Shown piece by piece: positions 1 to 64,000 of a DNA stretch of 64,000 bases. The stretch comes from a virus: positions 106,057-170,056 of IMG/VR virus record IMGVR_UViG_3300011113_000664; one strand, given 5' to 3'. Position numbers and translations under genes: made by a program. Under the pieces are notes generated by a model, which did not search any database, was not told the DNA's origin, and saw only the letters and a program-made list of their open reading frames with translations. The first letter of the stretch is position 1, and every line of letters starts with the position of its first letter.

Positions 1-551
1 TCAAAAATTGCTTTCTGACTTAATTCAGGTAATGTTATTTTTACATTAGAATTTGGTTCATCATAATTGATTTTAATAGGTACTGGGCCAATTGCTACAT
101 TCACATCAATATTTGGTTGTGGTAAAACATCATCGACCATTTTTTTAAAAAATGGATTGGACATCATTTTAGATGCACTTGAACCTGAAATATTAACTTT
201 TCTAAGACTATCACCAACATCAAAACTTTTAATTGACATTGTTATACCACTTTGTAATGATGGTGGTAATATACTATTTTCAGATAAGTTTTCACTTATT
301 GAATCGTAAATTGAATTACTAAATTTATCTAGTGTTTCTTGTTTTAGAATTGAAGAAAGTGCTGTTTGAACAAGTGTTTCTAATATGTTTTCACCTACTG
401 TTGATTTAATTAAATCAAATATAAACTCTATTGGGTCATTACTGTCAGATATTAAATCATCAAATGAAATAGTATCCATTTGACTATTAGCTAAACTAAC
501 ATACAATTTTATTTTTTCAATAACTTCTGATTTATCCTTAGATAATCCCAT
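1..551 (-). CDS. Hypothetical protein, probably virion-associated (3' end runs off the window)
   Basis: ATG at 551 (MGLSKDKSEVIEKIKLYVS...) is open to position 1. It lies directly downstream of the baseplate wedge gene and is missing from the ORF track because it is truncated. Confidence 0.7.
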   Translation of the reverse strand, partial: MGLSKDKSEVIEKIKLYVSLANSQMDTISFDDLISDSNDPIEFIFDLIKSTVGENILETLVQTALSSILKQETLDKFSNSIYDSISENLSENSILPPSLQSGITMSIKSFDVGDSLRKVNISGSSASKMMSNPFFKKMVDDVLPQPNIDVNVAIGPVPIKINYDEPNSNVKITLPELSQKAIF

Positions 552-557
552 AATATA

Positions 558-2378
558 TTAACCTAATTTTGATATTGTTACTTTTACATCCGTATTATAT
601 TTTATTTCAAAAATTCCATCATAAGAATTGTAAAGTGTTCCATCTGTTAAATCGATTTCTCTTAAAGTTCTATCGTTATTAACAAAACTAGTTTGCATTT
701 CATTATTAGAATAGTTCTCACCTACTTTATTAAAACATCTAATTGAGTTTATATTTATTACATTTGGTACATTATTGATTGCTTCAATTAATCTACCAAT
801 ATAAATATTTTGCCCAATAATGGCTTTATTTATTGAATGAAAATCTAATACTTCTTTAATTGTTCTTGCAATAATTTCATAATCATTATTTGTATTTCTT
901 TCAACTAATACATTTATTTGATATGCAATATTGTAAATTTGTCCATCTTCAACTTCAATATAATCATTTACCATTCTATAGTGAGTTAAAAATTCGGCAA
1001 TATTTTCCTTTAATAAATCTGTTGATGTATTTGTTAAATAACCATCAGCACCTAAACCAATTATATTGAAAATAACTTTATTATTTCTTAATGAAGTAAT
1101 AAACTTGAATGGTACACCATATCTACCATCCATTCTAAATAAAATAGCATAATAATCTTCTAATGTAACTGCTCTATTTTGCGCTCCATAATTATAAGAA
1201 ATCATATTCCTAATTTCTTCAATTGTTAATGGGTCTTTTCCACCCAATGCAGGAATAGGATTATTACAAACCAAAGAATTTATAACAGATTGATTTACAT
1301 TTGAATTTGGTCCATTAACAAGCATGTTTTTATTTGTTACAATTGTTACTGTGTTTGGACCTAAATTTGTATTTAATCCACCACCAACTCTATACTTTAT
1401 GAAAATACTTGAATTTGCAGGTATTTTTTCACCTAGCGATGTATTATATAAATAAGCTTCAATTTTTGAAAATTCAGATAAATTTTGTAAAGCATTATTA
1501 AAATTATTTAAATTGCTATCACCACCTCCAAATGTTATCCTACAATTACCATTTTCATTAAATTCTTTAATAAATTTCTTTTTAACTTTTTTCCAATAAC
1601 CTTTTCTTACACCATTTTCAGAAATAACAGGTGATGTTTCAACAAAAACATCCGTTTCGGCTAAAAAATCAACTTGAAAATATTGTAAATCTTGGTCGTT
1701 GAATTCATCATCAGTTGGTGTTGTGGAAATATTACCTGATTTGACAACAATTGATGTAATATCAATAACATCATCTTCAGGAAGAATGATTTGATAAAAT
1801 GGTATTGCTTCTTCTGTTGTTACGAATCTTTTTGCAATTCTTGTTGCACCATTATAAACAATTTCTCTTTTTGAAATTCTATAAGATGTGACTTCACTAA
1901 AATTATTTAATATAGGTATGATTGTTCTATTTGGTAAACCTTCAATTGAAACGCTTGATGAAAAATCAATATCATATAAAAGTTCAAAGGCAACACTACC
2001 ATTTGTAAATTGTGTTCCTGCTTTTACAATTGGTAGATAATTACTATTATATGAATCGTTTAGTGCAGGAACAATAACATCCATATCAATTAATGTAACA
2101 GCAGGTTTTTTATTTGGTAATTTTACACCAAGATTTTTAGCAATGTTAAATAAAGATTTTTTTAATTGAGCATTTTCAAGTTGTGTTTCTTGAAATGTAC
2201 GGTCAAGATTGAAATAATTTGATTCTGATGTACCTGCTAAAATGTCAATAAAAACAGAACCAACAGAATTATCCTCTAAATTTTGGAAAACATCGGGATA
2301 ATTTTGTTTTATGTATGATTTAATCTCTTCCCTTAACTCATAAAAATTTCTTTTATTATAGTTTAAAACTGTTGCCAT
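558..2378 (-). CDS. Baseplate wedge subunit (T4 gp6 / baseplate J-like)
   Basis: N-terminal 'NYNKRNFYELREEIKSYIKQNYP', 'ITFGGG', 'YRVGGG..TN', 'GGKDPLTIEEIR', 'QNRAVTLEDY' are typical of gp6/J-like wedge proteins. Confidence 0.85.
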   Translation of the reverse strand: MATVLNYNKRNFYELREEIKSYIKQNYPDVFQNLEDNSVGSVFIDILAGTSESNYFNLDRTFQETQLENAQLKKSLFNIAKNLGVKLPNKKPAVTLIDMDVIVPALNDSYNSNYLPIVKAGTQFTNGSVAFELLYDIDFSSSVSIEGLPNRTIIPILNNFSEVTSYRISKREIVYNGATRIAKRFVTTEEAIPFYQIILPEDDVIDITSIVVKSGNISTTPTDDEFNDQDLQYFQVDFLAETDVFVETSPVISENGVRKGYWKKVKKKFIKEFNENGNCRITFGGGDSNLNNFNNALQNLSEFSKIEAYLYNTSLGEKIPANSSIFIKYRVGGGLNTNLGPNTVTIVTNKNMLVNGPNSNVNQSVINSLVCNNPIPALGGKDPLTIEEIRNMISYNYGAQNRAVTLEDYYAILFRMDGRYGVPFKFITSLRNNKVIFNIIGLGADGYLTNTSTDLLKENIAEFLTHYRMVNDYIEVEDGQIYNIAYQINVLVERNTNNDYEIIARTIKEVLDFHSINKAIIGQNIYIGRLIEAINNVPNVININSIRCFNKVGENYSNNEMQTSFVNNDRTLREIDLTDGTLYNSYDGIFEIKYNTDVKVTISKLG

Positions 2379-2432
2379 TTAAATAGTTATTTTCCTTAAA
2401 TAGTGAAATTTTAACTATTTATAATAAAGTAT

Positions 2433-2855
2433 ATGCCAAGACCTAAACGCTCCAAATTATCTCTAACACAGGAAAGTATCGAAAAACATATGAATGAAGT
2501 TTATGGTATTTTAGAACACTATAAACAAATGGGTGTTAGACATTATAACTTTGTACTTAGAATCATCGAAGAATTGGGTTCAGATAGCATCGAAGACCCT
2601 GTAAGGCTTCAGTTGATGGCTCAACTTGAGCAATCAAGAAACAACTCCCTAAATGCTTTTAAAGAGTATTTAAGAATGAAGACTGATTTAATCACCAAAC
2701 ACCTTAATAGTGTTAAAATTTTTGGTGATTTGGATATTAAAACCAATAAAAGTAAAGCTACATCAGGCGATAATAATTCTTTAAGTAAAGAAGACCAAGA
2801 TGAGGTTCAAAAAATGATTCAAGAATTAATGGATATGAAACAAACTAAGTTTTAA
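2433..2855 (+). CDS. Hypothetical protein
   Basis: 140-aa ORF preceded by a CTATTTATA motif. Confidence 0.6.
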   Translation: MPRPKRSKLSLTQESIEKHMNEVYGILEHYKQMGVRHYNFVLRIIEELGSDSIEDPVRLQLMAQLEQSRNNSLNAFKEYLRMKTDLITKHLNSVKIFGDLDIKTNKSKATSGDNNSLSKEDQDEVQKMIQELMDMKQTKF

Positions 2856-3424
2856 TTTTCAAAAATTATTGAATTTAGTTTGTCTAAATTTAAACTTGGG
2901 TTTGGAGAATAGGAAAAAACATCAATATCCTTTAAAAATATTATTGAGTTGTCTTCTCTATTTTTAATGTTTATTTGTTTTAGATTTAAATTATATTTAT
3001 TACCTAAATAAATAATTAATTGACCAAGTGATTTGATTTGGTCAATTTTGTATTTTTCATAATATGAAAATTCTTTGTTTGAAATTATTTCATCAACATT
3101 TTTTACATCAATAATTTCATCACACCAATTTAAAAAATTATCATTTTCTTTTGTTAGTTTACCTGAGTTTTCAAGGGCAATAAATATTGAGTTTTTATTT
3201 ATTTTGTTAATATTTGTTAAATTAGTATAATATGAGTCATCATAAAATTTATGAATTGACCCATCTTTCTTTATAACATATGCAGGAGCATATTCTTTTT
3301 TAGCTAATGAAAGAATATATTTATCAAAATCGTTTCTTAATGTATCAAGAAGTATAATGTATTTTTTATTACATTTATCCTTAACACAATTTTCAATCGG
3401 ATTTATTAATATTTCTTTAAGCAT
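2852..3424 (-). CDS. Amidase_2/PGRP-like fold protein, apparently lacking the Zn ligands
   Basis: 'YVIKKDGSIHKF', 'NKNSIFIALENSG', 'Y..DQIKSLGQLI.YL..KY', 'SPNP' resemble N-acetylmuramoyl-L-alanine amidases, but the catalytic His residues are not visible. Confidence 0.55.
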   Translation of the reverse strand: MLKEILINPIENCVKDKCNKKYIILLDTLRNDFDKYILSLAKKEYAPAYVIKKDGSIHKFYDDSYYTNLTNINKINKNSIFIALENSGKLTKENDNFLNWCDEIIDVKNVDEIISNKEFSYYEKYKIDQIKSLGQLIIYLGNKYNLNLKQINIKNREDNSIIFLKDIDVFSYSPNPSLNLDKLNSIIFEN

Positions 3425-4136
3425 TTAAACAAAGTCTTTTCATTACTTTCCCTGTTAATACAACATCCATTTCGCAATAATCAATAATCTTTTGTAGATT
3501 TTTTTCTTTATGAAATGTTGAACCAACCATTGAACCTTCCATTGCATTTTTATGTGTTTCAAGTCCTAAACAACTTGCAACAGCATCTAAAGAAACAAAG
3601 TTTCTTGTATTTAGTTGCCAAAGAAGAAATATATCTTTAAATTTTGCAGATAATTCCCAAGGTTTTTTATCAAAAATCTTAAAAATTGTTGGGATTTGTA
3701 AAATATTGTTAACAAATGCTCTTTTAATTATAAAAGGAACATCAAAAGTGTTAATATTATACCCAACAATACATGTTATAGGATTTTTTGATATCTTTTT
3801 GTTAATAAATGTAAAAAAATTGTTAATAATTTCTTGTTCATTATCTTCAGATGAGAATGAAACAGTTGCAATTTCATCATCTTTAAATCCACCACAAGTA
3901 ATAACAACGATTTTACCATATTCCGAATATAGTGGTGACTTTTCAAAGTAAATTTTACTTAAAAGTTCATCAGTTAAATCAGAACGATATTCATTATCCG
4001 CATACCATTTTGCTCTTTTTAAAAAACTTGCTGCTAAAGCAGGTTTTTTTTCTTTACATTCTTCAAAAGATGCAAATTCGGGAACGGTTTCAATGTCGAT
4101 AATGATACCATTATCAATATCAAATTTTGTAATCAT
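3417..4136 (-). CDS. PolB-related 3'-5' exonuclease (DnaQ/DEDDy family)
   Basis: ExoI 'IDIETVP', ExoII 'GYNINTFDVPF', ExoIII 'YCEMDV'. Confidence 0.85.
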   Translation of the reverse strand: MITKFDIDNGIIIDIETVPEFASFEECKEKKPALAASFLKRAKWYADNEYRSDLTDELLSKIYFEKSPLYSEYGKIVVITCGGFKDDEIATVSFSSEDNEQEIINNFFTFINKKISKNPITCIVGYNINTFDVPFIIKRAFVNNILQIPTIFKIFDKKPWELSAKFKDIFLLWQLNTRNFVSLDAVASCLGLETHKNAMEGSMVGSTFHKEKNLQKIIDYCEMDVVLTGKVMKRLCLNA

Positions 4137-4142
4137 AAAATA

Positions 4143-5717
4143 TTAATATAAAACTTCGTTTGAAAAACTAAAACCTGAATTTTCACAAACACCAAGTAAA
4201 AATCCGGGCAATTGATTATTACCTAATCTATCTAAGATAAACTCATCAACTGAACAAACTGATGGTAATGAAATTTCCATATAATTTGTTCCTGCATTAA
4301 ATGAGATATCAGTTGAATGCCAATGACCGTTTACAACTAAATGATATCCTGATGTACCAATACCATAAAGATTAACAAGTTCATGACCTTTCTTTTTAAT
4401 TATTTCAGCATCACCATGATGTGCAATAATACATAAATCATTCATTTCATGATTTTGAACCTTTTCAACATAAACAGGTTTTCTAGGTATATTTACTTGT
4501 AAAAATCTATCTTCTTTAAATTCTCTATCAATCATATGATAAGCAATCAATGAACCTGTTCTCTCTGAATCATCATCTCTATCTTTACCTATGCGGTCAT
4601 GATTACCACCAATGTATGTAATTACAATAGGAAATTCTTTTCCAAGATTATTTCTTAATGTATCTAAAAATTCTATTTGAGAATCAACACCATAAAGTAT
4701 TTGGTCAATACCAACTAAATCCATTCCTCTAAGGTGTTCACTACGCATACCACTTGTCATCACGGATTCAAATAAATCACCACCAAAAAGAATATAAAGA
4801 CTATTAAGATTTTTAAATTTAATATAATCAACAGTCTTTTTAGCGATTTGCATCATTCTTTCATGAGCAATATCTTTATTATAACCTCTACCAAATACAG
4901 GATTTTCATATTTTTTACCATAATGTATATCTGAATACATAAGATAACAAATATCTGAATATTTACCTAATATGTCAGGTGTTTTAAGTTCTTGCTCTTG
5001 TTCGGTTCTATTATAGAACCTTTCAATAGTTTCTTCAATGAACTTTTGAATATTTTCAAGGTCATGAATCTTTTCTTGACTTTCAAAATATTTTTTTTCA
5101 ATAAATGATGCTCTTTTTTCAACAATTTTATTAAGACTTGCTGATGCTTTATTTTTCAAAGCGAATTCAGCAATCTCTTCCTCTGTATGTTCTTCAAGAA
5201 TATGCAAAGGAAACAATGTATCTTTTGTAATATTAAAACATCTTAAAATCCTTTTAAACTGTTGAAATGTTAAATAAGGAAAATAAGAAGAAACATTCAT
5301 CATTGTAACATGTGGATAATGTTGATGAATTGTTTCAAGTTGCTGTCTTGTTAATTTACCTATAAAAGGTTTTTCACCATGAATATAAATTGTAAATGAA
5401 TAATCTATGATTTTATTATTTTCATCACGATTTGTTGTCCATGTACTTCTACTATCATATTTATCTTCTTTATCAACATTAGTTTTAAATGTAACATTTT
5501 TTACATTCTTTTTAGATGCTAAATATTGATTATAAATTTCTAATAAATCTTTATAATTTTTAGTTGCTTTTGTTGCTTTACCAACCAAAACTTTTCTGAC
5601 AAACCCTTCGTATTGTTCAGTTTGATTTATTGATGTATTATTTTTAATGCAATTTTTGATAACATCAATTGCTGTGTCAACTCTGTTTTCGGCTGACAAA
5701 TAATTTTTTCTAATCAT
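4143..5717 (-). CDS. Calcineurin-like metallophosphoesterase with a long N-terminal extension
   Basis: Motifs 'SDIHYG', 'GGDLFE', 'GGNHDR', 'AHHGD', 'GHWH'. Confidence 0.8.
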   Translation of the reverse strand: MIRKNYLSAENRVDTAIDVIKNCIKNNTSINQTEQYEGFVRKVLVGKATKATKNYKDLLEIYNQYLASKKNVKNVTFKTNVDKEDKYDSRSTWTTNRDENNKIIDYSFTIYIHGEKPFIGKLTRQQLETIHQHYPHVTMMNVSSYFPYLTFQQFKRILRCFNITKDTLFPLHILEEHTEEEIAEFALKNKASASLNKIVEKRASFIEKKYFESQEKIHDLENIQKFIEETIERFYNRTEQEQELKTPDILGKYSDICYLMYSDIHYGKKYENPVFGRGYNKDIAHERMMQIAKKTVDYIKFKNLNSLYILFGGDLFESVMTSGMRSEHLRGMDLVGIDQILYGVDSQIEFLDTLRNNLGKEFPIVITYIGGNHDRIGKDRDDDSERTGSLIAYHMIDREFKEDRFLQVNIPRKPVYVEKVQNHEMNDLCIIAHHGDAEIIKKKGHELVNLYGIGTSGYHLVVNGHWHSTDISFNAGTNYMEISLPSVCSVDEFILDRLGNNQLPGFLLGVCENSGFSFSNEVLY

Positions 5718-5731
5718 AAAGTAAATATAGA

Positions 5732-6244
5732 TTATTTTTTAATCTTTTTAATTTTTTCTCTGATTTTAACAGCTAATTCATAATTTTCTGTTTTCAGAGC
5801 ATCATCTAATTCAGATTGAAGTTCAATTTCTGTTTTTCTTCTTCTTTTTGTTTTTATCTTAAAAAGGTCAATAACATATAAAGTTGTGAATTGCTCACCA
5901 CCGCTATAATGAACTGTAACAGGAATTAATAAATCAATAAAATCCTTTTTAATATGTTCTTTTTTATCTTCAAGTGGAATCTGTTCCCAAGTGTTAATAA
6001 AATCAATAAATTCACTATCAACAAGAGTTCCTGTTAAGTACATTACTCTTTGAGATTGTTCTAATATTGGGTCTAGTGCTTCAAAGAATACTTCAGGATT
6101 TTCATAATCTTTTGAATATTCATCAAAAAACTCCTCCACATCTTCAGGAAGAATCATTTCACATGAAAAATATGAAAATCTGTTAATAGTTGTTAGTAAA
6201 TCTACATAAATCTGTGGTTTATCTTTTTTAGTATTCTTTTTCAT
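5732..6244 (-). CDS. Protein with a C-terminal UvrB/UvrC (UVR) motif
   Basis: C-terminus 'ELQSELDDALKTENYELAVKIREKIKKI'. Likely start is the ATG at 6244 (MKKNTKK). Confidence 0.65.
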   Translation of the reverse strand: MKKNTKKDKPQIYVDLLTTINRFSYFSCEMILPEDVEEFFDEYSKDYENPEVFFEALDPILEQSQRVMYLTGTLVDSEFIDFINTWEQIPLEDKKEHIKKDFIDLLIPVTVHYSGGEQFTTLYVIDLFKIKTKRRRKTEIELQSELDDALKTENYELAVKIREKIKKIKK

Positions 6245-6848
6245 AATGTTTCTTAAAAGATGCTTTTGCAAGAGCAATTGAATCGGTTATATCATAGTTT
6301 TCAGTCTTAAAATTTCCATTCCTATCCAAAATCCATGAAATATTTTCATACTCCTTTGCTATCTTTTCAAATATATAGCTTTTTGGGTCAATTTTTCTTG
6401 ATTTAAACTTTAAAATTGTCTTATCTTTTTTTGCATCATACTCTGTCATTTCAGGACAGAATAATCTTCTGACCTCATCCACGCTCATAAACTTTGGAAT
6501 GATACCCAAAACATCCCTCAAGATATAAGAACAGATTCCATTGAATTTTAACAGTTTATTAACAGTATAAACATTATTAGATTTAACCAAAGGCTCTTCG
6601 ACAAATATATCAATTATTTCATAAATTTTTAATTCTTCAACAAATTTTTTAAACCCATCACCTTTTACAATTTCAGGGTCTTCTTGACAATCTTTTGTTT
6701 TTGTCATTTTAAGTGCTTTGACAGAGGTAAGTTTAAAATTTTCATTAAAAATAGAAACACCAATACAACTTGTTGATATATCAAAAGATAGAAACACTCT
6801 ATCTTTGGGTATCATTATACCCAAATCTTTAAAATCAATAATTTCCAT
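6228..6848 (-). CDS. ruvC: RuvC-like Holliday junction resolvase
   Basis: RNase H-fold acidic motifs 'LSFDISTSCIGVS', 'IFVEEP', 'YDITDSIALA'. Confidence 0.75.
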   Translation of the reverse strand: MEIIDFKDLGIMIPKDRVFLSFDISTSCIGVSIFNENFKLTSVKALKMTKTKDCQEDPEIVKGDGFKKFVEELKIYEIIDIFVEEPLVKSNNVYTVNKLLKFNGICSYILRDVLGIIPKFMSVDEVRRLFCPEMTEYDAKKDKTILKFKSRKIDPKSYIFEKIAKEYENISWILDRNGNFKTENYDITDSIALAKASFKKHYEKEY

Positions 6849-6865
6849 AATATTATAATACGATA

Positions 6866-8266
6866 TTATACCACCAATCTAATATTAAATGGTATTACTG
6901 TAGAAGGTAATTTTTTAACAGGTTCACTTAATTTTCCTATTCCTATTAATTCACCTGCTGCATTATAAAGTCCTATTGATGTAATAAATGTTGGTGCTTC
7001 TTCACCAGCTAAATATGCACCTTCGTATGTTGAATTTGTTGTTGATGCAAATTCATTTGGTCCGGCAAGACAAATAATATTTTGAACAAATTCTGTTGTA
7101 ATTGAATCAAATTGAGAATTTGAAATTGATGTATTTGTAAAATATATTTTAGCAAAATTTTTATCACCCGAATATGTAAGTCCTGAGTTAATTCCATTAA
7201 ATCCTGAACTTGTTCCTGCTGTATATCTAAAATTTGCTACTAATGTTGGGTCAGTAATAACAGCAAATCCTTTATCTTGATATAAAATACCAACAGGTTT
7301 ATCAAAAGCAGGATATGCTGTTGCACCATCGGTAACACCATCATATGAAGCATATATTTTTTTACTTTCATCCCCTAAAACACTTGGGAACTGATTAGTT
7401 TTAGACCAAACATCCCATAATAAATTATTTGAAAGTTGTCTAACTTTAACCACTATAGTAAATGTTTTACTATCATTAGATACAGGATTATCTAAATGTG
7501 CTTTTAGTGTTAAAGAAGTAATTCCGGGTGTATTTATTGGAAACCAAGAATTTTTATTTATAACAGCTTCACCAACTGTAAATTTTACATTGTCAACACC
7601 TGTTGGAGGTGTATATTCAATATATACTTCATCATCTGTATTAAGTATTACAGTAGAAAAGTCATATTTGTTACTAGCATCACCTGTTACTGTAACAGTT
7701 GTTGATGTCAAAATAGTAATTTCAGTTCCTTTATCTTTTGGTACAGCAATATCATTTGAGTATAAAAATGTTACATTGGTATTAAAATCATTATCAGCAG
7801 TTGGTTCAAAACCAAAATAATTTTTTCTTTTTTCTGAATACCTACTGTTTAATTTATTTCCAATAAAAGTACTAGTAGAAGGTGTACCATCAAAACCAAA
7901 ATATGTACCATAAACAGTTGTTGCTGTTTCAACGCTGTTTAAAGTAACCGGAAGAGTTAATTTAAAAGTTTTACCATCAATTAGTTCACCATATTCACCT
8001 TTTGGTATTTCAATAACAATTATGCTGTCAACATTTAAATCTTTTAAGGCAGTACTATTATAAGTGTTATAATACTCATTTAATTCTGCTGAAGTAATTG
8101 GAAAATTAAAAGATTTAAATAAATTTGCATAAGGTGTTGAAGTATTAAGTTTTTCTGCATAAGTATACAAAAGTTTATTCCCACTTAAACTTGAACTATT
8201 TCTATATGGTACTTTTTGAAAACCACCTGAAGATACAATTTCTTTTAATCCATCTTGTGCTGCCAT
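6866..8266 (-). CDS. Virion structural protein with a C-terminal tail-collar/fibre-like motif
   Basis: C-terminus 'FITSIGLYNAAGELIGIGKLSEPVKK' is shared with 13335..15389. T/S/N-rich and beta-rich. Confidence 0.6.
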   Translation of the reverse strand: MAAQDGLKEIVSSGGFQKVPYRNSSSLSGNKLLYTYAEKLNTSTPYANLFKSFNFPITSAELNEYYNTYNSTALKDLNVDSIIVIEIPKGEYGELIDGKTFKLTLPVTLNSVETATTVYGTYFGFDGTPSTSTFIGNKLNSRYSEKRKNYFGFEPTADNDFNTNVTFLYSNDIAVPKDKGTEITILTSTTVTVTGDASNKYDFSTVILNTDDEVYIEYTPPTGVDNVKFTVGEAVINKNSWFPINTPGITSLTLKAHLDNPVSNDSKTFTIVVKVRQLSNNLLWDVWSKTNQFPSVLGDESKKIYASYDGVTDGATAYPAFDKPVGILYQDKGFAVITDPTLVANFRYTAGTSSGFNGINSGLTYSGDKNFAKIYFTNTSISNSQFDSITTEFVQNIICLAGPNEFASTTNSTYEGAYLAGEEAPTFITSIGLYNAAGELIGIGKLSEPVKKLPSTVIPFNIRLVV

Positions 8267-8301
8267 GATATATAAATTTTATTATAAATAGTGTTAAACA
8301 T

Positions 8302-9921
8302 TTATAAATTGCAGTAAAGACCATATGGTGTATAATCTATATTTGAATTTATTAATACACCCCAAGGATAACAATATTCAAATGTTACATTTAGAGAATC
8401 GTAAATAATTGAACCATATATATATTTTTGACCATCAGAAAGATAGCTATAATATGCATTTGGTTTAGGGTAATCAGTATTTAATGTTGAATTATATGTT
8501 AGATTATCCATATTTTTTAAAATTCTTCTAAGTCTTAAAGTTCCACCAGCTGGATTTTGAGTAGCATAATTTATAGTTGAATATATTTCTGTTGTTACTT
8601 CAACATATCTTATTTGAAAACCTGTACTTCCATTTTTCCAATTTTCAAATAAACGAACTGTTAGATGAAATGGGGAAAGTCGTTCAGTAAAAGTACTTGA
8701 ATTATATGATTGAGGTAAATTATTTGAATAAACAGAATCACTTTGTGTCACATCAGGTGCATAATCAGCAAAACTAGTTCCGGTTATTAATGGTGTTGGT
8801 ATAAATGTTGGTACTGTTTGTTTCACATAGAAAGGATTGAATCCTTGATTACTATATATGTATGTATCTTCTAAATTTCTTCCATCAAAATCAATAGGAA
8901 TCGAACCTGCGTTATAATCTGGAAAGGTGGCTACATCAGGGGTTTTAGAGTTAGCTTCGTTAGTACCATCATAATATAAATCTAAAGCAAATGAATTTTC
9001 AAGCACTTTATTATTATCTATGTTATAAAAATAATCTATGTCAGCTTGAGTCATATTTAAATCACTTCTTCTATTACCATTATCAACTTTAATAATTGCG
9101 TAACCAGCTTTTAAACTTTCAAGTTCAGCCATTGGTGAAGTATATGCATTGTATGGTACATCAGCAGGTAGGTTGTTAGAATCAAGTCTAGTTACCATAT
9201 ATAATTTTCTTGAACAATTAATATTATCAAATCTTTTGGTAAAACCTACTTGTCCTGAACTATCTTTAACTTCAACTATAAAATTAAATGCATCAGCCTT
9301 TCTTGGTAAAAAATCATCATCTAATAAACAATAAATAGGATTTGCTCCGGTATTATCTTTTATTATGCGTTTACAAGTCGCATTTAAAGTAATTTTTTTA
9401 TAAGCAACAGTTGTATTACCAACAGTAACAGGGTCAAAACTATATGATTCTGATGTTTCTGTTTTTAAAACTTGTGCTTGTTCAATTGTTGAGTTTGAAT
9501 TTGGAAAAGTTATTGTTTCTGTAATAATATTAAATGTGTATCCTTCAAATACACCATTTTTTGATACAGTAATTTCAAATTGTTCTTTATTTGGGTCTGT
9601 TGAACAAGTACCATTAACAAGGTATTCACCCTGAAATGGTGGAAAGTAAATTAAATTATTTTTTAATAATGCGCTTTCTGAAATATTTGGTGAACAAAAA
9701 TCATTATTACCTGTTATATCAGATATAAACCCACTTTTAAGAGTATTATATGTTGATGCAGAAATTAATTGAGATGCAATTTTATAATTTACATCTTCAT
9801 CATGTAAACTAAAATATGCCACTTGAAAATCTACAGTATCACCTGTAATAAATTTTTCTTTACCTTTTTGCGTTAGGTAAGCATGTATTTTTTTGATATC
9901 TGATTGTTGTATATATCCCAT
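8302..9921 (-). CDS. Putative fibre/adhesin, paralogue 1 (shared N-terminal module)
   Basis: N-terminus 'MGYI..AYLTQKGKE..FSLHDEDVNY..SGFISDITGNNDFC'. Confidence 0.55.
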   Translation of the reverse strand: MGYIQQSDIKKIHAYLTQKGKEKFITGDTVDFQVAYFSLHDEDVNYKIASQLISASTYNTLKSGFISDITGNNDFCSPNISESALLKNNLIYFPPFQGEYLVNGTCSTDPNKEQFEITVSKNGVFEGYTFNIITETITFPNSNSTIEQAQVLKTETSESYSFDPVTVGNTTVAYKKITLNATCKRIIKDNTGANPIYCLLDDDFLPRKADAFNFIVEVKDSSGQVGFTKRFDNINCSRKLYMVTRLDSNNLPADVPYNAYTSPMAELESLKAGYAIIKVDNGNRRSDLNMTQADIDYFYNIDNNKVLENSFALDLYYDGTNEANSKTPDVATFPDYNAGSIPIDFDGRNLEDTYIYSNQGFNPFYVKQTVPTFIPTPLITGTSFADYAPDVTQSDSVYSNNLPQSYNSSTFTERLSPFHLTVRLFENWKNGSTGFQIRYVEVTTEIYSTINYATQNPAGGTLRLRRILKNMDNLTYNSTLNTDYPKPNAYYSYLSDGQKYIYGSIIYDSLNVTFEYCYPWGVLINSNIDYTPYGLYCNL

Positions 9922-9933
9922 ATTAATAATTTA

Positions 9934-11121
9934 TTATGTCCAATAATGGAATCTGTATTCTAAAGTTATATCGCTTGAATATGATGGGTTGATAAAATCG
10001 CTATAGACTCTAAATAGAATATTTCCTTGTGCAGAATTTGGTATTGTACTTGTAGAGCCTGGTGGTTTTGTTCTTGCTACATCTTTTCTTATTACTTTTA
10101 TTGGTACTGATTTTTTATATATTGTATTATTAGCCGTTGGAGTTACAGTACCATTTGTATTGTTATTAAATTCAAATCTTAAATTTGATGTAATTACTGT
10201 TTCTGAATACGGTGGGTTATCCACTCCAATAACTAAATCAATATAATTCCAAGCAGAATCGGTAAGATTACTTTTTTCTATTTTAAAAAATGCTGTATTT
10301 AATGTATTTTGTGTTATTTGTGAATTATCTGAATTTCTTATTGATACATCTATATAATTATAATAACTTGGGTCTAATGTAATTGTCTGTTTATTTCCAC
10401 CAACAACAGCTACACTAGCAGGATTAGTAGGAATAGTATTGTCAAAAGTATTTGTTTGACTAAATATTAAATTATTTTGTGGTTGATTTGGTAAACAGTC
10501 TAAATTAGTTTGCCCAATCAATTTTTCAGTTCCTTGACCATCTTTTACATAAACTTGATAATAAATTGGTATTACTTGTTGTGCATCTCTTGTAGAAAAT
10601 TCAAATGATTGACCTATTTGTTTTGGTGTAAAATAGTTATCAGGACCAAAATCTGTATAAAATTGATTTATTGTTACTTGTGGTGTACCATTTGGAAATA
10701 CAGGTGCAACTCTCCATGTATAAGGTCCACCTGAACCTCCTACAGGGTTTGTAACATTTATTATTACAACATAATCAAAAGTGGAACAGTTTTGAGAAAA
10801 ATTAGCACTCATTGGTGAATTACCTTCACCTTTAAGCATATTTTTACCAAATACAACCATTCCTTTATTACTTTTAATACAAACATCATTATCACCTGTT
10901 ATATCAGGTATAAAACCACTTTTTGGTGTGTTATATAATGTGTTTCCTGAAGAGTCAACCCCAATAATTTGTTTACTAATTTGATAATTTATATCCTCAT
11001 CATGTAAACTAAAATTTTTAATTTGAAAATCAATAACATCGCCATTAAAAATTCTTTCTCTTGCATATTCTGTAAAATATGCATAAAGTTGTACTGTTGA
11101 TGAACTTACTATAAATCCCAT
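9934..11121 (-). CDS. Putative fibre/adhesin, paralogue 2
   Basis: N-terminus 'MGFI..LYAYFTEYARE..FSLHDEDINY..SGFIPDITGDNDVCI'; SprB-like 'GGSGGPYTW'. Confidence 0.55.
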   Translation of the reverse strand: MGFIVSSSTVQLYAYFTEYARERIFNGDVIDFQIKNFSLHDEDINYQISKQIIGVDSSGNTLYNTPKSGFIPDITGDNDVCIKSNKGMVVFGKNMLKGEGNSPMSANFSQNCSTFDYVVIINVTNPVGGSGGPYTWRVAPVFPNGTPQVTINQFYTDFGPDNYFTPKQIGQSFEFSTRDAQQVIPIYYQVYVKDGQGTEKLIGQTNLDCLPNQPQNNLIFSQTNTFDNTIPTNPASVAVVGGNKQTITLDPSYYNYIDVSIRNSDNSQITQNTLNTAFFKIEKSNLTDSAWNYIDLVIGVDNPPYSETVITSNLRFEFNNNTNGTVTPTANNTIYKKSVPIKVIRKDVARTKPPGSTSTIPNSAQGNILFRVYSDFINPSYSSDITLEYRFHYWT

Positions 11122-11130
11122 TGTTTTATA

Positions 11131-12141
11131 TTAATTAGATATTGTCTTTTCAAGTTGCGCTCTATATGTATATGTATTTTTTTGAGTGTTTACTTGTATA
11201 TTTGAATTAGTTGAATTTAAAGTAAACGTAAACTCAAAATGTCTATTAATAGTGGTTTGGTCTAAATAACTTGGTTCAATATAAAGTACCATTTCTGTTA
11301 ATTTATTTATAACATCATTAGTTGTTACACTAGCAAAACTATAATTAGATATATAATTTGAAATATTACCAAGATTACTAGTTGGATTATAATCTTTAAA
11401 ACTAATTTTTATAAAATCTTCAAAAACTTTGTTTGGTTTTGTTCCGGTAAAAGTATATCCAATGGTACTTGGTGTTGAAATAGATAAATTGAATTTTACA
11501 GCATCTCTCTCTGCTTGAGTAATTGGTGTTGTATCACCGGGAGATGTTTTTAATACAATTGCAAATCTTGAATCTTGGTCACCAAGTGGTATTTGTGTGC
11601 CTGGGGTTGGACTATCACCATTTATTATGATGGTACAATTTTGACCTAACTTTAATTTATTTGTTGTGCTATCGATAGGGTCTACTTTTCTTCTATGTAT
11701 CCAATAATCATTGCGATTATCATAATTTGTTGCATATTCAAATTCCAATATTAATGGTTGAGTTCTTGGTGTTACAGACCCACCACCTGTTCCTCCTCCT
11801 GTTCCACCACCTGTTCCTGTTGATGAGGTTATAGAAGATAAAACAACAAGTGGTCCACCATAAATTAAATGACTATCATCATCTACGATATAGGCTTGTG
11901 ATACACTTTTAATACAAATGTCATTATCACCTGTTGCATCAGGTAAAAATCCATTTTTTAAATAATTATAATTTAAATTTTGGTCAATAATTGATGAAAT
12001 TTTATAATTTACATCATTATCATGTAGACTAAAAAATTTTATTTCAGAATGTGTTGCTGATGAATATAATAATTTTTTTCTACCATCTTGTGTAAGATAG
12101 CATTTTATTACTTGTGGTGTTGTATCTGTTATAAATCCCAT
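11131..12141 (-). CDS. Putative fibre/adhesin, paralogue 3 (Gly/Thr linker)
   Basis: N-terminus 'MGFI..YLTQDGRK..FSLHDNDVNY..GFLPDATGDNDICI'; linker TGTGGGTGGGTGGGS. Confidence 0.55.
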   Translation of the reverse strand: MGFITDTTPQVIKCYLTQDGRKKLLYSSATHSEIKFFSLHDNDVNYKISSIIDQNLNYNYLKNGFLPDATGDNDICIKSVSQAYIVDDDSHLIYGGPLVVLSSITSSTGTGGGTGGGTGGGSVTPRTQPLILEFEYATNYDNRNDYWIHRRKVDPIDSTTNKLKLGQNCTIIINGDSPTPGTQIPLGDQDSRFAIVLKTSPGDTTPITQAERDAVKFNLSISTPSTIGYTFTGTKPNKVFEDFIKISFKDYNPTSNLGNISNYISNYSFASVTTNDVINKLTEMVLYIEPSYLDQTTINRHFEFTFTLNSTNSNIQVNTQKNTYTYRAQLEKTISN

Positions 12142-12154
12142 TTTATTTTATAAT

Positions 12155-13333
12155 TTATGCTGACTTTTTTCCTTCTACCCTACCTTTATAATCATATGTA
12201 TCTTTTCCTGTTACTACTGATAAATTAGGTGAATCAGATATTAATTTTATTTTAAATTGAAACTCTTTAATTAAATTAGTATATAAACCAGTTGTTATAG
12301 TACTGTTAAAATAGCTTTGTTTAATACCAAAAGTTAAATCTGTTATTGGGTTATAAGGATTTCCCGGTGGTCCAAAATTTAAAATAGATGTAGTACCAAC
12401 AGTATTTAATATACCGTTAAAATTTCCAACATCTATACTTGGTTTAATATAAAAAATCCAATTGGTATCAACAATTGATTCTAATAGAATTTTAAATTTA
12501 ATTGAATTTATTTCATCTTGTGTTATATTAGTTTGAGTTGGGTCAACAAAACTATATCTAATCTTTAATGTATTATTAGTTTTTAAACTAAAATCTGTTC
12601 TAGCCTGAGTAGGGGTATTAACATTTTGTGTATGTAAAAATTCAGGTGAATCTTTAGTTAAAGGTGCAAGTACATTAGTTGGATTAACAAATTCTATTTG
12701 AAATTGTCTAAGTGGTGGGTCTGAAACAGTAATATATGAAGTTCTTGTTTTACTATCTGAACCAAATTGATTAGTTGCTCTTAGTTTTACAGCATAAACA
12801 CCTGATGTTGTGTATGTATGACTTGGGTTTTGTAATGTACTATCATTAGTACCATCATTTTCAAAATCCCATTCCCATGCAAGAGATGTTAATGGTGCAG
12901 ACATATTTGTAGAATTATCAGTAAACTGAACGGTTAACGGTTTATATCCTGAAAGTGTCGAAGCCGTAAAATCGGCAACAGGTATAAATGTCGTAGGTCC
13001 ACCACCGCCACCACTAGTACCACCTCCACCATCAGGTGGTTGAGGTGTTCCACCATAAATTAAATAACTATTATCATCCACAATGTATGCTTGAGCGATA
13101 CTTCTAATACAATTATCATTATCACCTGTTACATCGGGTACAAATCCCCTTTTTAACTTATTATACTCAAAATTTATAATTTTGGATGCTACATCATAAT
13201 TTATATCATTATCATGTAATGTAAAATGCGTTGCTGTACATGCGGTAGCATCGCCAAAAAGTAAATTACTTCTACCCTTTTGTGTTAAGTAAGCATAAAG
13301 TGTTTGAGTGGTTGAACTTGGTACATAACCCAT
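12155..13333 (-). CDS. Putative fibre/adhesin, paralogue 4, with a PKD (Ig-like) domain
   Basis: Shared N-terminal module, then a Gly linker, then a classic PKD: 'PVADFTAS..G..PLTVQFTDNS..WEWDFENDG..STLQNPSHTYTTSGVYAVKL.ATNQFGSD'. Confidence 0.75.
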   Translation of the reverse strand: MGYVPSSTTQTLYAYLTQKGRSNLLFGDATACTATHFTLHDNDINYDVASKIINFEYNKLKRGFVPDVTGDNDNCIRSIAQAYIVDDNSYLIYGGTPQPPDGGGGTSGGGGGPTTFIPVADFTASTLSGYKPLTVQFTDNSTNMSAPLTSLAWEWDFENDGTNDSTLQNPSHTYTTSGVYAVKLRATNQFGSDSKTRTSYITVSDPPLRQFQIEFVNPTNVLAPLTKDSPEFLHTQNVNTPTQARTDFSLKTNNTLKIRYSFVDPTQTNITQDEINSIKFKILLESIVDTNWIFYIKPSIDVGNFNGILNTVGTTSILNFGPPGNPYNPITDLTFGIKQSYFNSTITTGLYTNLIKEFQFKIKLISDSPNLSVVTGKDTYDYKGRVEGKKSA

Positions 13334-13334
13334 A

Positions 13335-15389
13335 TTAAAAATCCATATCTAATTCTACTGTAAATAATTTATTGGTACTCTTTTTAATAGGATTATTTAA
13401 TTTACCAATAGCGACTAATGAATTATTTTGGTCATAAATAGCAGCTTCGGTTATATACACACTATCATTACTATCCCATGTTGGATTATTAGAAGTGTTA
13501 TATTCATTAAATCCTAAAATATGTGACATTTTTGTTCTATAAACTGTTGCCTTAATTTCTGTGTTTATATTGCCAAGTAATATACTTTCCTCACCAAAAC
13601 CTAATTTTGTTGTTGTTGAATAATCTCCTGTTGTTGGTAATGTTCCTATCCAATTTTCAATATTATATGTTGTACCACCTGTATAATCATCATTATTTAA
13701 TGTATAATTTTGGGTAAGTGCTGTTACAGGTATTGAATATACACCCCATAAACCATAATCTCGTAATTTTGATGTATAATCAATTAATTTCCAAGTTGCA
13801 GGATTTGGTGTTAGATTTGTATTAACTTTTTGAGCCAAAATATAAAATTTGTTTGCGTTAAACCCTGTTCCATCTGATGAAGATACATCAGATACCATGA
13901 ATTTTAAATCAGATGATTTAAAACTAAATAATACATTTTGGTCTGATGTAGTAGATGGATATATGTATGTTGTATAACCACAATGAATACCACCTCTTAA
14001 ACCTAAACTAGTATTAGTATTGTAACCATCATTATATGCGTTTTCATTAGTAAATAAATATGTTAAAGCAACATATTGTGTTGAATTTTTAGGTAATAGT
14101 GAATTTGTACTTGGAGAAGTTGCAATAGAACCTTGCCAATTTGGTAATGGTAAAGTATGTGACCTGTCACTTTTAAGTGCTAAAACATTTACTAATTCTT
14201 CATCCTCAATAACTGCAATTCTTAAATCATTAAATACTTTCCCCACAATATTTTGAGAAGTTGATTCAACAAGATTATAATATTCAGTTGTAAATCCTGT
14301 TAATGTTGTTAGTTCTGTTTTCTTTTGTGTATCTGCCGATAAAACAATACCCATTGTTCGGTTTTCTTTACCATGATACATAACTGTCGGTAAATCAATT
14401 CTAAATGTATTATTATAAAATCCTTCACCGTAATAATTTGATATTGATTTATTAGTATAATGAATTATTGCAAATTTAGATGTAGAATTATCAAGCGATA
14501 AACCTTGAATGTATTCTTTAAAACCTGAAAATATTGCACTATCATAATATTGCGGTACATAACTATTTGTTATACCTGCTAAAGTATCTTTATAAACAAT
14601 ATTTAAATTCCAAACAGGTACATCATCGTTTGCACCAATATTACAAGTTGAATCAAACGATAGAGTGTTATAATTCCAATAACCAACAGTTGTTCCTGTA
14701 CTATAGTAATTATCAACTGCATTATTTGGAGGATAAATATAAATTAAACATTTATATGTTCCACCATTTCCATTAAAACGTGGTAAAGTCCTATCAAGTG
14801 TTATACCCGTACCATTTACAGCTTGAACTTTATACCAAAGAAATTGTCTTGGATAGTTTTCACCAATAACACCTGTTGTACTCGTAAATACTGTTAATTT
14901 TGGATTTCTAAAATCAATTAAAAGTGTAGTACCTGTTATAATATTTGTTGCTGATGCTACATTAATTACACTACCACCTGTAAAACCTGTAATAAAAGCA
15001 GTTGTCATGCCTTTAATATATGTTGATGATGTTAATGCTGTAAAACCTGCTGAAGTAGAACCTGTAAAAAATCCTCTTTGTTTAGCGGTATTTTTAACTT
15101 GTGTAGTGACAGGTAGAATATTATCAATAGTTTTTTTTGTTACTGTTGAGTCACTTGATGAAATTGGAACACCATATTTAATATTAGGATTTGCATCTTT
15201 TGGTCGCATTATTGAAAGGTCAGAACCATCAATTACACTTTCAAAATTTCTTAAAAAATTATAATCAACTTCTGAATCACCAAATTCAATTCTTGTAAAG
15301 TTTAAATTACCTGAAGCAAGTAGTAGTCTACCTATATTTGTCAGTTTTGTGTTAATTACAACTGCATCTGTTTTTTGTATAAAACTCAT
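13335..15389 (-). CDS. Large virion structural (tail collar/baseplate-associated) protein
   Basis: N-terminus 'INTKLTNIGRLLLASGNLNFTRIEFGDSEVDY' and C-terminus 'VYITEAAIYDQNNSLVAIGKLNNPIKK'. Confidence 0.65.
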   Translation of the reverse strand: MSFIQKTDAVVINTKLTNIGRLLLASGNLNFTRIEFGDSEVDYNFLRNFESVIDGSDLSIMRPKDANPNIKYGVPISSSDSTVTKKTIDNILPVTTQVKNTAKQRGFFTGSTSAGFTALTSSTYIKGMTTAFITGFTGGSVINVASATNIITGTTLLIDFRNPKLTVFTSTTGVIGENYPRQFLWYKVQAVNGTGITLDRTLPRFNGNGGTYKCLIYIYPPNNAVDNYYSTGTTVGYWNYNTLSFDSTCNIGANDDVPVWNLNIVYKDTLAGITNSYVPQYYDSAIFSGFKEYIQGLSLDNSTSKFAIIHYTNKSISNYYGEGFYNNTFRIDLPTVMYHGKENRTMGIVLSADTQKKTELTTLTGFTTEYYNLVESTSQNIVGKVFNDLRIAVIEDEELVNVLALKSDRSHTLPLPNWQGSIATSPSTNSLLPKNSTQYVALTYLFTNENAYNDGYNTNTSLGLRGGIHCGYTTYIYPSTTSDQNVLFSFKSSDLKFMVSDVSSSDGTGFNANKFYILAQKVNTNLTPNPATWKLIDYTSKLRDYGLWGVYSIPVTALTQNYTLNNDDYTGGTTYNIENWIGTLPTTGDYSTTTKLGFGEESILLGNINTEIKATVYRTKMSHILGFNEYNTSNNPTWDSNDSVYITEAAIYDQNNSLVAIGKLNNPIKKSTNKLFTVELDMDF

Positions 15390-15396
15390 TGGAAAT

Positions 15397-15415
15397 ACTA
15401 TTTATAATAAATAGT
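15397..15415. promoter_or_regulatory. Palindromic bidirectional candidate late promoter (ACTATTTAT-A-ATAAATAGT)
   Basis: Perfect 9-bp inverted repeat made of two CTATTTAT motifs, between divergent genes starting at 15389 (-) and 15423 (+). Confidence 0.55.
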
Positions 15416-15422
15416 TAGTATT

Positions 15423-15683
15423 ATGTTTGGTTTATTTTCAAAATTTATAAATGATTTACTTAGGGATAGTAATTCTAAAAAAACTTCACTAACAAGAATA
15501 CTAGCTATTATGTTATTTTTTATTGTTATATGGTTTCATATTGAAGCAATTTCAATAATGGTTTCTAAACAAGAGATTGACCACGCATTAATATTTGAAG
15601 ATTTTGCTTTTATTAGTGCATTGATTATGCATAAAAATTATATTAATAGAAATAGCAAAGAAGAGCAAGTTGAACCTTCTTAA
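15423..15683 (+). CDS. Putative holin / small membrane protein
   Basis: 86 aa with two hydrophobic segments, an 'S..R' N-terminal motif and a charged C-terminus. Confidence 0.5.
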   Translation: MFGLFSKFINDLLRDSNSKKTSLTRILAIMLFFIVIWFHIEAISIMVSKQEIDHALIFEDFAFISALIMHKNYINRNSKEEQVEPS

Positions 15684-16219
15684 AATGGTGTTAAAAAGTT
15701 TAAAAAGGGTAATCCAATAATATCTTTTTCAGATAATATGGGATTATCAATAACCCAATTAATATTTAAATCTTTATCTAAAGGGTTTATTGATATTTCA
15801 GATTCTTTATTATATATATTTGAACATTTATAACTAAAAATCGAATCTTCTAAAGCAACAAAACCATGTGCAAATCCTTTTGGTATATAAAGACTGTTGT
15901 TTTTTTCACTAGAAAGTTCAATAGATATATATTTTCCATATGTTTTTGACCCATTTCTAATATCAACAGCAACATCTAAAACTTTACCATTTACTACTCT
16001 CACTAATTTTGCTTGTTCAAATGGTGGTTTTTGTAGATGTAGACCTCTTACAACATTTTTTTTTGAAAAAGATTGATTATCTTGTATAAAATCATCGGTA
16101 ATCCCTATTTTTTCAAATGTATTTTGGTTATATGATTCAAAAAAATAACCTCTATTATCTTCAAATTTTTTGGGTATAATTTCTATTATGCCCTCTATAT
16201 CAAAATAATTTATTTCCAT
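15680..16219 (-). CDS. rmlC: dTDP-4-dehydrorhamnose 3,5-epimerase
   Basis: 'DNRGYFFESY', 'QDNQSFSKKNVVRGLHLQ', 'QAKLVRV', 'DVAVDIR', 'PKGFAHGF', 'LSEKD'. Confidence 0.95.
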   Translation of the reverse strand: MEINYFDIEGIIEIIPKKFEDNRGYFFESYNQNTFEKIGITDDFIQDNQSFSKKNVVRGLHLQKPPFEQAKLVRVVNGKVLDVAVDIRNGSKTYGKYISIELSSEKNNSLYIPKGFAHGFVALEDSIFSYKCSNIYNKESEISINPLDKDLNINWVIDNPILSEKDIIGLPFLNFLTPF

Positions 16220-16221
16220 AA

Positions 16222-17625
16222 TTAAGCAACTAATTCAAATTTTTCTTTCATCAATCCTCTATAAAAGTCTGCCCTGATATGACTTAATACATCAATGTCA
16301 TATCTTTTACATGCAAGTTCATATGCTGTTTCACCCATATCTTTAACATGATTTGGATTATTGATACAATATTTAATCTTTTTATACCAATCTTTATATT
16401 GTCTATCAGGATTTACATATAAAATATTTTTACCATCTACCCAATCTTTGTCATGGTTGTAAATTGGAACATCTGAAGCAATTACAGGAACTTTGTGAAA
16501 TGCAGCTTCAATTACTTTAAGATTTGATTTTGCAAATTGATAGCGATTATCTGAATTATCATCCATAACACCTTTACCATATACTTTAATAGGTGCAAGT
16601 GCTACATCACCATGTTTATAATTTGCAGCAAACTTGTAAAGACCTTGAGTTTTGTGTCTAAAATAATTTTGTTCTGCTTGTTTTTCATAAACAGCATCCA
16701 AATCAAACTTCATTAGAAAATCATAATAGTCTTTATCTTTAATAAGTTTATAATTTGATGTGAAAATCTCTTCATATCTTGTCCAAACAGTTTCTTGTGG
16801 TTTAATTGGTCTAGTTTGTTCTTGAAGAACATTTCCATTATATTTTTCAACAAGTTGTCTTGGAATTTCAGGTGTATCGGAAATATTAAAATTATTTGCC
16901 ACAAGTTTATTATAAAGCTGTTGAGTAAATAAACCCATAGCTTGCACTTCTTTAATAAACTCTTCATTAACAATATAATTTGTTGTTGTTCCTCTCAAAT
17001 CAAAACCCGAAAGATGAACTTGAAATTTATTTTCAATTGATGTATCAGCAATAAGTCTTTCAAAACTATCTTTTAATAAAGAGACATCTTGTAAGTGTGA
17101 TGAACCAGCAAGATAAAGAATTCTTAATTTATCATAAGAACATTTATCGTTTGCAGGAATCCATTCTTTAAGATTTCTATTTACTCCATTTGGGATAATT
17201 AAAATATTTTTATTATAAGGTTTAATATAATTTTCATAAACAGGAGTTGTTGTTGAAACAGCATCCACGATTTTAAGATTACCAACAATTTTTTCTTTTA
17301 AACCATCTTTTTTAACTGCATGATATAGAGGATGTTCTCTTGATACTTCCCAATAATCATCAATATCAAGTATTACCTTAATACCAAATGAATGAAGTTT
17401 ATCTACTAAATATGGCATTTGAGCAAAATCACAAAGAGTTCTATGTCCATGAATAATATCATATTGTTTTAAAAATTCATCATTATTCCAATCAATATTT
17501 TTAAGATAATCAATTTCAAATTCATCATCATAAAGTTTTGATAAAGAGATAGCAGGTTGTTCAGAACGATAAAAGTTTACACCATGAACATCCATGTTTG
17601 TAATCAAAATTCTTGGTTTTCTCAT
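16222..17625 (-). CDS. Glycosyltransferase (GT4-like, GT-B fold)
   Basis: 'DIDDYW', 'IPNG', 'AGSSHLQD', 'KSNLKVIEAAFHKVPVIASDVPIY'. Confidence 0.8.
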   Translation of the reverse strand: MRKPRILITNMDVHGVNFYRSEQPAISLSKLYDDEFEIDYLKNIDWNNDEFLKQYDIIHGHRTLCDFAQMPYLVDKLHSFGIKVILDIDDYWEVSREHPLYHAVKKDGLKEKIVGNLKIVDAVSTTTPVYENYIKPYNKNILIIPNGVNRNLKEWIPANDKCSYDKLRILYLAGSSHLQDVSLLKDSFERLIADTSIENKFQVHLSGFDLRGTTTNYIVNEEFIKEVQAMGLFTQQLYNKLVANNFNISDTPEIPRQLVEKYNGNVLQEQTRPIKPQETVWTRYEEIFTSNYKLIKDKDYYDFLMKFDLDAVYEKQAEQNYFRHKTQGLYKFAANYKHGDVALAPIKVYGKGVMDDNSDNRYQFAKSNLKVIEAAFHKVPVIASDVPIYNHDKDWVDGKNILYVNPDRQYKDWYKKIKYCINNPNHVKDMGETAYELACKRYDIDVLSHIRADFYRGLMKEKFELVA

Positions 17626-17659
17626 AATTTAAGTAATATTACTTAAAATACGACAAAAA

Positions 17660-18052
17660 TTATGCACTTATTGAAAGTGATATATTATCAGCAACTGTTG
17701 TATATAAGTTGGTGTATAAAAAATCAATATTAATACTTAATGTATTTGTGTTTTGGGATTGGTCAATTTGAATATCTTCAATCAAAAGATTTTTAAAATA
17801 TTTTTCAATATCTTTTTTTAAAGATGCTTTTATTTCTGAAGCAACGATTTGGTCATTTTTCTCAAATAAAAATTCATACAGTTTTGTTCCAAAATCAGGG
17901 TCATACCATCTTTCACCTTTTTTTGTTGTAACAAAAAAATATAAAGAAGAACGAATATCCTCAATACTAGTGGTATTCATTTTTAAAAGTTTACCATTAG
18001 TTTCATCATCCCTAAATGGGAATGCTATTGATATTGTTCTATTATTTGCCAT
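17660..18052 (-). CDS. Baseplate wedge protein, gp25/GPW-like
   Basis: 'IAFPF', 'TTKKGERWYDPDFGTKLYEFLFE'. Confidence 0.9.
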   Translation of the reverse strand: MANNRTISIAFPFRDDETNGKLLKMNTTSIEDIRSSLYFFVTTKKGERWYDPDFGTKLYEFLFEKNDQIVASEIKASLKKDIEKYFKNLLIEDIQIDQSQNTNTLSINIDFLYTNLYTTVADNISLSISA

Positions 18053-18933
18053 TAAGTAATTATTAGCATTAATTTATCACCAAAGTTGATTCCATCATAT
18101 CCTGCTCTTTTTGCAAAACCATTTAATCTGTTTTTAATAAAATGTGCATAAACCTGATTTACATCGGATGCCATCTTTTTAATCATAGTTGGGTCTTTTT
18201 CAAAGTTAGGGTCAAGAATATACATACCTGCTAAATAGAATGGGTCATGAAGTTCCATTTCCTCATTAGGAACATATAAAACTTTATCAAAAAGAATTTC
18301 ATATTCTTTATCATAACCTTTATCTTTTGTAAAGGACATAATAAAACCTGAAGTATTTCCTTTATCAAATGGTCTTACTGAATATAATGTAACAACTTTA
18401 TTTGTAACATCATTAAAATCTAAATTTTCTTTCTGTTTTTCTATTTCTTGCTCTTTATCAGGACCAAGATATTGTGCTTGCTGTTTTGGTTGATATAGAT
18501 TACTTAATTCATTTTGAATAGTATCCATCATGTTAAATGTTGATGGACTTTTAATTCCATATTCTTTTTTAAAATCAAGTCTATCTTGGATTTTATTTAA
18601 AATCCTACAAGCATCTTTAGAATTTAAAAAGATTTTATAACATTCTACTTTATCAATATCAGGTCTTGATTGATAAGCATAAACTCTGTGATGACCATCC
18701 AAAATATTATTATTTGCATCTACCCATGTCCTTGGTAAATAACCATCATCATCAATAACACTATTAATATCATCAATTTTAGTTTTAGAAACCTTTTTTT
18801 GTAATGGTTTTAAATAGCTAGGTTCAACCATAACAGATTTAACAATAATTCCACTATCCTTTAGTTCTTGAAGGATTTCATTTACATTTTCTTCTTTTAC
18901 TTGCGGTAGCCAAATTTCAGAAACAGTATGCAT
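18052..18933 (-). CDS. ParB/Srx-like N-terminal domain protein
   Basis: 'LKPLQ' and 'NNILDGHHRVYA' motif. Confidence 0.65.
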   Translation of the reverse strand: MHTVSEIWLPQVKEENVNEILQELKDSGIIVKSVMVEPSYLKPLQKKVSKTKIDDINSVIDDDGYLPRTWVDANNNILDGHHRVYAYQSRPDIDKVECYKIFLNSKDACRILNKIQDRLDFKKEYGIKSPSTFNMMDTIQNELSNLYQPKQQAQYLGPDKEQEIEKQKENLDFNDVTNKVVTLYSVRPFDKGNTSGFIMSFTKDKGYDKEYEILFDKVLYVPNEEMELHDPFYLAGMYILDPNFEKDPTMIKKMASDVNQVYAHFIKNRLNGFAKRAGYDGINFGDKLMLIIT

Positions 18934-18984
18934 GTATCTATTTTTCTATTAAATAGTGACTATTTATATAAAAATTTTTATCTT

Positions 18985-19770
18985 ATGGAAAATATGTCAA
19001 ATGTAAAAAGTAAGCTAGATAGCTTATTACCAAAAGTCGTATCAGATTATGTTGATTTCCCATCTCAAGGTTTATTTTATGAAAGTAAAATTGACAAAGT
19101 AATGGTTGAATACATGACCGCTGCTGATGAACAATATCTATTATCTGAAAACTATATCAAGAATGGTACAGGTCTTGAACTTTTAGTTAAAAATAAAATT
19201 AAAGACCCTGAATTTAATTCACTTATGCGTGTTGAAGATTTATTGACAGGTGATTTAGATGCTGTATTGTTATTTTTAAGAAGATTTGCTTATGGTGATG
19301 AATATCCTGTTCAGGTTCGTGATACAGATAATAGGTCATATGAAACAACTATTGATTTATCAAAAATTAAATATAAAGAAATTATTCAACCAACAGATGA
19401 GTTAAATTATTCATTTCATTTACCTCTTTGTAAAACAGATGTTACATTTAAATTGCTAACATATGGTGATAAAAAGAAATTAGACCAAAGAATTGAAAAG
19501 ATTTCAAAATATAAGAACGATTCACCAATTTTTGAAACACAAGAAAGAATTATTGCTCAAATAGAAACAATTGCAGGTGAAAATGATAGAGTTTTTATTG
19601 AAAAGTTTGTAAAACTAATGCCACCAAAAGATGCATTGTCTTTGAGAAAATATATTTTAGAAGTTGAGCCGGGTATTGATTATAATTATGAATTTGAAGG
19701 AAAATTCACAGGTGACTTTTTTCGTCAGACCGTTACCTTCGGTATCGACTTTTTTTATCCAAGACAATAA
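18985..19770 (+). CDS. Baseplate hub assembly / tail assembly chaperone (T4 gp26-like)
   Basis: 'FPSQGLFY', 'YMTAADEQYL', 'LLTGDLDAVLLFLRRFAYG.EY', 'VTFKLLTYGD', 'MPPKDALSLRKYI..VEPGID', ending 'FGIDFF'. Start placed at ATG 18985, downstream of CTATTTATA. Confidence 0.75.
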   Translation: MENMSNVKSKLDSLLPKVVSDYVDFPSQGLFYESKIDKVMVEYMTAADEQYLLSENYIKNGTGLELLVKNKIKDPEFNSLMRVEDLLTGDLDAVLLFLRRFAYGDEYPVQVRDTDNRSYETTIDLSKIKYKEIIQPTDELNYSFHLPLCKTDVTFKLLTYGDKKKLDQRIEKISKYKNDSPIFETQERIIAQIETIAGENDRVFIEKFVKLMPPKDALSLRKYILEVEPGIDYNYEFEGKFTGDFFRQTVTFGIDFFYPRQ

Positions 19771-19948
19771 TTACGAAGAATTAATAGCGCAAGAAGTTAA
19801 TTTTCTTGTTGAAAGTAATTATTCATATCATGATGTCATGTATATGATGCCTGTGTATATGCGTAAAAAAATAATAGGTATAATCTTTGAAAAGAATCAA
19901 AAACTTCTAAAAGAAAAACAAAAAGCAGCAGGTTATAAAGATGTTTAA
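19742..19948 (+). CDS. gp51-like / chaperone C-terminal extension, possibly frameshift-expressed
   Basis: 'EVNFLVESNYSYHDVMYMMPVYMRKKII' lies in the +1 frame overlapping the end of the previous gene, with no convincing start of its own. Confidence 0.5.
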   Translation, partial: VSTFFIQDNNYEELIAQEVNFLVESNYSYHDVMYMMPVYMRKKIIGIIFEKNQKLLKEKQKAAGYKDV

Positions 19949-19972
19949 TATCTATTTATATTAAAATATAAT

Positions 19973-20944
19973 ATGAAGATATTATCTTATAAGATATTAA
20001 ATGAAGCTACTGTAAATCTTTTTAATAAAAATGCAAGTGCTTTAGGAGGTGGTATTAGCCGTAACTTATTAAAAACAACACAAATCTCTAAAAGAAGAGG
20101 TATTGAAGGTGCTAGTGATACCTTAAAATATATGACTCGTTTTATTCAGTTGTTGTTTAATTTTTATGATGCACAAGGGAATGTTCAACTTTCTAGTGAT
20201 ATAAATGTTGCTTTTGGTATATATTTTAGTGAGGGTGGAACTAAAGCACATATATTACCCTATTATTCAGAATCAATACAAAACTTAATGGAAGAAAATC
20301 TTCAATATGCAACTTTGGAGTTATTTAACCCAAATGATTTAAGTGAAAAAATAAATATTGAAGATTATTTTAATAATTTTGAAATAGCAAGATATCCATT
20401 TAAATTAGAAATATCAAATCTAAATACATTTAAAAATATTAATGATGAATATAAATTTAGTTTTTTAAATGTTTTAACAAATTTTGCAAATAAAACCCCA
20501 ACAAATAATATTACAATTGGTTTTAATGCTTCTAGTGGATTAAGAAGATTAAGTTTAGATAGAGGTCAACAAGGTCAAAGTAGTCAACAAAATTATTCTT
20601 TTATTCAATTTGAGGTTTCTATTCCACAAAGTCCACAAACTCAAACTATAATTACTACAGCAGAGGTAGCACAAATAAACAATTTATTCAAAAATAATGG
20701 ACAACAAAATTGTATTATTGAATTTAATAATGCTACTAGACAAAGAGGTGTAAATTTACCTAATTTAAGATATACTACTAAAATAACTTACCAAACAAAT
20801 AAAGTATTATACATTTATAGTACTAATCAAATAAATACAAGAGTTCAACCACAAAATATGATGAATAATGCAGGTAGAATTTTTATACAATTAGGTACTG
20901 CTATTCCAAAAGAATGCAATTTAAAAATAATTCAATTAACTTAA
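19973..20944 (+). CDS. Hypothetical protein, probably virion-associated
   Basis: 323-aa ORF between the chaperone and tape measure genes, with CTATTTATA upstream. Confidence 0.55.
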   Translation: MKILSYKILNEATVNLFNKNASALGGGISRNLLKTTQISKRRGIEGASDTLKYMTRFIQLLFNFYDAQGNVQLSSDINVAFGIYFSEGGTKAHILPYYSESIQNLMEENLQYATLELFNPNDLSEKINIEDYFNNFEIARYPFKLEISNLNTFKNINDEYKFSFLNVLTNFANKTPTNNITIGFNASSGLRRLSLDRGQQGQSSQQNYSFIQFEVSIPQSPQTQTIITTAEVAQINNLFKNNGQQNCIIEFNNATRQRGVNLPNLRYTTKITYQTNKVLYIYSTNQINTRVQPQNMMNNAGRIFIQLGTAIPKECNLKIIQLT

Positions 20945-20951
20945 TTAAACG

Positions 20952-23363
20952 ATGACACCTGAAGAAAGATTAAAATTATTAGCTGAACAGGTAAACTCAG
21001 CAAATGAACTTAATGAGGTATATTCAAGAATAAGTTATACAATTGAACAACAAAATAAATCATTAAGTGGATTTTATAATGCTCAAAAAGAAGTTTTAAG
21101 ATTATCAAGAGAAGAAAGTTTAATTAAAAAAACTCAAAAACAAATATTAAAGGAAATTGAAGCTGTTCAAGAAGGAATTAATGATGGTTCAATAATAGAA
21201 ACAGCCGAAATTAAAAAACAAAAAGCATTATTAGAGGGTAAGTTAGCTACTTTAGAAAAAACCAAAAAAGAAATTCAAGATGAAAAGGCTTTACTTGAAG
21301 ATAATTCTAGTTTAATTAAAGCAAGTTTAAATACTCTTAAAGACCAATCTATTGCTTGGGCAAGTCAAGAATTTTCAGTTAGTAATATATGGGGTTATTT
21401 ACAACAGATTGATGGTGCAATAAGAACAACACAATTAAATCTTGGTGTATCAGGTAGTAAAGCCCAAATGATGAGGGAACAGTTTGAAGGTGCTGTTAAT
21501 GCTGCTCAAAGGTTTGGTGCTAGTGCAAAAGACATTTCAGAACTACAAGAAGGAATAGCTGATGCAACAGGTAGAGCAGCAGCCTTTACAAGCAATGAAT
21601 TAGTTTCATTAGTGCAAATTGCTAAAGGAACAGGTCTTCAAAATACTGAAACAGCAAAGTTAGTTGGTACAATGCAAAACTTTGGTTTAAGTGTTGAAAC
21701 ATCAAAAGATTTAATTGAAGATAGTATTAATTCAACAGCAAAGTTAGGACTAAGTTCAAATGGAGTTTTAAAAAAATTAATTCAAAATATTGATAAACTC
21801 AATAATTATAGATTTGATAAGGGTGTAAAGGGTATTGAGGAAATGGCTAAAGCATCTGAAAAGTTTAGATTTTCAATGGAAGGTGTGTTTTCTGCTGCTG
21901 AAAAGTTTAGAACACTTGAAGGATTACTTGAAGCAGGTGCAACATTAAGAGTATTAGGTGGTGAGTTTGCTAAAATGGATGAGTTTAAACTTTCATTTCT
22001 TGCAAGAAATAAACCACAAGAATTCGCTGTTGAAATGGCTAAACTTACAAAGGGTATGGCAACATTTAATAAAACAACAGGTGAATTTGATGTTACAGAT
22101 GTTGATTATGATAGGTTAAGGGCTGTAGCAGAAGCAACAGGTAGAGAAGTTGGTGATTTAGTTCAACAAGCAAAAACATTTAATCAAATAAACTTTGCTA
22201 AAAGTCAAATATTTGCCAATATCAAAGATTCTGATAAAGAAATGATTGCTAGTTTAGCAAAGTTCAAACCTGGTAGTACAATAGGTACAATACAAATAGG
22301 TGATAAAAATGTTAAACTAACTGAACTAACTAAAGACCAAATTAATTTATTAACACAAGAACAAAAAACATTAAAAGAAAGAGCAGAAGCATCACAAAAT
22401 TTTGATGAATCATTTAAAAATACTATCATGCAAGTTAAATCAAGTCTATTACCTTTATTAGAATATGTTAATAAAGGATTAGATAAGTTTAATGGTTTAA
22501 TTGACATGTTTAGAGATTCAACAGGTAAATTATCTGCATGGTCTTTGACAGTACCTGCTCTTGGTTTATTACTAGGTACAGCAGGTGGTGCAATTATATT
22601 AAACTTAATAAAAGCAATATTTAGTCTTGCTGGTAGTGGTATTGGTAAATTATTTGGTGGTTTAGGTGGTGCTTTAGGTGGAGGTGGTGGTGGAGGTGGT
22701 ATTGGTTTGATGGGTGCAAGCATAAAAACATTAACAGGTATTGGTATTGCTGCTGTAGGTGTTGGTGCAGGTTTATATTTTGCTGCAAAAGGTGCAGCAT
22801 CTCTTGCTTCAGCATTTAAAGGTATGAGTGGTGGTCAGATAAGTGCTGTTGCCTTGGCTTTAGGTGTTTTAGGTGCATCAATCGTAGGTATTGTTGCTTT
22901 AGCACCTGCAATGGGTATGGCAGCACCTGAATTACTTGCATTTGGTGCAGGAATTGCTGCTATTGGTGCAGGGGTTGGTGCAATGTACGCAGGTTTAGGT
23001 TATGGTATTGGTCAAGCAACACAAGGTATTAGTTCAATCATTAAAGCAGTTAAGGGTGATATTGATTTTTCTGGAATGAATTTTGAAAATTTAGAAAATT
23101 TAAAAATTTTAAAATCTTTTACAGAAACTGATATTAATAGAATGAATGAAATGTTTGATATATTAAATCAGATTAATTCAATTGATACATCTAAACTTGA
23201 TGCGTTACAAAAATTATTTACAAACGCTACTTTAAAGGTTCAACTTGAGGGTAACCCAACGATTAACAACAACATAACAGTTGAGGTTGATGGAGAGAAA
23301 TTCTATAAAAGGGTAGAAAAAATGATACCAATTGTGGTCAAAAAAGGAGTAATGCCAAAATAA
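20952..23363 (+). CDS. Tape measure protein
   Basis: Long helical/coiled-coil Ala/Gly-rich protein with C-terminal hydrophobic Gly/Ala segments, in tail-gene context. Confidence 0.8.
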   Translation: MTPEERLKLLAEQVNSANELNEVYSRISYTIEQQNKSLSGFYNAQKEVLRLSREESLIKKTQKQILKEIEAVQEGINDGSIIETAEIKKQKALLEGKLATLEKTKKEIQDEKALLEDNSSLIKASLNTLKDQSIAWASQEFSVSNIWGYLQQIDGAIRTTQLNLGVSGSKAQMMREQFEGAVNAAQRFGASAKDISELQEGIADATGRAAAFTSNELVSLVQIAKGTGLQNTETAKLVGTMQNFGLSVETSKDLIEDSINSTAKLGLSSNGVLKKLIQNIDKLNNYRFDKGVKGIEEMAKASEKFRFSMEGVFSAAEKFRTLEGLLEAGATLRVLGGEFAKMDEFKLSFLARNKPQEFAVEMAKLTKGMATFNKTTGEFDVTDVDYDRLRAVAEATGREVGDLVQQAKTFNQINFAKSQIFANIKDSDKEMIASLAKFKPGSTIGTIQIGDKNVKLTELTKDQINLLTQEQKTLKERAEASQNFDESFKNTIMQVKSSLLPLLEYVNKGLDKFNGLIDMFRDSTGKLSAWSLTVPALGLLLGTAGGAIILNLIKAIFSLAGSGIGKLFGGLGGALGGGGGGGGIGLMGASIKTLTGIGIAAVGVGAGLYFAAKGAASLASAFKGMSGGQISAVALALGVLGASIVGIVALAPAMGMAAPELLAFGAGIAAIGAGVGAMYAGLGYGIGQATQGISSIIKAVKGDIDFSGMNFENLENLKILKSFTETDINRMNEMFDILNQINSIDTSKLDALQKLFTNATLKVQLEGNPTINNNITVEVDGEKFYKRVEKMIPIVVKKGVMPK

Positions 23364-23394
23364 GGCTTATATTTGATTTCAACGGATTTTAATT

Positions 23395-24303
23395 TTGAGT
23401 TTAAAAGGGAGAAATATTAAAACGCATATGCATTTGCCATTGGAAATGGTGAACCGCATTATGTCTTCCTCCACTTACAACTTTAATGAATTCAAAACAT
23501 ATTTAGCTTTTGCGTTCCATACATCAGGAAACTGTAAGTTAAATAATGAAATTAAAAATGAAATTTCAAACCATTTAGGTATATCTCAAAGAACATTAAT
23601 TAAACATATTAAAACTTTAATTGATAAGAAATACTTTGGTTATAATTATAAAACAAATACTTTGTTTATAAATGGTTTAAAAAAGATTAAACGATTAGTA
23701 TATTTTAACGAAGATTTTGATAAACGTGTATTAACTAAAACATCATTTGTATTAAACATATCTGATTTTGACAAATTAAAATTTTTAACATTTACCGCTA
23801 CCGAAAAATTTATCTTAACTTATCAATCCGAATATAAAGAGGAACTGAAGTTAAAAGAATTTTTAGTTAGTATAGATTCATTGGAACGGTATGAAAAAGG
23901 GAACAAATCTGAAAAAAGACGTTTAAAAAGGATATATAACATCGAAAATAACAAGGGAGATTCAATGAAAAAGCAAAATCCAAACCGCCTTGTTATTGAA
24001 GATGAATATTTAGGAGTTTCAAACTCTTTTATATCTAATAGATTTAATAGAACTAAATCATGGGGTTCTAAGATGAAAAAGAAATCAAGTAATCTAAATC
24101 TATTACAATACAATAAAAAGTCTAGATTTATTCAGTCATTCCCTCTTTCGTTTAATGTAAGGAAGTATTTATCAATTAATTATCCCGAAAAGTATAATAG
24201 ATTTTTTATAAAAAGGGTTAATGATAAGATAAATGTTTATGAAACTCTCTATGATGAGATTATTCCTAATATCTCTTTAACTACAAGAAGGAAGAAAAAC
24301 TAA
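23395..24303 (+). CDS. Basic HTH DNA-binding protein (replication-initiator-like)
   Basis: wHTH-like 'EISNHLGISQRTLIKHIKTLIDKKY' and a second HTH-like 'SNSFISNRFNRTKSWGSK'. Very Lys-rich; true start may be a nearby downstream ATG. Confidence 0.5.
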   Translation: MSLKGRNIKTHMHLPLEMVNRIMSSSTYNFNEFKTYLAFAFHTSGNCKLNNEIKNEISNHLGISQRTLIKHIKTLIDKKYFGYNYKTNTLFINGLKKIKRLVYFNEDFDKRVLTKTSFVLNISDFDKLKFLTFTATEKFILTYQSEYKEELKLKEFLVSIDSLERYEKGNKSEKRRLKRIYNIENNKGDSMKKQNPNRLVIEDEYLGVSNSFISNRFNRTKSWGSKMKKKSSNLNLLQYNKKSRFIQSFPLSFNVRKYLSINYPEKYNRFFIKRVNDKINVYETLYDEIIPNISLTTRRKKN

Positions 24304-24438
24304 AGATTAGTATATTTTGGAAAATTTGGAAACCATAAGGAAAGCAATACAATAAAAGAAAAAAAGAAACCTCCTTTTTTTAAAATCTTATACATCTATT
24401 TATATGAAACATTATTTAGTAAATATTTCTATTTTTCT

Positions 24439-27400
24439 ATGAGTTTAAATTTTGACCCAATAGACCCTAATAAAGAAATTTTAGGTGATAACCACCCATT
24501 TAAAGGTGATAATGGTATTGCTGCATTTGAAGATATCAGGTCTTATGTTCAATTAAGTATGAAACCTAAAAATTCTAATTTTATTGAATTAACTAATAAT
24601 AGCGTAACTAATGTATCAAAAGTATCAGATAGTTCAATTATTACACTAGGTGGGTTTTATAAAAGAGGTAAAGAAAATTATTATTCTACAAATTATACTG
24701 ATGAGATAATGGGGGGTAATCAAGACCAAAATAAATATTATGAAGGTTTTGGAATTAAAAATATTGATATAACTTTTGATGCAAATAAAATACCACAAGT
24801 AACAATAGTTTTTTATGACTCAAGAGGTAATGTAATTAATAATTTTAATAGCCCATATGCTAAAATGTTTCAAATACCATATCCAATATTTGAGTTAACT
24901 ATTAAAGGAGGTTTTGGACCAAAAATTACATATAGAATTTTAAAAATTAAAGATGATATATCAATTGATGAATTTGGTAACTATATTATAACAAGTAAAT
25001 TTATTGGTGATAGATTTGCCCCACTTAGCGACTTGCCATTATTATATTTAATGGCAGTTCCTTTTTTAGATGGAAAAAATGTCAATCCTTTTAATGATAC
25101 AACAATCGATAGCTTCCATGAATTAATAGCAATATCAAAAAAACTATATGAAAGAATTAATCAAGACCAAGAAAGTGACCAAGAATTAAGAAACCAACAA
25201 ATAATATCTGATTTAGCTGAACAAAGAACCAATTATAATGAAATTTTAAATACCATAAGAGACCCAAAAAAACTTGAAGAGCATGTTAAAAATTCTGCTG
25301 AAAAACAAAAATATGGTGATGAAATTGAAAATAAAATATTAAATTATATTAAGAGTGGAACTTTTAAATTAGATGAAAATAAAATAGAATTTGATATATC
25401 AGAAACCATTCCACTTGCTCCACAAGTATGGGAATCAATTGCTACAATTTTAATAGAATATGTTGATAACTTAAACGGAGGTGAAAATAATATTAAACCA
25501 ATATATGGATTTTCAACAAGAATCAGAGGTCAACAACAACAAAATAATACTAGAGTTGTTAGTGAAATAAATTTTACCGATTTAGTAAAAGCAATTAAAG
25601 ATTTAGATGATAAAATAACTGAAAAAGGTTATCAATTTCATGATGATAAAGTTATAAGATTAGTTAATACAGAAAAACAAATTCTAGGAGATACTAGACT
25701 TACAATTTTTAATGTTTTTAATGTAATAATTAATGATTATAATACATTAATGACTAAAATTCGTGATGCAGGTGATAAAGGTTATAAAGCTAAAATAAAT
25801 GGAAATAGAAAAGATTTAAAGGAATCTGTAGATAGAATGGGTTTTCCAACAGTTATTGATGTTAATACAAATACTATTATATATCCGGGAGAAAATAGTT
25901 TATTTAAAGATTGGGATGAAGTTAAATTAATTGAAGATTTTATTAATGCTTATCAAAAAGCATTAAAACAAAATGTTTTACTTGATGCTTTGTTAAATAA
26001 AGATGAAGATGGTAGAAATAAATATATACCAATCAATCCAAGAGAAGTTTACGAAATTGATGATAGTTTAAATTTAATAGCATCACCTGTATACCAAAAT
26101 GTTTATTTTAAAAATAAAACACCTCAGTCAATATATAAATTAATGTACCAAAGATTTTTATGTTTTGCAAATGTAAATGCAAATATAAACGCAACTAAAG
26201 ATTCTTTTTCTAAATGGAATACAAATCCAAAAAAAGAAGAAGAGTCTTGGCTTGATTTTATAAAGTTTTTTAATAATAATGATATTGAAAATGTAGATTC
26301 ACAGAAAGCATTATTTTATTCTTTTATTGATATTGAAGCAAGAAACATTGCTTATTCAATATCATTTGATGATGCAATGAAAAAAGATATGAATGTATTG
26401 GCAAAAAACTTTAGTGAAGTTTTTTTTAAAAATAATTCAACCCATCCATTAACAAAAAGTATACAACCAATTGCTTTTAATACTTTAGAAATACCAAATA
26501 CTATACAACCATTTAATGATGATTATGTTACAGTTTCTGAAGCTGCACCAACAGCAATAGATGGTAAATCAATAAGTAATGATATTATTACCAATTATAT
26601 GTTAAACTTAAATAATATAAGTGGTAATATATATAAAATAACTAATGATAATATTTTATATGTTGAAGATAAAAAATTAAATAGCGGAAATAAAGAAAGT
26701 GATTATGATAATGGTGATGATACCTTGGTTAGTCAAATAGAAAATAATGAACCCATATTACAGTTAATAAATGCAAAAGAAAATTTAATTACATTTGATT
26801 TAGAAAAATTATATAAAAATTCTAGATATCCTGCATTAGTACAAGTTCCAAGAGGAATATTAATTTTATTAGGTTCTATTGTAAGGTCAATATATACTCA
26901 ATTTCAAGATTCAGCTTATTTTAAAATACCAACTAATAAAGGATTCATTATTATAAAAAATCAAAGTAAATTTTATAAATTAATATTTAAAGAATCGGTA
27001 GATTTTGATAAAAATTATGGATTTAAATCAGTATATCAATATGACCCTAATACTAAAAAATTTACTAATTTTACTTGCTTTAGGGATAATAGTTCATTAA
27101 AAACAGATGAACAAATATTAGAATACATATATACAAAAAGATATATAAGTGTTAATGATTTTTCGTTTACTATAAAAAGAATAAATTCAATACAATCAAG
27201 TTTACTAGTATTATTATTAGGAAATAATGAAGAATTATTTCAATCAACATCAACAACATTAGCACAAAATATAGGAGTTTTAAAAAATGGTATTACAAAC
27301 CCAAATGCAATAGAATCAACTTTATATACACAATATTTAAAAGTTTTATTACCCAAAATTGCACAACTTATAAAAGAGGATGATAAAAAATTAAATGATA

Positions 27401-29157
27401 AATTAAAAAATTTCGATTCATACATACAAGATAATAATGTAAAGTTATCAATCTATAAATCTTTTCAAGTGATTTATGAAAATTATCTTCATGGAGTTAA
27501 TGATTTTAAATTAGAAATATCACAAAACAAAGAAACTAGTTCTTTTTTATTTGTAGACAGAGCATATAGAGATATTTCAAATGAATGTGTTTTGGATTTA
27601 AAAACATTATTAAATGATACTAATGATTATGAAGTTAGTTTACTTAGTTCAATATCTAGATTATTAGCGGATAATAATTTTTGGTTTTATCCATCATCAA
27701 CATTTGCATCAACAGCAAAAGATTATAAAAATTTATTTAAAATTGATTATTATCAAACATTGGAAGTAAAACCAAAATTCCTTGCAATTTATGTTGGTGG
27801 TTTATCAAGTAATCCAAGAAATACATCAAGTGATTATTTACTCGCTGATGATGGTATTAAAAGAAATATTATCCCAAGTGATTTAGGTAATGGTAATAAT
27901 GCTATTTTTGATGGAACAGGATTAAATGCATTTTTAGTAAACTATACAGGTATACAGAATCAAACAGTATTTTCAAATCTTCAAGTTTCAACTGAATCGT
28001 TAAAAAATACAGATGAGGGATTAAGAATTCAATCAGAAATTATCAATAATAATAGTAATTCTTATTCAATACCAAAAGGTCAATCATTATTAAATGTTTA
28101 TCAAAAACAAAGTTATTCATCAACAGTAAAAATTCCTTTTGGTAATATGGGTATTCAACCAAGCCAATACTATTATCAAGAATGCATTCCATTATTTGAT
28201 GGTCTTTACATCATTTTCAATGTTTCACATACAATCGATGCTGATACACAAAGACTTGAAACAACATTTAAAGGTTATAGACTTAAAAAAGATAAAAATC
28301 CAATTGTAACAAACCCATTTGTAGATTATTATACAAATGATGTTTATACAAGAACATTAAATGATTTAGGTGTTGCTACAAATGTAATAAATACACCAGC
28401 TTATGACCCTAATCTTGATTTTTGGACAAACGCAAGAAACTTTGTACTTGGTAATGAAGGTTTTGTTGGTCATTGCTATTGGGATATTAATAATTGGAGA
28501 ATCGGTTATGGTAGTCAAGTTTTAGCGTTAAATGGTGCATTAAAAGCAGTAGGTGATGATAGATTTAATAAAAAATATTTTATTACTTTACCAAATGACC
28601 CAATACAATGGCCTGTCAATGTTGATTTAGATACAGGAAAAATTGGATATCAAAAACTTCCTAATGGTTATGTAAAAGAATATAAATATTTTACATTAAA
28701 AGCTGAAGACCCAAAAGATGATAAATATCAATGGGATGCTGCAAGAAATATTAAAAATGACCAATATGCAGGTTATGTAAAAGATTTTTATACAAGAGCA
28801 TTGGCTGATAAAGCATTTGATTATACATTCAATCTTTTACTTAAAGGTGTAAAAAAAATAAATCCGGAAGGTTTTGAAAAACTTACACCTAGAGGACAAA
28901 TAGGTGCTACATATGTTGCTTATGGATTTGGTAGTATAAGTAATGAAAAAGTGAATATGTCAAATATAAAAGCTGCAATCACAGCAGGTAATGATGAACA
29001 ATTAGCAAGAGCAATTATAACAGATATTGCAGCTAAAAAAGCAAGAGTTCCGCATCAATCATATTATAATACCGCTAAATATATTGACCAAAATATTTTA
29101 TTTAAACTTACAGATGAAGAAAAGGAAAAATTAAAGCAATTAAAAGTTCTTTTTTAA
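24439..29157 (+). CDS. Large baseplate hub/tail protein with a C-terminal GH24-like lysozyme
   Basis: N-terminal 'GFGIKNIDI..PQVTIVFYD.RG..F..PYPIFELTIKG', hub-like 'GNMGIQP..Y....PLFDGLYII.NVSHTI', and lysozyme motif 'NEGFVGHCYWDINNWRIGYG'. Confidence 0.7.
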   Translation: MSLNFDPIDPNKEILGDNHPFKGDNGIAAFEDIRSYVQLSMKPKNSNFIELTNNSVTNVSKVSDSSIITLGGFYKRGKENYYSTNYTDEIMGGNQDQNKYYEGFGIKNIDITFDANKIPQVTIVFYDSRGNVINNFNSPYAKMFQIPYPIFELTIKGGFGPKITYRILKIKDDISIDEFGNYIITSKFIGDRFAPLSDLPLLYLMAVPFLDGKNVNPFNDTTIDSFHELIAISKKLYERINQDQESDQELRNQQIISDLAEQRTNYNEILNTIRDPKKLEEHVKNSAEKQKYGDEIENKILNYIKSGTFKLDENKIEFDISETIPLAPQVWESIATILIEYVDNLNGGENNIKPIYGFSTRIRGQQQQNNTRVVSEINFTDLVKAIKDLDDKITEKGYQFHDDKVIRLVNTEKQILGDTRLTIFNVFNVIINDYNTLMTKIRDAGDKGYKAKINGNRKDLKESVDRMGFPTVIDVNTNTIIYPGENSLFKDWDEVKLIEDFINAYQKALKQNVLLDALLNKDEDGRNKYIPINPREVYEIDDSLNLIASPVYQNVYFKNKTPQSIYKLMYQRFLCFANVNANINATKDSFSKWNTNPKKEEESWLDFIKFFNNNDIENVDSQKALFYSFIDIEARNIAYSISFDDAMKKDMNVLAKNFSEVFFKNNSTHPLTKSIQPIAFNTLEIPNTIQPFNDDYVTVSEAAPTAIDGKSISNDIITNYMLNLNNISGNIYKITNDNILYVEDKKLNSGNKESDYDNGDDTLVSQIENNEPILQLINAKENLITFDLEKLYKNSRYPALVQVPRGILILLGSIVRSIYTQFQDSAYFKIPTNKGFIIIKNQSKFYKLIFKESVDFDKNYGFKSVYQYDPNTKKFTNFTCFRDNSSLKTDEQILEYIYTKRYISVNDFSFTIKRINSIQSSLLVLLLGNNEELFQSTSTTLAQNIGVLKNGITNPNAIESTLYTQYLKVLLPKIAQLIKEDDKKLNDKLKNFDSYIQDNNVKLSIYKSFQVIYENYLHGVNDFKLEISQNKETSSFLFVDRAYRDISNECVLDLKTLLNDTNDYEVSLLSSISRLLADNNFWFYPSSTFASTAKDYKNLFKIDYYQTLEVKPKFLAIYVGGLSSNPRNTSSDYLLADDGIKRNIIPSDLGNGNNAIFDGTGLNAFLVNYTGIQNQTVFSNLQVSTESLKNTDEGLRIQSEIINNNSNSYSIPKGQSLLNVYQKQSYSSTVKIPFGNMGIQPSQYYYQECIPLFDGLYIIFNVSHTIDADTQRLETTFKGYRLKKDKNPIVTNPFVDYYTNDVYTRTLNDLGVATNVINTPAYDPNLDFWTNARNFVLGNEGFVGHCYWDINNWRIGYGSQVLALNGALKAVGDDRFNKKYFITLPNDPIQWPVNVDLDTGKIGYQKLPNGYVKEYKYFTLKAEDPKDDKYQWDAARNIKNDQYAGYVKDFYTRALADKAFDYTFNLLLKGVKKINPEGFEKLTPRGQIGATYVAYGFGSISNEKVNMSNIKAAITAGNDEQLARAIITDIAAKKARVPHQSYYNTAKYIDQNILFKLTDEEKEKLKQLKVLF

Positions 29158-29193
29158 TTTTTTTAATAAAAAATTTTCTTTAGATTTGCCAAC

Positions 29194-29838
29194 ATGAAAT
29201 TGGCCTATCTATATGGTATTGAGGAGGTAAACCCTTACCTGTCAACCTATTCCCATTATCCTGTTACAAAAAATATTTCATTTGTAACTGAAATAGAAAA
29301 TGATAAACCATTATTGATAGTTGGAATTAAAAAAGCAAGAGAGATATATCCAAATCAAATTGATTTAGAAAATAATCATATTGAAAAAAACATCTATTGG
29401 TGTTATTCACCTGAAGAATACTTATCAGAGTTTTTAAAAAAATATGAGGAATTTATTTTAAATATTCACAATATTTATTTGAATCTTATTGATTTTGAAA
29501 TAGTTGATATTTTTTTCTCAAAACTTTTTAATAAAAATGATTTATTAAAATTTTTAACACAGACAAGTTTTGATGTCTTATATCAGTTAAATAAAACACT
29601 TTATTGTTATTCTAAAAATAACAATAAAATTTATATTATTAATTTGAATGAGTTTTTTTGGTTTAACTTAATTAAAATAGATGATTATACTGAATTTGTA
29701 AAAGATTTAAATTTTTATTATGATTCGGATAATAAGATAATTAATTATTTTACTAATTTATTTTTAGGGCAAGATAATTTCTTTATAGAAAAGACAATTC
29801 CTTATTTTATTTATTTAAAGAATAAAAATAAACACTAA
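29194..29838 (+). CDS. Hypothetical protein
   Basis: 214-aa ORF with TAGATTTG 5 nt upstream. Confidence 0.6.
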   Translation: MKLAYLYGIEEVNPYLSTYSHYPVTKNISFVTEIENDKPLLIVGIKKAREIYPNQIDLENNHIEKNIYWCYSPEEYLSEFLKKYEEFILNIHNIYLNLIDFEIVDIFFSKLFNKNDLLKFLTQTSFDVLYQLNKTLYCYSKNNNKIYIINLNEFFWFNLIKIDDYTEFVKDLNFYYDSDNKIINYFTNLFLGQDNFFIEKTIPYFIYLKNKNKH

Positions 29839-29857
29839 TTATAAGAAAATAATAGCT

Positions 29858-30049
29858 ATGGAAAATAAGGATTTAAACAAAAAACTTTCTGAAATTATTT
29901 CTTCAAATGAAGAAGAAAATCAGAATCAAGAATCTGAGGTTGTTGTAAAAGTTAGAGATGGTTTATTTGAACATACTGAAGTAGTTAACAAAAAGTATGT
30001 AACTAGTGATGGTAGACAATTATTAAAAGAAGTAACATTTGAGCAATAA
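29858..30049 (+). CDS. Small conserved-looking phage protein
   Basis: 63 aa, 'RDGLFE...NKKYVTSDGRQLLKE'. Confidence 0.55.
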   Translation: MENKDLNKKLSEIISSNEEENQNQESEVVVKVRDGLFEHTEVVNKKYVTSDGRQLLKEVTFEQ

Positions 30050-30728
30050 TATGAGGATTAGAAATAAAAAAACCCAAACATATGACCGCTTTAGGTATTT
30101 GCTTGAATATAATATAATAAAAAGCGGTGAGATTAAAGAACAAGAAGAAACACCTTCTGAAGATGAAATTGGTGGTGATGTTTTTGGTGAATTAGGTGAT
30201 GTACTTGATGGTAATAAACCTGAAGAAAATATTGTCGAACCTGAAACGCAACAACCAATTGAAAATAAAACCAATATTGATGTTGATGTAGCTGATAATC
30301 AAGGGTTTGAGGATACAGCAACTGATTTATTAAAAATTCATTCATCAAAAATTGATAACTTAACACAATATATTAATGATTCTGTTAAAATACTTCAGGT
30401 ATTAAATCAAAAAACAGATGAAATCACAAATAATTTTGATGAAATGAATGCTAAAGTTGGTGAACTTAATCAAAGAGTTGAAAAATTAACACCTCCAACA
30501 CCACTTGAATCTTTAAATCAAATGGTTAAAACCACAACAGGAGCGCAATCAATTGAAGATTATTGGAATGAATATTTTGCAAAGCATGGTAGAACTGATT
30601 TAGTAAATGGTTCATTGTATTATGGTGATAAACAATATAGTGAAAACGAAAAGGGTATGACTTCAGGTGTTTATAGAAGTCCTGAAATTAGTGATACTCA
30701 AATTAAAGACATAATCAAAAATACCTAA
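30039..30728 (+). CDS. Hypothetical acidic coiled-coil protein
   Basis: Acidic N-half and central coiled coil; start may be ATG 30051. Confidence 0.55.
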   Translation: MSNNMRIRNKKTQTYDRFRYLLEYNIIKSGEIKEQEETPSEDEIGGDVFGELGDVLDGNKPEENIVEPETQQPIENKTNIDVDVADNQGFEDTATDLLKIHSSKIDNLTQYINDSVKILQVLNQKTDEITNNFDEMNAKVGELNQRVEKLTPPTPLESLNQMVKTTTGAQSIEDYWNEYFAKHGRTDLVNGSLYYGDKQYSENEKGMTSGVYRSPEISDTQIKDIIKNT

Positions 30729-32110
30729 TGATATTCAGGTCTTACTTTAAAAAACAAGCGATTTTAATAAAGAATTCGTTTACAAACAATTCTAGAAATC
30801 CTATTATTGAACTATCATATGGTGGTAGCGAAACTTCATCTACTACTGTGTATAGTCGATATGTTTTTAATGTAGACTTAGATAAATTAAAACATAAAGT
30901 AACAAGCAATACAATAAATCAATCTACAATACAATCTCATATTTTAAAAATAAAAAATTGTATTGCATTAAATGATGGATATATTGGTATTGATTTTATT
31001 TCATCAAAAAGAGCAAGTGGTTTTGATTTAACATTTATTAAACTAGATGAAGCATTTGATGAAGGAACAGGTTATGATTATATTTACAATGATAATCTTT
31101 TTAGAGAGGTTGAATTAAATAAATCGGCAGCCAATTGGTATAATAGAAGAAACCCACAAATTACTTGGTCACAATCAGGTGTATTTACAGGAAATACAAA
31201 TAATTTACCCTTATCAGGTATTTTAACAACACAAAGATTTGAAATTGGTAATGAGGACATTGAAGTAGATGTTACCGATTATGTAAATGGTATTTTATTT
31301 TCAGGTAATCCAAATAATGGTATTTGCATAGCTTATTCAGCAAATACAGAATCATTAACATCAACAACTAAAAATGTTGTTACATTCTTTTCAAAATATA
31401 CACAAACATTTTTTGAACCATTTTTAGAGACAACATATAATGATAGAGTAAATGATGAATTATGTTGTATGAACTTTGATGTTGAAAATGATTTTTTCTT
31501 TATTTCTCAGTCACCAATTACTGAAGTATATCAATTTGAAATCGTTGATTCAAATGATACAGTAATTACAGCAATTACAACAGGATTTACTCAATTAAAT
31601 AACTATAATTATAAAGTAAGTTATACAATTGATTCAGAAGATTATCAAGATAAAGAAATATTTACATATAGATGGTATTATACACAAAATGGAAAATATA
31701 AACTTTTAGAAAAAGAATTTAATATAAGTAAAATAGACCTAAACGATGGTACAACTTTGACTTATGGTAATGAAGTATTTATTAATGTATTGGGTATTAA
31801 ACAAAACGAAAATATCTCCAAAAAAGTTGGTTTAAAAAGATTAATTTTTAAAGCCAAAAGATTAATGGAAACAAAAATATTAAAAAATATTATTGGAGAT
31901 ATTGAATTTAGAATTTATGTAAATCAGGGAAAAAATCAAATTGATGTAATTCCATTTACAAAAGCATCAAAAGTTAATGATGAATATTTTACAGAAATAG
32001 ATTTTTCATGGTTTATTTCTCACGATTATACCATAGAATTGAGAGCCTTAGACAAAAACGGAGTTCAATATCCGAACTCTAACTATGTGAAGTTCAGGGT
32101 AACTAACTAA
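30728..32110 (+). CDS. Putative virion structural protein
   Basis: Beta-rich; 'FDEGTGYDY', 'ANW', 'QRFEIGNEDIEVDVTDYVN', 'FFSKYTQTFFEPFLET'. Confidence 0.55.
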   Translation: MIFRSYFKKQAILIKNSFTNNSRNPIIELSYGGSETSSTTVYSRYVFNVDLDKLKHKVTSNTINQSTIQSHILKIKNCIALNDGYIGIDFISSKRASGFDLTFIKLDEAFDEGTGYDYIYNDNLFREVELNKSAANWYNRRNPQITWSQSGVFTGNTNNLPLSGILTTQRFEIGNEDIEVDVTDYVNGILFSGNPNNGICIAYSANTESLTSTTKNVVTFFSKYTQTFFEPFLETTYNDRVNDELCCMNFDVENDFFFISQSPITEVYQFEIVDSNDTVITAITTGFTQLNNYNYKVSYTIDSEDYQDKEIFTYRWYYTQNGKYKLLEKEFNISKIDLNDGTTLTYGNEVFINVLGIKQNENISKKVGLKRLIFKAKRLMETKILKNIIGDIEFRIYVNQGKNQIDVIPFTKASKVNDEYFTEIDFSWFISHDYTIELRALDKNGVQYPNSNYVKFRVTN

Positions 32111-32208
32111 AATTTTATTTTTTTTCCGCTAAAAACGGACTATTTATAAAAAAACATATATATTTGTTTAAACAATAATTATTTTTAACAATTTAAATTT
32201 TTAACATT

Positions 32209-33093
32209 ATGGGTTTTGAAACGACAGAAAGAAAAAACCGAACCTACATGTCATTGGGTTCAACAAAGTCAAATGACAACAAAATCACAGCGAAATTCTT
32301 CGTTGTAAACAGAAAAAACAATGATGGTCAGTATGAAAGGATTCCGATGGTTGATTCAAACAACTATCCGAAACCTTTTTATGGATATTTGACCAAAGTT
32401 ACACCTATTCTTGATAATGTAATTACAAGAACAGATGGAACAAAAGTACCAAATCCAAAGGTAAACTTTGAATTTACGGATGATAGTGGAGAAATCTTTA
32501 TTTTAGATTTACCTTTTACATCACCCGATAAAAGAGTAAGTACATACATTTTTGGTTTTGTAAATTCACTTGCATGGTTAGCTGCAAACGATAGACTTGG
32601 ATATATTAAACTTTATATCTCACAAACTGTTGATAAGACAGAAACCAAAAGATTTAATCTTGCACTAAGATGTACAAAAACTTGGTACGCAGGTAGTAAG
32701 AATTTCCCTATCTTTAATGAAGATACATCAAAAGTTGATTGGAAATATAATGCAAAAGATATTCCTTCTTTTGAAGTAGTTAAAGAAATTGATGGTGAAA
32801 AAGTAACCATTGATAACAGGAAAAAACAACAAGATTTTTTCTTGAAAGAAATCGAACTTATCAATGAAGCAATTAAAAGTGCTACATATGATATTGGCGA
32901 TAACAAGTCCGCATCTATGAATAAAACATTAACATCTTCTCAAATTTTTGATGAAGATGGTGATGAGGGTGCTGATTTTGAAATGTCACCAAATCCTCCT
33001 GTTGAAGAACAAAAACCAACAGCAAAGGCAACTACTAAGACACCTGTAGTTGCTAGTTTTGATGAGGATGATGATGATGAACTTCCCTTCTAG
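32209..33093 (+). CDS. Single-stranded DNA-binding protein (putative)
   Basis: Acidic C-terminal tail 'DEDDDDELPF'; first gene of the replication/recombination block. Confidence 0.6.
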   Translation: MGFETTERKNRTYMSLGSTKSNDNKITAKFFVVNRKNNDGQYERIPMVDSNNYPKPFYGYLTKVTPILDNVITRTDGTKVPNPKVNFEFTDDSGEIFILDLPFTSPDKRVSTYIFGFVNSLAWLAANDRLGYIKLYISQTVDKTETKRFNLALRCTKTWYAGSKNFPIFNEDTSKVDWKYNAKDIPSFEVVKEIDGEKVTIDNRKKQQDFFLKEIELINEAIKSATYDIGDNKSASMNKTLTSSQIFDEDGDEGADFEMSPNPPVEEQKPTAKATTKTPVVASFDEDDDDELPF

Positions 33094-33105
33094 TTAGGGG
33101 TCTTT

Positions 33106-33166
33106 AGGGTACGGCACAGTATTTACAATTCTCCCCTCTGTATCACTGATGCTGTACCCTTTTTTT
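33106..33166 (+). terminator. Intrinsic terminator-like hairpin with a long loop
   Basis: AGGGTACGGCACAGT (33106-33120) pairs with ACTGATGCTGTACCCT (33145-33160) and is followed by a T-run. Confidence 0.65.
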
Positions 33167-33198
33167 ATAATTAAATTTTTAAAATAATTAAATATTAT

Positions 33199-34263
33199 AT
33201 GGCTAGAACATTATCAGATAACCCCGAAGAAAAAAAACCGATAAAGAAAAAAAGTTTTTCTCTTTCTGATTTTAAAGAAAAATTTAAAATTAGTGATGAA
33301 GAACAGAAACCTTTGCAATGGCTTCCACTTAGCAAAGCATATCAAGAAGTTACAGGTTTGGAAGGTATTCCATTGTGTGAACTTACACTTGTTAGAGGAT
33401 ATTCCGATACAGGTAAGTCTACTGTTGTTTATGAAGCAGCAGTATCAGCACAGCAAAATGGTTTCTTACCTATAATTATTGATACAGAAAATGCCATGAA
33501 AAAAGACCATTTAACAAAAATGGGTTTTGATTTTGATGGTGATTTTATTTATGTTGATTCTGATTATTTAGTTCAGAATTATGGTAAGAAATATGATAAA
33601 AACTTTTCAACACCTTCAATTGAAGATATTGCAGAGTTTATGAATAATATTCTTGATGCACAAGAGAAAGATGAACTTCAAATGGATGTAATCTTTTGTA
33701 TTGATAGTTTTGGTTCTGTTGATTCTCGTAAAACTCTTACTGCTAAAGAGAAAGACAAAGAAGCAAATAATATGTGGAATGCAGGTGCAATGGAACAAGC
33801 ATTCAAAGGTATTTTTCACCACAGAATTCCATCTACAAGGAAAGTAAGTAAGAAATATGTTGCTGCTGCTGTTGCTGTTCAAAAAGTTTGGTTTGATTCA
33901 CAAGCAGGTGGACAAGGTGTACTGCGACATAAAGGAGGTGAAGCTGTTTATTCAATGAGTAGGCTTATTCTTCATATGGGTGGTACTAAAGCAAGAGGTG
34001 TTGAAAAGATTAATATTACTAAGAACAAGAAAACAACTGCACTTGGCATTCTTTCACCAATTAAAGTTGCTAAAAACCATGTTTCAAATATTTCATTTGA
34101 AGGTAAGATTCTTTCAACAAGTTATGGTCTTGTATTAGAATCAGAACTTGAAGAATTTAAAAAGAATCATTTACCTGAATTATTATCAGAGATTGGTGAA
34201 GAAGGAAGTGATGATGTTCAAGTTGTTCGTGTTCAAGATAACACGAAAGATAATGATGAATAA
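33199..34263 (+). CDS. uvsX: RecA/UvsX-like recombinase
   Basis: Walker A 'GYSDTGKS', 'IIDTE', Walker B 'FCIDSFGS', 'KGGEA', 'KNHV'. Confidence 0.85.
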   Translation: MARTLSDNPEEKKPIKKKSFSLSDFKEKFKISDEEQKPLQWLPLSKAYQEVTGLEGIPLCELTLVRGYSDTGKSTVVYEAAVSAQQNGFLPIIIDTENAMKKDHLTKMGFDFDGDFIYVDSDYLVQNYGKKYDKNFSTPSIEDIAEFMNNILDAQEKDELQMDVIFCIDSFGSVDSRKTLTAKEKDKEANNMWNAGAMEQAFKGIFHHRIPSTRKVSKKYVAAAVAVQKVWFDSQAGGQGVLRHKGGEAVYSMSRLILHMGGTKARGVEKINITKNKKTTALGILSPIKVAKNHVSNISFEGKILSTSYGLVLESELEEFKKNHLPELLSEIGEEGSDDVQVVRVQDNTKDNDE

Positions 34264-35342
34264 TGGTTTATAAATTCTCTGTAAATACTTTATTAATTGA
34301 TGGTAATTACTTAATGAAGCGTTCATTTAATGGTGCAAAGCATACATTTAATGGAAGCAGACATATAGGTGGTTTATATCAATTTATAATGCAAACTAGA
34401 AGTCTCATCCGTTCCCAAAACATTAACAAAGTTGTTGTGTTTTGGGATGGAGAGAATTCAGGTAAATTACGATATGATATTTATAGAGAATATAAAGCAA
34501 ATCGTGAAGGAAAAGAATGGTATAAAAAGATTGATTTAACTCCTGCTGAATTAAAAAAACAACAACAGGAAAAAGATTCATATCTGTGGCAGATGGTTAG
34601 GGTTAAAAATTATCTTGAGGAATTATTTATTCGACAAGTTCAAGTTGACCAAATCGAATCAGATGATATGATTTCATATTATTGTCAAAAATATCATGAC
34701 AAGGAAAACATAACTATTTACACCAACGATAGAGATATTTGTCAACTTTTAGAATATGATAATGTTTCTGTTTACTTAGCTAATTTAAAACAGAATGTTA
34801 CTAAAAAAAATTATTACTTACTTTTTAAACATCATTATTCTAATCTTACAGTTATTAAAACTATGTGTGGTGATGATTCTGATAATATTAGTGGGATTGA
34901 TGGTTTGGGTGAAAGTACTCTTATTAAACATTTTCCAAAAATTCAAACTGAAAAAGTTAAAGCAGCAACAATCATTAAAGAAGCAAGACAAATAAATGAG
35001 GAAAGGATTGCAAATAAAAAGAAACCTCTTAAAGTTCTTGAAAATATTAGTGAAGGTGTTTTCAAAACATTTGGTAAAGCCGGATTAGAACATTATAAAT
35101 TAAATTATAAAATAATTAATTTGCTTGAACCCTTTTTAACAAAAGAAGCAATGGCAGAATTATCACTTGTAGCCGAAGAACCTTTAGACCCAAATGGAAG
35201 AGGCGAAGAAAATTTATTAAAGATGTTGACAGAAGATGGATATCTTGAAAATTTTAATTCAGACTTTATAAGATTTCATGAACCTTTTTATCCTGTTATT
35301 ATTAGAGAAAAAGATTTTTACAAAAAAAACACGCATATTTGA
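34263..35342 (+). CDS. 5'-3' exonuclease / flap endonuclease (T4 RNase H-like)
   Basis: 'LLIDGNY', 'VVFWDG', 'YKANR', 'ESDD', 'DRD', H3TH 'GDDSDNISGIDGLGE.T'. Confidence 0.9.
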   Translation: MVYKFSVNTLLIDGNYLMKRSFNGAKHTFNGSRHIGGLYQFIMQTRSLIRSQNINKVVVFWDGENSGKLRYDIYREYKANREGKEWYKKIDLTPAELKKQQQEKDSYLWQMVRVKNYLEELFIRQVQVDQIESDDMISYYCQKYHDKENITIYTNDRDICQLLEYDNVSVYLANLKQNVTKKNYYLLFKHHYSNLTVIKTMCGDDSDNISGIDGLGESTLIKHFPKIQTEKVKAATIIKEARQINEERIANKKKPLKVLENISEGVFKTFGKAGLEHYKLNYKIINLLEPFLTKEAMAELSLVAEEPLDPNGRGEENLLKMLTEDGYLENFNSDFIRFHEPFYPVIIREKDFYKKNTHI

Positions 35343-35357
35343 TTAAATAAAAGTACA

Positions 35358-36134
35358 ATGACTAAGAATTATTTTAAGTTTTCAATCTCTTACAGAGGTA
35401 ATATTATTTCGGAAAGGGTTTTCGATGCAGATTGTTACAATCCAATTGTTAGACAAATGGTAAATATTAAGGATATAGTTCCTGAAATTCGTAAAGTATT
35501 ACAAAAGATACTTTCTTTACCAAATCAAAGACTTACAAAGGAAATGTATGTTGGTGTTAATCATGAAAACGAAGAAACATATGTAAATATTTTTCCTAAA
35601 AGTTTTCCGATGAAAGAAACATACTTTTCTAATAACTTTTATTTGAAAGATAAAAATATTAGTAAAGAAGGTTTAGATAAAGCTTTAAAAAGTATTACAG
35701 ACAAATACATGATTGTAGTATCTTTGAAAGATAATTCAAATGAACTTTTCTATAAAAAGAATATTTCAATTGGTGAGGATGGTATTTTAGATATTCAAGC
35801 AAAATCAAAAATACTTTTTGAAAATATTAAACAAATTGAATTTGTAGAAGAACTCTTGTTTGACTTTTCATTATATCTGAATGAGAATTATATTATTCAA
35901 AGAAAGTTTACTGTATTTAACTTTAATCCAAATACAATCTTTTCAGAAGAATTCATTAAATCTACAAATGAAATCTGTAATGGTATTAAAAATCATATTA
36001 AAAAGTCTGATATTGATATGCAATATCTTGATTTTGAGATAATGAGTAGGCATGAGATGCCGTATAATGACTTAAAATCATTATCACAAGAGGAAAAGAA
36101 AAAACTCTTGAAAATGGAATATTCATACAATTAA
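35358..36134 (+). CDS. Hypothetical protein
   Basis: 258-aa ORF in the replication block, with an internally repeated 'F.FS....N.II.R.F....NP' motif. Confidence 0.6.
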   Translation: MTKNYFKFSISYRGNIISERVFDADCYNPIVRQMVNIKDIVPEIRKVLQKILSLPNQRLTKEMYVGVNHENEETYVNIFPKSFPMKETYFSNNFYLKDKNISKEGLDKALKSITDKYMIVVSLKDNSNELFYKKNISIGEDGILDIQAKSKILFENIKQIEFVEELLFDFSLYLNENYIIQRKFTVFNFNPNTIFSEEFIKSTNEICNGIKNHIKKSDIDMQYLDFEIMSRHEMPYNDLKSLSQEEKKKLLKMEYSYN

Positions 36135-36147
36135 TTTTTAACAATAA

Positions 36148-37602
36148 ATGCGTAATACATTATCATTAGGTTCTGATAAACATCAGAGAAGAATTCTATT
36201 TCATATTTTTCATAGTGACTTTCCAAAGGACACAATCCTAAAGTTGGAATCACAGCATTTTTCAGAAGAAAAACATAAAATAATTTTTTCTCTTATAAAA
36301 CAATATGTTCAAGAGTTTAATACACTACCAGCAGAGAAAAATATTGCTGAAATTCTAAGAGCAAATAATAATCATACAGTAGAACAAAAAGATGCATGGA
36401 TTAATGAACTTGGAGTAATTTATAAAGATTATAAAAATCTTTTAGAAGGAAAAGAAAGAAATGATTTTGAGTTTGTTAAAAAGACAACAAATTCATTTAT
36501 TCAAGTACAAGAATTAAAAAATCTTTCAGAAAGTGATATTAAGAATATTGTTGAAAACAATAGCTTAGAATCACTTGACAAGGTTTTAGAAAAGATTCGT
36601 AAAATCATCAATATTGGTACAGAAGATGAAGACCCTGATGATGTTGAAGACTTTGATGAAACCCTCTTTACACAGCGTTATAGAGACTTTATACCCACAG
36701 GACTATCAGAACTTGATAAAATCATTACAGGTCTTCCAAAGGGCAAATTAGGTATGGTTTTGGCAGGTCAAGGTGTTGGTAAATCCACAATTCTTACTAA
36801 CTTTTCTGTAAATGCTTTTAAACAAGGTAAAAAAGTTTTACATGTAATCTTTGGTGAAAACGAAATTAGAGATGTTAAGCTTTTAGTATCAACTGCACTT
36901 ACAGGAATGAGTTTCAAAGATGCCCAAAAAGAACCTGAAACCGCAACAACTAAAACAAAAGAAGCAATCTCAAAAATTAAATCAAAACATCTTGGTTTAA
37001 TTAAGATTATGCGCTTTCCATCCAATGAAATGACTGTACCAAAGTTGAAGAATTGGATTATCAAGTATCAACAAAAAGTTGGTTATAAATTTGATATGAT
37101 TAATATTGACTATGTTGATGAAATGATATCACATTTATCAAATCAAAATAATCCATATCAAGGTGAGAAAGAAGTTGTTGCAGCTATTCTTGATATGTTT
37201 GTTGAATTTGATATTTGCGGATGGACTGCAACACAGGCAAAGAAAGAATCAAACAATAAGAAAACTCTTGATTTAAATGATTCAGGTGGTTCTGTTGCAA
37301 AAGTAAAGAAAGCACAAGTTGTTTTAACTATTGGTCGTGATAGTGATGATAGGAATAATAATCGTGCAACATTCCACTTGGCTAAATCAAATATTTCACC
37401 ATCAGGTCATTTGTTTGAAGATTCAACATTTGATACCGCACATATGAGATTTGAATTATCACAACCAACGGGTTCAGTTATTGAACAGTTTGATGATGAT
37501 GAAATAATTGATAGTGACTATGAAGAAGTAAAAGACACAAGACAATTACTTGTTGAAAATAAGTCACCAAAATCAGAAATAGACCTGTTAAAATCATTAT
37601 GA
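36148..37602 (+). CDS. Replicative helicase (DnaB / T4 gp41-like)
   Basis: 'IPTGLSELD', Walker A 'AGQGVGKST', 'IDYVD', 'WTATQ'. Confidence 0.85.
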   Translation: MRNTLSLGSDKHQRRILFHIFHSDFPKDTILKLESQHFSEEKHKIIFSLIKQYVQEFNTLPAEKNIAEILRANNNHTVEQKDAWINELGVIYKDYKNLLEGKERNDFEFVKKTTNSFIQVQELKNLSESDIKNIVENNSLESLDKVLEKIRKIINIGTEDEDPDDVEDFDETLFTQRYRDFIPTGLSELDKIITGLPKGKLGMVLAGQGVGKSTILTNFSVNAFKQGKKVLHVIFGENEIRDVKLLVSTALTGMSFKDAQKEPETATTKTKEAISKIKSKHLGLIKIMRFPSNEMTVPKLKNWIIKYQQKVGYKFDMINIDYVDEMISHLSNQNNPYQGEKEVVAAILDMFVEFDICGWTATQAKKESNNKKTLDLNDSGGSVAKVKKAQVVLTIGRDSDDRNNNRATFHLAKSNISPSGHLFEDSTFDTAHMRFELSQPTGSVIEQFDDDEIIDSDYEEVKDTRQLLVENKSPKSEIDLLKSL

Positions 37603-37970
37603 TTAATAACAATCTATACTTCTATAGAGCAAAGACACCCTCAACAGCAGAGGGTGTTCTTGCTTTACAAAAATGGAAGGAAGATTTACTTTTAGATTTA
37701 CCAAATCAACATGTCGCATTGAAATTAGAATCAATGCACAATTTTATTTATAATAACTTCTATAATAGAAGAGAACTTAGAAATTCAAAAAGAATTATAA
37801 ACTTTATTTATGATTTATTTTTTGAAATTTATGGAAGAAATAATTATATAAATGAGATTTATTTAGTTAAATCTTTTGATAGATTTATATCTGACCATAA
37901 ACATGTTTTTTTTGGTCTTGATGAAGAAAAAATTATTCTCTATTTAAACATTTTTATTGAAACTTACTAA
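37599..37970 (+). CDS. Hypothetical protein
   Basis: 123-aa ORF with an ATGA overlap with the helicase gene. Confidence 0.55.
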   Translation: MINNNLYFYRAKTPSTAEGVLALQKWKEDLLLDLPNQHVALKLESMHNFIYNNFYNRRELRNSKRIINFIYDLFFEIYGRNNYINEIYLVKSFDRFISDHKHVFFGLDEEKIILYLNIFIETY

Positions 37971-37988
37971 TTACATGAAAGAATTAGT

Positions 37989-38666
37989 ATGAGAACCATT
38001 CTTCCTAAAAATGCTAAAATAGACCCAATTTTTGATGAAAAATCAAATGTAGAATTAATTGAAGATATTCATAACGAAGTTTATTCAGCACATGATTTAC
38101 TTTTAAAAGAAGCTAATGCTGTGTTGGAAACTCCCATTGATGAATCAAAAGTTGAAGATTATCAGAATTTAATCAAATTGGGTTTTAATAATGAAAAAAA
38201 CATATCTTCCTTTAAGGAGGAAATGAGAAAAATTGAAGAATCAAAGAAAATAAAATCAACAATTGAATACTACTCATTCAAATATCCATTTAATAAATTT
38301 ATTAACGAAGATTCAGTAGTTAGAATTTGTGATAAATATAGTTTACTATTAACAAATGTTGATAGATTTATTGGAGGAATTCCTGAAAAAAATCAAAAAG
38401 AAATTATTAATTTTAAAGTTGATAAAATTGACCTTCCTCATTCATATACCAAAGAATCTGAATATGTAGTAGGTACAACTCTTTTAATCGTTGCAACAAA
38501 AGACCAATTAAATATGAAAAATGCAAGGGTTCAAGGTCATAAATTGGTTGATATTGTAAAAGAAGACCCAATCGTGCTACAACCTGTTAAAAACGGTTAT
38601 TTAATCGTTAGCGCATGGGGGATTGAAGCATCTGATAAAGAAGTACAAAATCCAAAATTTAATTAA
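37989..38666 (+). CDS. Hypothetical phage protein
   Basis: 225 aa ending 'DPIVLQPVKNGYLIVSAWG.EASD'. Confidence 0.6.
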   Translation: MRTILPKNAKIDPIFDEKSNVELIEDIHNEVYSAHDLLLKEANAVLETPIDESKVEDYQNLIKLGFNNEKNISSFKEEMRKIEESKKIKSTIEYYSFKYPFNKFINEDSVVRICDKYSLLLTNVDRFIGGIPEKNQKEIINFKVDKIDLPHSYTKESEYVVGTTLLIVATKDQLNMKNARVQGHKLVDIVKEDPIVLQPVKNGYLIVSAWGIEASDKEVQNPKFN

Positions 38667-38667
38667 A

Positions 38668-38691
38668 ATATTGTCATATATTTGACAATAT
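38668..38691 (+). promoter_or_regulatory. Bacteroidota-type -7 element (TATATTTG) inside a 9-bp inverted repeat
   Basis: ATATTGTCA-tatatt-TGACAATAT overlaps the start codon of the first gene of the glycosylation cluster. Confidence 0.5.
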
Positions 38692-39643
38692 GAAAGTTTT
38701 TTATTATTGCCCCAATCTTAACCATCCTTCAGGTGGTATGGGTGTTTTATTTAAACAAGCTAAAATTCTTGCTGATAATGGTTATGATGTTACACTTCTT
38801 TATGAAGGAGATGCTGAATTTAACCCTACTTGGATGGAGTTTAGTATCTCACACATCCCCAAAGTCAAAATAAATGGTCTAGGAAGCCTCAGAATCGATT
38901 CAAATGACCTCTTGGTAATACCCGAAGGTTTTGGTAATTTGATTGATTCTACGAAGAATATGAAGTGCAAAAGGACAGTTCTTGCACAGAGTTGGATTTA
39001 CATTTACACCTCAATGCCACAGCCAAAATCTTGGAAAGAATCGGGTATTGAGAAAGTAATTAGTGTATCTCAAGGTATTTCAGAATACATACAAAAACAT
39101 ATGCCTGGGATTGAGATTCATCAATATAAACAATCTATAAGTCCAATATTTAAATCAAATTTGGATAAAGCATTTAGAGTTTGTTTTTCATCCTCAAGGT
39201 CAAATACGCAACAGATGAATACACACAATCTTATTAGTATTGTTAAATCATCAGATAAAAGATTAAGAAATACACAATTTATTGAATTAAAAGGTATGTC
39301 AAAACAACAATTTGCAAATGAACTTGCTGATTGTGCTTTTTGTCTTTATACAGATGAAATTGCAGGGTTTGGTACTCTTCCGTTAGAAGCAATGGCATGT
39401 AATACCCATGTAGTTGGATTCTCAAACATTGGTAATAAAGAATATGTAAGAGATAATAATGGATTTTGGTGTCAAAATGCGGATTATCATACACTTACTG
39501 ATAAACTTATTGAACAATTAAATACTTTTCTTGATGGTTATGAATATGATGGTTTATGTTTAAATGAAATTAATACTTCATCTGAATATAACGAAGAACA
39601 AGAAAAAAATCGTATTTTAGATATATTTGAAACTTATAAATAA
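38690..39643 (+). CDS. Glycosyltransferase (GT4-like)
   Basis: 'PSGGMGV', 'VIPEGF', 'AGFGTLPLEAMAC'. Paralogue of 60034..61107. Confidence 0.8.
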   Translation: MKVFYYCPNLNHPSGGMGVLFKQAKILADNGYDVTLLYEGDAEFNPTWMEFSISHIPKVKINGLGSLRIDSNDLLVIPEGFGNLIDSTKNMKCKRTVLAQSWIYIYTSMPQPKSWKESGIEKVISVSQGISEYIQKHMPGIEIHQYKQSISPIFKSNLDKAFRVCFSSSRSNTQQMNTHNLISIVKSSDKRLRNTQFIELKGMSKQQFANELADCAFCLYTDEIAGFGTLPLEAMACNTHVVGFSNIGNKEYVRDNNGFWCQNADYHTLTDKLIEQLNTFLDGYEYDGLCLNEINTSSEYNEEQEKNRILDIFETYK

Positions 39644-39644
39644 T

Positions 39645-40484
39645 ATGCTTTTAAACGCAATAGTTTTTTCAAAAGATAGACCAATGCAACTTCATTTGTT
39701 GCTTGAGTCTATTTTAAAAAATTTTAATGTCGAAGATTATAAATTAAATATTCTCTACAAAGCATCTAATGATGAATATAATAGGGGATATAATATGGTT
39801 AGGGATTTATTTCCTCAATTTACATATAAAAAGGAAGAATCTTTCAAAGAAGATTTATTATCTCTTTTTAATGAATCTCAATACACAGTATTTTTTACAG
39901 ATGATGATATTATATACAATCCATTAAGAACAACAAATGAGGATTTATTTAATATTTTTCAATTTAGTAATTGTTTTTGTTTTTCATTAAGATTGGGTTT
40001 AAATACCACTGAATGTTATACAATGCAAAAATTAAATAAATTAGAAAATTATAAAACTCATAGTTTTTACCATGATATTAATCTAATTGAACCAATTATT
40101 TCATGGAAGGTTAAAGATGGTACAAATGATTATGCATATCCAATGTCAGTAGATGGCCATATTTTTAAAACTGAACTTATTAAATATTTATGTGAAGTAT
40201 TGGAATACACTAATCCAAATTTATTTGAAGGTTTTTTATCAAAAGCAGCAAAAAATGATATGATAATTGCATCATACGAACATAGTAAACTTGTTAATTC
40301 GCCAATTAATAGAGTTCAAGAAACATTTCAGAATTTATCAGGACTTAAATATAAATACACATCTGAAGATTTAAATGAAATGTATTTAGATGGTGTAACA
40401 CTTGATTTTAAAAAAATGAATTTTGAAGAAATTAATGGTTGTCATCAAGAAATAAGACCAATCTTTAAAGTAAATGCAAAATAA
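39645..40484 (+). CDS. Putative GT-A glycosyltransferase
   Basis: 'IVFSKDRPMQL..LLES', 'FFTDDDI', 'YPMSVDGHIF'. Start at ATG 39645. Confidence 0.65.
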   Translation: MLLNAIVFSKDRPMQLHLLLESILKNFNVEDYKLNILYKASNDEYNRGYNMVRDLFPQFTYKKEESFKEDLLSLFNESQYTVFFTDDDIIYNPLRTTNEDLFNIFQFSNCFCFSLRLGLNTTECYTMQKLNKLENYKTHSFYHDINLIEPIISWKVKDGTNDYAYPMSVDGHIFKTELIKYLCEVLEYTNPNLFEGFLSKAAKNDMIIASYEHSKLVNSPINRVQETFQNLSGLKYKYTSEDLNEMYLDGVTLDFKKMNFEEINGCHQEIRPIFKVNAK

Positions 40485-41202
40485 TTTTTTAATAGTAAGT
40501 GCATTTTACAATGCAGCACCTTTTATAGAAAGATGCGTTGGGTCAATTATATCTCAAAATTATGGTAATTATCGTGTTCTTTTTATTGATGATGCATCAA
40601 CTGATGGTACTTTTGAATTGATTGATGAACATGATAAATTTATAAAGGTTAGAAACGATGAAAATAAGGGTTTATTATATAATTATTCACATTACCTTCC
40701 ATTATATGCTAATGATGATGATATAATCGTTGTTGTCGATGGTGATGATGCTTTGCATGGAAATAAATCACTTAGTTATCTAAATGATTTTTACAATGAG
40801 CATGGTTGTATGGTTACATATGGTCAATCCATTTGGACAGATGGTAGAAAAGGGTTTGCAAGACCATACACAGAACAAGAATTTAAAAATTTGAGAAAAA
40901 CACAATTTATTGCATCACATTTAAGAACATTTAAATATATATGCTTTAAAGAAATCATTAATCAAGACCCTGAATTGAATTCTTTTAAAGATGATAATGG
41001 TGAATTCTTAAAAGCTGCACCCGATGTCGCAATAATGTTTCCTGTAATGGAAATTGCAGGATTTGATAGGGTAAAATATATTGATAAAATTTTACATTTG
41101 TATAATTTTCATAATCCATTATCAGAACATAATGTTCACCAACAATTACAATGGGATTGCCATACAATTGTATCAAATAAAAAACCATTAAAAACACTAT
41201 GA
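40474..41202 (+). CDS. Glycosyltransferase family 2
   Basis: 'YNAAPFIERCVGSI.SQ.Y', 'IDDASTDGT', 'VDGDD'. Confidence 0.85.
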   Translation: MQNNFLIVSAFYNAAPFIERCVGSIISQNYGNYRVLFIDDASTDGTFELIDEHDKFIKVRNDENKGLLYNYSHYLPLYANDDDIIVVVDGDDALHGNKSLSYLNDFYNEHGCMVTYGQSIWTDGRKGFARPYTEQEFKNLRKTQFIASHLRTFKYICFKEIINQDPELNSFKDDNGEFLKAAPDVAIMFPVMEIAGFDRVKYIDKILHLYNFHNPLSEHNVHQQLQWDCHTIVSNKKPLKTL

Positions 41203-41954
41203 TTAATCTTATTGTTAATACAAATCACGGATTATTTTCAAATGTATTATGTGCAATGTCAGCACTACATTATGCAGATGATAATAATCTAAATTTAAAT
41301 ATAAATATCACAAATAATAGATATACTGATAATAATGAAAATATTTGGGATTTATTATTTAATCAACCAAAATTAATAAATCCTGAAAGTGAAAATACAC
41401 TTATTGATAATTGGACACCATATGGGTGTACTTTTTGTTCAACTCTAAATGAGACTAATGCTATATTATATCAAAATTTATTAAAAAAATATGATATTAT
41501 AAGACAAAAAGATATAGATATATGTAAAAATTTCTTTCAAGGTGAAGATTTAACAAAAGTTATTGGTATTCATAAAAGAGGAACAGACCATTATCTTCAT
41601 GGTAGTTTTATACCATTGGATAGATATTTTAATAGTATTGATGAAGAAATTGAAAAGAATAAATATGAGAAAGTTTTTTTAATAACTGATGAAGAAGAAA
41701 CTGTTAATCTTTTTATACAAAAATATGGAAGAAATTTAATATATACCGATAGTTTTAGAAGTACTGATAGTAGACCTATTCATGATTATTCTTTTAAAAA
41801 TATAGGTAATAGACTTTTTGATGTTTATCATGATGCATTAAAATTATCACTATGTGATAAAATTATTGTTACATCAAGTAATGTTTCTGCATTTTCAATT
41901 ATTGCCAATAATAATAAATTTAAATATATTGATACTGACATTGTATACAGATGA
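41199..41954 (+). CDS. NodZ/GT23-GT11-like fucosyltransferase
   Basis: 'GLFSN', 'IGIHKRGTDH', 'FLITD', 'LSLCDKII...SNVS'. Confidence 0.7.
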   Translation: MINLIVNTNHGLFSNVLCAMSALHYADDNNLNLNINITNNRYTDNNENIWDLLFNQPKLINPESENTLIDNWTPYGCTFCSTLNETNAILYQNLLKKYDIIRQKDIDICKNFFQGEDLTKVIGIHKRGTDHYLHGSFIPLDRYFNSIDEEIEKNKYEKVFLITDEEETVNLFIQKYGRNLIYTDSFRSTDSRPIHDYSFKNIGNRLFDVYHDALKLSLCDKIIVTSSNVSAFSIIANNNKFKYIDTDIVYR

Positions 41955-42772
41955 TGAATAAACTACCAATTATAGACCATTTATTTTCACATGCTTCAAG
42001 TAGTAGTTTTGATAACCCAATGAATTTTATTTGGGATAGAGAAAATATTTTGAATTATGATTTTGTTATATTGACAGATGATACTTTACATCATGTAGAT
42101 TTTATTAAATCACAAAATAAAAAAGTTTATGCGTGGCTTTTAGAATCACCACATGTAAAACCACATGCAATTGATTTTATAAAAAAAAATTATGATAAAT
42201 TTGATAAAATTTTTACACATAATAAAGAATTATTAGATTTATCTGATAAATTTGTATTACAAACATATGGTGGATGTTGGATTCCAAAAGAAGAAAGAAA
42301 AATTCACGAAAAGACAAAAAGTATTTCATTTATTTCAAGTAGAAAAAGAAGTACTGAAGGACATGTTTTAAGAAATAAAATTCTTGATTACTATAATGTA
42401 AATGAAAAAGATATTGATATATTTGGAAGAGAAATTAACCCAATAGATAATAAAATTGAAGGTCTTAAAGACTATAGATTTTCAATAACTATTGAAAATT
42501 GTAGAGAAGATTTTTATTTTTCCGAAAAATTAATTGATTGTCTACAAACAGGCACTGTACCAATTTATTGGGGTTTACCATCAATAGATAAATTTTTTGA
42601 TAAAAATGGTATAATAACATTTAATAATGTTACAGAACTTTTTTTTATTATTGAAAAAATAAATAATAATGAAATCAAATATGAAGATTATTTAGAAAGT
42701 ATTTTTAATAACTTTCAATTAAGTAAAAAATATTTGTTAGCAGACGATGATATATATAACCTATTAAAATAA
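41951..42772 (+). CDS. GT10-like (alpha-1,3-fucosyltransferase family) glycosyltransferase
   Basis: 'YRFSITIEN...YFSEKLIDC..GTVPIYWG'. Confidence 0.8.
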   Translation: MMNKLPIIDHLFSHASSSSFDNPMNFIWDRENILNYDFVILTDDTLHHVDFIKSQNKKVYAWLLESPHVKPHAIDFIKKNYDKFDKIFTHNKELLDLSDKFVLQTYGGCWIPKEERKIHEKTKSISFISSRKRSTEGHVLRNKILDYYNVNEKDIDIFGREINPIDNKIEGLKDYRFSITIENCREDFYFSEKLIDCLQTGTVPIYWGLPSIDKFFDKNGIITFNNVTELFFIIEKINNNEIKYEDYLESIFNNFQLSKKYLLADDDIYNLLK

Positions 42773-42773
42773 C

Positions 42774-43457
42774 ATGGATTTTACTTTTGGAATTTGCAAA
42801 TCAATTGAATCAGTTCATTTAGAGAATATTATTGACTCAATAAGAAATCAAAATATACCAAATTATGAAATTATAATTGTAGGTTCAAATCATCAAATAC
42901 TTGGTGATGATATTAAAAATATTAATTTTGATGAAACAGAAAAAAGAGGTTGGATAACTAGAAAAAAAAATTTAATCACAAAAAATGCAAAATATGAAAA
43001 TATAGTTTATTTGCATGATTACATTTTTTTTACATATAAATGGTATGAAGGTCAATTAAAAAGTGGTAATGATTTTCATATTAGAATGGATAAAATTATA
43101 AATCTTGATGGTTCAAGATTTAGAGATTGGTGTATATGGCCACATAATAATAATGAAATGGATGAAATAATAAAAAGAGATATTATGATTCCATATAATA
43201 TTACACATTTATCAAAGTATATGTACATATCAGGTGCATATTGGATTGGTAAAAAAAATATAATGAAAGAATATCCACTTGATGAAAATTTATTATGGGG
43301 AGAAAGTGAAGATGTTATTTGGTCAAAACAAATAAGGGAAAAATATCATTTTAATATGAATATTAACTCAACTGTTAAATTATTAAAACAACAGAACAAT
43401 CATGGTTTTGGGCAACCAACACAACAAATTATAAATATTTTAAAAAATTATGAATAA
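42774..43457 (+). CDS. GT2-like glycosyltransferase
   Basis: 'IIDSI..QNIPNYEIIIVG', 'WITRKKN', 'LHDY', 'WGESEDV.WS'. Confidence 0.7.
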   Translation: MDFTFGICKSIESVHLENIIDSIRNQNIPNYEIIIVGSNHQILGDDIKNINFDETEKRGWITRKKNLITKNAKYENIVYLHDYIFFTYKWYEGQLKSGNDFHIRMDKIINLDGSRFRDWCIWPHNNNEMDEIIKRDIMIPYNITHLSKYMYISGAYWIGKKNIMKEYPLDENLLWGESEDVIWSKQIREKYHFNMNINSTVKLLKQQNNHGFGQPTQQIINILKNYE

Positions 43458-44163
43458 AGTAGAATTTATTAAACAAAACTTTAAAGATTTCTATATTGAT
43501 AGAGGTCCTGAAAATGGTATCCTTCAAGGAACAAAATACGCAGGATGTGCAACACATTGTAGAGCATGTTTGAATACAATTGTCAGAATGATTAAACCAA
43601 AATCAATTCTAGAAATTGGTTCTTGGCATTATGATAGTACTAAAATTATGTCAGAAGGTATGAGTACATATTTAAACGATGATGAAGGTACTATCGTAAC
43701 ATTTGATATAAAATATGGTGGATACGATGGTTTTGGTAGTTCAGTAGGATTACACAAAAGAATTAAACCATTGTATTGGTATCCTTATAAAACAGGTTAT
43801 GATACTTGGAAATTTACCGACCCAGGAATTGTTTATAAAGATTTTGTAAATTATGAAAATGAAGAGTTATTTGATATGAATCAAAAAATTCTTGAGGATG
43901 TAACACCTGATGGTGGTTTTGATTTGATTTTTGTTGATGGTGACCACTCTTATGAAGGTGCTAAAAAAGATTGGGAACATGCATTAAAAGTTTCACACAA
44001 AGAAACACTTATTGTAATTGACAATGTTTGGGATATCAGATTAAATGAGGTTAGGAAATTTTATGATGATTTGAAAACAATTAAATGGGATTTTGAAGAA
44101 TGGAATGATGAACATAAAAATGTTAACATGGTTCAAGATACCGCAATCAGTTTAACTTACTAA
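43450..44163 (+). CDS. Class I SAM-dependent methyltransferase (Methyltransf_24-like)
   Basis: 'ILEIGS', 'FDLIFVDGDHSYEGAKKD', 'IVIDN'. Confidence 0.8.
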   Translation: MNKVEFIKQNFKDFYIDRGPENGILQGTKYAGCATHCRACLNTIVRMIKPKSILEIGSWHYDSTKIMSEGMSTYLNDDEGTIVTFDIKYGGYDGFGSSVGLHKRIKPLYWYPYKTGYDTWKFTDPGIVYKDFVNYENEELFDMNQKILEDVTPDGGFDLIFVDGDHSYEGAKKDWEHALKVSHKETLIVIDNVWDIRLNEVRKFYDDLKTIKWDFEEWNDEHKNVNMVQDTAISLTY

Positions 44164-45524
44164 TGATTAAATTAATAATTTTTGATTTAGATGGTGTATT
44201 AGTGGAAGCTAAAAATATTCATTTTGAAGCACTCAATAAAGCATTAAAAGAATATAAAATTAGTTGGGATGAACATTTATCATTTTATGATGGTTTAAAA
44301 ACCAATGAAAAATTAGAAATGCTCCACCAAAAAAAGGGTTTACCAAAAGAATATTTCAAAAATATTTGGAAGGAAAAACAAAAATACACACTTGAAGCTT
44401 TAAAAAATCTAAATCAATCAAATATTTTAATTAATTGTATAGATTCACTTGCTAAAGATGGATATAAACTAGCCGTATGCTCAAATAGCATTCGTAAAAC
44501 AGTATTAACTGTTCTTAGCAGGTTAGGTATAATTGAGTATTTTGATTTGATTTTATCAAACGAAGATGTTAATAATAGCAAACCACATCCTGAAATTTAT
44601 TGGTCTGCAATTTCAAAATTAAATGTACTTCCCGAAGAAACATTAATTGTTGAAGATTCCCCATATGGATTATTAGCAGCTAACAGAAGTAATTCACATA
44701 TTTTAAGGGTTAAATCACCTCATGACGTATTTTATGGTGGTATTAAACAAAAAATATACGAAATTAACACAAGTAGTAAAAATATGAAACCTAAATGGAC
44801 TGATAAAAAACTTAATGTACTAATACCAATGGCAGGTTCAGGTACAAGATTTAGGGAGGCAGGTTATACATTCCCAAAACCATTAATTGATGTCAATAAT
44901 AAACCCATGATTCAGGTTGTTGTTGATAATCTAAATGTAGATGCTAATTTTATATTCGTTGTTCAAAAAGAACATAGAGAAAAATATAATTTAGATACTT
45001 TATTAAATTTGATTTCACCAAATTGCACTGTCATTGAAACGGATGGTGTAACAGAAGGTGCAGCTTGTACTGCATTACTAGCAAAAGAATTTATTGATAA
45101 TGATTCACCATTATTTTTTGCTAATTCAGACCAATTTGTTGAATGGGATTCAACAGAATTTATGTATAAAATGAATGAAACTAATGCCGATGGAGGTATT
45201 GTAACATTTCAATCAACACATCCAAAATGGTCATTTGTTAAATTAGATGAAAATGGTTATGCAACTGAAGTTGCTGAAAAAAAACCAATTTCAAACATAG
45301 CAACTGTTGGTTATTATTATTGGAAACATGGTTCTGATTTTGTTAAATATGCAGAACAAATGATTTTAAAAAATATTAGAGTCAATAATGAATTTTATGT
45401 TTGCCCTGTTTTTAATCAAGCTATTGAAGATGGTAAAAAAATTAGAACATTTGATATTCAAAAAATGTGGGGATTAGGAACACCCGAAGACTTACAAAAT
45501 TTTTTAAATAATTTTAACTCATGA
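44163..45524 (+). CDS. HAD phosphatase fused to a nucleotidyltransferase
   Basis: 'IFDLDGVLV', 'KPHPEIY', 'EDSPYG', then 'IPMAGSGTRF..GY..PKPLI', 'NEFYVCP', 'GLGTPEDL'. Confidence 0.85.
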   Translation: MIKLIIFDLDGVLVEAKNIHFEALNKALKEYKISWDEHLSFYDGLKTNEKLEMLHQKKGLPKEYFKNIWKEKQKYTLEALKNLNQSNILINCIDSLAKDGYKLAVCSNSIRKTVLTVLSRLGIIEYFDLILSNEDVNNSKPHPEIYWSAISKLNVLPEETLIVEDSPYGLLAANRSNSHILRVKSPHDVFYGGIKQKIYEINTSSKNMKPKWTDKKLNVLIPMAGSGTRFREAGYTFPKPLIDVNNKPMIQVVVDNLNVDANFIFVVQKEHREKYNLDTLLNLISPNCTVIETDGVTEGAACTALLAKEFIDNDSPLFFANSDQFVEWDSTEFMYKMNETNADGGIVTFQSTHPKWSFVKLDENGYATEVAEKKPISNIATVGYYYWKHGSDFVKYAEQMILKNIRVNNEFYVCPVFNQAIEDGKKIRTFDIQKMWGLGTPEDLQNFLNNFNS

Positions 45525-46147
45525 TTTTTGTTTTTGGAAATAGTCATGCACATGTGTTTACAAACACACATCCTGCAACACTTGGATTAGGAGGTCAAAA
45601 TGATAATTTTACATCAGTTTCATTAGGTCCAACTATTGCCTATAATTTTTATGAACATCATTATTTAACAATGTTAAATTGGGTTAATCGTTTAAATATT
45701 AATAAGGAAAAAGATTATATTGTTTTAGCGATTGGTGAAGTTGATTGTAGATGGCATTTACCATATCAAGCATCAATACAAAATAAAACAAATGAAGAAA
45801 TCGTAACTGAATGTATTGATAGATATTTTAGAGTTTATCTAGATTTAAAAAATAAAGGTTATAAAATTATTGGTTGGGGAGGCCATCCCTCAACAATAAG
45901 TGGACACAATAATGACCCAAATAATCCTGTTTTTGGTGATTGTTTAACTAGGAATAAGATAAGTTTATATTGGAATAATCTCTTAGAAAAGAAATGTTTA
46001 GACAATGAAATCACATTTATTTCAATTATAAACGATTTAATTGATGAAAATGGTTTAACAAAAATGGAATATTTTGATGATTATTGTCATTTAAATTATA
46101 ATAATATAAAAGATAAATTAAATTATTTATTTAAAAAATTTATATGA
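45521..46147 (+). CDS. SGNH-like hydrolase/acyltransferase
   Basis: 'GNSH', 'GEVDCR', 'DYCHL'. Confidence 0.6.
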   Translation: MIFVFGNSHAHVFTNTHPATLGLGGQNDNFTSVSLGPTIAYNFYEHHYLTMLNWVNRLNINKEKDYIVLAIGEVDCRWHLPYQASIQNKTNEEIVTECIDRYFRVYLDLKNKGYKIIGWGGHPSTISGHNNDPNNPVFGDCLTRNKISLYWNNLLEKKCLDNEITFISIINDLIDENGLTKMEYFDDYCHLNYNNIKDKLNYLFKKFI

Positions 46148-47103
46148 AAAAATTGAAAGTTCATTTTTTAAGATGTGATACGAATCCGAATCTACCAAAT
46201 TATTATGAAAATAATATTTTCTTATATTTGTTAAGAAAAAGATATGATATTGAAATAGTAAATGAAAATCCTGATTTATTGATTTATACTTTATCACATA
46301 ATGGTCATGAATCTTTCAAAGATTGTGTAAAAATATTTCATACAGAAGAACCAGGTTTTTGGGATAAAAATACATATTATAACTATTACAGACCTAGCGA
46401 TGGTGGTTATAAAGAAAGGTTTAGACGTTCAATAGAAGATGCTGATATTATAATGTCATCATATCATATTGAACATGAAAGTCATGTAAGATTTCCATCT
46501 TATTTACTATATTATTATCAAATGTTTATCGATAATAGAATACCAAGTTTTGATTATTTTTTTAATCATAGACATATAGTAAATGATAATTTATTCAATA
46601 GAAAGTTTTGTGCATATATACATCGCCATAATAGAGAAGATTTATTTAGAATTAAATTTTTAAAAAAATTAAATAAATATAAAAATGTCGATATTATTAG
46701 CATACCTGGTGCTTCATATGAAAAAACTGAACATGTAAAAGCAAATTATAAGTTTTGTTTTGGTATGGAAAATACAAATGGTGATTTGTGTTTTGGTGAA
46801 CCTGAAGATGTTAAATATCCAAATATTGGTTATACAACAGAAAAAATTATCGAACCATTTTGCTCAAATACAATTCCCCTTTATTGGGGAAATCAATTAA
46901 TAAATAATGAATTTAATAATAACATGTTTATTAATTGGTATGATTACAATAATGATGAATATATGATAGAAAAAATTATTGAATTAGATAATAATAAAGA
47001 AAAATACATGGAATATTTAAATGGTATTGTGTTTAAACCCGATTATATTAATTCCATGTTTGAAAGATTTTATCAAGTTTTAGAAACAAAATTACATTTT
47101 TAA
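46144..47103 (+). CDS. GT10-like fucosyltransferase
   Basis: 'YKFCFGMEN...GYTTEKIIEPF...TIPLYWG'. Confidence 0.8.
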   Translation: MKKLKVHFLRCDTNPNLPNYYENNIFLYLLRKRYDIEIVNENPDLLIYTLSHNGHESFKDCVKIFHTEEPGFWDKNTYYNYYRPSDGGYKERFRRSIEDADIIMSSYHIEHESHVRFPSYLLYYYQMFIDNRIPSFDYFFNHRHIVNDNLFNRKFCAYIHRHNREDLFRIKFLKKLNKYKNVDIISIPGASYEKTEHVKANYKFCFGMENTNGDLCFGEPEDVKYPNIGYTTEKIIEPFCSNTIPLYWGNQLINNEFNNNMFINWYDYNNDEYMIEKIIELDNNKEKYMEYLNGIVFKPDYINSMFERFYQVLETKLHF

Positions 47104-47957
47104 TGAAAATTACATTATTCAACGATAATCACAGAGGTGATTTGTTTTTAAGTAGAATGTTTATCCAACCACTACTAAATTTAAATGCTGAAATAACATT
47201 TTATCACAATCAAAATAAATATTTTTTTAAAGATATTGAAAAGAAATATTCAAATTTTAAAGAAGTTTGTGGTATACCAAAAGAGATTGATACTAAAGGT
47301 GATGATATACTTGAAAAAAATATAATAAATTGTTGGGTAGCAAAAGGTGGTGGTAAATATGTTAAAAATGAAGGTTGTTCATTTTTTGCATATAAAAACA
47401 TGGTTGATGTAATTTATAAACATTATAACTTAGACATTTATGAGAATAATGAAGAACTTTTACCAATTATAAATTTTGATTATTTAGATTCAAAATCTTT
47501 ACTTAAAGATTTTATGACTAATCTTAAAGATAGATACAAAAAAATCATATTAATATCTAATGGAAATGTTGAGTCAGGTCAAGCAATTAACTTTGATTTT
47601 AACTCAACAATTAATTTTTTAGCAAATAAAAATAAAGATTGTTTATTTTTATTAACACAAAGTACCAATATAAATTTACAAAATGTATTATACACAAGTG
47701 ATATAACAAAATTAAATCCAGATTTATTAGAAATTTCTTATATATCAACTTTTTGTGATATTATTGTTGGAAGAACTTCAGGTCCATATACATTTTGTAC
47801 ACATAAAGATAATATAATGGACAATAATAAAACATTTATATGTTTTTCTTTTAATAAAAAAGAAGGTGCTTGGTTTGAAGATGGTAATGCCAAATGGATA
47901 TGGTCTGATAATCAAAGTGTTACTAATGTTATGTCTTTATTGGACAAAAATATATGA
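47103..47957 (+). CDS. Putative GT-B glycosyltransferase (paralogue of 50671..51525)
   Basis: 'FN.NHRGDL', 'SGQA.NF', 'EISYIST..IVGRTSGPY.F'. Confidence 0.5.
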   Translation: MKITLFNDNHRGDLFLSRMFIQPLLNLNAEITFYHNQNKYFFKDIEKKYSNFKEVCGIPKEIDTKGDDILEKNIINCWVAKGGGKYVKNEGCSFFAYKNMVDVIYKHYNLDIYENNEELLPIINFDYLDSKSLLKDFMTNLKDRYKKIILISNGNVESGQAINFDFNSTINFLANKNKDCLFLLTQSTNINLQNVLYTSDITKLNPDLLEISYISTFCDIIVGRTSGPYTFCTHKDNIMDNNKTFICFSFNKKEGAWFEDGNAKWIWSDNQSVTNVMSLLDKNI

Positions 47958-48361
47958 TTATATATAACCCAACAATTGAAGAACTAAAAGATTTTTTCAT
48001 AAAAAATCAAAAAAATCAAGCAAGTTTTAGATATTTTAAAACTAGAGATTTTGGTATAATAAAAAACCATATTAAAACTATACTTTTAAAATATAAAGAC
48101 AATATAGTTGGGTACGGTCATTTAGATAAAGATGAGAACAACCAAATATGGTTGGGTATTATGGTCTGCGATGAATGTGTTGGTCTTGGTTATGGTAAAA
48201 TCATAATGAATGAACTTTTAAAAAATCAAGATTACAATATAAATCTATCAGTTGATATTGAAAACAATATTGCAAAAAAATTATATGAGAAGAATGGGTT
48301 TATTGTTGTAAAAACAACACCAACATTATATATAATGGAGAAAAATAATCGTATTTTATAA
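47954..48361 (+). CDS. GNAT acetyltransferase
   Basis: 'VGYGHL', 'GLGYGK', 'N..AKKLYEKNGF'. Confidence 0.85.
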   Translation: MIIYNPTIEELKDFFIKNQKNQASFRYFKTRDFGIIKNHIKTILLKYKDNIVGYGHLDKDENNQIWLGIMVCDECVGLGYGKIIMNELLKNQDYNINLSVDIENNIAKKLYEKNGFIVVKTTPTLYIMEKNNRIL

Positions 48362-48372
48362 TAAAAAAAATT

Positions 48373-48681
48373 ATGGCAGATACATTAGGAAATATTGTTG
48401 ACAAATTAATAACTGTTGACATGAAAATGTGGAACAATCAAGAACTTCTTTATGAAATCAGGAGAATGACATTTGAAGAATATCTTGAAAAATATTTTAA
48501 ATCCGAAGATGGTGCAGAAAAACTGTGGCAAATCCTAAAAAAAGCATGTGATTTGAATGTTCAAAGAAATCAATTAATAAATGAAGTTGATGAGAGAATA
48601 ATTGAATTAGTAAATGCAAAAATAAATGGTGAAGATTTAGATAACGGTAAATTCTTACAAAGAACACATAAAACATATTAA
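48373..48681 (+). CDS. DUF4254-like small helical protein
   Basis: 'TLGNIVDKL', 'NVQRNQLINEVD'. Paralogue of 53425..53676. Confidence 0.55.
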   Translation: MADTLGNIVDKLITVDMKMWNNQELLYEIRRMTFEEYLEKYFKSEDGAEKLWQILKKACDLNVQRNQLINEVDERIIELVNAKINGEDLDNGKFLQRTHKTY

Positions 48682-49772
48682 TGATACCAATTTATAAACC
48701 ATATCTTACAAAGGAGAATCTAAAATATGCACACGAAGCAATAGATTCGGGTTGGATTTCATCTCAAGGTGAATATTTAGATTTTTGTAAAAATGAAATT
48801 AAAAATATAATTGGCTCAAATAAAATTATTTTAACAAACAATGGTACTACTGCTACACATTTATTAGCAATAGCATTAAAATATAAATATCCACACATAA
48901 ATAAAATTATTGTACCAAATAATGTTTATGTAGCTGCATGGAATTCATTTTTATTTGATAAAAATTATGAGTTAATACCAATTGATGCTGATTTAGATAC
49001 TTGGAATTTTAATGTTAATGAAATAGAGGACAAAGTAGATGAGAATACAGCTATATTAGTTGTACACAATATTGGTAATGTAGTAAATGTTCCTGAACTT
49101 AAAAGACGTTTTCCAAATACGGTTATTATTGAAGATAATTGTGAAGGATTTTTCGGTAAATATGAGGATAAATATACAGGTACAGAGTCATTTGTATCTT
49201 CTGCATCATTTTTTGCTAATAAAACAATTACATCAGGAGAAGGTGGATTATTTATGACAAATGATGAAGAAGTATTTGATTACATTAACACTGTTAAAAA
49301 TCAAGGACAATCTCAAGAAAAGTTTGTACATAATATTCTTGGATATAATTATAGAATGACAAACATTCAAGCTGCTATTCTATATGGACAATTATTAAAT
49401 ACAAAAGAAATAGTTGAAAAAAAGAAAATTGTATTTAATGAATACAAGAAAAATCTTAAAGATGTTGAATGTATTTCTTTTCAAAAAGAAGAAGAGAATA
49501 CTAAACATTCAATGTGGATGTTTGGTATAAGAATTAATAATTTTAATATTAATAAAAAGAAAGATTTAGAATTACATCTTTATAAATCAGGTATTGAGAC
49601 AAGACCAATGTTTTATGATATAAAAAAACATGATTATTTAAAAAATATTAATACTGAAACTAAAAATGCTGAATTATTACAAACACAGTGTGTGATATTA
49701 CCATCATTTCCAAATCTAACAAAAAGTCAAATAAATTTTATTTGTGACAAAATAATAAAAATAGTAAAATGA
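48681..49772 (+). CDS. DegT/DnrJ/EryC1 sugar aminotransferase (perosamine synthase-like)
   Basis: 'SGWISSQG', 'NGTTA.HL', 'IEDNCE', PLP lysine 'SFFANKTITSGEGG', 'GYNYRMTNIQAA'. Confidence 0.9.
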   Translation: MIPIYKPYLTKENLKYAHEAIDSGWISSQGEYLDFCKNEIKNIIGSNKIILTNNGTTATHLLAIALKYKYPHINKIIVPNNVYVAAWNSFLFDKNYELIPIDADLDTWNFNVNEIEDKVDENTAILVVHNIGNVVNVPELKRRFPNTVIIEDNCEGFFGKYEDKYTGTESFVSSASFFANKTITSGEGGLFMTNDEEVFDYINTVKNQGQSQEKFVHNILGYNYRMTNIQAAILYGQLLNTKEIVEKKKIVFNEYKKNLKDVECISFQKEEENTKHSMWMFGIRINNFNINKKKDLELHLYKSGIETRPMFYDIKKHDYLKNINTETKNAELLQTQCVILPSFPNLTKSQINFICDKIIKIVK

Positions 49773-50674
49773 AGAAAATATTATTTGTTAATCATACACA
49801 ACAAAGATGTGGTGTGTATCAATATGGTAATAGATTATTTAATATTTTAAAAAAATCTAAAAATTATGAATTTATACTAATTGAATCAGACAATGCTTCT
49901 GATTTTTTTAAAATTTACAATGATATTAAACCTGATGGTGTTGTTTTTAATTATCATGGTATAACTTTAAAATGGGTAGACAATGAAGTTTTAAGTAATA
50001 TTACTGTGAAAAAATATAAAGTTGACCATGAATCACCAGGAAATTTACCATTTGATTATATTATTGAGCATGAAATTATATCAAATAAACTTGGTATTGA
50101 AAGACCAATATTTGAAGATGTTCAATTGGAATATAAAAAAAATGATATACTTACATTTGGAAGTTTTGGTTTTGGTTTTAAATATAAAGGATTTGAAAAT
50201 GTATGTGCTACAATAAATAATTTGTACGATGAGGCAATTATTCGTTTAAATATAACATTCCCATTTTATAGTGACCCAAATGGACATATTTCATATGAAA
50301 TTTCACAAAGTTGTCGTTCTGTTATTACAAAACCAAATATAAATTTAATAATAACACATGATTTTTTAAGTGAATTAGATATTTTAAATTTTATGTCGAA
50401 TAATGATATGAATTTATTTTTTTATGAAAATGCAAATGGTAGAGGTCTTTCATCCGTAATGGATTACGCTCTTAGTATTGATAGACCTGTTGCAATAACT
50501 AAGTCTCACATGTTTAGACATGTTTTTGATGCATCACCATCTATTTTTGTTGAAGACTTAGATATTGACACCATTTTAAAAAATGGTACTGAACCAATAA
50601 AAAAATTAAGAGAAAAATTTTCAAATAAAAAATTAATAAATACATTTGAAAATATATTAAATAATACTTTATGA
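49769..50674 (+). CDS. Putative GT4-like glycosyltransferase
   Basis: 'CGVYQYG', 'GSFGFGF.YKGFE', 'GLSSVMDYALS'. Confidence 0.6.
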   Translation: MKKILFVNHTQQRCGVYQYGNRLFNILKKSKNYEFILIESDNASDFFKIYNDIKPDGVVFNYHGITLKWVDNEVLSNITVKKYKVDHESPGNLPFDYIIEHEIISNKLGIERPIFEDVQLEYKKNDILTFGSFGFGFKYKGFENVCATINNLYDEAIIRLNITFPFYSDPNGHISYEISQSCRSVITKPNINLIITHDFLSELDILNFMSNNDMNLFFYENANGRGLSSVMDYALSIDRPVAITKSHMFRHVFDASPSIFVEDLDIDTILKNGTEPIKKLREKFSNKKLINTFENILNNTL

Positions 50675-51525
50675 ATATTGTTAATTTTTTTAATTGCGCT
50701 CATAATGGTGATTTACATATTTCTAGAGAATATGTTAAAGATTTAATTAATATATTAAATCCTGATAAGGTATATTATCATCATTTTAATAATCCTTCAT
50801 TAATGAAAGACTTAAATTGTGAATTTCTTCAATTTGTTCGTCATCCTAATAATATATTCATACCAATTATGAATTCAGATACAGAATTGTACATAGATAC
50901 TTGGATTGGTCAAAATAGAGAAGCATTAAATTTATATTCAGGATGTAATTTCCCATCACTTTACAAAGTGATGAGACATATTTATGAAAAATTTAATATT
51001 ACCCATTTAATGAAGGATATTGAATACTATATACCTTCTATTAATTATGAAATATTTGAAATCGAAAAAGCAAAAAATTATTTTGAAAATAATAAAGATA
51101 AAAAATTTATTTTAGTATGTAATAACGATGTAAGGTCTGGTCAAGCTTCTAATTTCAATATGAATAATCTTATTGAAATGATTTGTGATAAATACACAGA
51201 TTATATTATTATAGCGACAAATAATATGGGAGGTACTATTGATAGAGAAAATTTTATTTTTGCTGATGATATTATTGGTGATACATCAAGCAGTTCAAAT
51301 TTAAATGAAATATCATATATAAGCACTAAAACTTCTCTAATAATTGGTAGGTCATCAGGACCATATAGTTTTACTTTAGTAAAAGAAAATTATAAAAATA
51401 ATAAATTTATTTGCTTGTGTGGTTCTTATGAATATGCTTGGTATTCAAATACAGGTGAAGATATTACATGGAGTGATAATTATGATGAAAACAATATTAT
51501 GGATTTAATTTCTAAAAAAATATGA
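50671..51525 (+). CDS. Putative GT-B glycosyltransferase (paralogue of 47103..47957)
   Basis: 'FNCAHNGDL', 'SGQASNF', 'EISYIST..IIGRSSGPYSF'. Confidence 0.5.
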   Translation: MNIVNFFNCAHNGDLHISREYVKDLINILNPDKVYYHHFNNPSLMKDLNCEFLQFVRHPNNIFIPIMNSDTELYIDTWIGQNREALNLYSGCNFPSLYKVMRHIYEKFNITHLMKDIEYYIPSINYEIFEIEKAKNYFENNKDKKFILVCNNDVRSGQASNFNMNNLIEMICDKYTDYIIIATNNMGGTIDRENFIFADDIIGDTSSSSNLNEISYISTKTSLIIGRSSGPYSFTLVKENYKNNKFICLCGSYEYAWYSNTGEDITWSDNYDENNIMDLISKKI

Positions 51526-52742
51526 AAGAATTATTTACACTAGGAGAACTATATGTTTCCGATTTTTTAAAAGATGGTGAATCTCCAAGAGGAGATAAAA
51601 CAGAAATGAAAATGATGTTAGAAGAAAATGGTGCTGTAAGACTTGAAAAAATAGCACCTCTTGATACCATGTATGGAAAATATTGGTATAGGTCTGGCAT
51701 TAATAATACAATGAAGGTAGAATTAAAAAATATTGTTGATTCTATAATGAGTGTTATTAAATTAAAAGAAAATGACCTTTGGATTGATATTGCATGTAAT
51801 GATGGTACAATGCTTAGTCAAATACCAAATTATTTAATAAAAGTCGGTATTGACCCTGTAGATGATACATATAAAGTAGAATCTGAAAAACACGCAAATC
51901 TAATCATACAAGATTATTTTAGTTCTGATGTTTTTAAAAAATCAAAGTTTGGTAAATTAAAAGCAAAAGTTGTAACATCAATTGCAATGTTTTATGATTT
52001 AGAAGAACCAAAAAAATTCATAAATGATATTAAAGAAGTATTAGATGATAATGGTATTTGGGTTTTACAATTATCATACACACCACTAATGATTAAACAA
52101 ATGGCATTCGATAATATATGCCATGAACATGTTTATTACTATTCACTTTTTAATATTAAAAATATATTTAAAGAATGTGGTATTGATATTGTTGATGTAC
52201 AATTAAATGATATAAATGGAGGTTCTTTCAGGATTTATTGTATGAAAGAAATAGCCGATAAAACAAAATTTAGTACACAACCATACAGAGATGTATGTAA
52301 TTTTAGAATAAATTCACTATTAGAATATGAAAAAACTCTAAATTTAGATAAAGAAAAAACATGGGTTGATTTTTATAATAATATAAATCAACTAAAAGAA
52401 AAAACAGTTTCTTTTATAAAAGAAGAGAAGGCTAAAGGTAAAAAAATATGGGGGTATGGTGCATCAACAAAAGGAAATACATTACTCCAATATTTTGGTC
52501 TTGACAATACATTAATTGATGGTATTGCTGAAAGAAGCATCTATAAATTTGGATTAAAAACCGTAGGTACTGAAATACCAATTTGTTCTGAGGATGAAAT
52601 GCGTAAAGCAAATCCCGATTATTTATTAGTATTACCTTGGCATTTTATTAATGAATTTATAGAAAGAGAAAATGAGTTTTTAGATAATGGCGGTAAATTT
52701 ATAGTACCATGTCCAAAATTTGAAATAATTGGAAAAAAATAA
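51522..52742 (+). CDS. NDP-sugar C-methyltransferase (NovU/TcaB9-like)
   Basis: 'YWYRSG', 'DIACNDGT', 'FDNICHEH', 'NGGSFR', 'GYGASTKGN', 'PDYLLVLPWHF', 'GGKFIVP.P'. Confidence 0.85.
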   Translation: MKELFTLGELYVSDFLKDGESPRGDKTEMKMMLEENGAVRLEKIAPLDTMYGKYWYRSGINNTMKVELKNIVDSIMSVIKLKENDLWIDIACNDGTMLSQIPNYLIKVGIDPVDDTYKVESEKHANLIIQDYFSSDVFKKSKFGKLKAKVVTSIAMFYDLEEPKKFINDIKEVLDDNGIWVLQLSYTPLMIKQMAFDNICHEHVYYYSLFNIKNIFKECGIDIVDVQLNDINGGSFRIYCMKEIADKTKFSTQPYRDVCNFRINSLLEYEKTLNLDKEKTWVDFYNNINQLKEKTVSFIKEEKAKGKKIWGYGASTKGNTLLQYFGLDNTLIDGIAERSIYKFGLKTVGTEIPICSEDEMRKANPDYLLVLPWHFINEFIERENEFLDNGGKFIVPCPKFEIIGKK

Positions 52743-52756
52743 ATATATTTATTGAT

Positions 52757-53425
52757 ATGGTATTTTATTCACAGGCTAATCAAGATAAATGGGTTTATAA
52801 TGTACTATCACATAAAAAAAATGGATTCTATGTTGATATAGGTGCGTATGATGGTATACAGACAAGTAATACATATATTTTTGAAAAAGATTTAAATTGG
52901 AAAGGTATTTGCATTGAACCAAATGCAGATGCGTATCAAAATTTAATTAAAAATAGAACTTCAAAAAATATTATGTGCGCTTTATCTGATTATGATGGGT
53001 TTTGTAATTTTTTAGGTGATAAAATAATTGATAAAAACAATTCAAATACACCATGCTATACACTAGAAACACTTTTGACACAAAATTCAGCTCCAAAAGA
53101 AATTGATTATATATCAGTAGATGTTGAAGGGCATGAATATGATATACTTAAAGATTTTGATTTTAATAAATGGAATGTAAAACTTATGACAATTGAACAT
53201 AATTTTTACATTGAGGGTTCAATCTATAAAGATAAAATATATGATTTAATGACAAAAAATAATTTTCTTAGAATAGTTGAGGATGCGGTTTGTTTAGATA
53301 GTAATCCTGCTTATTTTAATAAAATTTACGAGGATTGGTATATAAATAAAGAATTTTATGATTCTTTGAATAATGAAATTAAATTTAAAATATCAACTCA
53401 ACCAAAAGACAAAACTTTATATTAA
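52757..53425 (+). CDS. FkbM-family methyltransferase
   Basis: 'SQ..QD', 'VDIGAYDG...SNT', 'IEPN', 'IDYISVDVEGHE'. Confidence 0.85.
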   Translation: MVFYSQANQDKWVYNVLSHKKNGFYVDIGAYDGIQTSNTYIFEKDLNWKGICIEPNADAYQNLIKNRTSKNIMCALSDYDGFCNFLGDKIIDKNNSNTPCYTLETLLTQNSAPKEIDYISVDVEGHEYDILKDFDFNKWNVKLMTIEHNFYIEGSIYKDKIYDLMTKNNFLRIVEDAVCLDSNPAYFNKIYEDWYINKEFYDSLNNEIKFKISTQPKDKTLY

Positions 53426-53676
53426 TGGAAACAATAGGTAATTTAATTGATAAACTTTCAGTAGTCAATATTAGAATATGGATGGCTGAAGATATTAAAA
53501 GAAATAAAGAAGCATCTGATAAAGAAATTGCAGATGCAACTAGAATTACAAATGTTGCTAATTCACAAAGAAATGATTTAATACAGGAAATAGATGAAAA
53601 ATTAAATCATATGGCAAAGACAGGTGAATTACAAAAATTATATAAACAAGGCTCAAATAAAATGTATGGAAAATAA
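53425..53676 (+). CDS. DUF4254-like small helical protein
   Basis: 'ETIGNLIDKLS..NIRIW..ED', 'NSQRNDLIQEID'. Confidence 0.6.
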   Translation: METIGNLIDKLSVVNIRIWMAEDIKRNKEASDKEIADATRITNVANSQRNDLIQEIDEKLNHMAKTGELQKLYKQGSNKMYGK

Positions 53677-54460
53677 TTTAGTAATAGGCAACACATCACA
53701 ACTATCATACTATTTTCCACAAAATTATACAAAAATTTCATCAAGAAGTATTGATGAAAATATTTTCAATAAAAATTGGGATTCGATATATATAACATTT
53801 GCTAAACAAAATGTTTTTGATACTACGGATTCAAATTTTGTTGATATTAATACATATTATACACTAGATTTAATTAATAAACTCCTAGATTTATCTAATA
53901 AAATAGTTGTTTATACGAGTTGTGAAATGTTTAATAATCATTATGGACCAATTAGTATTGATACATTACCATCTTTTATACCTAAGAGTAATATAAACTA
54001 CACAAATTATATTCTTTCTAAATTTTTATTGACACAGTATATAAAAGAAAATAGAAAGAAGGATAAAAGATGGGAAAAAGTAATTATCATTCATCCATTC
54101 AATTTTGAATCAATTTATAAAAATAAATATTTTTTATTTGGTAAAATAACTAATTCAATAGTTAATAAAGAGATTATTGAAGTTGGTAATGTAAATTTTT
54201 ATAGAGATATTCTTCACGCATCAAGAATGGTTGAAGAATCAATAAAATCAGAAACTGATTTGGTAATTGGTTCTGGAAAATTATTAAATTTAAAATTTAT
54301 AATAAAAGAAATATATTCGTATTTTAATATGGATTATAATTATTTTGTTAAAGAATCCATAGGTAATAATAATAAAGTAAATTTTTATTATTCTTCTAAA
54401 GTATTAGAATATAATTTTATAGAAGATATGATTTTAGATATAAAAAAATTAATTAAATGA
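53666..54460 (+). CDS. Degenerate extended-SDR (NAD-dependent epimerase/reductase-like)
   Basis: 'LVIGNTSQL', YxxxK 'YILSK', 'RDILH', 'IGSG'. Start at ATG 53666. Confidence 0.6.
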   Translation: MENNLVIGNTSQLSYYFPQNYTKISSRSIDENIFNKNWDSIYITFAKQNVFDTTDSNFVDINTYYTLDLINKLLDLSNKIVVYTSCEMFNNHYGPISIDTLPSFIPKSNINYTNYILSKFLLTQYIKENRKKDKRWEKVIIIHPFNFESIYKNKYFLFGKITNSIVNKEIIEVGNVNFYRDILHASRMVEESIKSETDLVIGSGKLLNLKFIIKEIYSYFNMDYNYFVKESIGNNNKVNFYYSSKVLEYNFIEDMILDIKKLIK

Positions 54461-55425
54461 AAAAAGCACTTATAACAGGTATTAATGGACAAGATGGGTC
54501 ATATTTAGCAGAATTTCTTTTAGAAAAGGGATATGAAGTTCATGGTACACTAAAAAGAAATTCCGTTTCTGAAAATCAGACATCAAGATTAAATTCTGTA
54601 TATGATAAATTAATTTTACATTATGCTGATATGACTGATTTAGCATCACTTATTACAGTAATTAATAAAATTAAACCTGATGAGGTTTATAATTTAGCAG
54701 CACAATCACATGTTAGAATTAGTTTTGACCAACCAATTTATACGGCAAATGTTACAGGTGTTGGTACATTAAATTTATTAGAAGCGGTTAAAAATATTAA
54801 TCCCGATATAAAAATTTATCAAGCATCCTCATCCGAAATGTTTGGAAATTCAATTGATGATGATGGGTTTCAAAGAGAAACCACTTGCATGAATCCAGTA
54901 TCGCCATATGGTTGTGCTAAAGTTTTTTCATATAATATTACTAGGAATTATAGAAATTCTTACGGAATGAAAATTTGGAATGGAATCCTTTTCAATCATG
55001 AATCACCAAGGAGAGGTACTAATTTTGTAACAAATAAAGTTGCAAAAGCAGCAGTTAGAATTAAACTAGGGCTTCAAGATAAACTTTATTTAGGTAATTT
55101 AGAAGCAACAAGAGATTGGGGTCATGCCAAAGATTATGTTGCAGCAATGTGGTTAATGCTTCAATCTGAAAAACCCGATGATTATGTTTGTGCAACAGGG
55201 ATATCACACTCTGTAAGAGAACTTTGTGAGTATGTTTTTTCAAAACTTGGTTTAGATTACAAAGATTTTGTTTTACAAGATTCAAAACATTTAAGACCGG
55301 AAGAATTAAATCAACTTAAGGGTGACCCAAGTAAACTTGTAAATAAATTAGGGTGGAAACATGAATATACTTTTGAATCCATGCTTGATGAAATGATTGA
55401 TTATTGGTTGAATTTTTATTCATAA
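54457..55425 (+). CDS. gmd: GDP-mannose 4,6-dehydratase
   Basis: 'ALITGINGQDGSYLAEFLLEKGYEV', 'YNLAAQSHV', 'YQASSSE', 'SPYGCAK', 'GILFNHESPRRG', 'RDWGHAKDY'. Confidence 0.95.
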   Translation: MKKALITGINGQDGSYLAEFLLEKGYEVHGTLKRNSVSENQTSRLNSVYDKLILHYADMTDLASLITVINKIKPDEVYNLAAQSHVRISFDQPIYTANVTGVGTLNLLEAVKNINPDIKIYQASSSEMFGNSIDDDGFQRETTCMNPVSPYGCAKVFSYNITRNYRNSYGMKIWNGILFNHESPRRGTNFVTNKVAKAAVRIKLGLQDKLYLGNLEATRDWGHAKDYVAAMWLMLQSEKPDDYVCATGISHSVRELCEYVFSKLGLDYKDFVLQDSKHLRPEELNQLKGDPSKLVNKLGWKHEYTFESMLDEMIDYWLNFYS

Positions 55426-55439
55426 ATATTTTATATTTG
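55424..55439 (+). promoter_or_regulatory. Promoter-like element AAATATTTTATATTTG (copy 1)
   Basis: Contains TAnnTTTG, lies 4 nt before ATG 55444, and is identical to 61138..61153. Confidence 0.55.
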
Positions 55440-55443
55440 AAGT

Positions 55444-56781
55444 ATGATTGATAAAATTGCACATCTCGCTGATGTCCATTTCCAAAATAATTTGGATAGA
55501 TTAGCAGAACAAAAACATATTTCAAATCTGACAATTGAATCACTTAAAAAAGATAACCCTGATTTAATTGTAATTGCAGGAGACTTATTTCATAATTATG
55601 TAAAACCATTCAATGAAATCAATGTTATTGCAGGTGATTTCTTAAATTCTTGTGCTATGATAGCACCTGTTGTGATTATTGATGGTAATCACGATATAAT
55701 GAAATCAAATCTCAATAGAATGTCATCTATTAAGATGCTTGTTGAGATTATTAACAATCCTAATATACACTACTATGACTCAACAGGTTTTTTTGAACTT
55801 GATAATATTGTTTTCGCTACTTGGTATCACCCTGATAGAAAATCCCCTTGGCTTGAATTCAATGAAGAAGAGCGCAATAATAATAAGTATTATATTGACC
55901 TTTTCCATGACCCAATTAATGGATGCTATCTCCAAAATGGACAGCTTCATACCGATAGCAATCTTGTTTCTCTTGCTGATTTTAAAGGTGATATTGTAAT
56001 GGCAGGAGATATACATCTCCAACAATCATATCAAAAAAATGGAAAAGAGTTTTTTGCTTACCCATCGTCATTATATTGTACCAATTATGGCGAAGGTGAT
56101 AATGCTTTTCATGGTTATCTTTTATGGGATATTAAAACAAAGACTTTTGAAAAGAAAGAAATAATATCAGATTATAAATACTTTAATATTTATATAAATG
56201 AAGATTATGATTATGAAAATCTTAATATTGAACTTGAAAATGTTGGAAAATATAATCATCTTAAAATTCATTGGATGGACCAATACTCAACATTTACCAA
56301 TGAGAATAAACAAAAGATAAAAAAGTATTTAGAGTCTAACTATGGTGAATTTGTCACCATTAAATTTGACAAATCAAAGATTTTAAATAAATCTTTAAAG
56401 ATTAAAGAATTTGATGAAACCATTGATTTAAATAATGATGATAGTGTAAGACAAGAATTTATAAATTTTTTGAAAGCTAAAAATCATCAAGAAGATTTTA
56501 TAAAAGATGTTTTAGCACTTGATAATGAAATATCATCTTTAATTGAAAAGGATGTAGAGAATCAATTCTATGATTGGAAAGTAAAAAAGATTGTTCTTGA
56601 TAACTTTAAATCACATGGTGAAAGATATGAACTTGATTTAACAGATAAGAATGGAATTATTCAAATCTATGGAGAAAATCAAGTTGGAAAATGTGTTCAT
56701 CCTGAAACAAAAATCAACATTAGATTCAATAAAGAAGAAATAATTGCAAAACTTGGATATTTACCTGAATTTTTAAAATAA
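55444..56781 (+). CDS. sbcD: SbcD/Mre11 (gp47-like) nuclease fused to the N-terminus of SbcC/Rad50 and a split-intein N-fragment
   Basis: 'HLADVH', 'IAGDLFH', 'GNHD', 'GDIH', 'YPSS..YGE', then SbcC start 'WKVKKIVLDNFKSHG...IIQIYGENQVGK', then IntN 'CVHPETKINIRF...'. Confidence 0.9.
   Translation: MIDKIAHLADVHFQNNLDRLAEQKHISNLTIESLKKDNPDLIVIAGDLFHNYVKPFNEINVIAGDFLNSCAMIAPVVIIDGNHDIMKSNLNRMSSIKMLVEIINNPNIHYYDSTGFFELDNIVFATWYHPDRKSPWLEFNEEERNNNKYYIDLFHDPINGCYLQNGQLHTDSNLVSLADFKGDIVMAGDIHLQQSYQKNGKEFFAYPSSLYCTNYGEGDNAFHGYLLWDIKTKTFEKKEIISDYKYFNIYINEDYDYENLNIELENVGKYNHLKIHWMDQYSTFTNENKQKIKKYLESNYGEFVTIKFDKSKILNKSLKIKEFDETIDLNNDDSVRQEFINFLKAKNHQEDFIKDVLALDNEISSLIEKDVENQFYDWKVKKIVLDNFKSHGERYELDLTDKNGIIQIYGENQVGKCVHPETKINIRFNKEEIIAKLGYLPEFLK
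56692..56778 (+). mobile_element. Split intein N-fragment (IntN, 29 aa)
   Basis: Block A-like CVHPETKINIRF starts with Cys immediately after the Walker A Lys; the ORF stops 29 aa later. Confidence 0.85.
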
Positions 56782-57887
56782 TGGACAAAACCGTATTACT
56801 TACAATCATTTTTGGTGGCGCATTAGTTTACTTCAAACAATTCTTTATTTTTGTTTTAACAACTTTAAGAGATAGTGTTATCTGTTCAATGAAAATTGAA
56901 GAAAGTTCTTTTTTCTTTTATTCCTTTCAAAACTTTATTTTAACCGAAAAACAGAACTCAGTTAAAAATCTTTATTATAGAACATTTTTCGATGGTTGGA
57001 TTGCAGGAGAAGATAATGCTAATGTAAATATGTTTTATAACTCAGGATTTGTTTACATCAAATTTAAAGGTAATAGATTCTTAGTTTTAAAAAATGCTGA
57101 AAACATTCAAAATAGTATCACACCCTATAAAAATAGTAAACATATGTTTATGATTTTTTGTAGAAATAAGTCTGTTTTAAAAGAATTATTAGATTATGTC
57201 GATGTAACATATGGTAATAAATACATAAAATACTTTTATAATTTTAATGGTGAAATAAAATGTGCAGGTAGAGTAATAAATAAAACTTTTGATAATATTT
57301 ATCTTGATAATAATATATCTGAGTTTCTTAAAAATGATTTAGATAGATTTAACTCAACAAAAGAAAAGTATGATAAGTATGGAATTAGATATAAACGAAC
57401 ATATCTTTTTTATGGTCCTCCAGGAACAGGTAAATCATCACTGTCTTTAGGTATATCTAATTATACTAAAAGAGATATATTATCAATTAACTTATCTAAA
57501 GATATGACAGATGCAAATCTTATTGCTTTGATTTCTGATAGACCAAAAAAATCAATTGTTTTATTTGAAGATATTGATTGTTTATTGGAGGATATTAATA
57601 GAAAAAAAGAAGAAAAGAAAGAATCTGAAATTAAAATTTCACTTTCTTGTATTTTAAACGTATTAGATGGTATATATACACCTAATGATGTTATATTCAT
57701 AATAACCACTAATGAACTTGATAAAATTGATGATGCTATTAAAAGAAAAGGTAGAACCGATGTTTTAATGGAGATTAAAAAACCAAGTGAAAATTTAATT
57801 GAAGACTTAAAAATAAAATTTAATATAGATAACAATAAAACTTTTGATAATATATCAGAACTCCACGAAGAATTACTAAATTTATGA
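56781..57887 (+). CDS. BCS1-like AAA+ ATPase with an N-terminal membrane anchor
   Basis: N-terminal hydrophobic helix, 'GIRYKRTYLFYGPPGTGKSS', 'VLFEDID', 'LNVLDG', 'TTN', 'R.GR.D'. Confidence 0.85.
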   Translation: MDKTVLLTIIFGGALVYFKQFFIFVLTTLRDSVICSMKIEESSFFFYSFQNFILTEKQNSVKNLYYRTFFDGWIAGEDNANVNMFYNSGFVYIKFKGNRFLVLKNAENIQNSITPYKNSKHMFMIFCRNKSVLKELLDYVDVTYGNKYIKYFYNFNGEIKCAGRVINKTFDNIYLDNNISEFLKNDLDRFNSTKEKYDKYGIRYKRTYLFYGPPGTGKSSLSLGISNYTKRDILSINLSKDMTDANLIALISDRPKKSIVLFEDIDCLLEDINRKKEEKKESEIKISLSCILNVLDGIYTPNDVIFIITTNELDKIDDAIKRKGRTDVLMEIKKPSENLIEDLKIKFNIDNNKTFDNISELHEELLNL

Positions 57888-58126
57888 CAACAAACATAAC
57901 AAACGAAAACGGACTCATTAAAGCAACCTATGATTCATCCAACATTGCATCATCAACCTATGATACCACAAACTATACATTACATATTACATTTGTAAAA
58001 GGAAACTTAGTGTATAAGTATGATAATGTAAATCCTGAAGATTACAATCAACTACAAAGTGCTGAATCCACAGGAAAAGCATTCATTGACTCTATTAAAA
58101 ATAAATATACAGGAGAAAAAGTTTAA
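57884..58126 (+). CDS. KTSC domain protein
   Basis: 'SSNIASSTYD....LHITF..G.VYKY.NV....Y..L..AESTGKAF...IK'. Confidence 0.85.
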   Translation: MTTNITNENGLIKATYDSSNIASSTYDTTNYTLHITFVKGNLVYKYDNVNPEDYNQLQSAESTGKAFIDSIKNKYTGEKV

Positions 58127-58425
58127 AAACTTTTGCTCACCTCTATTCTATCTCTTATAGCATTTATAAGATATTGCTTTGGCATTGGTACTCTTATAAT
58201 ATTTCCAACCTCAATATCACCTTCAGACAAATATTGAGGATTTGCAAGCAATATAAATCTACCAAATGCAGCATTATTATAATAAGTGTATGCTAACCTA
58301 TCTAAGCGATTACCAACATTCCATTCAACATAAACATCATTTGGTGATTCTTGTATTTTAAAGAACGGTAATGGTGCAAACGTGTTATCTGTTATGAAAT
58401 CGGAGTAAATATTAAATTCATCCAT
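58123..58425 (-). CDS. LysM-like baseplate protein (gp53 / tail X-like)
   Basis: 'RLDRLAYTYYNNA..GRFILLANP...I.VG..IRVP'. Confidence 0.75.
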   Translation of the reverse strand: MDEFNIYSDFITDNTFAPLPFFKIQESPNDVYVEWNVGNRLDRLAYTYYNNAAFGRFILLANPQYLSEGDIEVGNIIRVPMPKQYLINAIRDRIEVSKSF

Positions 58426-58440
58426 TATAATCTATTTACT

Positions 58441-59238
58441 TTAAATAGATAAATAATCATCCTTTAATTTTTTATAAACCAATTTAAAAGATTTAAGAGA
58501 TTTTTTAATATCCTGTTTTTTATATTTGTTATTTGTGATTTCACAAATCATATCAATAACCCTATTATTGATAAAGAATAAACTCATTTTTGATTCGGTT
58601 GGTTCATTAATGTATTTAAAATTTTCAATGATTGAAATTAATGAATAACCAACATTAACATCAATTTCTTTTAAAGTTTTGTCTGATTCTATTTTGTTTT
58701 TAATTTCAGTACATAGACCAAAAAATACGATTTTTATATAATTATTATCACTATCTTCATCAAGATTTTCATTTATCTGATAAGATAAGGATAAATCCCT
58801 TTCAAATAAATCTATATTTTCCACAACATCATCACTACTTTTATCTTGATTAAAGTTTCTTTCTGAAATATGTTTTGCTTCATTTTTACAAATTGTAGAG
58901 AAGTAGGAAAATGCCTTTGATTTAACACCCTTTTTATTAATCTTTTCAGGATTAAACATGTGAAGATTATTGAAGGCAAAAATCAAAAGGTCATTTTCCA
59001 TATCCTCTATTGTGTAACGCTTTGAAAAATAAAGAAAATAGGATTTAGCAGTAAAATAAGCAAGTTTTTTAAGAGCCTTATGGATTTCCTTTTCATAAAT
59101 TTGATTTTTTTCATCCAATGAGTAGTCAGGGCTATTATATCTAATAATAGCCTTTTCTGTTGCATCGGTAAAATATTCCTTTACAGACCCCGGCTTTGCT
59201 TTCCTGCCTCGCCTACCTTTTTTTACTTCCTCAGACAT
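58441..59238 (-). CDS. Phage sigma factor (T4 gp55-like late sigma, putative)
   Basis: 'YFTDATEKAIIRYN', 'FNPEK....SKAFSYFSTICKN' resemble sigma region 2 of gp55-like proteins. Confidence 0.6.
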   Translation of the reverse strand: MSEEVKKGRRGRKAKPGSVKEYFTDATEKAIIRYNSPDYSLDEKNQIYEKEIHKALKKLAYFTAKSYFLYFSKRYTIEDMENDLLIFAFNNLHMFNPEKINKKGVKSKAFSYFSTICKNEAKHISERNFNQDKSSDDVVENIDLFERDLSLSYQINENLDEDSDNNYIKIVFFGLCTEIKNKIESDKTLKEIDVNVGYSLISIIENFKYINEPTESKMSLFFINNRVIDMICEITNNKYKKQDIKKSLKSFKLVYKKLKDDYLSI

Positions 59239-59240
59239 TA

Positions 59241-60044
59241 TTAAATAATCGGTGCTTCTTGCTTCTTTGCATATGCTTTATTTCTATCATGAGGCCAAAC
59301 ATATTCTTTTTTAGCAAGATTCCACCAAAAAGTAACCTCATCTGCTTCCATCTTTGTTTGTTCATTTAAGTAAGAATTTTCTCTACCGAATTTTCTTAAA
59401 TAACCAATTTTAGGAATGGTATAGGTAATACCATCAATATTGGTAAATCGCATCAAAAATTCATAAACAAAACTAAGTTTGATGGATGGTTTTAAAGCAC
59501 CCGATTCTTCAAATTTTTCTTTTCTAATTGCTGCACCGCTAATTGAAACAAGATTATAATTCATCAATGTTTCCATAGTCAAATAACCATGTCTATCATT
59601 TGTTAAATCCTTTGCCCAATTAACTTCATTGATATAACGATGAATCTTTTTATCTAATGTGGTATCCGCAATAATTGGAAGAAACATATCCACATTTGAC
59701 ATTTCTTCCATATGATTTGAAAGATTTTCAAAATAGAACGGAGTTAATTCATCATCAAAATCCAAAACCATAAAGAATGAAGTCTTAACTTCTTCTACAG
59801 CTTTATTAATTTGAGATTGGATATTATCAGATGATTCATCATTAATAACAAATCTTACCTTTCTTTCAGTTTTAATTTCTTTTTTAGTTTCTGTCGTTGT
59901 AACAATTACTACCTCTTTAGGTGCATAACCATTTTTTTGATTAAAGACAGATTCTAATGCTTCTGAAAATAATTGTGTTTCCGCTTCATTTTCAAATTTA
60001 TGAATTGGAATAATTACGGTTAAATCTAAAATATTATTTTTCAT
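59241..60044 (-). CDS. Glycosyltransferase family 2
   Basis: 'LTVIIPIH', 'ALESV..Q', 'VLDFDDE'. Confidence 0.75.
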   Translation of the reverse strand: MKNNILDLTVIIPIHKFENEAETQLFSEALESVFNQKNGYAPKEVVIVTTTETKKEIKTERKVRFVINDESSDNIQSQINKAVEEVKTSFFMVLDFDDELTPFYFENLSNHMEEMSNVDMFLPIIADTTLDKKIHRYINEVNWAKDLTNDRHGYLTMETLMNYNLVSISGAAIRKEKFEESGALKPSIKLSFVYEFLMRFTNIDGITYTIPKIGYLRKFGRENSYLNEQTKMEADEVTFWWNLAKKEYVWPHDRNKAYAKKQEAPII

Positions 60045-61107
60045 TTTCTATTACTTGTTTAATTAAATTTTTTCTATTTTCAAAAATGTTTGAAAAAGCT
60101 TGAATTAGTGTTTTTTCATGATTTTCAACTGTATATTCAGATGAAATTTTTTCCATGTTTTGATAAACAACTTCAGGTACATTATCAACCATCCATTCTT
60201 TAACAACAACACCAAGCTGTTCAGCAAGGATTTCAAGTGAATTTGACCAAACTGCTGTGTTATCTACCTTTAAATAATCTTTTTCAAGTTCAGGAATCAT
60301 ACCAATAATTACAGCACCGCTTTTCATTGCTTCCAAAGGAAGTGTACCAAATCCTGCATCTTTATCAAGCCAAAGCAAAACAGGAATTTCACCCATTTTT
60401 TCAGCAAGTTGCTCTCTTGTAATAAAAGGTTCAGCACCTTGCATTCTTTCAAACAATACCCAAGAAAGTTCAGGATATTTCATAAAGAAAATTTTAGATA
60501 ATCTTTTAATATCAGACTCACTTCTTGAAAAATACATAATAATTGGCTTTTTAATTTTCTTTGGTTTAAAATAATCAGGAATACCAATTTTATATGTTTC
60601 AATATTGTAATTTACCCTTGAATTTCTTTGAATAAATTCTTTTAGTTGTTCAGAAGTTGTAAGAATGGTATTAAAACCCCATGCTGCCCAAGTATGATTC
60701 GGTGGAAGTGAATCAAGCATATATGTTTGTGATTGACAAAGAACAATTCTTTCGCATTGAATTTTAGCATCAAAAATCTGATGCATAACATTCACAAAGA
60801 ATTCAGGTACAATCAATACATCAGTTGGTGCTACATTAATGTTGTCTTTCTTCGGTGAAAGATGTGGAACATTTCTCAAATCTTCTGATAAATAAGAAGG
60901 AATTTTGAATTCAGCTTCTTTTTCATCCTCCCCTGTAATAAGGAAAGCATTGTAATTATTTTTTCTTAAAAAATAACAAATATTATATATCTCTTCTACA
61001 GCCATTGAATATACATTCTCAGGAATAGAAGGAACATATAAATAAATGTTGAAATTATTTGCTTCAACATTTGATAACAGTTCTTTTAATTTTTCTACTT
61101 TATCCAT
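60034..61107 (-). CDS. Glycosyltransferase (GT4-like; paralogue of 38690..39643)
   Basis: 'LIVPEFF', 'LCQS', 'AGFGTLPLEAMKSG'. Confidence 0.75.
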   Translation of the reverse strand: MDKVEKLKELLSNVEANNFNIYLYVPSIPENVYSMAVEEIYNICYFLRKNNYNAFLITGEDEKEAEFKIPSYLSEDLRNVPHLSPKKDNINVAPTDVLIVPEFFVNVMHQIFDAKIQCERIVLCQSQTYMLDSLPPNHTWAAWGFNTILTTSEQLKEFIQRNSRVNYNIETYKIGIPDYFKPKKIKKPIIMYFSRSESDIKRLSKIFFMKYPELSWVLFERMQGAEPFITREQLAEKMGEIPVLLWLDKDAGFGTLPLEAMKSGAVIIGMIPELEKDYLKVDNTAVWSNSLEILAEQLGVVVKEWMVDNVPEVVYQNMEKISSEYTVENHEKTLIQAFSNIFENRKNLIKQVIENEK

Positions 61108-61137
61108 TTTTTATTGATTTTTAATTAAAATACGACA

Positions 61138-61153
61138 AAATATTTTATATTTG
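61138..61153 (+). promoter_or_regulatory. Promoter-like element AAATATTTTATATTTG (copy 2)
   Basis: Lies 4 nt before ATG 61158 and is identical to 55424..55439. Confidence 0.55.
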
Positions 61154-61157
61154 GGTT

Positions 61158-61724
61158 ATGAAAACTTTTGCAATAGAGGTAAACGGAATTTTAAGAGATT
61201 TTATAAAAAAATTTGAACAATATTATAAGATTGAGTTTGCAAACAGGGATATACAATACCCTATTGACCCTTTTAATCCTTTGCTTTCATTTCACTTTGA
61301 AGATAATGAATTAGAGGATTTCTTATTTCAATACTCATATGAGTTATTTGCAAAATCAACTCTACCATCAAAGGAAATCATTGCTCAAATAAATCAGATA
61401 TATCCTGAATTGTCTGATAATCAGTATAAAGTGATAATTATATCAAGAGAAGGTGTTAAATTCAGAAATTTAACTGCATTCTATATATCAAACTTTTCAG
61501 CAGGGTTTTATTTTGATGAGATGAGATTTTTTAATAAGTTTGATGAATATGTAAATCAAAATTTTGATTATATCTTAACAGCTAATCCAAACTTATCAAA
61601 ACTATCTTTTGATAATACAAAAGTTATTCTTTTTGACCCTGAAAAGAAATACGAAAATAAAACCACAGTAAGCAATATTATTGAAATTTTCCCTATTCTT
61701 GAAAATGACAGAGAAGAAAATTAA
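61158..61724 (+). CDS. 5'(3')-deoxyribonucleotidase (NT5C)-like HAD-fold protein, degenerate
   Basis: N-terminal 'FAIEVNGILRDF' matches the HAD motif I position (normally DxDGV), followed by 'VIIISR'. Confidence 0.5.
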   Translation: MKTFAIEVNGILRDFIKKFEQYYKIEFANRDIQYPIDPFNPLLSFHFEDNELEDFLFQYSYELFAKSTLPSKEIIAQINQIYPELSDNQYKVIIISREGVKFRNLTAFYISNFSAGFYFDEMRFFNKFDEYVNQNFDYILTANPNLSKLSFDNTKVILFDPEKKYENKTTVSNIIEIFPILENDREEN

Positions 61725-62091
61725 AATTGGTGATTTACAGTTTTTAAAAAATTTACTTGATAAATTAAATATTGAAGTTGAAACACCATATGGATATAAT
61801 AAAATATTAGCATATGATGTTACATCTAAAAATTGTAGATATTGGACATTAGAAACCGAAACAGGAAAAAGGATTACAACATCCATAGACCACTTATTTA
61901 AAAATCATTTAGGTCAATTCGTTCCATTAAAAAATATAATGGAAGATACAATCAATAATAAAATTTTGAGTATTGATAGATTAGAATCTATTAGATTTAT
62001 AGAAACAGACCCAAGACAAGTAATAGATTTAGTAGACATTCAAGTTGAGGGTTCAGGTCAATACTATGCAAATAACATACTTGTTCATAAT
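61705..62091 (+). mobile_element. Split intein C-fragment (IntC, 129 aa, no endonuclease)
   Basis: 'VETPYGYNKI', block B 'ITTSIDHLF', block F 'LVDIQVEGSGQYYAN', block G 'ILVHN', then +1 Ser. Confidence 0.9.
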
Positions 62092-64000
62092 TCAAATATT
62101 TTAAATTCTATTACATATGGTCTTTATGGTACTACCTTTGATACTCTCAAAAAAGAGAAGAACAGAGATAATAAATTTATCAACAACAATAACAAAAAAG
62201 ATTATTCAGAAGTTCAGTTAATTATTGAAATTAATGGGGAAGATTATGTAGTAAGAAGAAGAACTGAAAGAAAATGGGATAAAACACATACAGAAATAAC
62301 CTCTTGTTCAACCAAAACTTACTTTAATAAGTTAGATTCAAATGGTGAAATAATTGATGAAAATAATCTTTCCGAACAAGATAAAGCAAAAACCCAAAAA
62401 CTTATTGAGCAATCAATTGGGGATTTTGATGAATTTATCACAAAATCCTTAATTAATGCTGATACTCTTAATGATATTCTTACAACCGACCATGCTAAAT
62501 TCTTAGACTCAATTCTTAGAGATACAGGTCTTGATATATTTGAAAAGAAACTTGAAGTATTTAAAGCATATAAGAAAAACGAATATAAAAAAGAAAGTCT
62601 TTTAAATATTTCTGTTGATAGATACAATCAATTAATTGAGGATGCAAAAAATTATATTGAAAACTATAAAACAGAAATAAAAGATAGAAAAGAAAAAATA
62701 AAAGTTTTAGATGAAAGAATTAAAAATGGTGAAACACATGTTGAAAATACAATTAAAACTTTAAAACCAATTGATTCTCAATTATCTAAACTTGATATTA
62801 ATCAAGTTAAAAATGATATAAATAAACTTATTAATGATAAGGATGAAAAGATTAGGTCACAAAAGGACCTTTTAAAACAAATTGAAGAACTCAATAAGTT
62901 TGTATTGGATGAGGATTTATATAATTCATTAAAAGAAAAATCAAGTTCATTTAATGGTTGGTTAATTTCTAAAAATGAACAAATAAAAGATTTAAATAAA
63001 GAAATCAACAATATTACAAATGATATTTCAGTAATAAACGGTTATATACATAAAGAAAATCTTGCAGTATCAAAAATAGATTCTCAAATTGATAACGATA
63101 GATTAGGACTAGAGAGGCAAATTGATTTAATCGAAAGAGATATTTCTTTATTAGAAGATAGCAAAGTTTGTCCAAGTTGCAATCGTTTAAAGGATGAAGA
63201 TGCGATTGCATCAATTAGAGTAAAGGTTGATAAATTAAAAGGAGATATTCAAAAAATTAAAGATGACATTAAAAAAGAAACCTTTAAGAAGAAATATGAA
63301 TTAGATATTAAATCAATTAATAAAAATATAAGTAAATATAAAGAAGATATTAAAGATAAAGAATTAATGATTGAAAGTAAAAAATCATTAATAAAAGCAT
63401 TTGATGATGATATTAAAAAAGAAAGTGTAACAATTACAAAGGTAAAAGAAAAGATTACAAAGATTGAATTAATCATTAAAGAGATTGAAAAAAGAAATAG
63501 ATTCAAACAGGAATATGATAATATTCCAATGTATATTGAAAATATTGAATTGAAAATCAATCAAAAGAATGATTTACTTTCAAAGTATGATATTAATATA
63601 GTTTACATCCAAGAAAATAATAAAATTCAATCAAAGATTGATACATATAAAGCAAAAGTTAATGAGTTTAAAAATGAAAAAGAAACATTAAAAACTCAAA
63701 CCAATGATTTTGAATATAAAATTGAATTTGCTAAGAATGAAATTCAAAATTATAAAGATACAATTACAAAGTATTTAGAGCAGCAAAGACAAGAATTAAT
63801 CAGAGAGGAATATCAAAATTGTATTCATAGAGAAGGTATTCCAAGTACTCTTCTAAAGAAACTAATCCCAAAAGTAAATATGTATCTTCAAGGATATACT
63901 GAAGATATTGACTTTAATGTTTTCTTTGATAATGAACTTTTCTTTCAAATGTCAAAGAAAGACACTCCTGAAATCATTCAGAATGTTATTTCAGGTTCAG
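61705..64000 (+). CDS. sbcC: Split-intein C-fragment fused to SbcC/Rad50 (gp46-like) ATPase lacking the first part of Walker A; 3' end runs off the window
   Basis: ATG 61705 opens MTEKKIKIGDL...; IntC ends at ...LVHN (62091), then 'SNILNSITYGLYG', long coiled coils, zinc hook CPSC (63169-63180) and signature-like 'ISGS' at the window end. Confidence 0.9.
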   Translation, partial: MTEKKIKIGDLQFLKNLLDKLNIEVETPYGYNKILAYDVTSKNCRYWTLETETGKRITTSIDHLFKNHLGQFVPLKNIMEDTINNKILSIDRLESIRFIETDPRQVIDLVDIQVEGSGQYYANNILVHNSNILNSITYGLYGTTFDTLKKEKNRDNKFINNNNKKDYSEVQLIIEINGEDYVVRRRTERKWDKTHTEITSCSTKTYFNKLDSNGEIIDENNLSEQDKAKTQKLIEQSIGDFDEFITKSLINADTLNDILTTDHAKFLDSILRDTGLDIFEKKLEVFKAYKKNEYKKESLLNISVDRYNQLIEDAKNYIENYKTEIKDRKEKIKVLDERIKNGETHVENTIKTLKPIDSQLSKLDINQVKNDINKLINDKDEKIRSQKDLLKQIEELNKFVLDEDLYNSLKEKSSSFNGWLISKNEQIKDLNKEINNITNDISVINGYIHKENLAVSKIDSQIDNDRLGLERQIDLIERDISLLEDSKVCPSCNRLKDEDAIASIRVKVDKLKGDIQKIKDDIKKETFKKKYELDIKSINKNISKYKEDIKDKELMIESKKSLIKAFDDDIKKESVTITKVKEKITKIELIIKEIEKRNRFKQEYDNIPMYIENIELKINQKNDLLSKYDINIVYIQENNKIQSKIDTYKAKVNEFKNEKETLKTQTNDFEYKIEFAKNEIQNYKDTITKYLEQQRQELIREEYQNCIHREGIPSTLLKKLIPKVNMYLQGYTEDIDFNVFFDNELFFQMSKKDTPEIIQNVISGS

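Follow-up and report, generated by a model that had tools for sequence, protein, structure and literature searches.

How can a single nuclease-ATPase chain be obtained from two genes that lie approximately 5 kb apart and share its Walker A motif between them? The question is raised by an uncultured marine jumbo phage whose fused Mre11-Rad50 is encoded in this way. We analyzed the final 64 kb of the 170,056-bp IMG/VR record of this phage (hereafter, the window). Judging by the sequences of the window and its relatives, the two proteins are very probably joined by a naturally, atypically split class-1 intein located between the Walker A Lys and the following Ser/Thr. The parts of the two proteins are as follows:

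55444-56691, plus strand: N-extein, 416 aa; Mre11/SbcD nuclease domain, then the start of Rad50 as far as the lysine of Walker A (GENQVGK); Pfam Metallophos, 3.4e-12
56692-56778, plus strand: IntN, 29 aa; Cys1, a 12-residue beta1/beta2 core (CVHPETKINIRF) and a 17-residue helical tail (NKEEIIAKLGYLPEFLK)
61705-62091, plus strand: IntC, 129 aa; N-terminal beta3 and helix alpha1, blocks B (SIDH), F (DLVDIQV) and G (VHN)
62092-64000, plus strand: C-extein; Ser+1 and Rad50/SbcC (coiled coil, CPSC zinc hook); phrog_77 SbcC, 2.6e-18; NCBIfam Rad50/SMC matches weak

Re-checking of both halves confirmed, in position and in sequence, the ORFs on which a preliminary description of this locus had been built. 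The N-half ORF (55444-56781, plus strand; 445 aa) contains the Mre11 phosphoesterase motifs DVHF, GDLFH, GNHD and GDIH, all located in the N-extein, and reaches the Walker A motif GENQVGK at aa 410-416 (56671-56691). The Metallophos match of the N-extein is above the cut-off, that to NCBIfam sbcd (1e-12) is below it, and the PHROGs match is phrog_35725 (9.8e-26). The C-half ORF (61705->64000, plus strand) opens at ATG 61705; its extein begins with the Ser+1 codon at 62092-62094 and carries the CPSC zinc hook at 63169-63180. Of the Rad50 features, the window thus encodes the coiled coil, CPSC and, given splicing, Walker A. The signature motif, Walker B and the H-loop are absent because the C-extein runs off the contig end, which leaves the window's own copy incomplete; in the relative L003 the C-extein is of full length (727 extein residues) and has all three motifs. 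No second Rad50-like gene was found in the 170-kb contig, which is about 52% complete by CheckV; such a gene may be located elsewhere in the genome.

The N-extein is directly followed by the Cys1 codon (56692-56694), and IntN ends in its own stop codon (TAA, 56779-56781). Within IntC, S-I-D-H occupies aa 60-63, DLVDIQV aa 108-114 and V-H-N aa 127-129, and the V-H-N/S junction spans 62083-62094. The sequence therefore has the features of a class-1 intein, namely Cys1, Ser-x-x-His in block B, and a terminal His-Asn followed by Ser+1; block B has Ser where Thr is more usual, and block F is without the common His. No relative, and none of 16 contiguous homologues, departs from Cys1, and the relatives are also uniform in block B Ser-x-x-His, the block F Asp, His-Asn and Ser+1; in alignment A2 both the Ser and the His of block B are invariant, and in alignment A3 the His. 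This conservation of the catalytic positions bears out the earlier proposal of a split intein with a short IntN and Cys1, His-Asn and Ser+1 at the Rad50 Walker A.

Among the relatives, identity amounts to 88-95% in IntN and drops to 59-63% in the middle of IntC. The dN/dS values are 0.11 for IntN, 0.20 for IntC overall and 0.045 for IntC blocks F and G, those of the exteins being approximately 0.05-0.07 (N-extein, 0.046); purifying selection acts on IntN and IntC alike. P0010 and P0031, both contiguous homologues, also have the IntN tail motif, as does L015. The best PDB sequence match of IntC is the gp41-1 intein (chain 6qaz, E=1.7e-7), and Pfam Intein_splicing matches IntC alone with E=1e-3 and 19.4 bits, under its 35.8-bit cut-off. 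A profile of the contiguous homologues matches the known inteins NrdJ-1 (1.2e-13), gp41-1 (4.7e-12) and VidaL (6.8e-12), as well as CatC (chain 6dsl; 4.9e-9).

Deletion of both intein pieces yields GENQVGK/SNILNS, which aligns without a gap with GENQQGK/TTIIDA of a contiguous 1,202-aa gene (LR756501). Such an alignment across the junction to intein-free homologues upholds the claim that excision restores an intact Rad50/SbcC Walker A. The spliced length, 1,143 aa, falls inside the 1,083-1,260 aa range of nearly all of the best 120 of 453 intein-free fused homologues; in these 120, Pfam Metallophos, AAA_23 and SMC_N are present, and the part of the query that they match is confined to residues 1 to about 418. 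The contiguous Mre11-Rad50 proteins of jumbo phages (e.g. the LR756501 ORF, or the 1,318-aa ORF-075 of Tenacibaculum phage PTm1, annotated as a metallo-phosphoesterase) combine nuclease and ATPase in one chain, as the predicted spliced product would. They are encoded by one gene without an intein, whereas the window contains two genes and an intein.

The Hint fold was examined by proxy, using a contiguous 158-aa homologue (P0010:408-577) instead of the window's own pieces joined; it has the same GK/C...HN/S site and the same tail motif as the IntN of the window. The best Foldseek PDB match of its model (pLDDT 92.2, pTM 0.86) was VidaL (6vgv; E=2.5e-11, TM by target 0.88), and the top 29 PDB matches were all inteins, which points to a Hint fold for the intein family at this site. 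IntN and IntC of the window are predicted to associate: their complex scored 0.85 versus 0.00 for the best of three controls, a result which, since split-intein complexes have already been solved, may reflect likeness to known structures and not independent evidence. Of 80 solved complexes, 58 reached this mark, as did 2 of 110 mismatched pairs; these counts are only rough because custom alignments were used. The runs agreed in at least 85% of contacts, with a partner pLDDT of at least 74. Both the fold and the complex, which the preliminary description had named as checks, thus came out in favor of an intein.

In the P0010 model (intein residues), beta2 occupies residues 7-11, the tail helices 14-21 and 26-29, beta3 38-40 and alpha1 41-51. 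The break in the window maps between residue 29 and residues 30-37, and the start of VidaL IntC aligns opposite the start of the window's IntC. Modeled in this way, the split falls in the loop joining beta2 and beta3, ahead of alpha1 and after the conserved 17-aa helical tail; this is the S1 type, to which VidaL and PolB16 also belong. S1-type atypically split inteins are broken between beta2 and beta3, and a short IntN of 15-37 aa is found in atypically split inteins (PMC13014065). The window has this layout, with a 29-aa IntN ended by its own stop codon and a 129-aa IntC opened by its own ATG and containing blocks B, F and G. AceL-TerL and GOS-TerL, which had been put forward as the type examples, are split at S2, and in this respect the earlier assignment has to be revised to S1, as indicated by the homologue model and the VidaL alignment.

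The region between the halves, together with the motifs preceding two of the start codons, is organized as follows:

55432-55439, plus strand: TATATTTG motif (TAnnTTTG type), 4 nt upstream of the N-half start codon
56781-57887, plus strand: spacer gene 1, AAA+ ATPase, 368 aa; Pfam AAA, 3.5e-19
57884-58126, plus strand: spacer gene 2, KTSC-domain protein, 80 aa; Pfam KTSC, 3.8e-15
58123-58425, minus strand: spacer gene 3, protein of 100 aa with weak likeness to LysM or baseplate-wedge proteins; phrog_7145, 6.3e-8; homologue in L014
58441-59238, minus strand: spacer gene 4, 265 aa, very weak sigma-70-like match; NCBIfam TIGR02937, E=0.011, below cut-off; homologue in L014
59241-60044, minus strand: spacer gene 5, family-2 glycosyltransferase, 267 aa; Pfam Glycos_transf_2, 5.1e-9; homologue in L014
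60034-61107, minus strand: spacer gene 6, 357-aa protein; 83-88% identity in close relatives, 41% in L014
61146-61153, plus strand: TATATTTG motif, 4 nt before the 188-aa ORF, which runs into the IntC gene
61158-61724, plus strand: spacer gene 7, 188-aa clade-specific ORFan; its end overlaps the IntC start by 20 nt

The window is part of a metagenomic contig, and the separation might be ascribed to misassembly or to a chimeric contig, the true gene being contiguous. We regard this as almost inconceivable. The two-ORF layout is repeated in nine other independent assemblies, including L003-L007, L011, L014 and a 135-kb ENA contig (the last from gene calls alone, without DNA). This recurrence, the gp41-1 match of IntC and the gap-free junction take the observation beyond chance. 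Assemblies made independently from various samples and sources (IMG/VR, JGI, ENA) repeat the gene order between the halves, with spacers of 3,999 to 5,754 bp. Moreover, the distant relative L014 (extein identity 37-54%, IntN of only 17 aa) keeps homologues of four spacer genes, and the halves have a stop and a start codon of their own. On the evidence of these sequences the layout is not an assembly artefact, and the 4.9-kb spacer reported earlier is real.

Spacer gene 1 is present in some relatives and absent from L004, L011 and the ENA contig, and L007 has an extra spacer ORF, an FkbM methyltransferase. For spacer gene 6 there was no family match in Pfam, PHROGs or NCBIfam; for spacer gene 7, 103 homologous clusters were found, none of them named and none with a Pfam domain. 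In these three databases no endonuclease family was matched by any of the seven spacer ORFs; three of the ORFs lack an assignment, and a degenerate homing endonuclease among them is possible.

This bears on the term "fractured gene", which the preliminary description had applied to the locus. The fractured genes that Dassa, London, Stoddard, Schueler-Furman and Pietrokovski described in 2009, gp41-1 among them, have a free-standing homing-endonuclease ORF between the halves (PMC2677866). The window resembles them in that a phage-type DNA-metabolism gene is broken by a split intein. It differs in that seven unrelated genes, none of them an endonuclease, lie between the halves, and therefore the gene is not fractured in the strict sense. 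The 2009 survey includes no Rad50/SbcC case, only an SbcD-like gene that a Vsr-like ORF interrupts, without an intein (PMC2677866).

According to the reading that we favor, two precursors would be made from the separate genes, the 29-aa IntN providing beta1, beta2 and the helical tail, and the 129-aa IntC the rest of the Hint fold. IntN would dock into IntC by placing its strand TKINIRF between IntC residues 3-8 and 23-26. An N-S acyl shift at Cys1 would follow, the N-extein would then be passed to Ser+1, and cyclization of Asn129 and an O-N shift would leave a single chain of approximately 1,143 aa with an intact GENQVGK-S P-loop.

In P-loop ATPases, an insert of about 158 residues between the Lys and the Ser should block nucleotide binding, and an unspliced complex would keep such an insert within its P-loop. 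This argues against a two-chain enzyme that works without splicing, its intein halves only holding the chains together, as does the invariance, under strong purifying selection, of residues that serve the chemistry only (Cys1, the penultimate His, the terminal Asn and Ser+1). It is true that the tight IntN-IntC interface predicted here would permit assembly without chemistry, and that a phage gene in pieces offers a precedent: fragmented ribonucleotide reductases are described as assembling through interaction domains, unspliced (PMC3045599). On balance we consider a non-covalent enzyme improbable, and we infer that splicing occurs and that the enzyme is inactive without it. Still less probable is that the phage can dispense with an Mre11-Rad50 of its own, both ORFs being non-functional remnants. 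The interruption of the gene and the incomplete copy at the contig end would agree with such a loss, but the low dN/dS of both exteins, the persistence of both open reading frames in nine other assemblies, at identities as low as 37-54%, and the full set of C-terminal ATPase motifs in relatives speak against it.

[quoted passage not shown] VidaL (PDB 6vgv/6vgw) is, like the intein of the window, class-1 and cysteine-dependent, with a short IntN and an S1 split (PMC13014065). The two are approximately 22% identical, and the IntN of VidaL has 16 aa compared with 29 in the window, where the 17-aa helical tail follows beta2 and the +1 residue is Ser. AceL-TerL, GOS-TerL and the consensus Cat are likewise natural phage split inteins with a short IntN (25, 37 and 30 aa, respectively) and a long IntC (104-115 aa) (PMC11766414). 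In contrast to the intein of the window, they are split after helix alpha1 (S2; PMC13014065), they reside in the terminase large subunit, and they have Cys at +1. Split inteins typically combine a long IntN with a short IntC (PMC13014065), as the preliminary description had held for most natural cases; its view that the short-IntN arrangement is rare was not sustained, since IntC stands at the protein start in 71 of the 99 metagenomic representative proteins matching IntC. The IntC-first arrangement is a large metagenomic family.

Of 55 genes, four have the TAnnTTTG motif 4-5 nt ahead of their ATG (0.44 expected). Its copy at the N-half is kept in four of the five relatives aligned. Before the 188-aa ORF the core TATATT is invariant and the full motif is present in five of the seven sequences aligned, its last bases differing in L011 and L014; an AATACG box upstream of it is likewise kept. 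The motif may be a promoter element, and if common to both halves it raises the possibility that they are deliberately co-expressed. The 20-nt overlap of spacer gene 7 with the IntC start may in turn reflect translational coupling.

More tentatively, and with considerable doubt on our part, the 17-aa IntN tail, packing on the N-terminal helix of IntC, could be a dedicated affinity module through which S1-split halves from separate transcription units, kilobases apart, find each other without an endonuclease. If this is true, these inteins would form a distinct, naturally optimized split-intein subfamily, in which the 17-aa IntN of L014 and the 29-aa IntN of the window provide a natural comparison, and which might find use as an orthogonal tool for Cys1/Ser+1 ligation whose IntN is synthesizable.

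The window forms the final 64 kb of a linear viral contig of 170,056 bp (GC approx. 25%; CheckV completeness 52%). Re-reading of the sequence showed that the coordinates and quoted strings of the preliminary description were all correct for the two ORFs concerned:

55444..56781, + strand: N-half, 445 aa, with Mre11/SbcD phosphoesterase motifs (Pfam Metallophos, 3.4e-12)
C-terminus of the N-half: Rad50-type N-terminus as far as GENQVGK, then 29 residues beginning with Cys (IntN), then the stop codon
61705..>64000, + strand: C-half, whose first 129 residues (IntC) end in V-H-N and are followed by Ser and the Rad50/SbcC body

The C-half contains a CPSC zinc hook and matches phrog_77 (2.6e-18), and its reading frame extends past the contig end; a Pfam search of the entire C-half revealed no family. 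Beyond IntC, no further inteins were found in the source contig. The results presented below identify this locus as a real, conserved, atypically split class-1 intein (split site S1), situated in the P-loop of a fused Mre11-Rad50 gene.

When used alone, IntC matched the structure of the gp41-1 intein (E=1.7e-7, residues 27-129), and gave a weak match to the Pfam intein model (E=1e-3, under the model cut-off). In order to examine the consequences of excision, N-extein residue 416 was joined to Ser130 of the C-extein, and the product was aligned to the contiguous, intein-free Mre11-Rad50 protein (1,202 aa) of the 735-kb phage LR756501. The alignment was gap-free at the junction (GENQVGK|SNILNS in the window versus GENQQGK|TTIIDA in LR756501), which bears out the earlier proposal that removal of both intein pieces restores the Walker A motif of Rad50/SbcC. 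Intein-free fused homologues form at least 453 protein clusters, and they align only to residues 1 to approx. 418 of the N-half, i.e. to everything but IntN (identity of at most 46% to the N-half among those listed). Nearly all of the best 120 of these are 1,083-1,260 aa in length, with Metallophos, AAA_23 and SMC_N domains; the predicted spliced product, whose length of 1,143 aa was inferred via the relative L003, falls within this range. The cultured Tenacibaculum phage PTm1 likewise encodes such a protein contiguously (1,318 aa), with no annotation other than metallo-phosphoesterase.

The two-ORF layout could in principle have arisen by misassembly of a contiguous gene. However, both ORFs are present in L003-L007, five IMG/VR contigs that come from other samples (identity to the window of 91-94% for the N-half and 73-84% for the C-half), in each of which the halves have their own stop and start codon, and are separated by 3,999 to 5,754 bp. 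The spacers are syntenic (genes for a KTSC protein, 100-aa and 265-aa proteins, a GT2 glycosyltransferase, a 357-aa protein and a 188-aa ORFan), and the same gene order occurs in a 210-kb JGI contig (L011) and a 135-kb ENA contig (the latter judged from gene calls alone). Even in the distant contig L014 (extein identity 54% and 37%, IntC 38%), homologues of the four reverse-strand spacer genes lie between the halves. In one further contig (L008) the upstream neighbor of the IntC gene is not the N-half. Since independent assemblies, including that of the distant L014, share this layout, misassembly is ruled out for practical purposes: the separation of the halves by 4.9 kb is real, and the split arrangement is old.

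Comparison of the relatives revealed that Cys1, the Ser and His of block B, block F (DLVDIQVEG.G.YYANN), the terminal His-Asn and Ser+1 are invariant, while identity in the middle of IntC falls to 59-63%. The flanking exteins had a pairwise dN/dS of 0.05-0.07, as compared with 0.11 for IntN and 0.20 for IntC (0.37 in its variable middle, 0.045 in blocks F and G). To judge from these sequence comparisons, the pattern is the one that a functional intein within a functional gene would be expected to show.

The association of the two intein pieces was examined by complex prediction, for which one of the supplied alignments comprised IntC and 11 extein residues and the other comprised 12 extein residues and IntN. 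A score of 0.85 was obtained in three runs (best of three controls, 0.00), with at least 85% of the contacts in agreement and a partner pLDDT of at least 74. Among solved complexes, 58 of 80 attain this score, as do two of 110 mismatched pairs; these counts are rough, given that custom alignments were supplied. In the predicted interface, IntN residues 6-12 contact residues 3-8 and 23-26 of IntC, and IntC residues 127-130 and the last N-extein residues are also included. Because split-intein complexes are present in the PDB, the score would indicate likeness to these complexes rather than constitute independent proof of association. An AlphaFold model of IntC alone (5 sequences) was poor (pLDDT 65) and does not distinguish partial disorder from a shallow alignment. 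Taking these results together, it is very likely that the split intein trans-splices.

A model (pLDDT 92.2, pTM 0.86; 16 homologues) was also obtained for the contiguous intein homologue P0010. In this model, β2 occupies intein residues 7-11 and is followed by short helices (14-21 and 26-29), a loop, β3 (38-40) and α1 (41-51). A Foldseek search of the PDB ranked VidaL first (E=2.5e-11; TM by target 0.88), ahead of NrdJ-1, gp41-1 and further inteins, and in a family-profile alignment the start of VidaL IntC stands opposite that of the window IntC. The P0010 model and the VidaL alignment thus place the predicted break of the window intein in the β2/β3 loop, which is the S1 site assigned to VidaL and PolB16 (PMC13014065). 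AceL-TerL and GOS-TerL, with which the intein had been compared in the preliminary description, are in contrast split after α1 (S2; PMC13014065), whereas the window break precedes β3. The proposal of a natural split intein with a short IntN stands, but its counterparts in split site are VidaL and PolB16. The last 17 residues of IntN form a helical tail, inserted in the β2/β3 loop. The tail motif is kept in several lineages (the window, P0010, the further contiguous homologue P0031 and contig L015), substituted by other sequences in further lineages, and absent in L014, whose IntN has just 17 aa.

A search with IntC residues 1-135 against 1.84 billion representative proteins (E≤1e-3) yielded 99 matches. 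The IntC-like domain lies at the protein's own N-terminus in 71 of these (52 of them ≥500 aa), mostly followed by a Rad50/gp46-like S-x-I/L-x-D/S...F/Y-G sequence, and is internal in the other 28. Of the internal cases, 16 were examined; they occupy the same GK|C...HN|S site as contiguous mini-inteins with lengths of 135-178 aa. They include the fused Mre11-Rad50 protein P0010, whose contiguous intein measures 158 aa, exactly the sum of the 29 and 129 aa of the window pieces; the N-terminal part of this intein resembles the window IntN, tail motif included, and five residues connect it to an IntC-like M-K-K start. Directly downstream of this Mre11-Rad50 gene lies a free-standing GIY-YIG (LEM-3-type) gene (L010:7829-8284).

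Other members are split with different spacers. In a T4-like contig (UvsY, UvsW), gp46 consists of a 70-aa piece (40 extein residues and 30 of IntN) and a 657-aa piece, with 9 nt between them. In L015, a single 436-aa gene without an assigned function separates the halves, and the Mre11-Rad50 gene is apparently in three pieces:

16473-17265, - strand: N-terminal part of Mre11, encoded approx. 9 kb off on the opposite strand and ending just past GDIH
2638-3396: middle piece of 252 aa, whose C-terminal 29 residues are an IntN that shares the tail motif
4713-7265: IntC-Rad50 gene

The Mre11 N-terminal piece of L015 carries an apparent separate intein of the LAGLIDADG type.

In the window, seven genes on both strands separate the halves. 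The gene had been called 'fractured', a term for which Dassa and co-workers use a homing endonuclease as the defining feature (PMC2677866). None of the seven spacer ORFs matches a homing-endonuclease family (three are without any family assignment), and the label in this sense is therefore not applicable: the window halves are parted by ordinary genes. Nothing in LR756501 matches the 357-aa spacer protein. An AAA+ ATPase gene (56781-57887) starts directly at the IntN stop codon (overlap TAATG); close relatives either keep it or lack it cleanly (L004, L011), and L007 has an extra FkbM methyltransferase gene at this place. To judge from these gene contents, the point just downstream of IntN is an indel hot spot.

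Directly upstream of the N-half is an extended series of sugar-nucleotide and glycosylation genes (38690-55425), which includes a GDP-mannose-dehydratase-like ORF (54457..55425; named from its sequence), a HAD and nucleotidyl-transferase fusion and C-methyltransferases; in the relatives, the complement of glycosyl- and methyltransferases at this location varies. A 524-aa protein (4143-5717, - strand) matches phrog_284 ('exonuclease', 4.2e-31) and phrog_704 ('DNA repair exonuclease', 1.4e-6) and no Pfam family, and may be a second nuclease of the same phage. For three very large ORFs (13335-15389, 20952-23363 and 24439-29157; 684, 803 and 1,572 aa), neither Pfam nor PHROG gave any match. The 188-aa ORFan has more than 100 close clusters, on contigs of up to 243 kb, which suggests that the clade comprises abundant, little-known jumbo phages.

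A scan for sigma-70 promoters and terminators performed no better than on shuffled sequences (77 versus 66.9 ± 8.6). The element TATATTTG, kept in most relatives, is present 4 nt ahead of the ATG codons of both the N-half and the 188-aa ORF, the latter of which overlaps the IntC start by 20 nt. It is not enriched window-wide (20 versus 14.7); only its placement directly ahead of a few gene starts is notable. In Bacteroidota, the -7 promoter consensus is TAnnTTTG, which in the window occurs 4-5 nt before four of 55 gene starts (expected 0.44):

29181-29188: TAnnTTTG
38677-38684: TAnnTTTG
55432-55439: TAnnTTTG
61146-61153: TAnnTTTG

As a -7 element it would be consistent with the matches of the N-half to Tenacibaculum and Chryseobacterium phages. 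These positions hint at a Bacteroidota host and near-leaderless transcripts; both halves would then be co-expressed from short-leader transcripts.

The mechanism is of a known kind and not conceptually new; the locus is distinguished by its host protein, the helical tail on IntN and the long-standing separation of the halves by ordinary genes without an endonuclease. A full-text literature search, with many journals outside its coverage, returned no description of an intein, split or not, in SbcC, Rad50 or gp46. Few natural split inteins with a short, synthesizable N-fragment, valued for protein semisynthesis and labeling, are found in the literature; those named are AceL-TerL, GOS-TerL, VidaL and PolB16 (PMC13014065, PMC11766414). 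The window locus belongs to a large, apparently undescribed family of short-IntN inteins at the Rad50/gp46 P-loop, which offers IntN variants of 17 to approx. 30 aa with Cys1/Ser+1 chemistry, in both contiguous and split forms, as a resource for intein engineers. As an evolutionary example, it indicates that an essential phage recombination enzyme can remain dependent on (predicted) protein trans-splicing over long evolutionary spans, with ordinary genes between its halves and not the selfish endonuclease usually invoked for such breaks.
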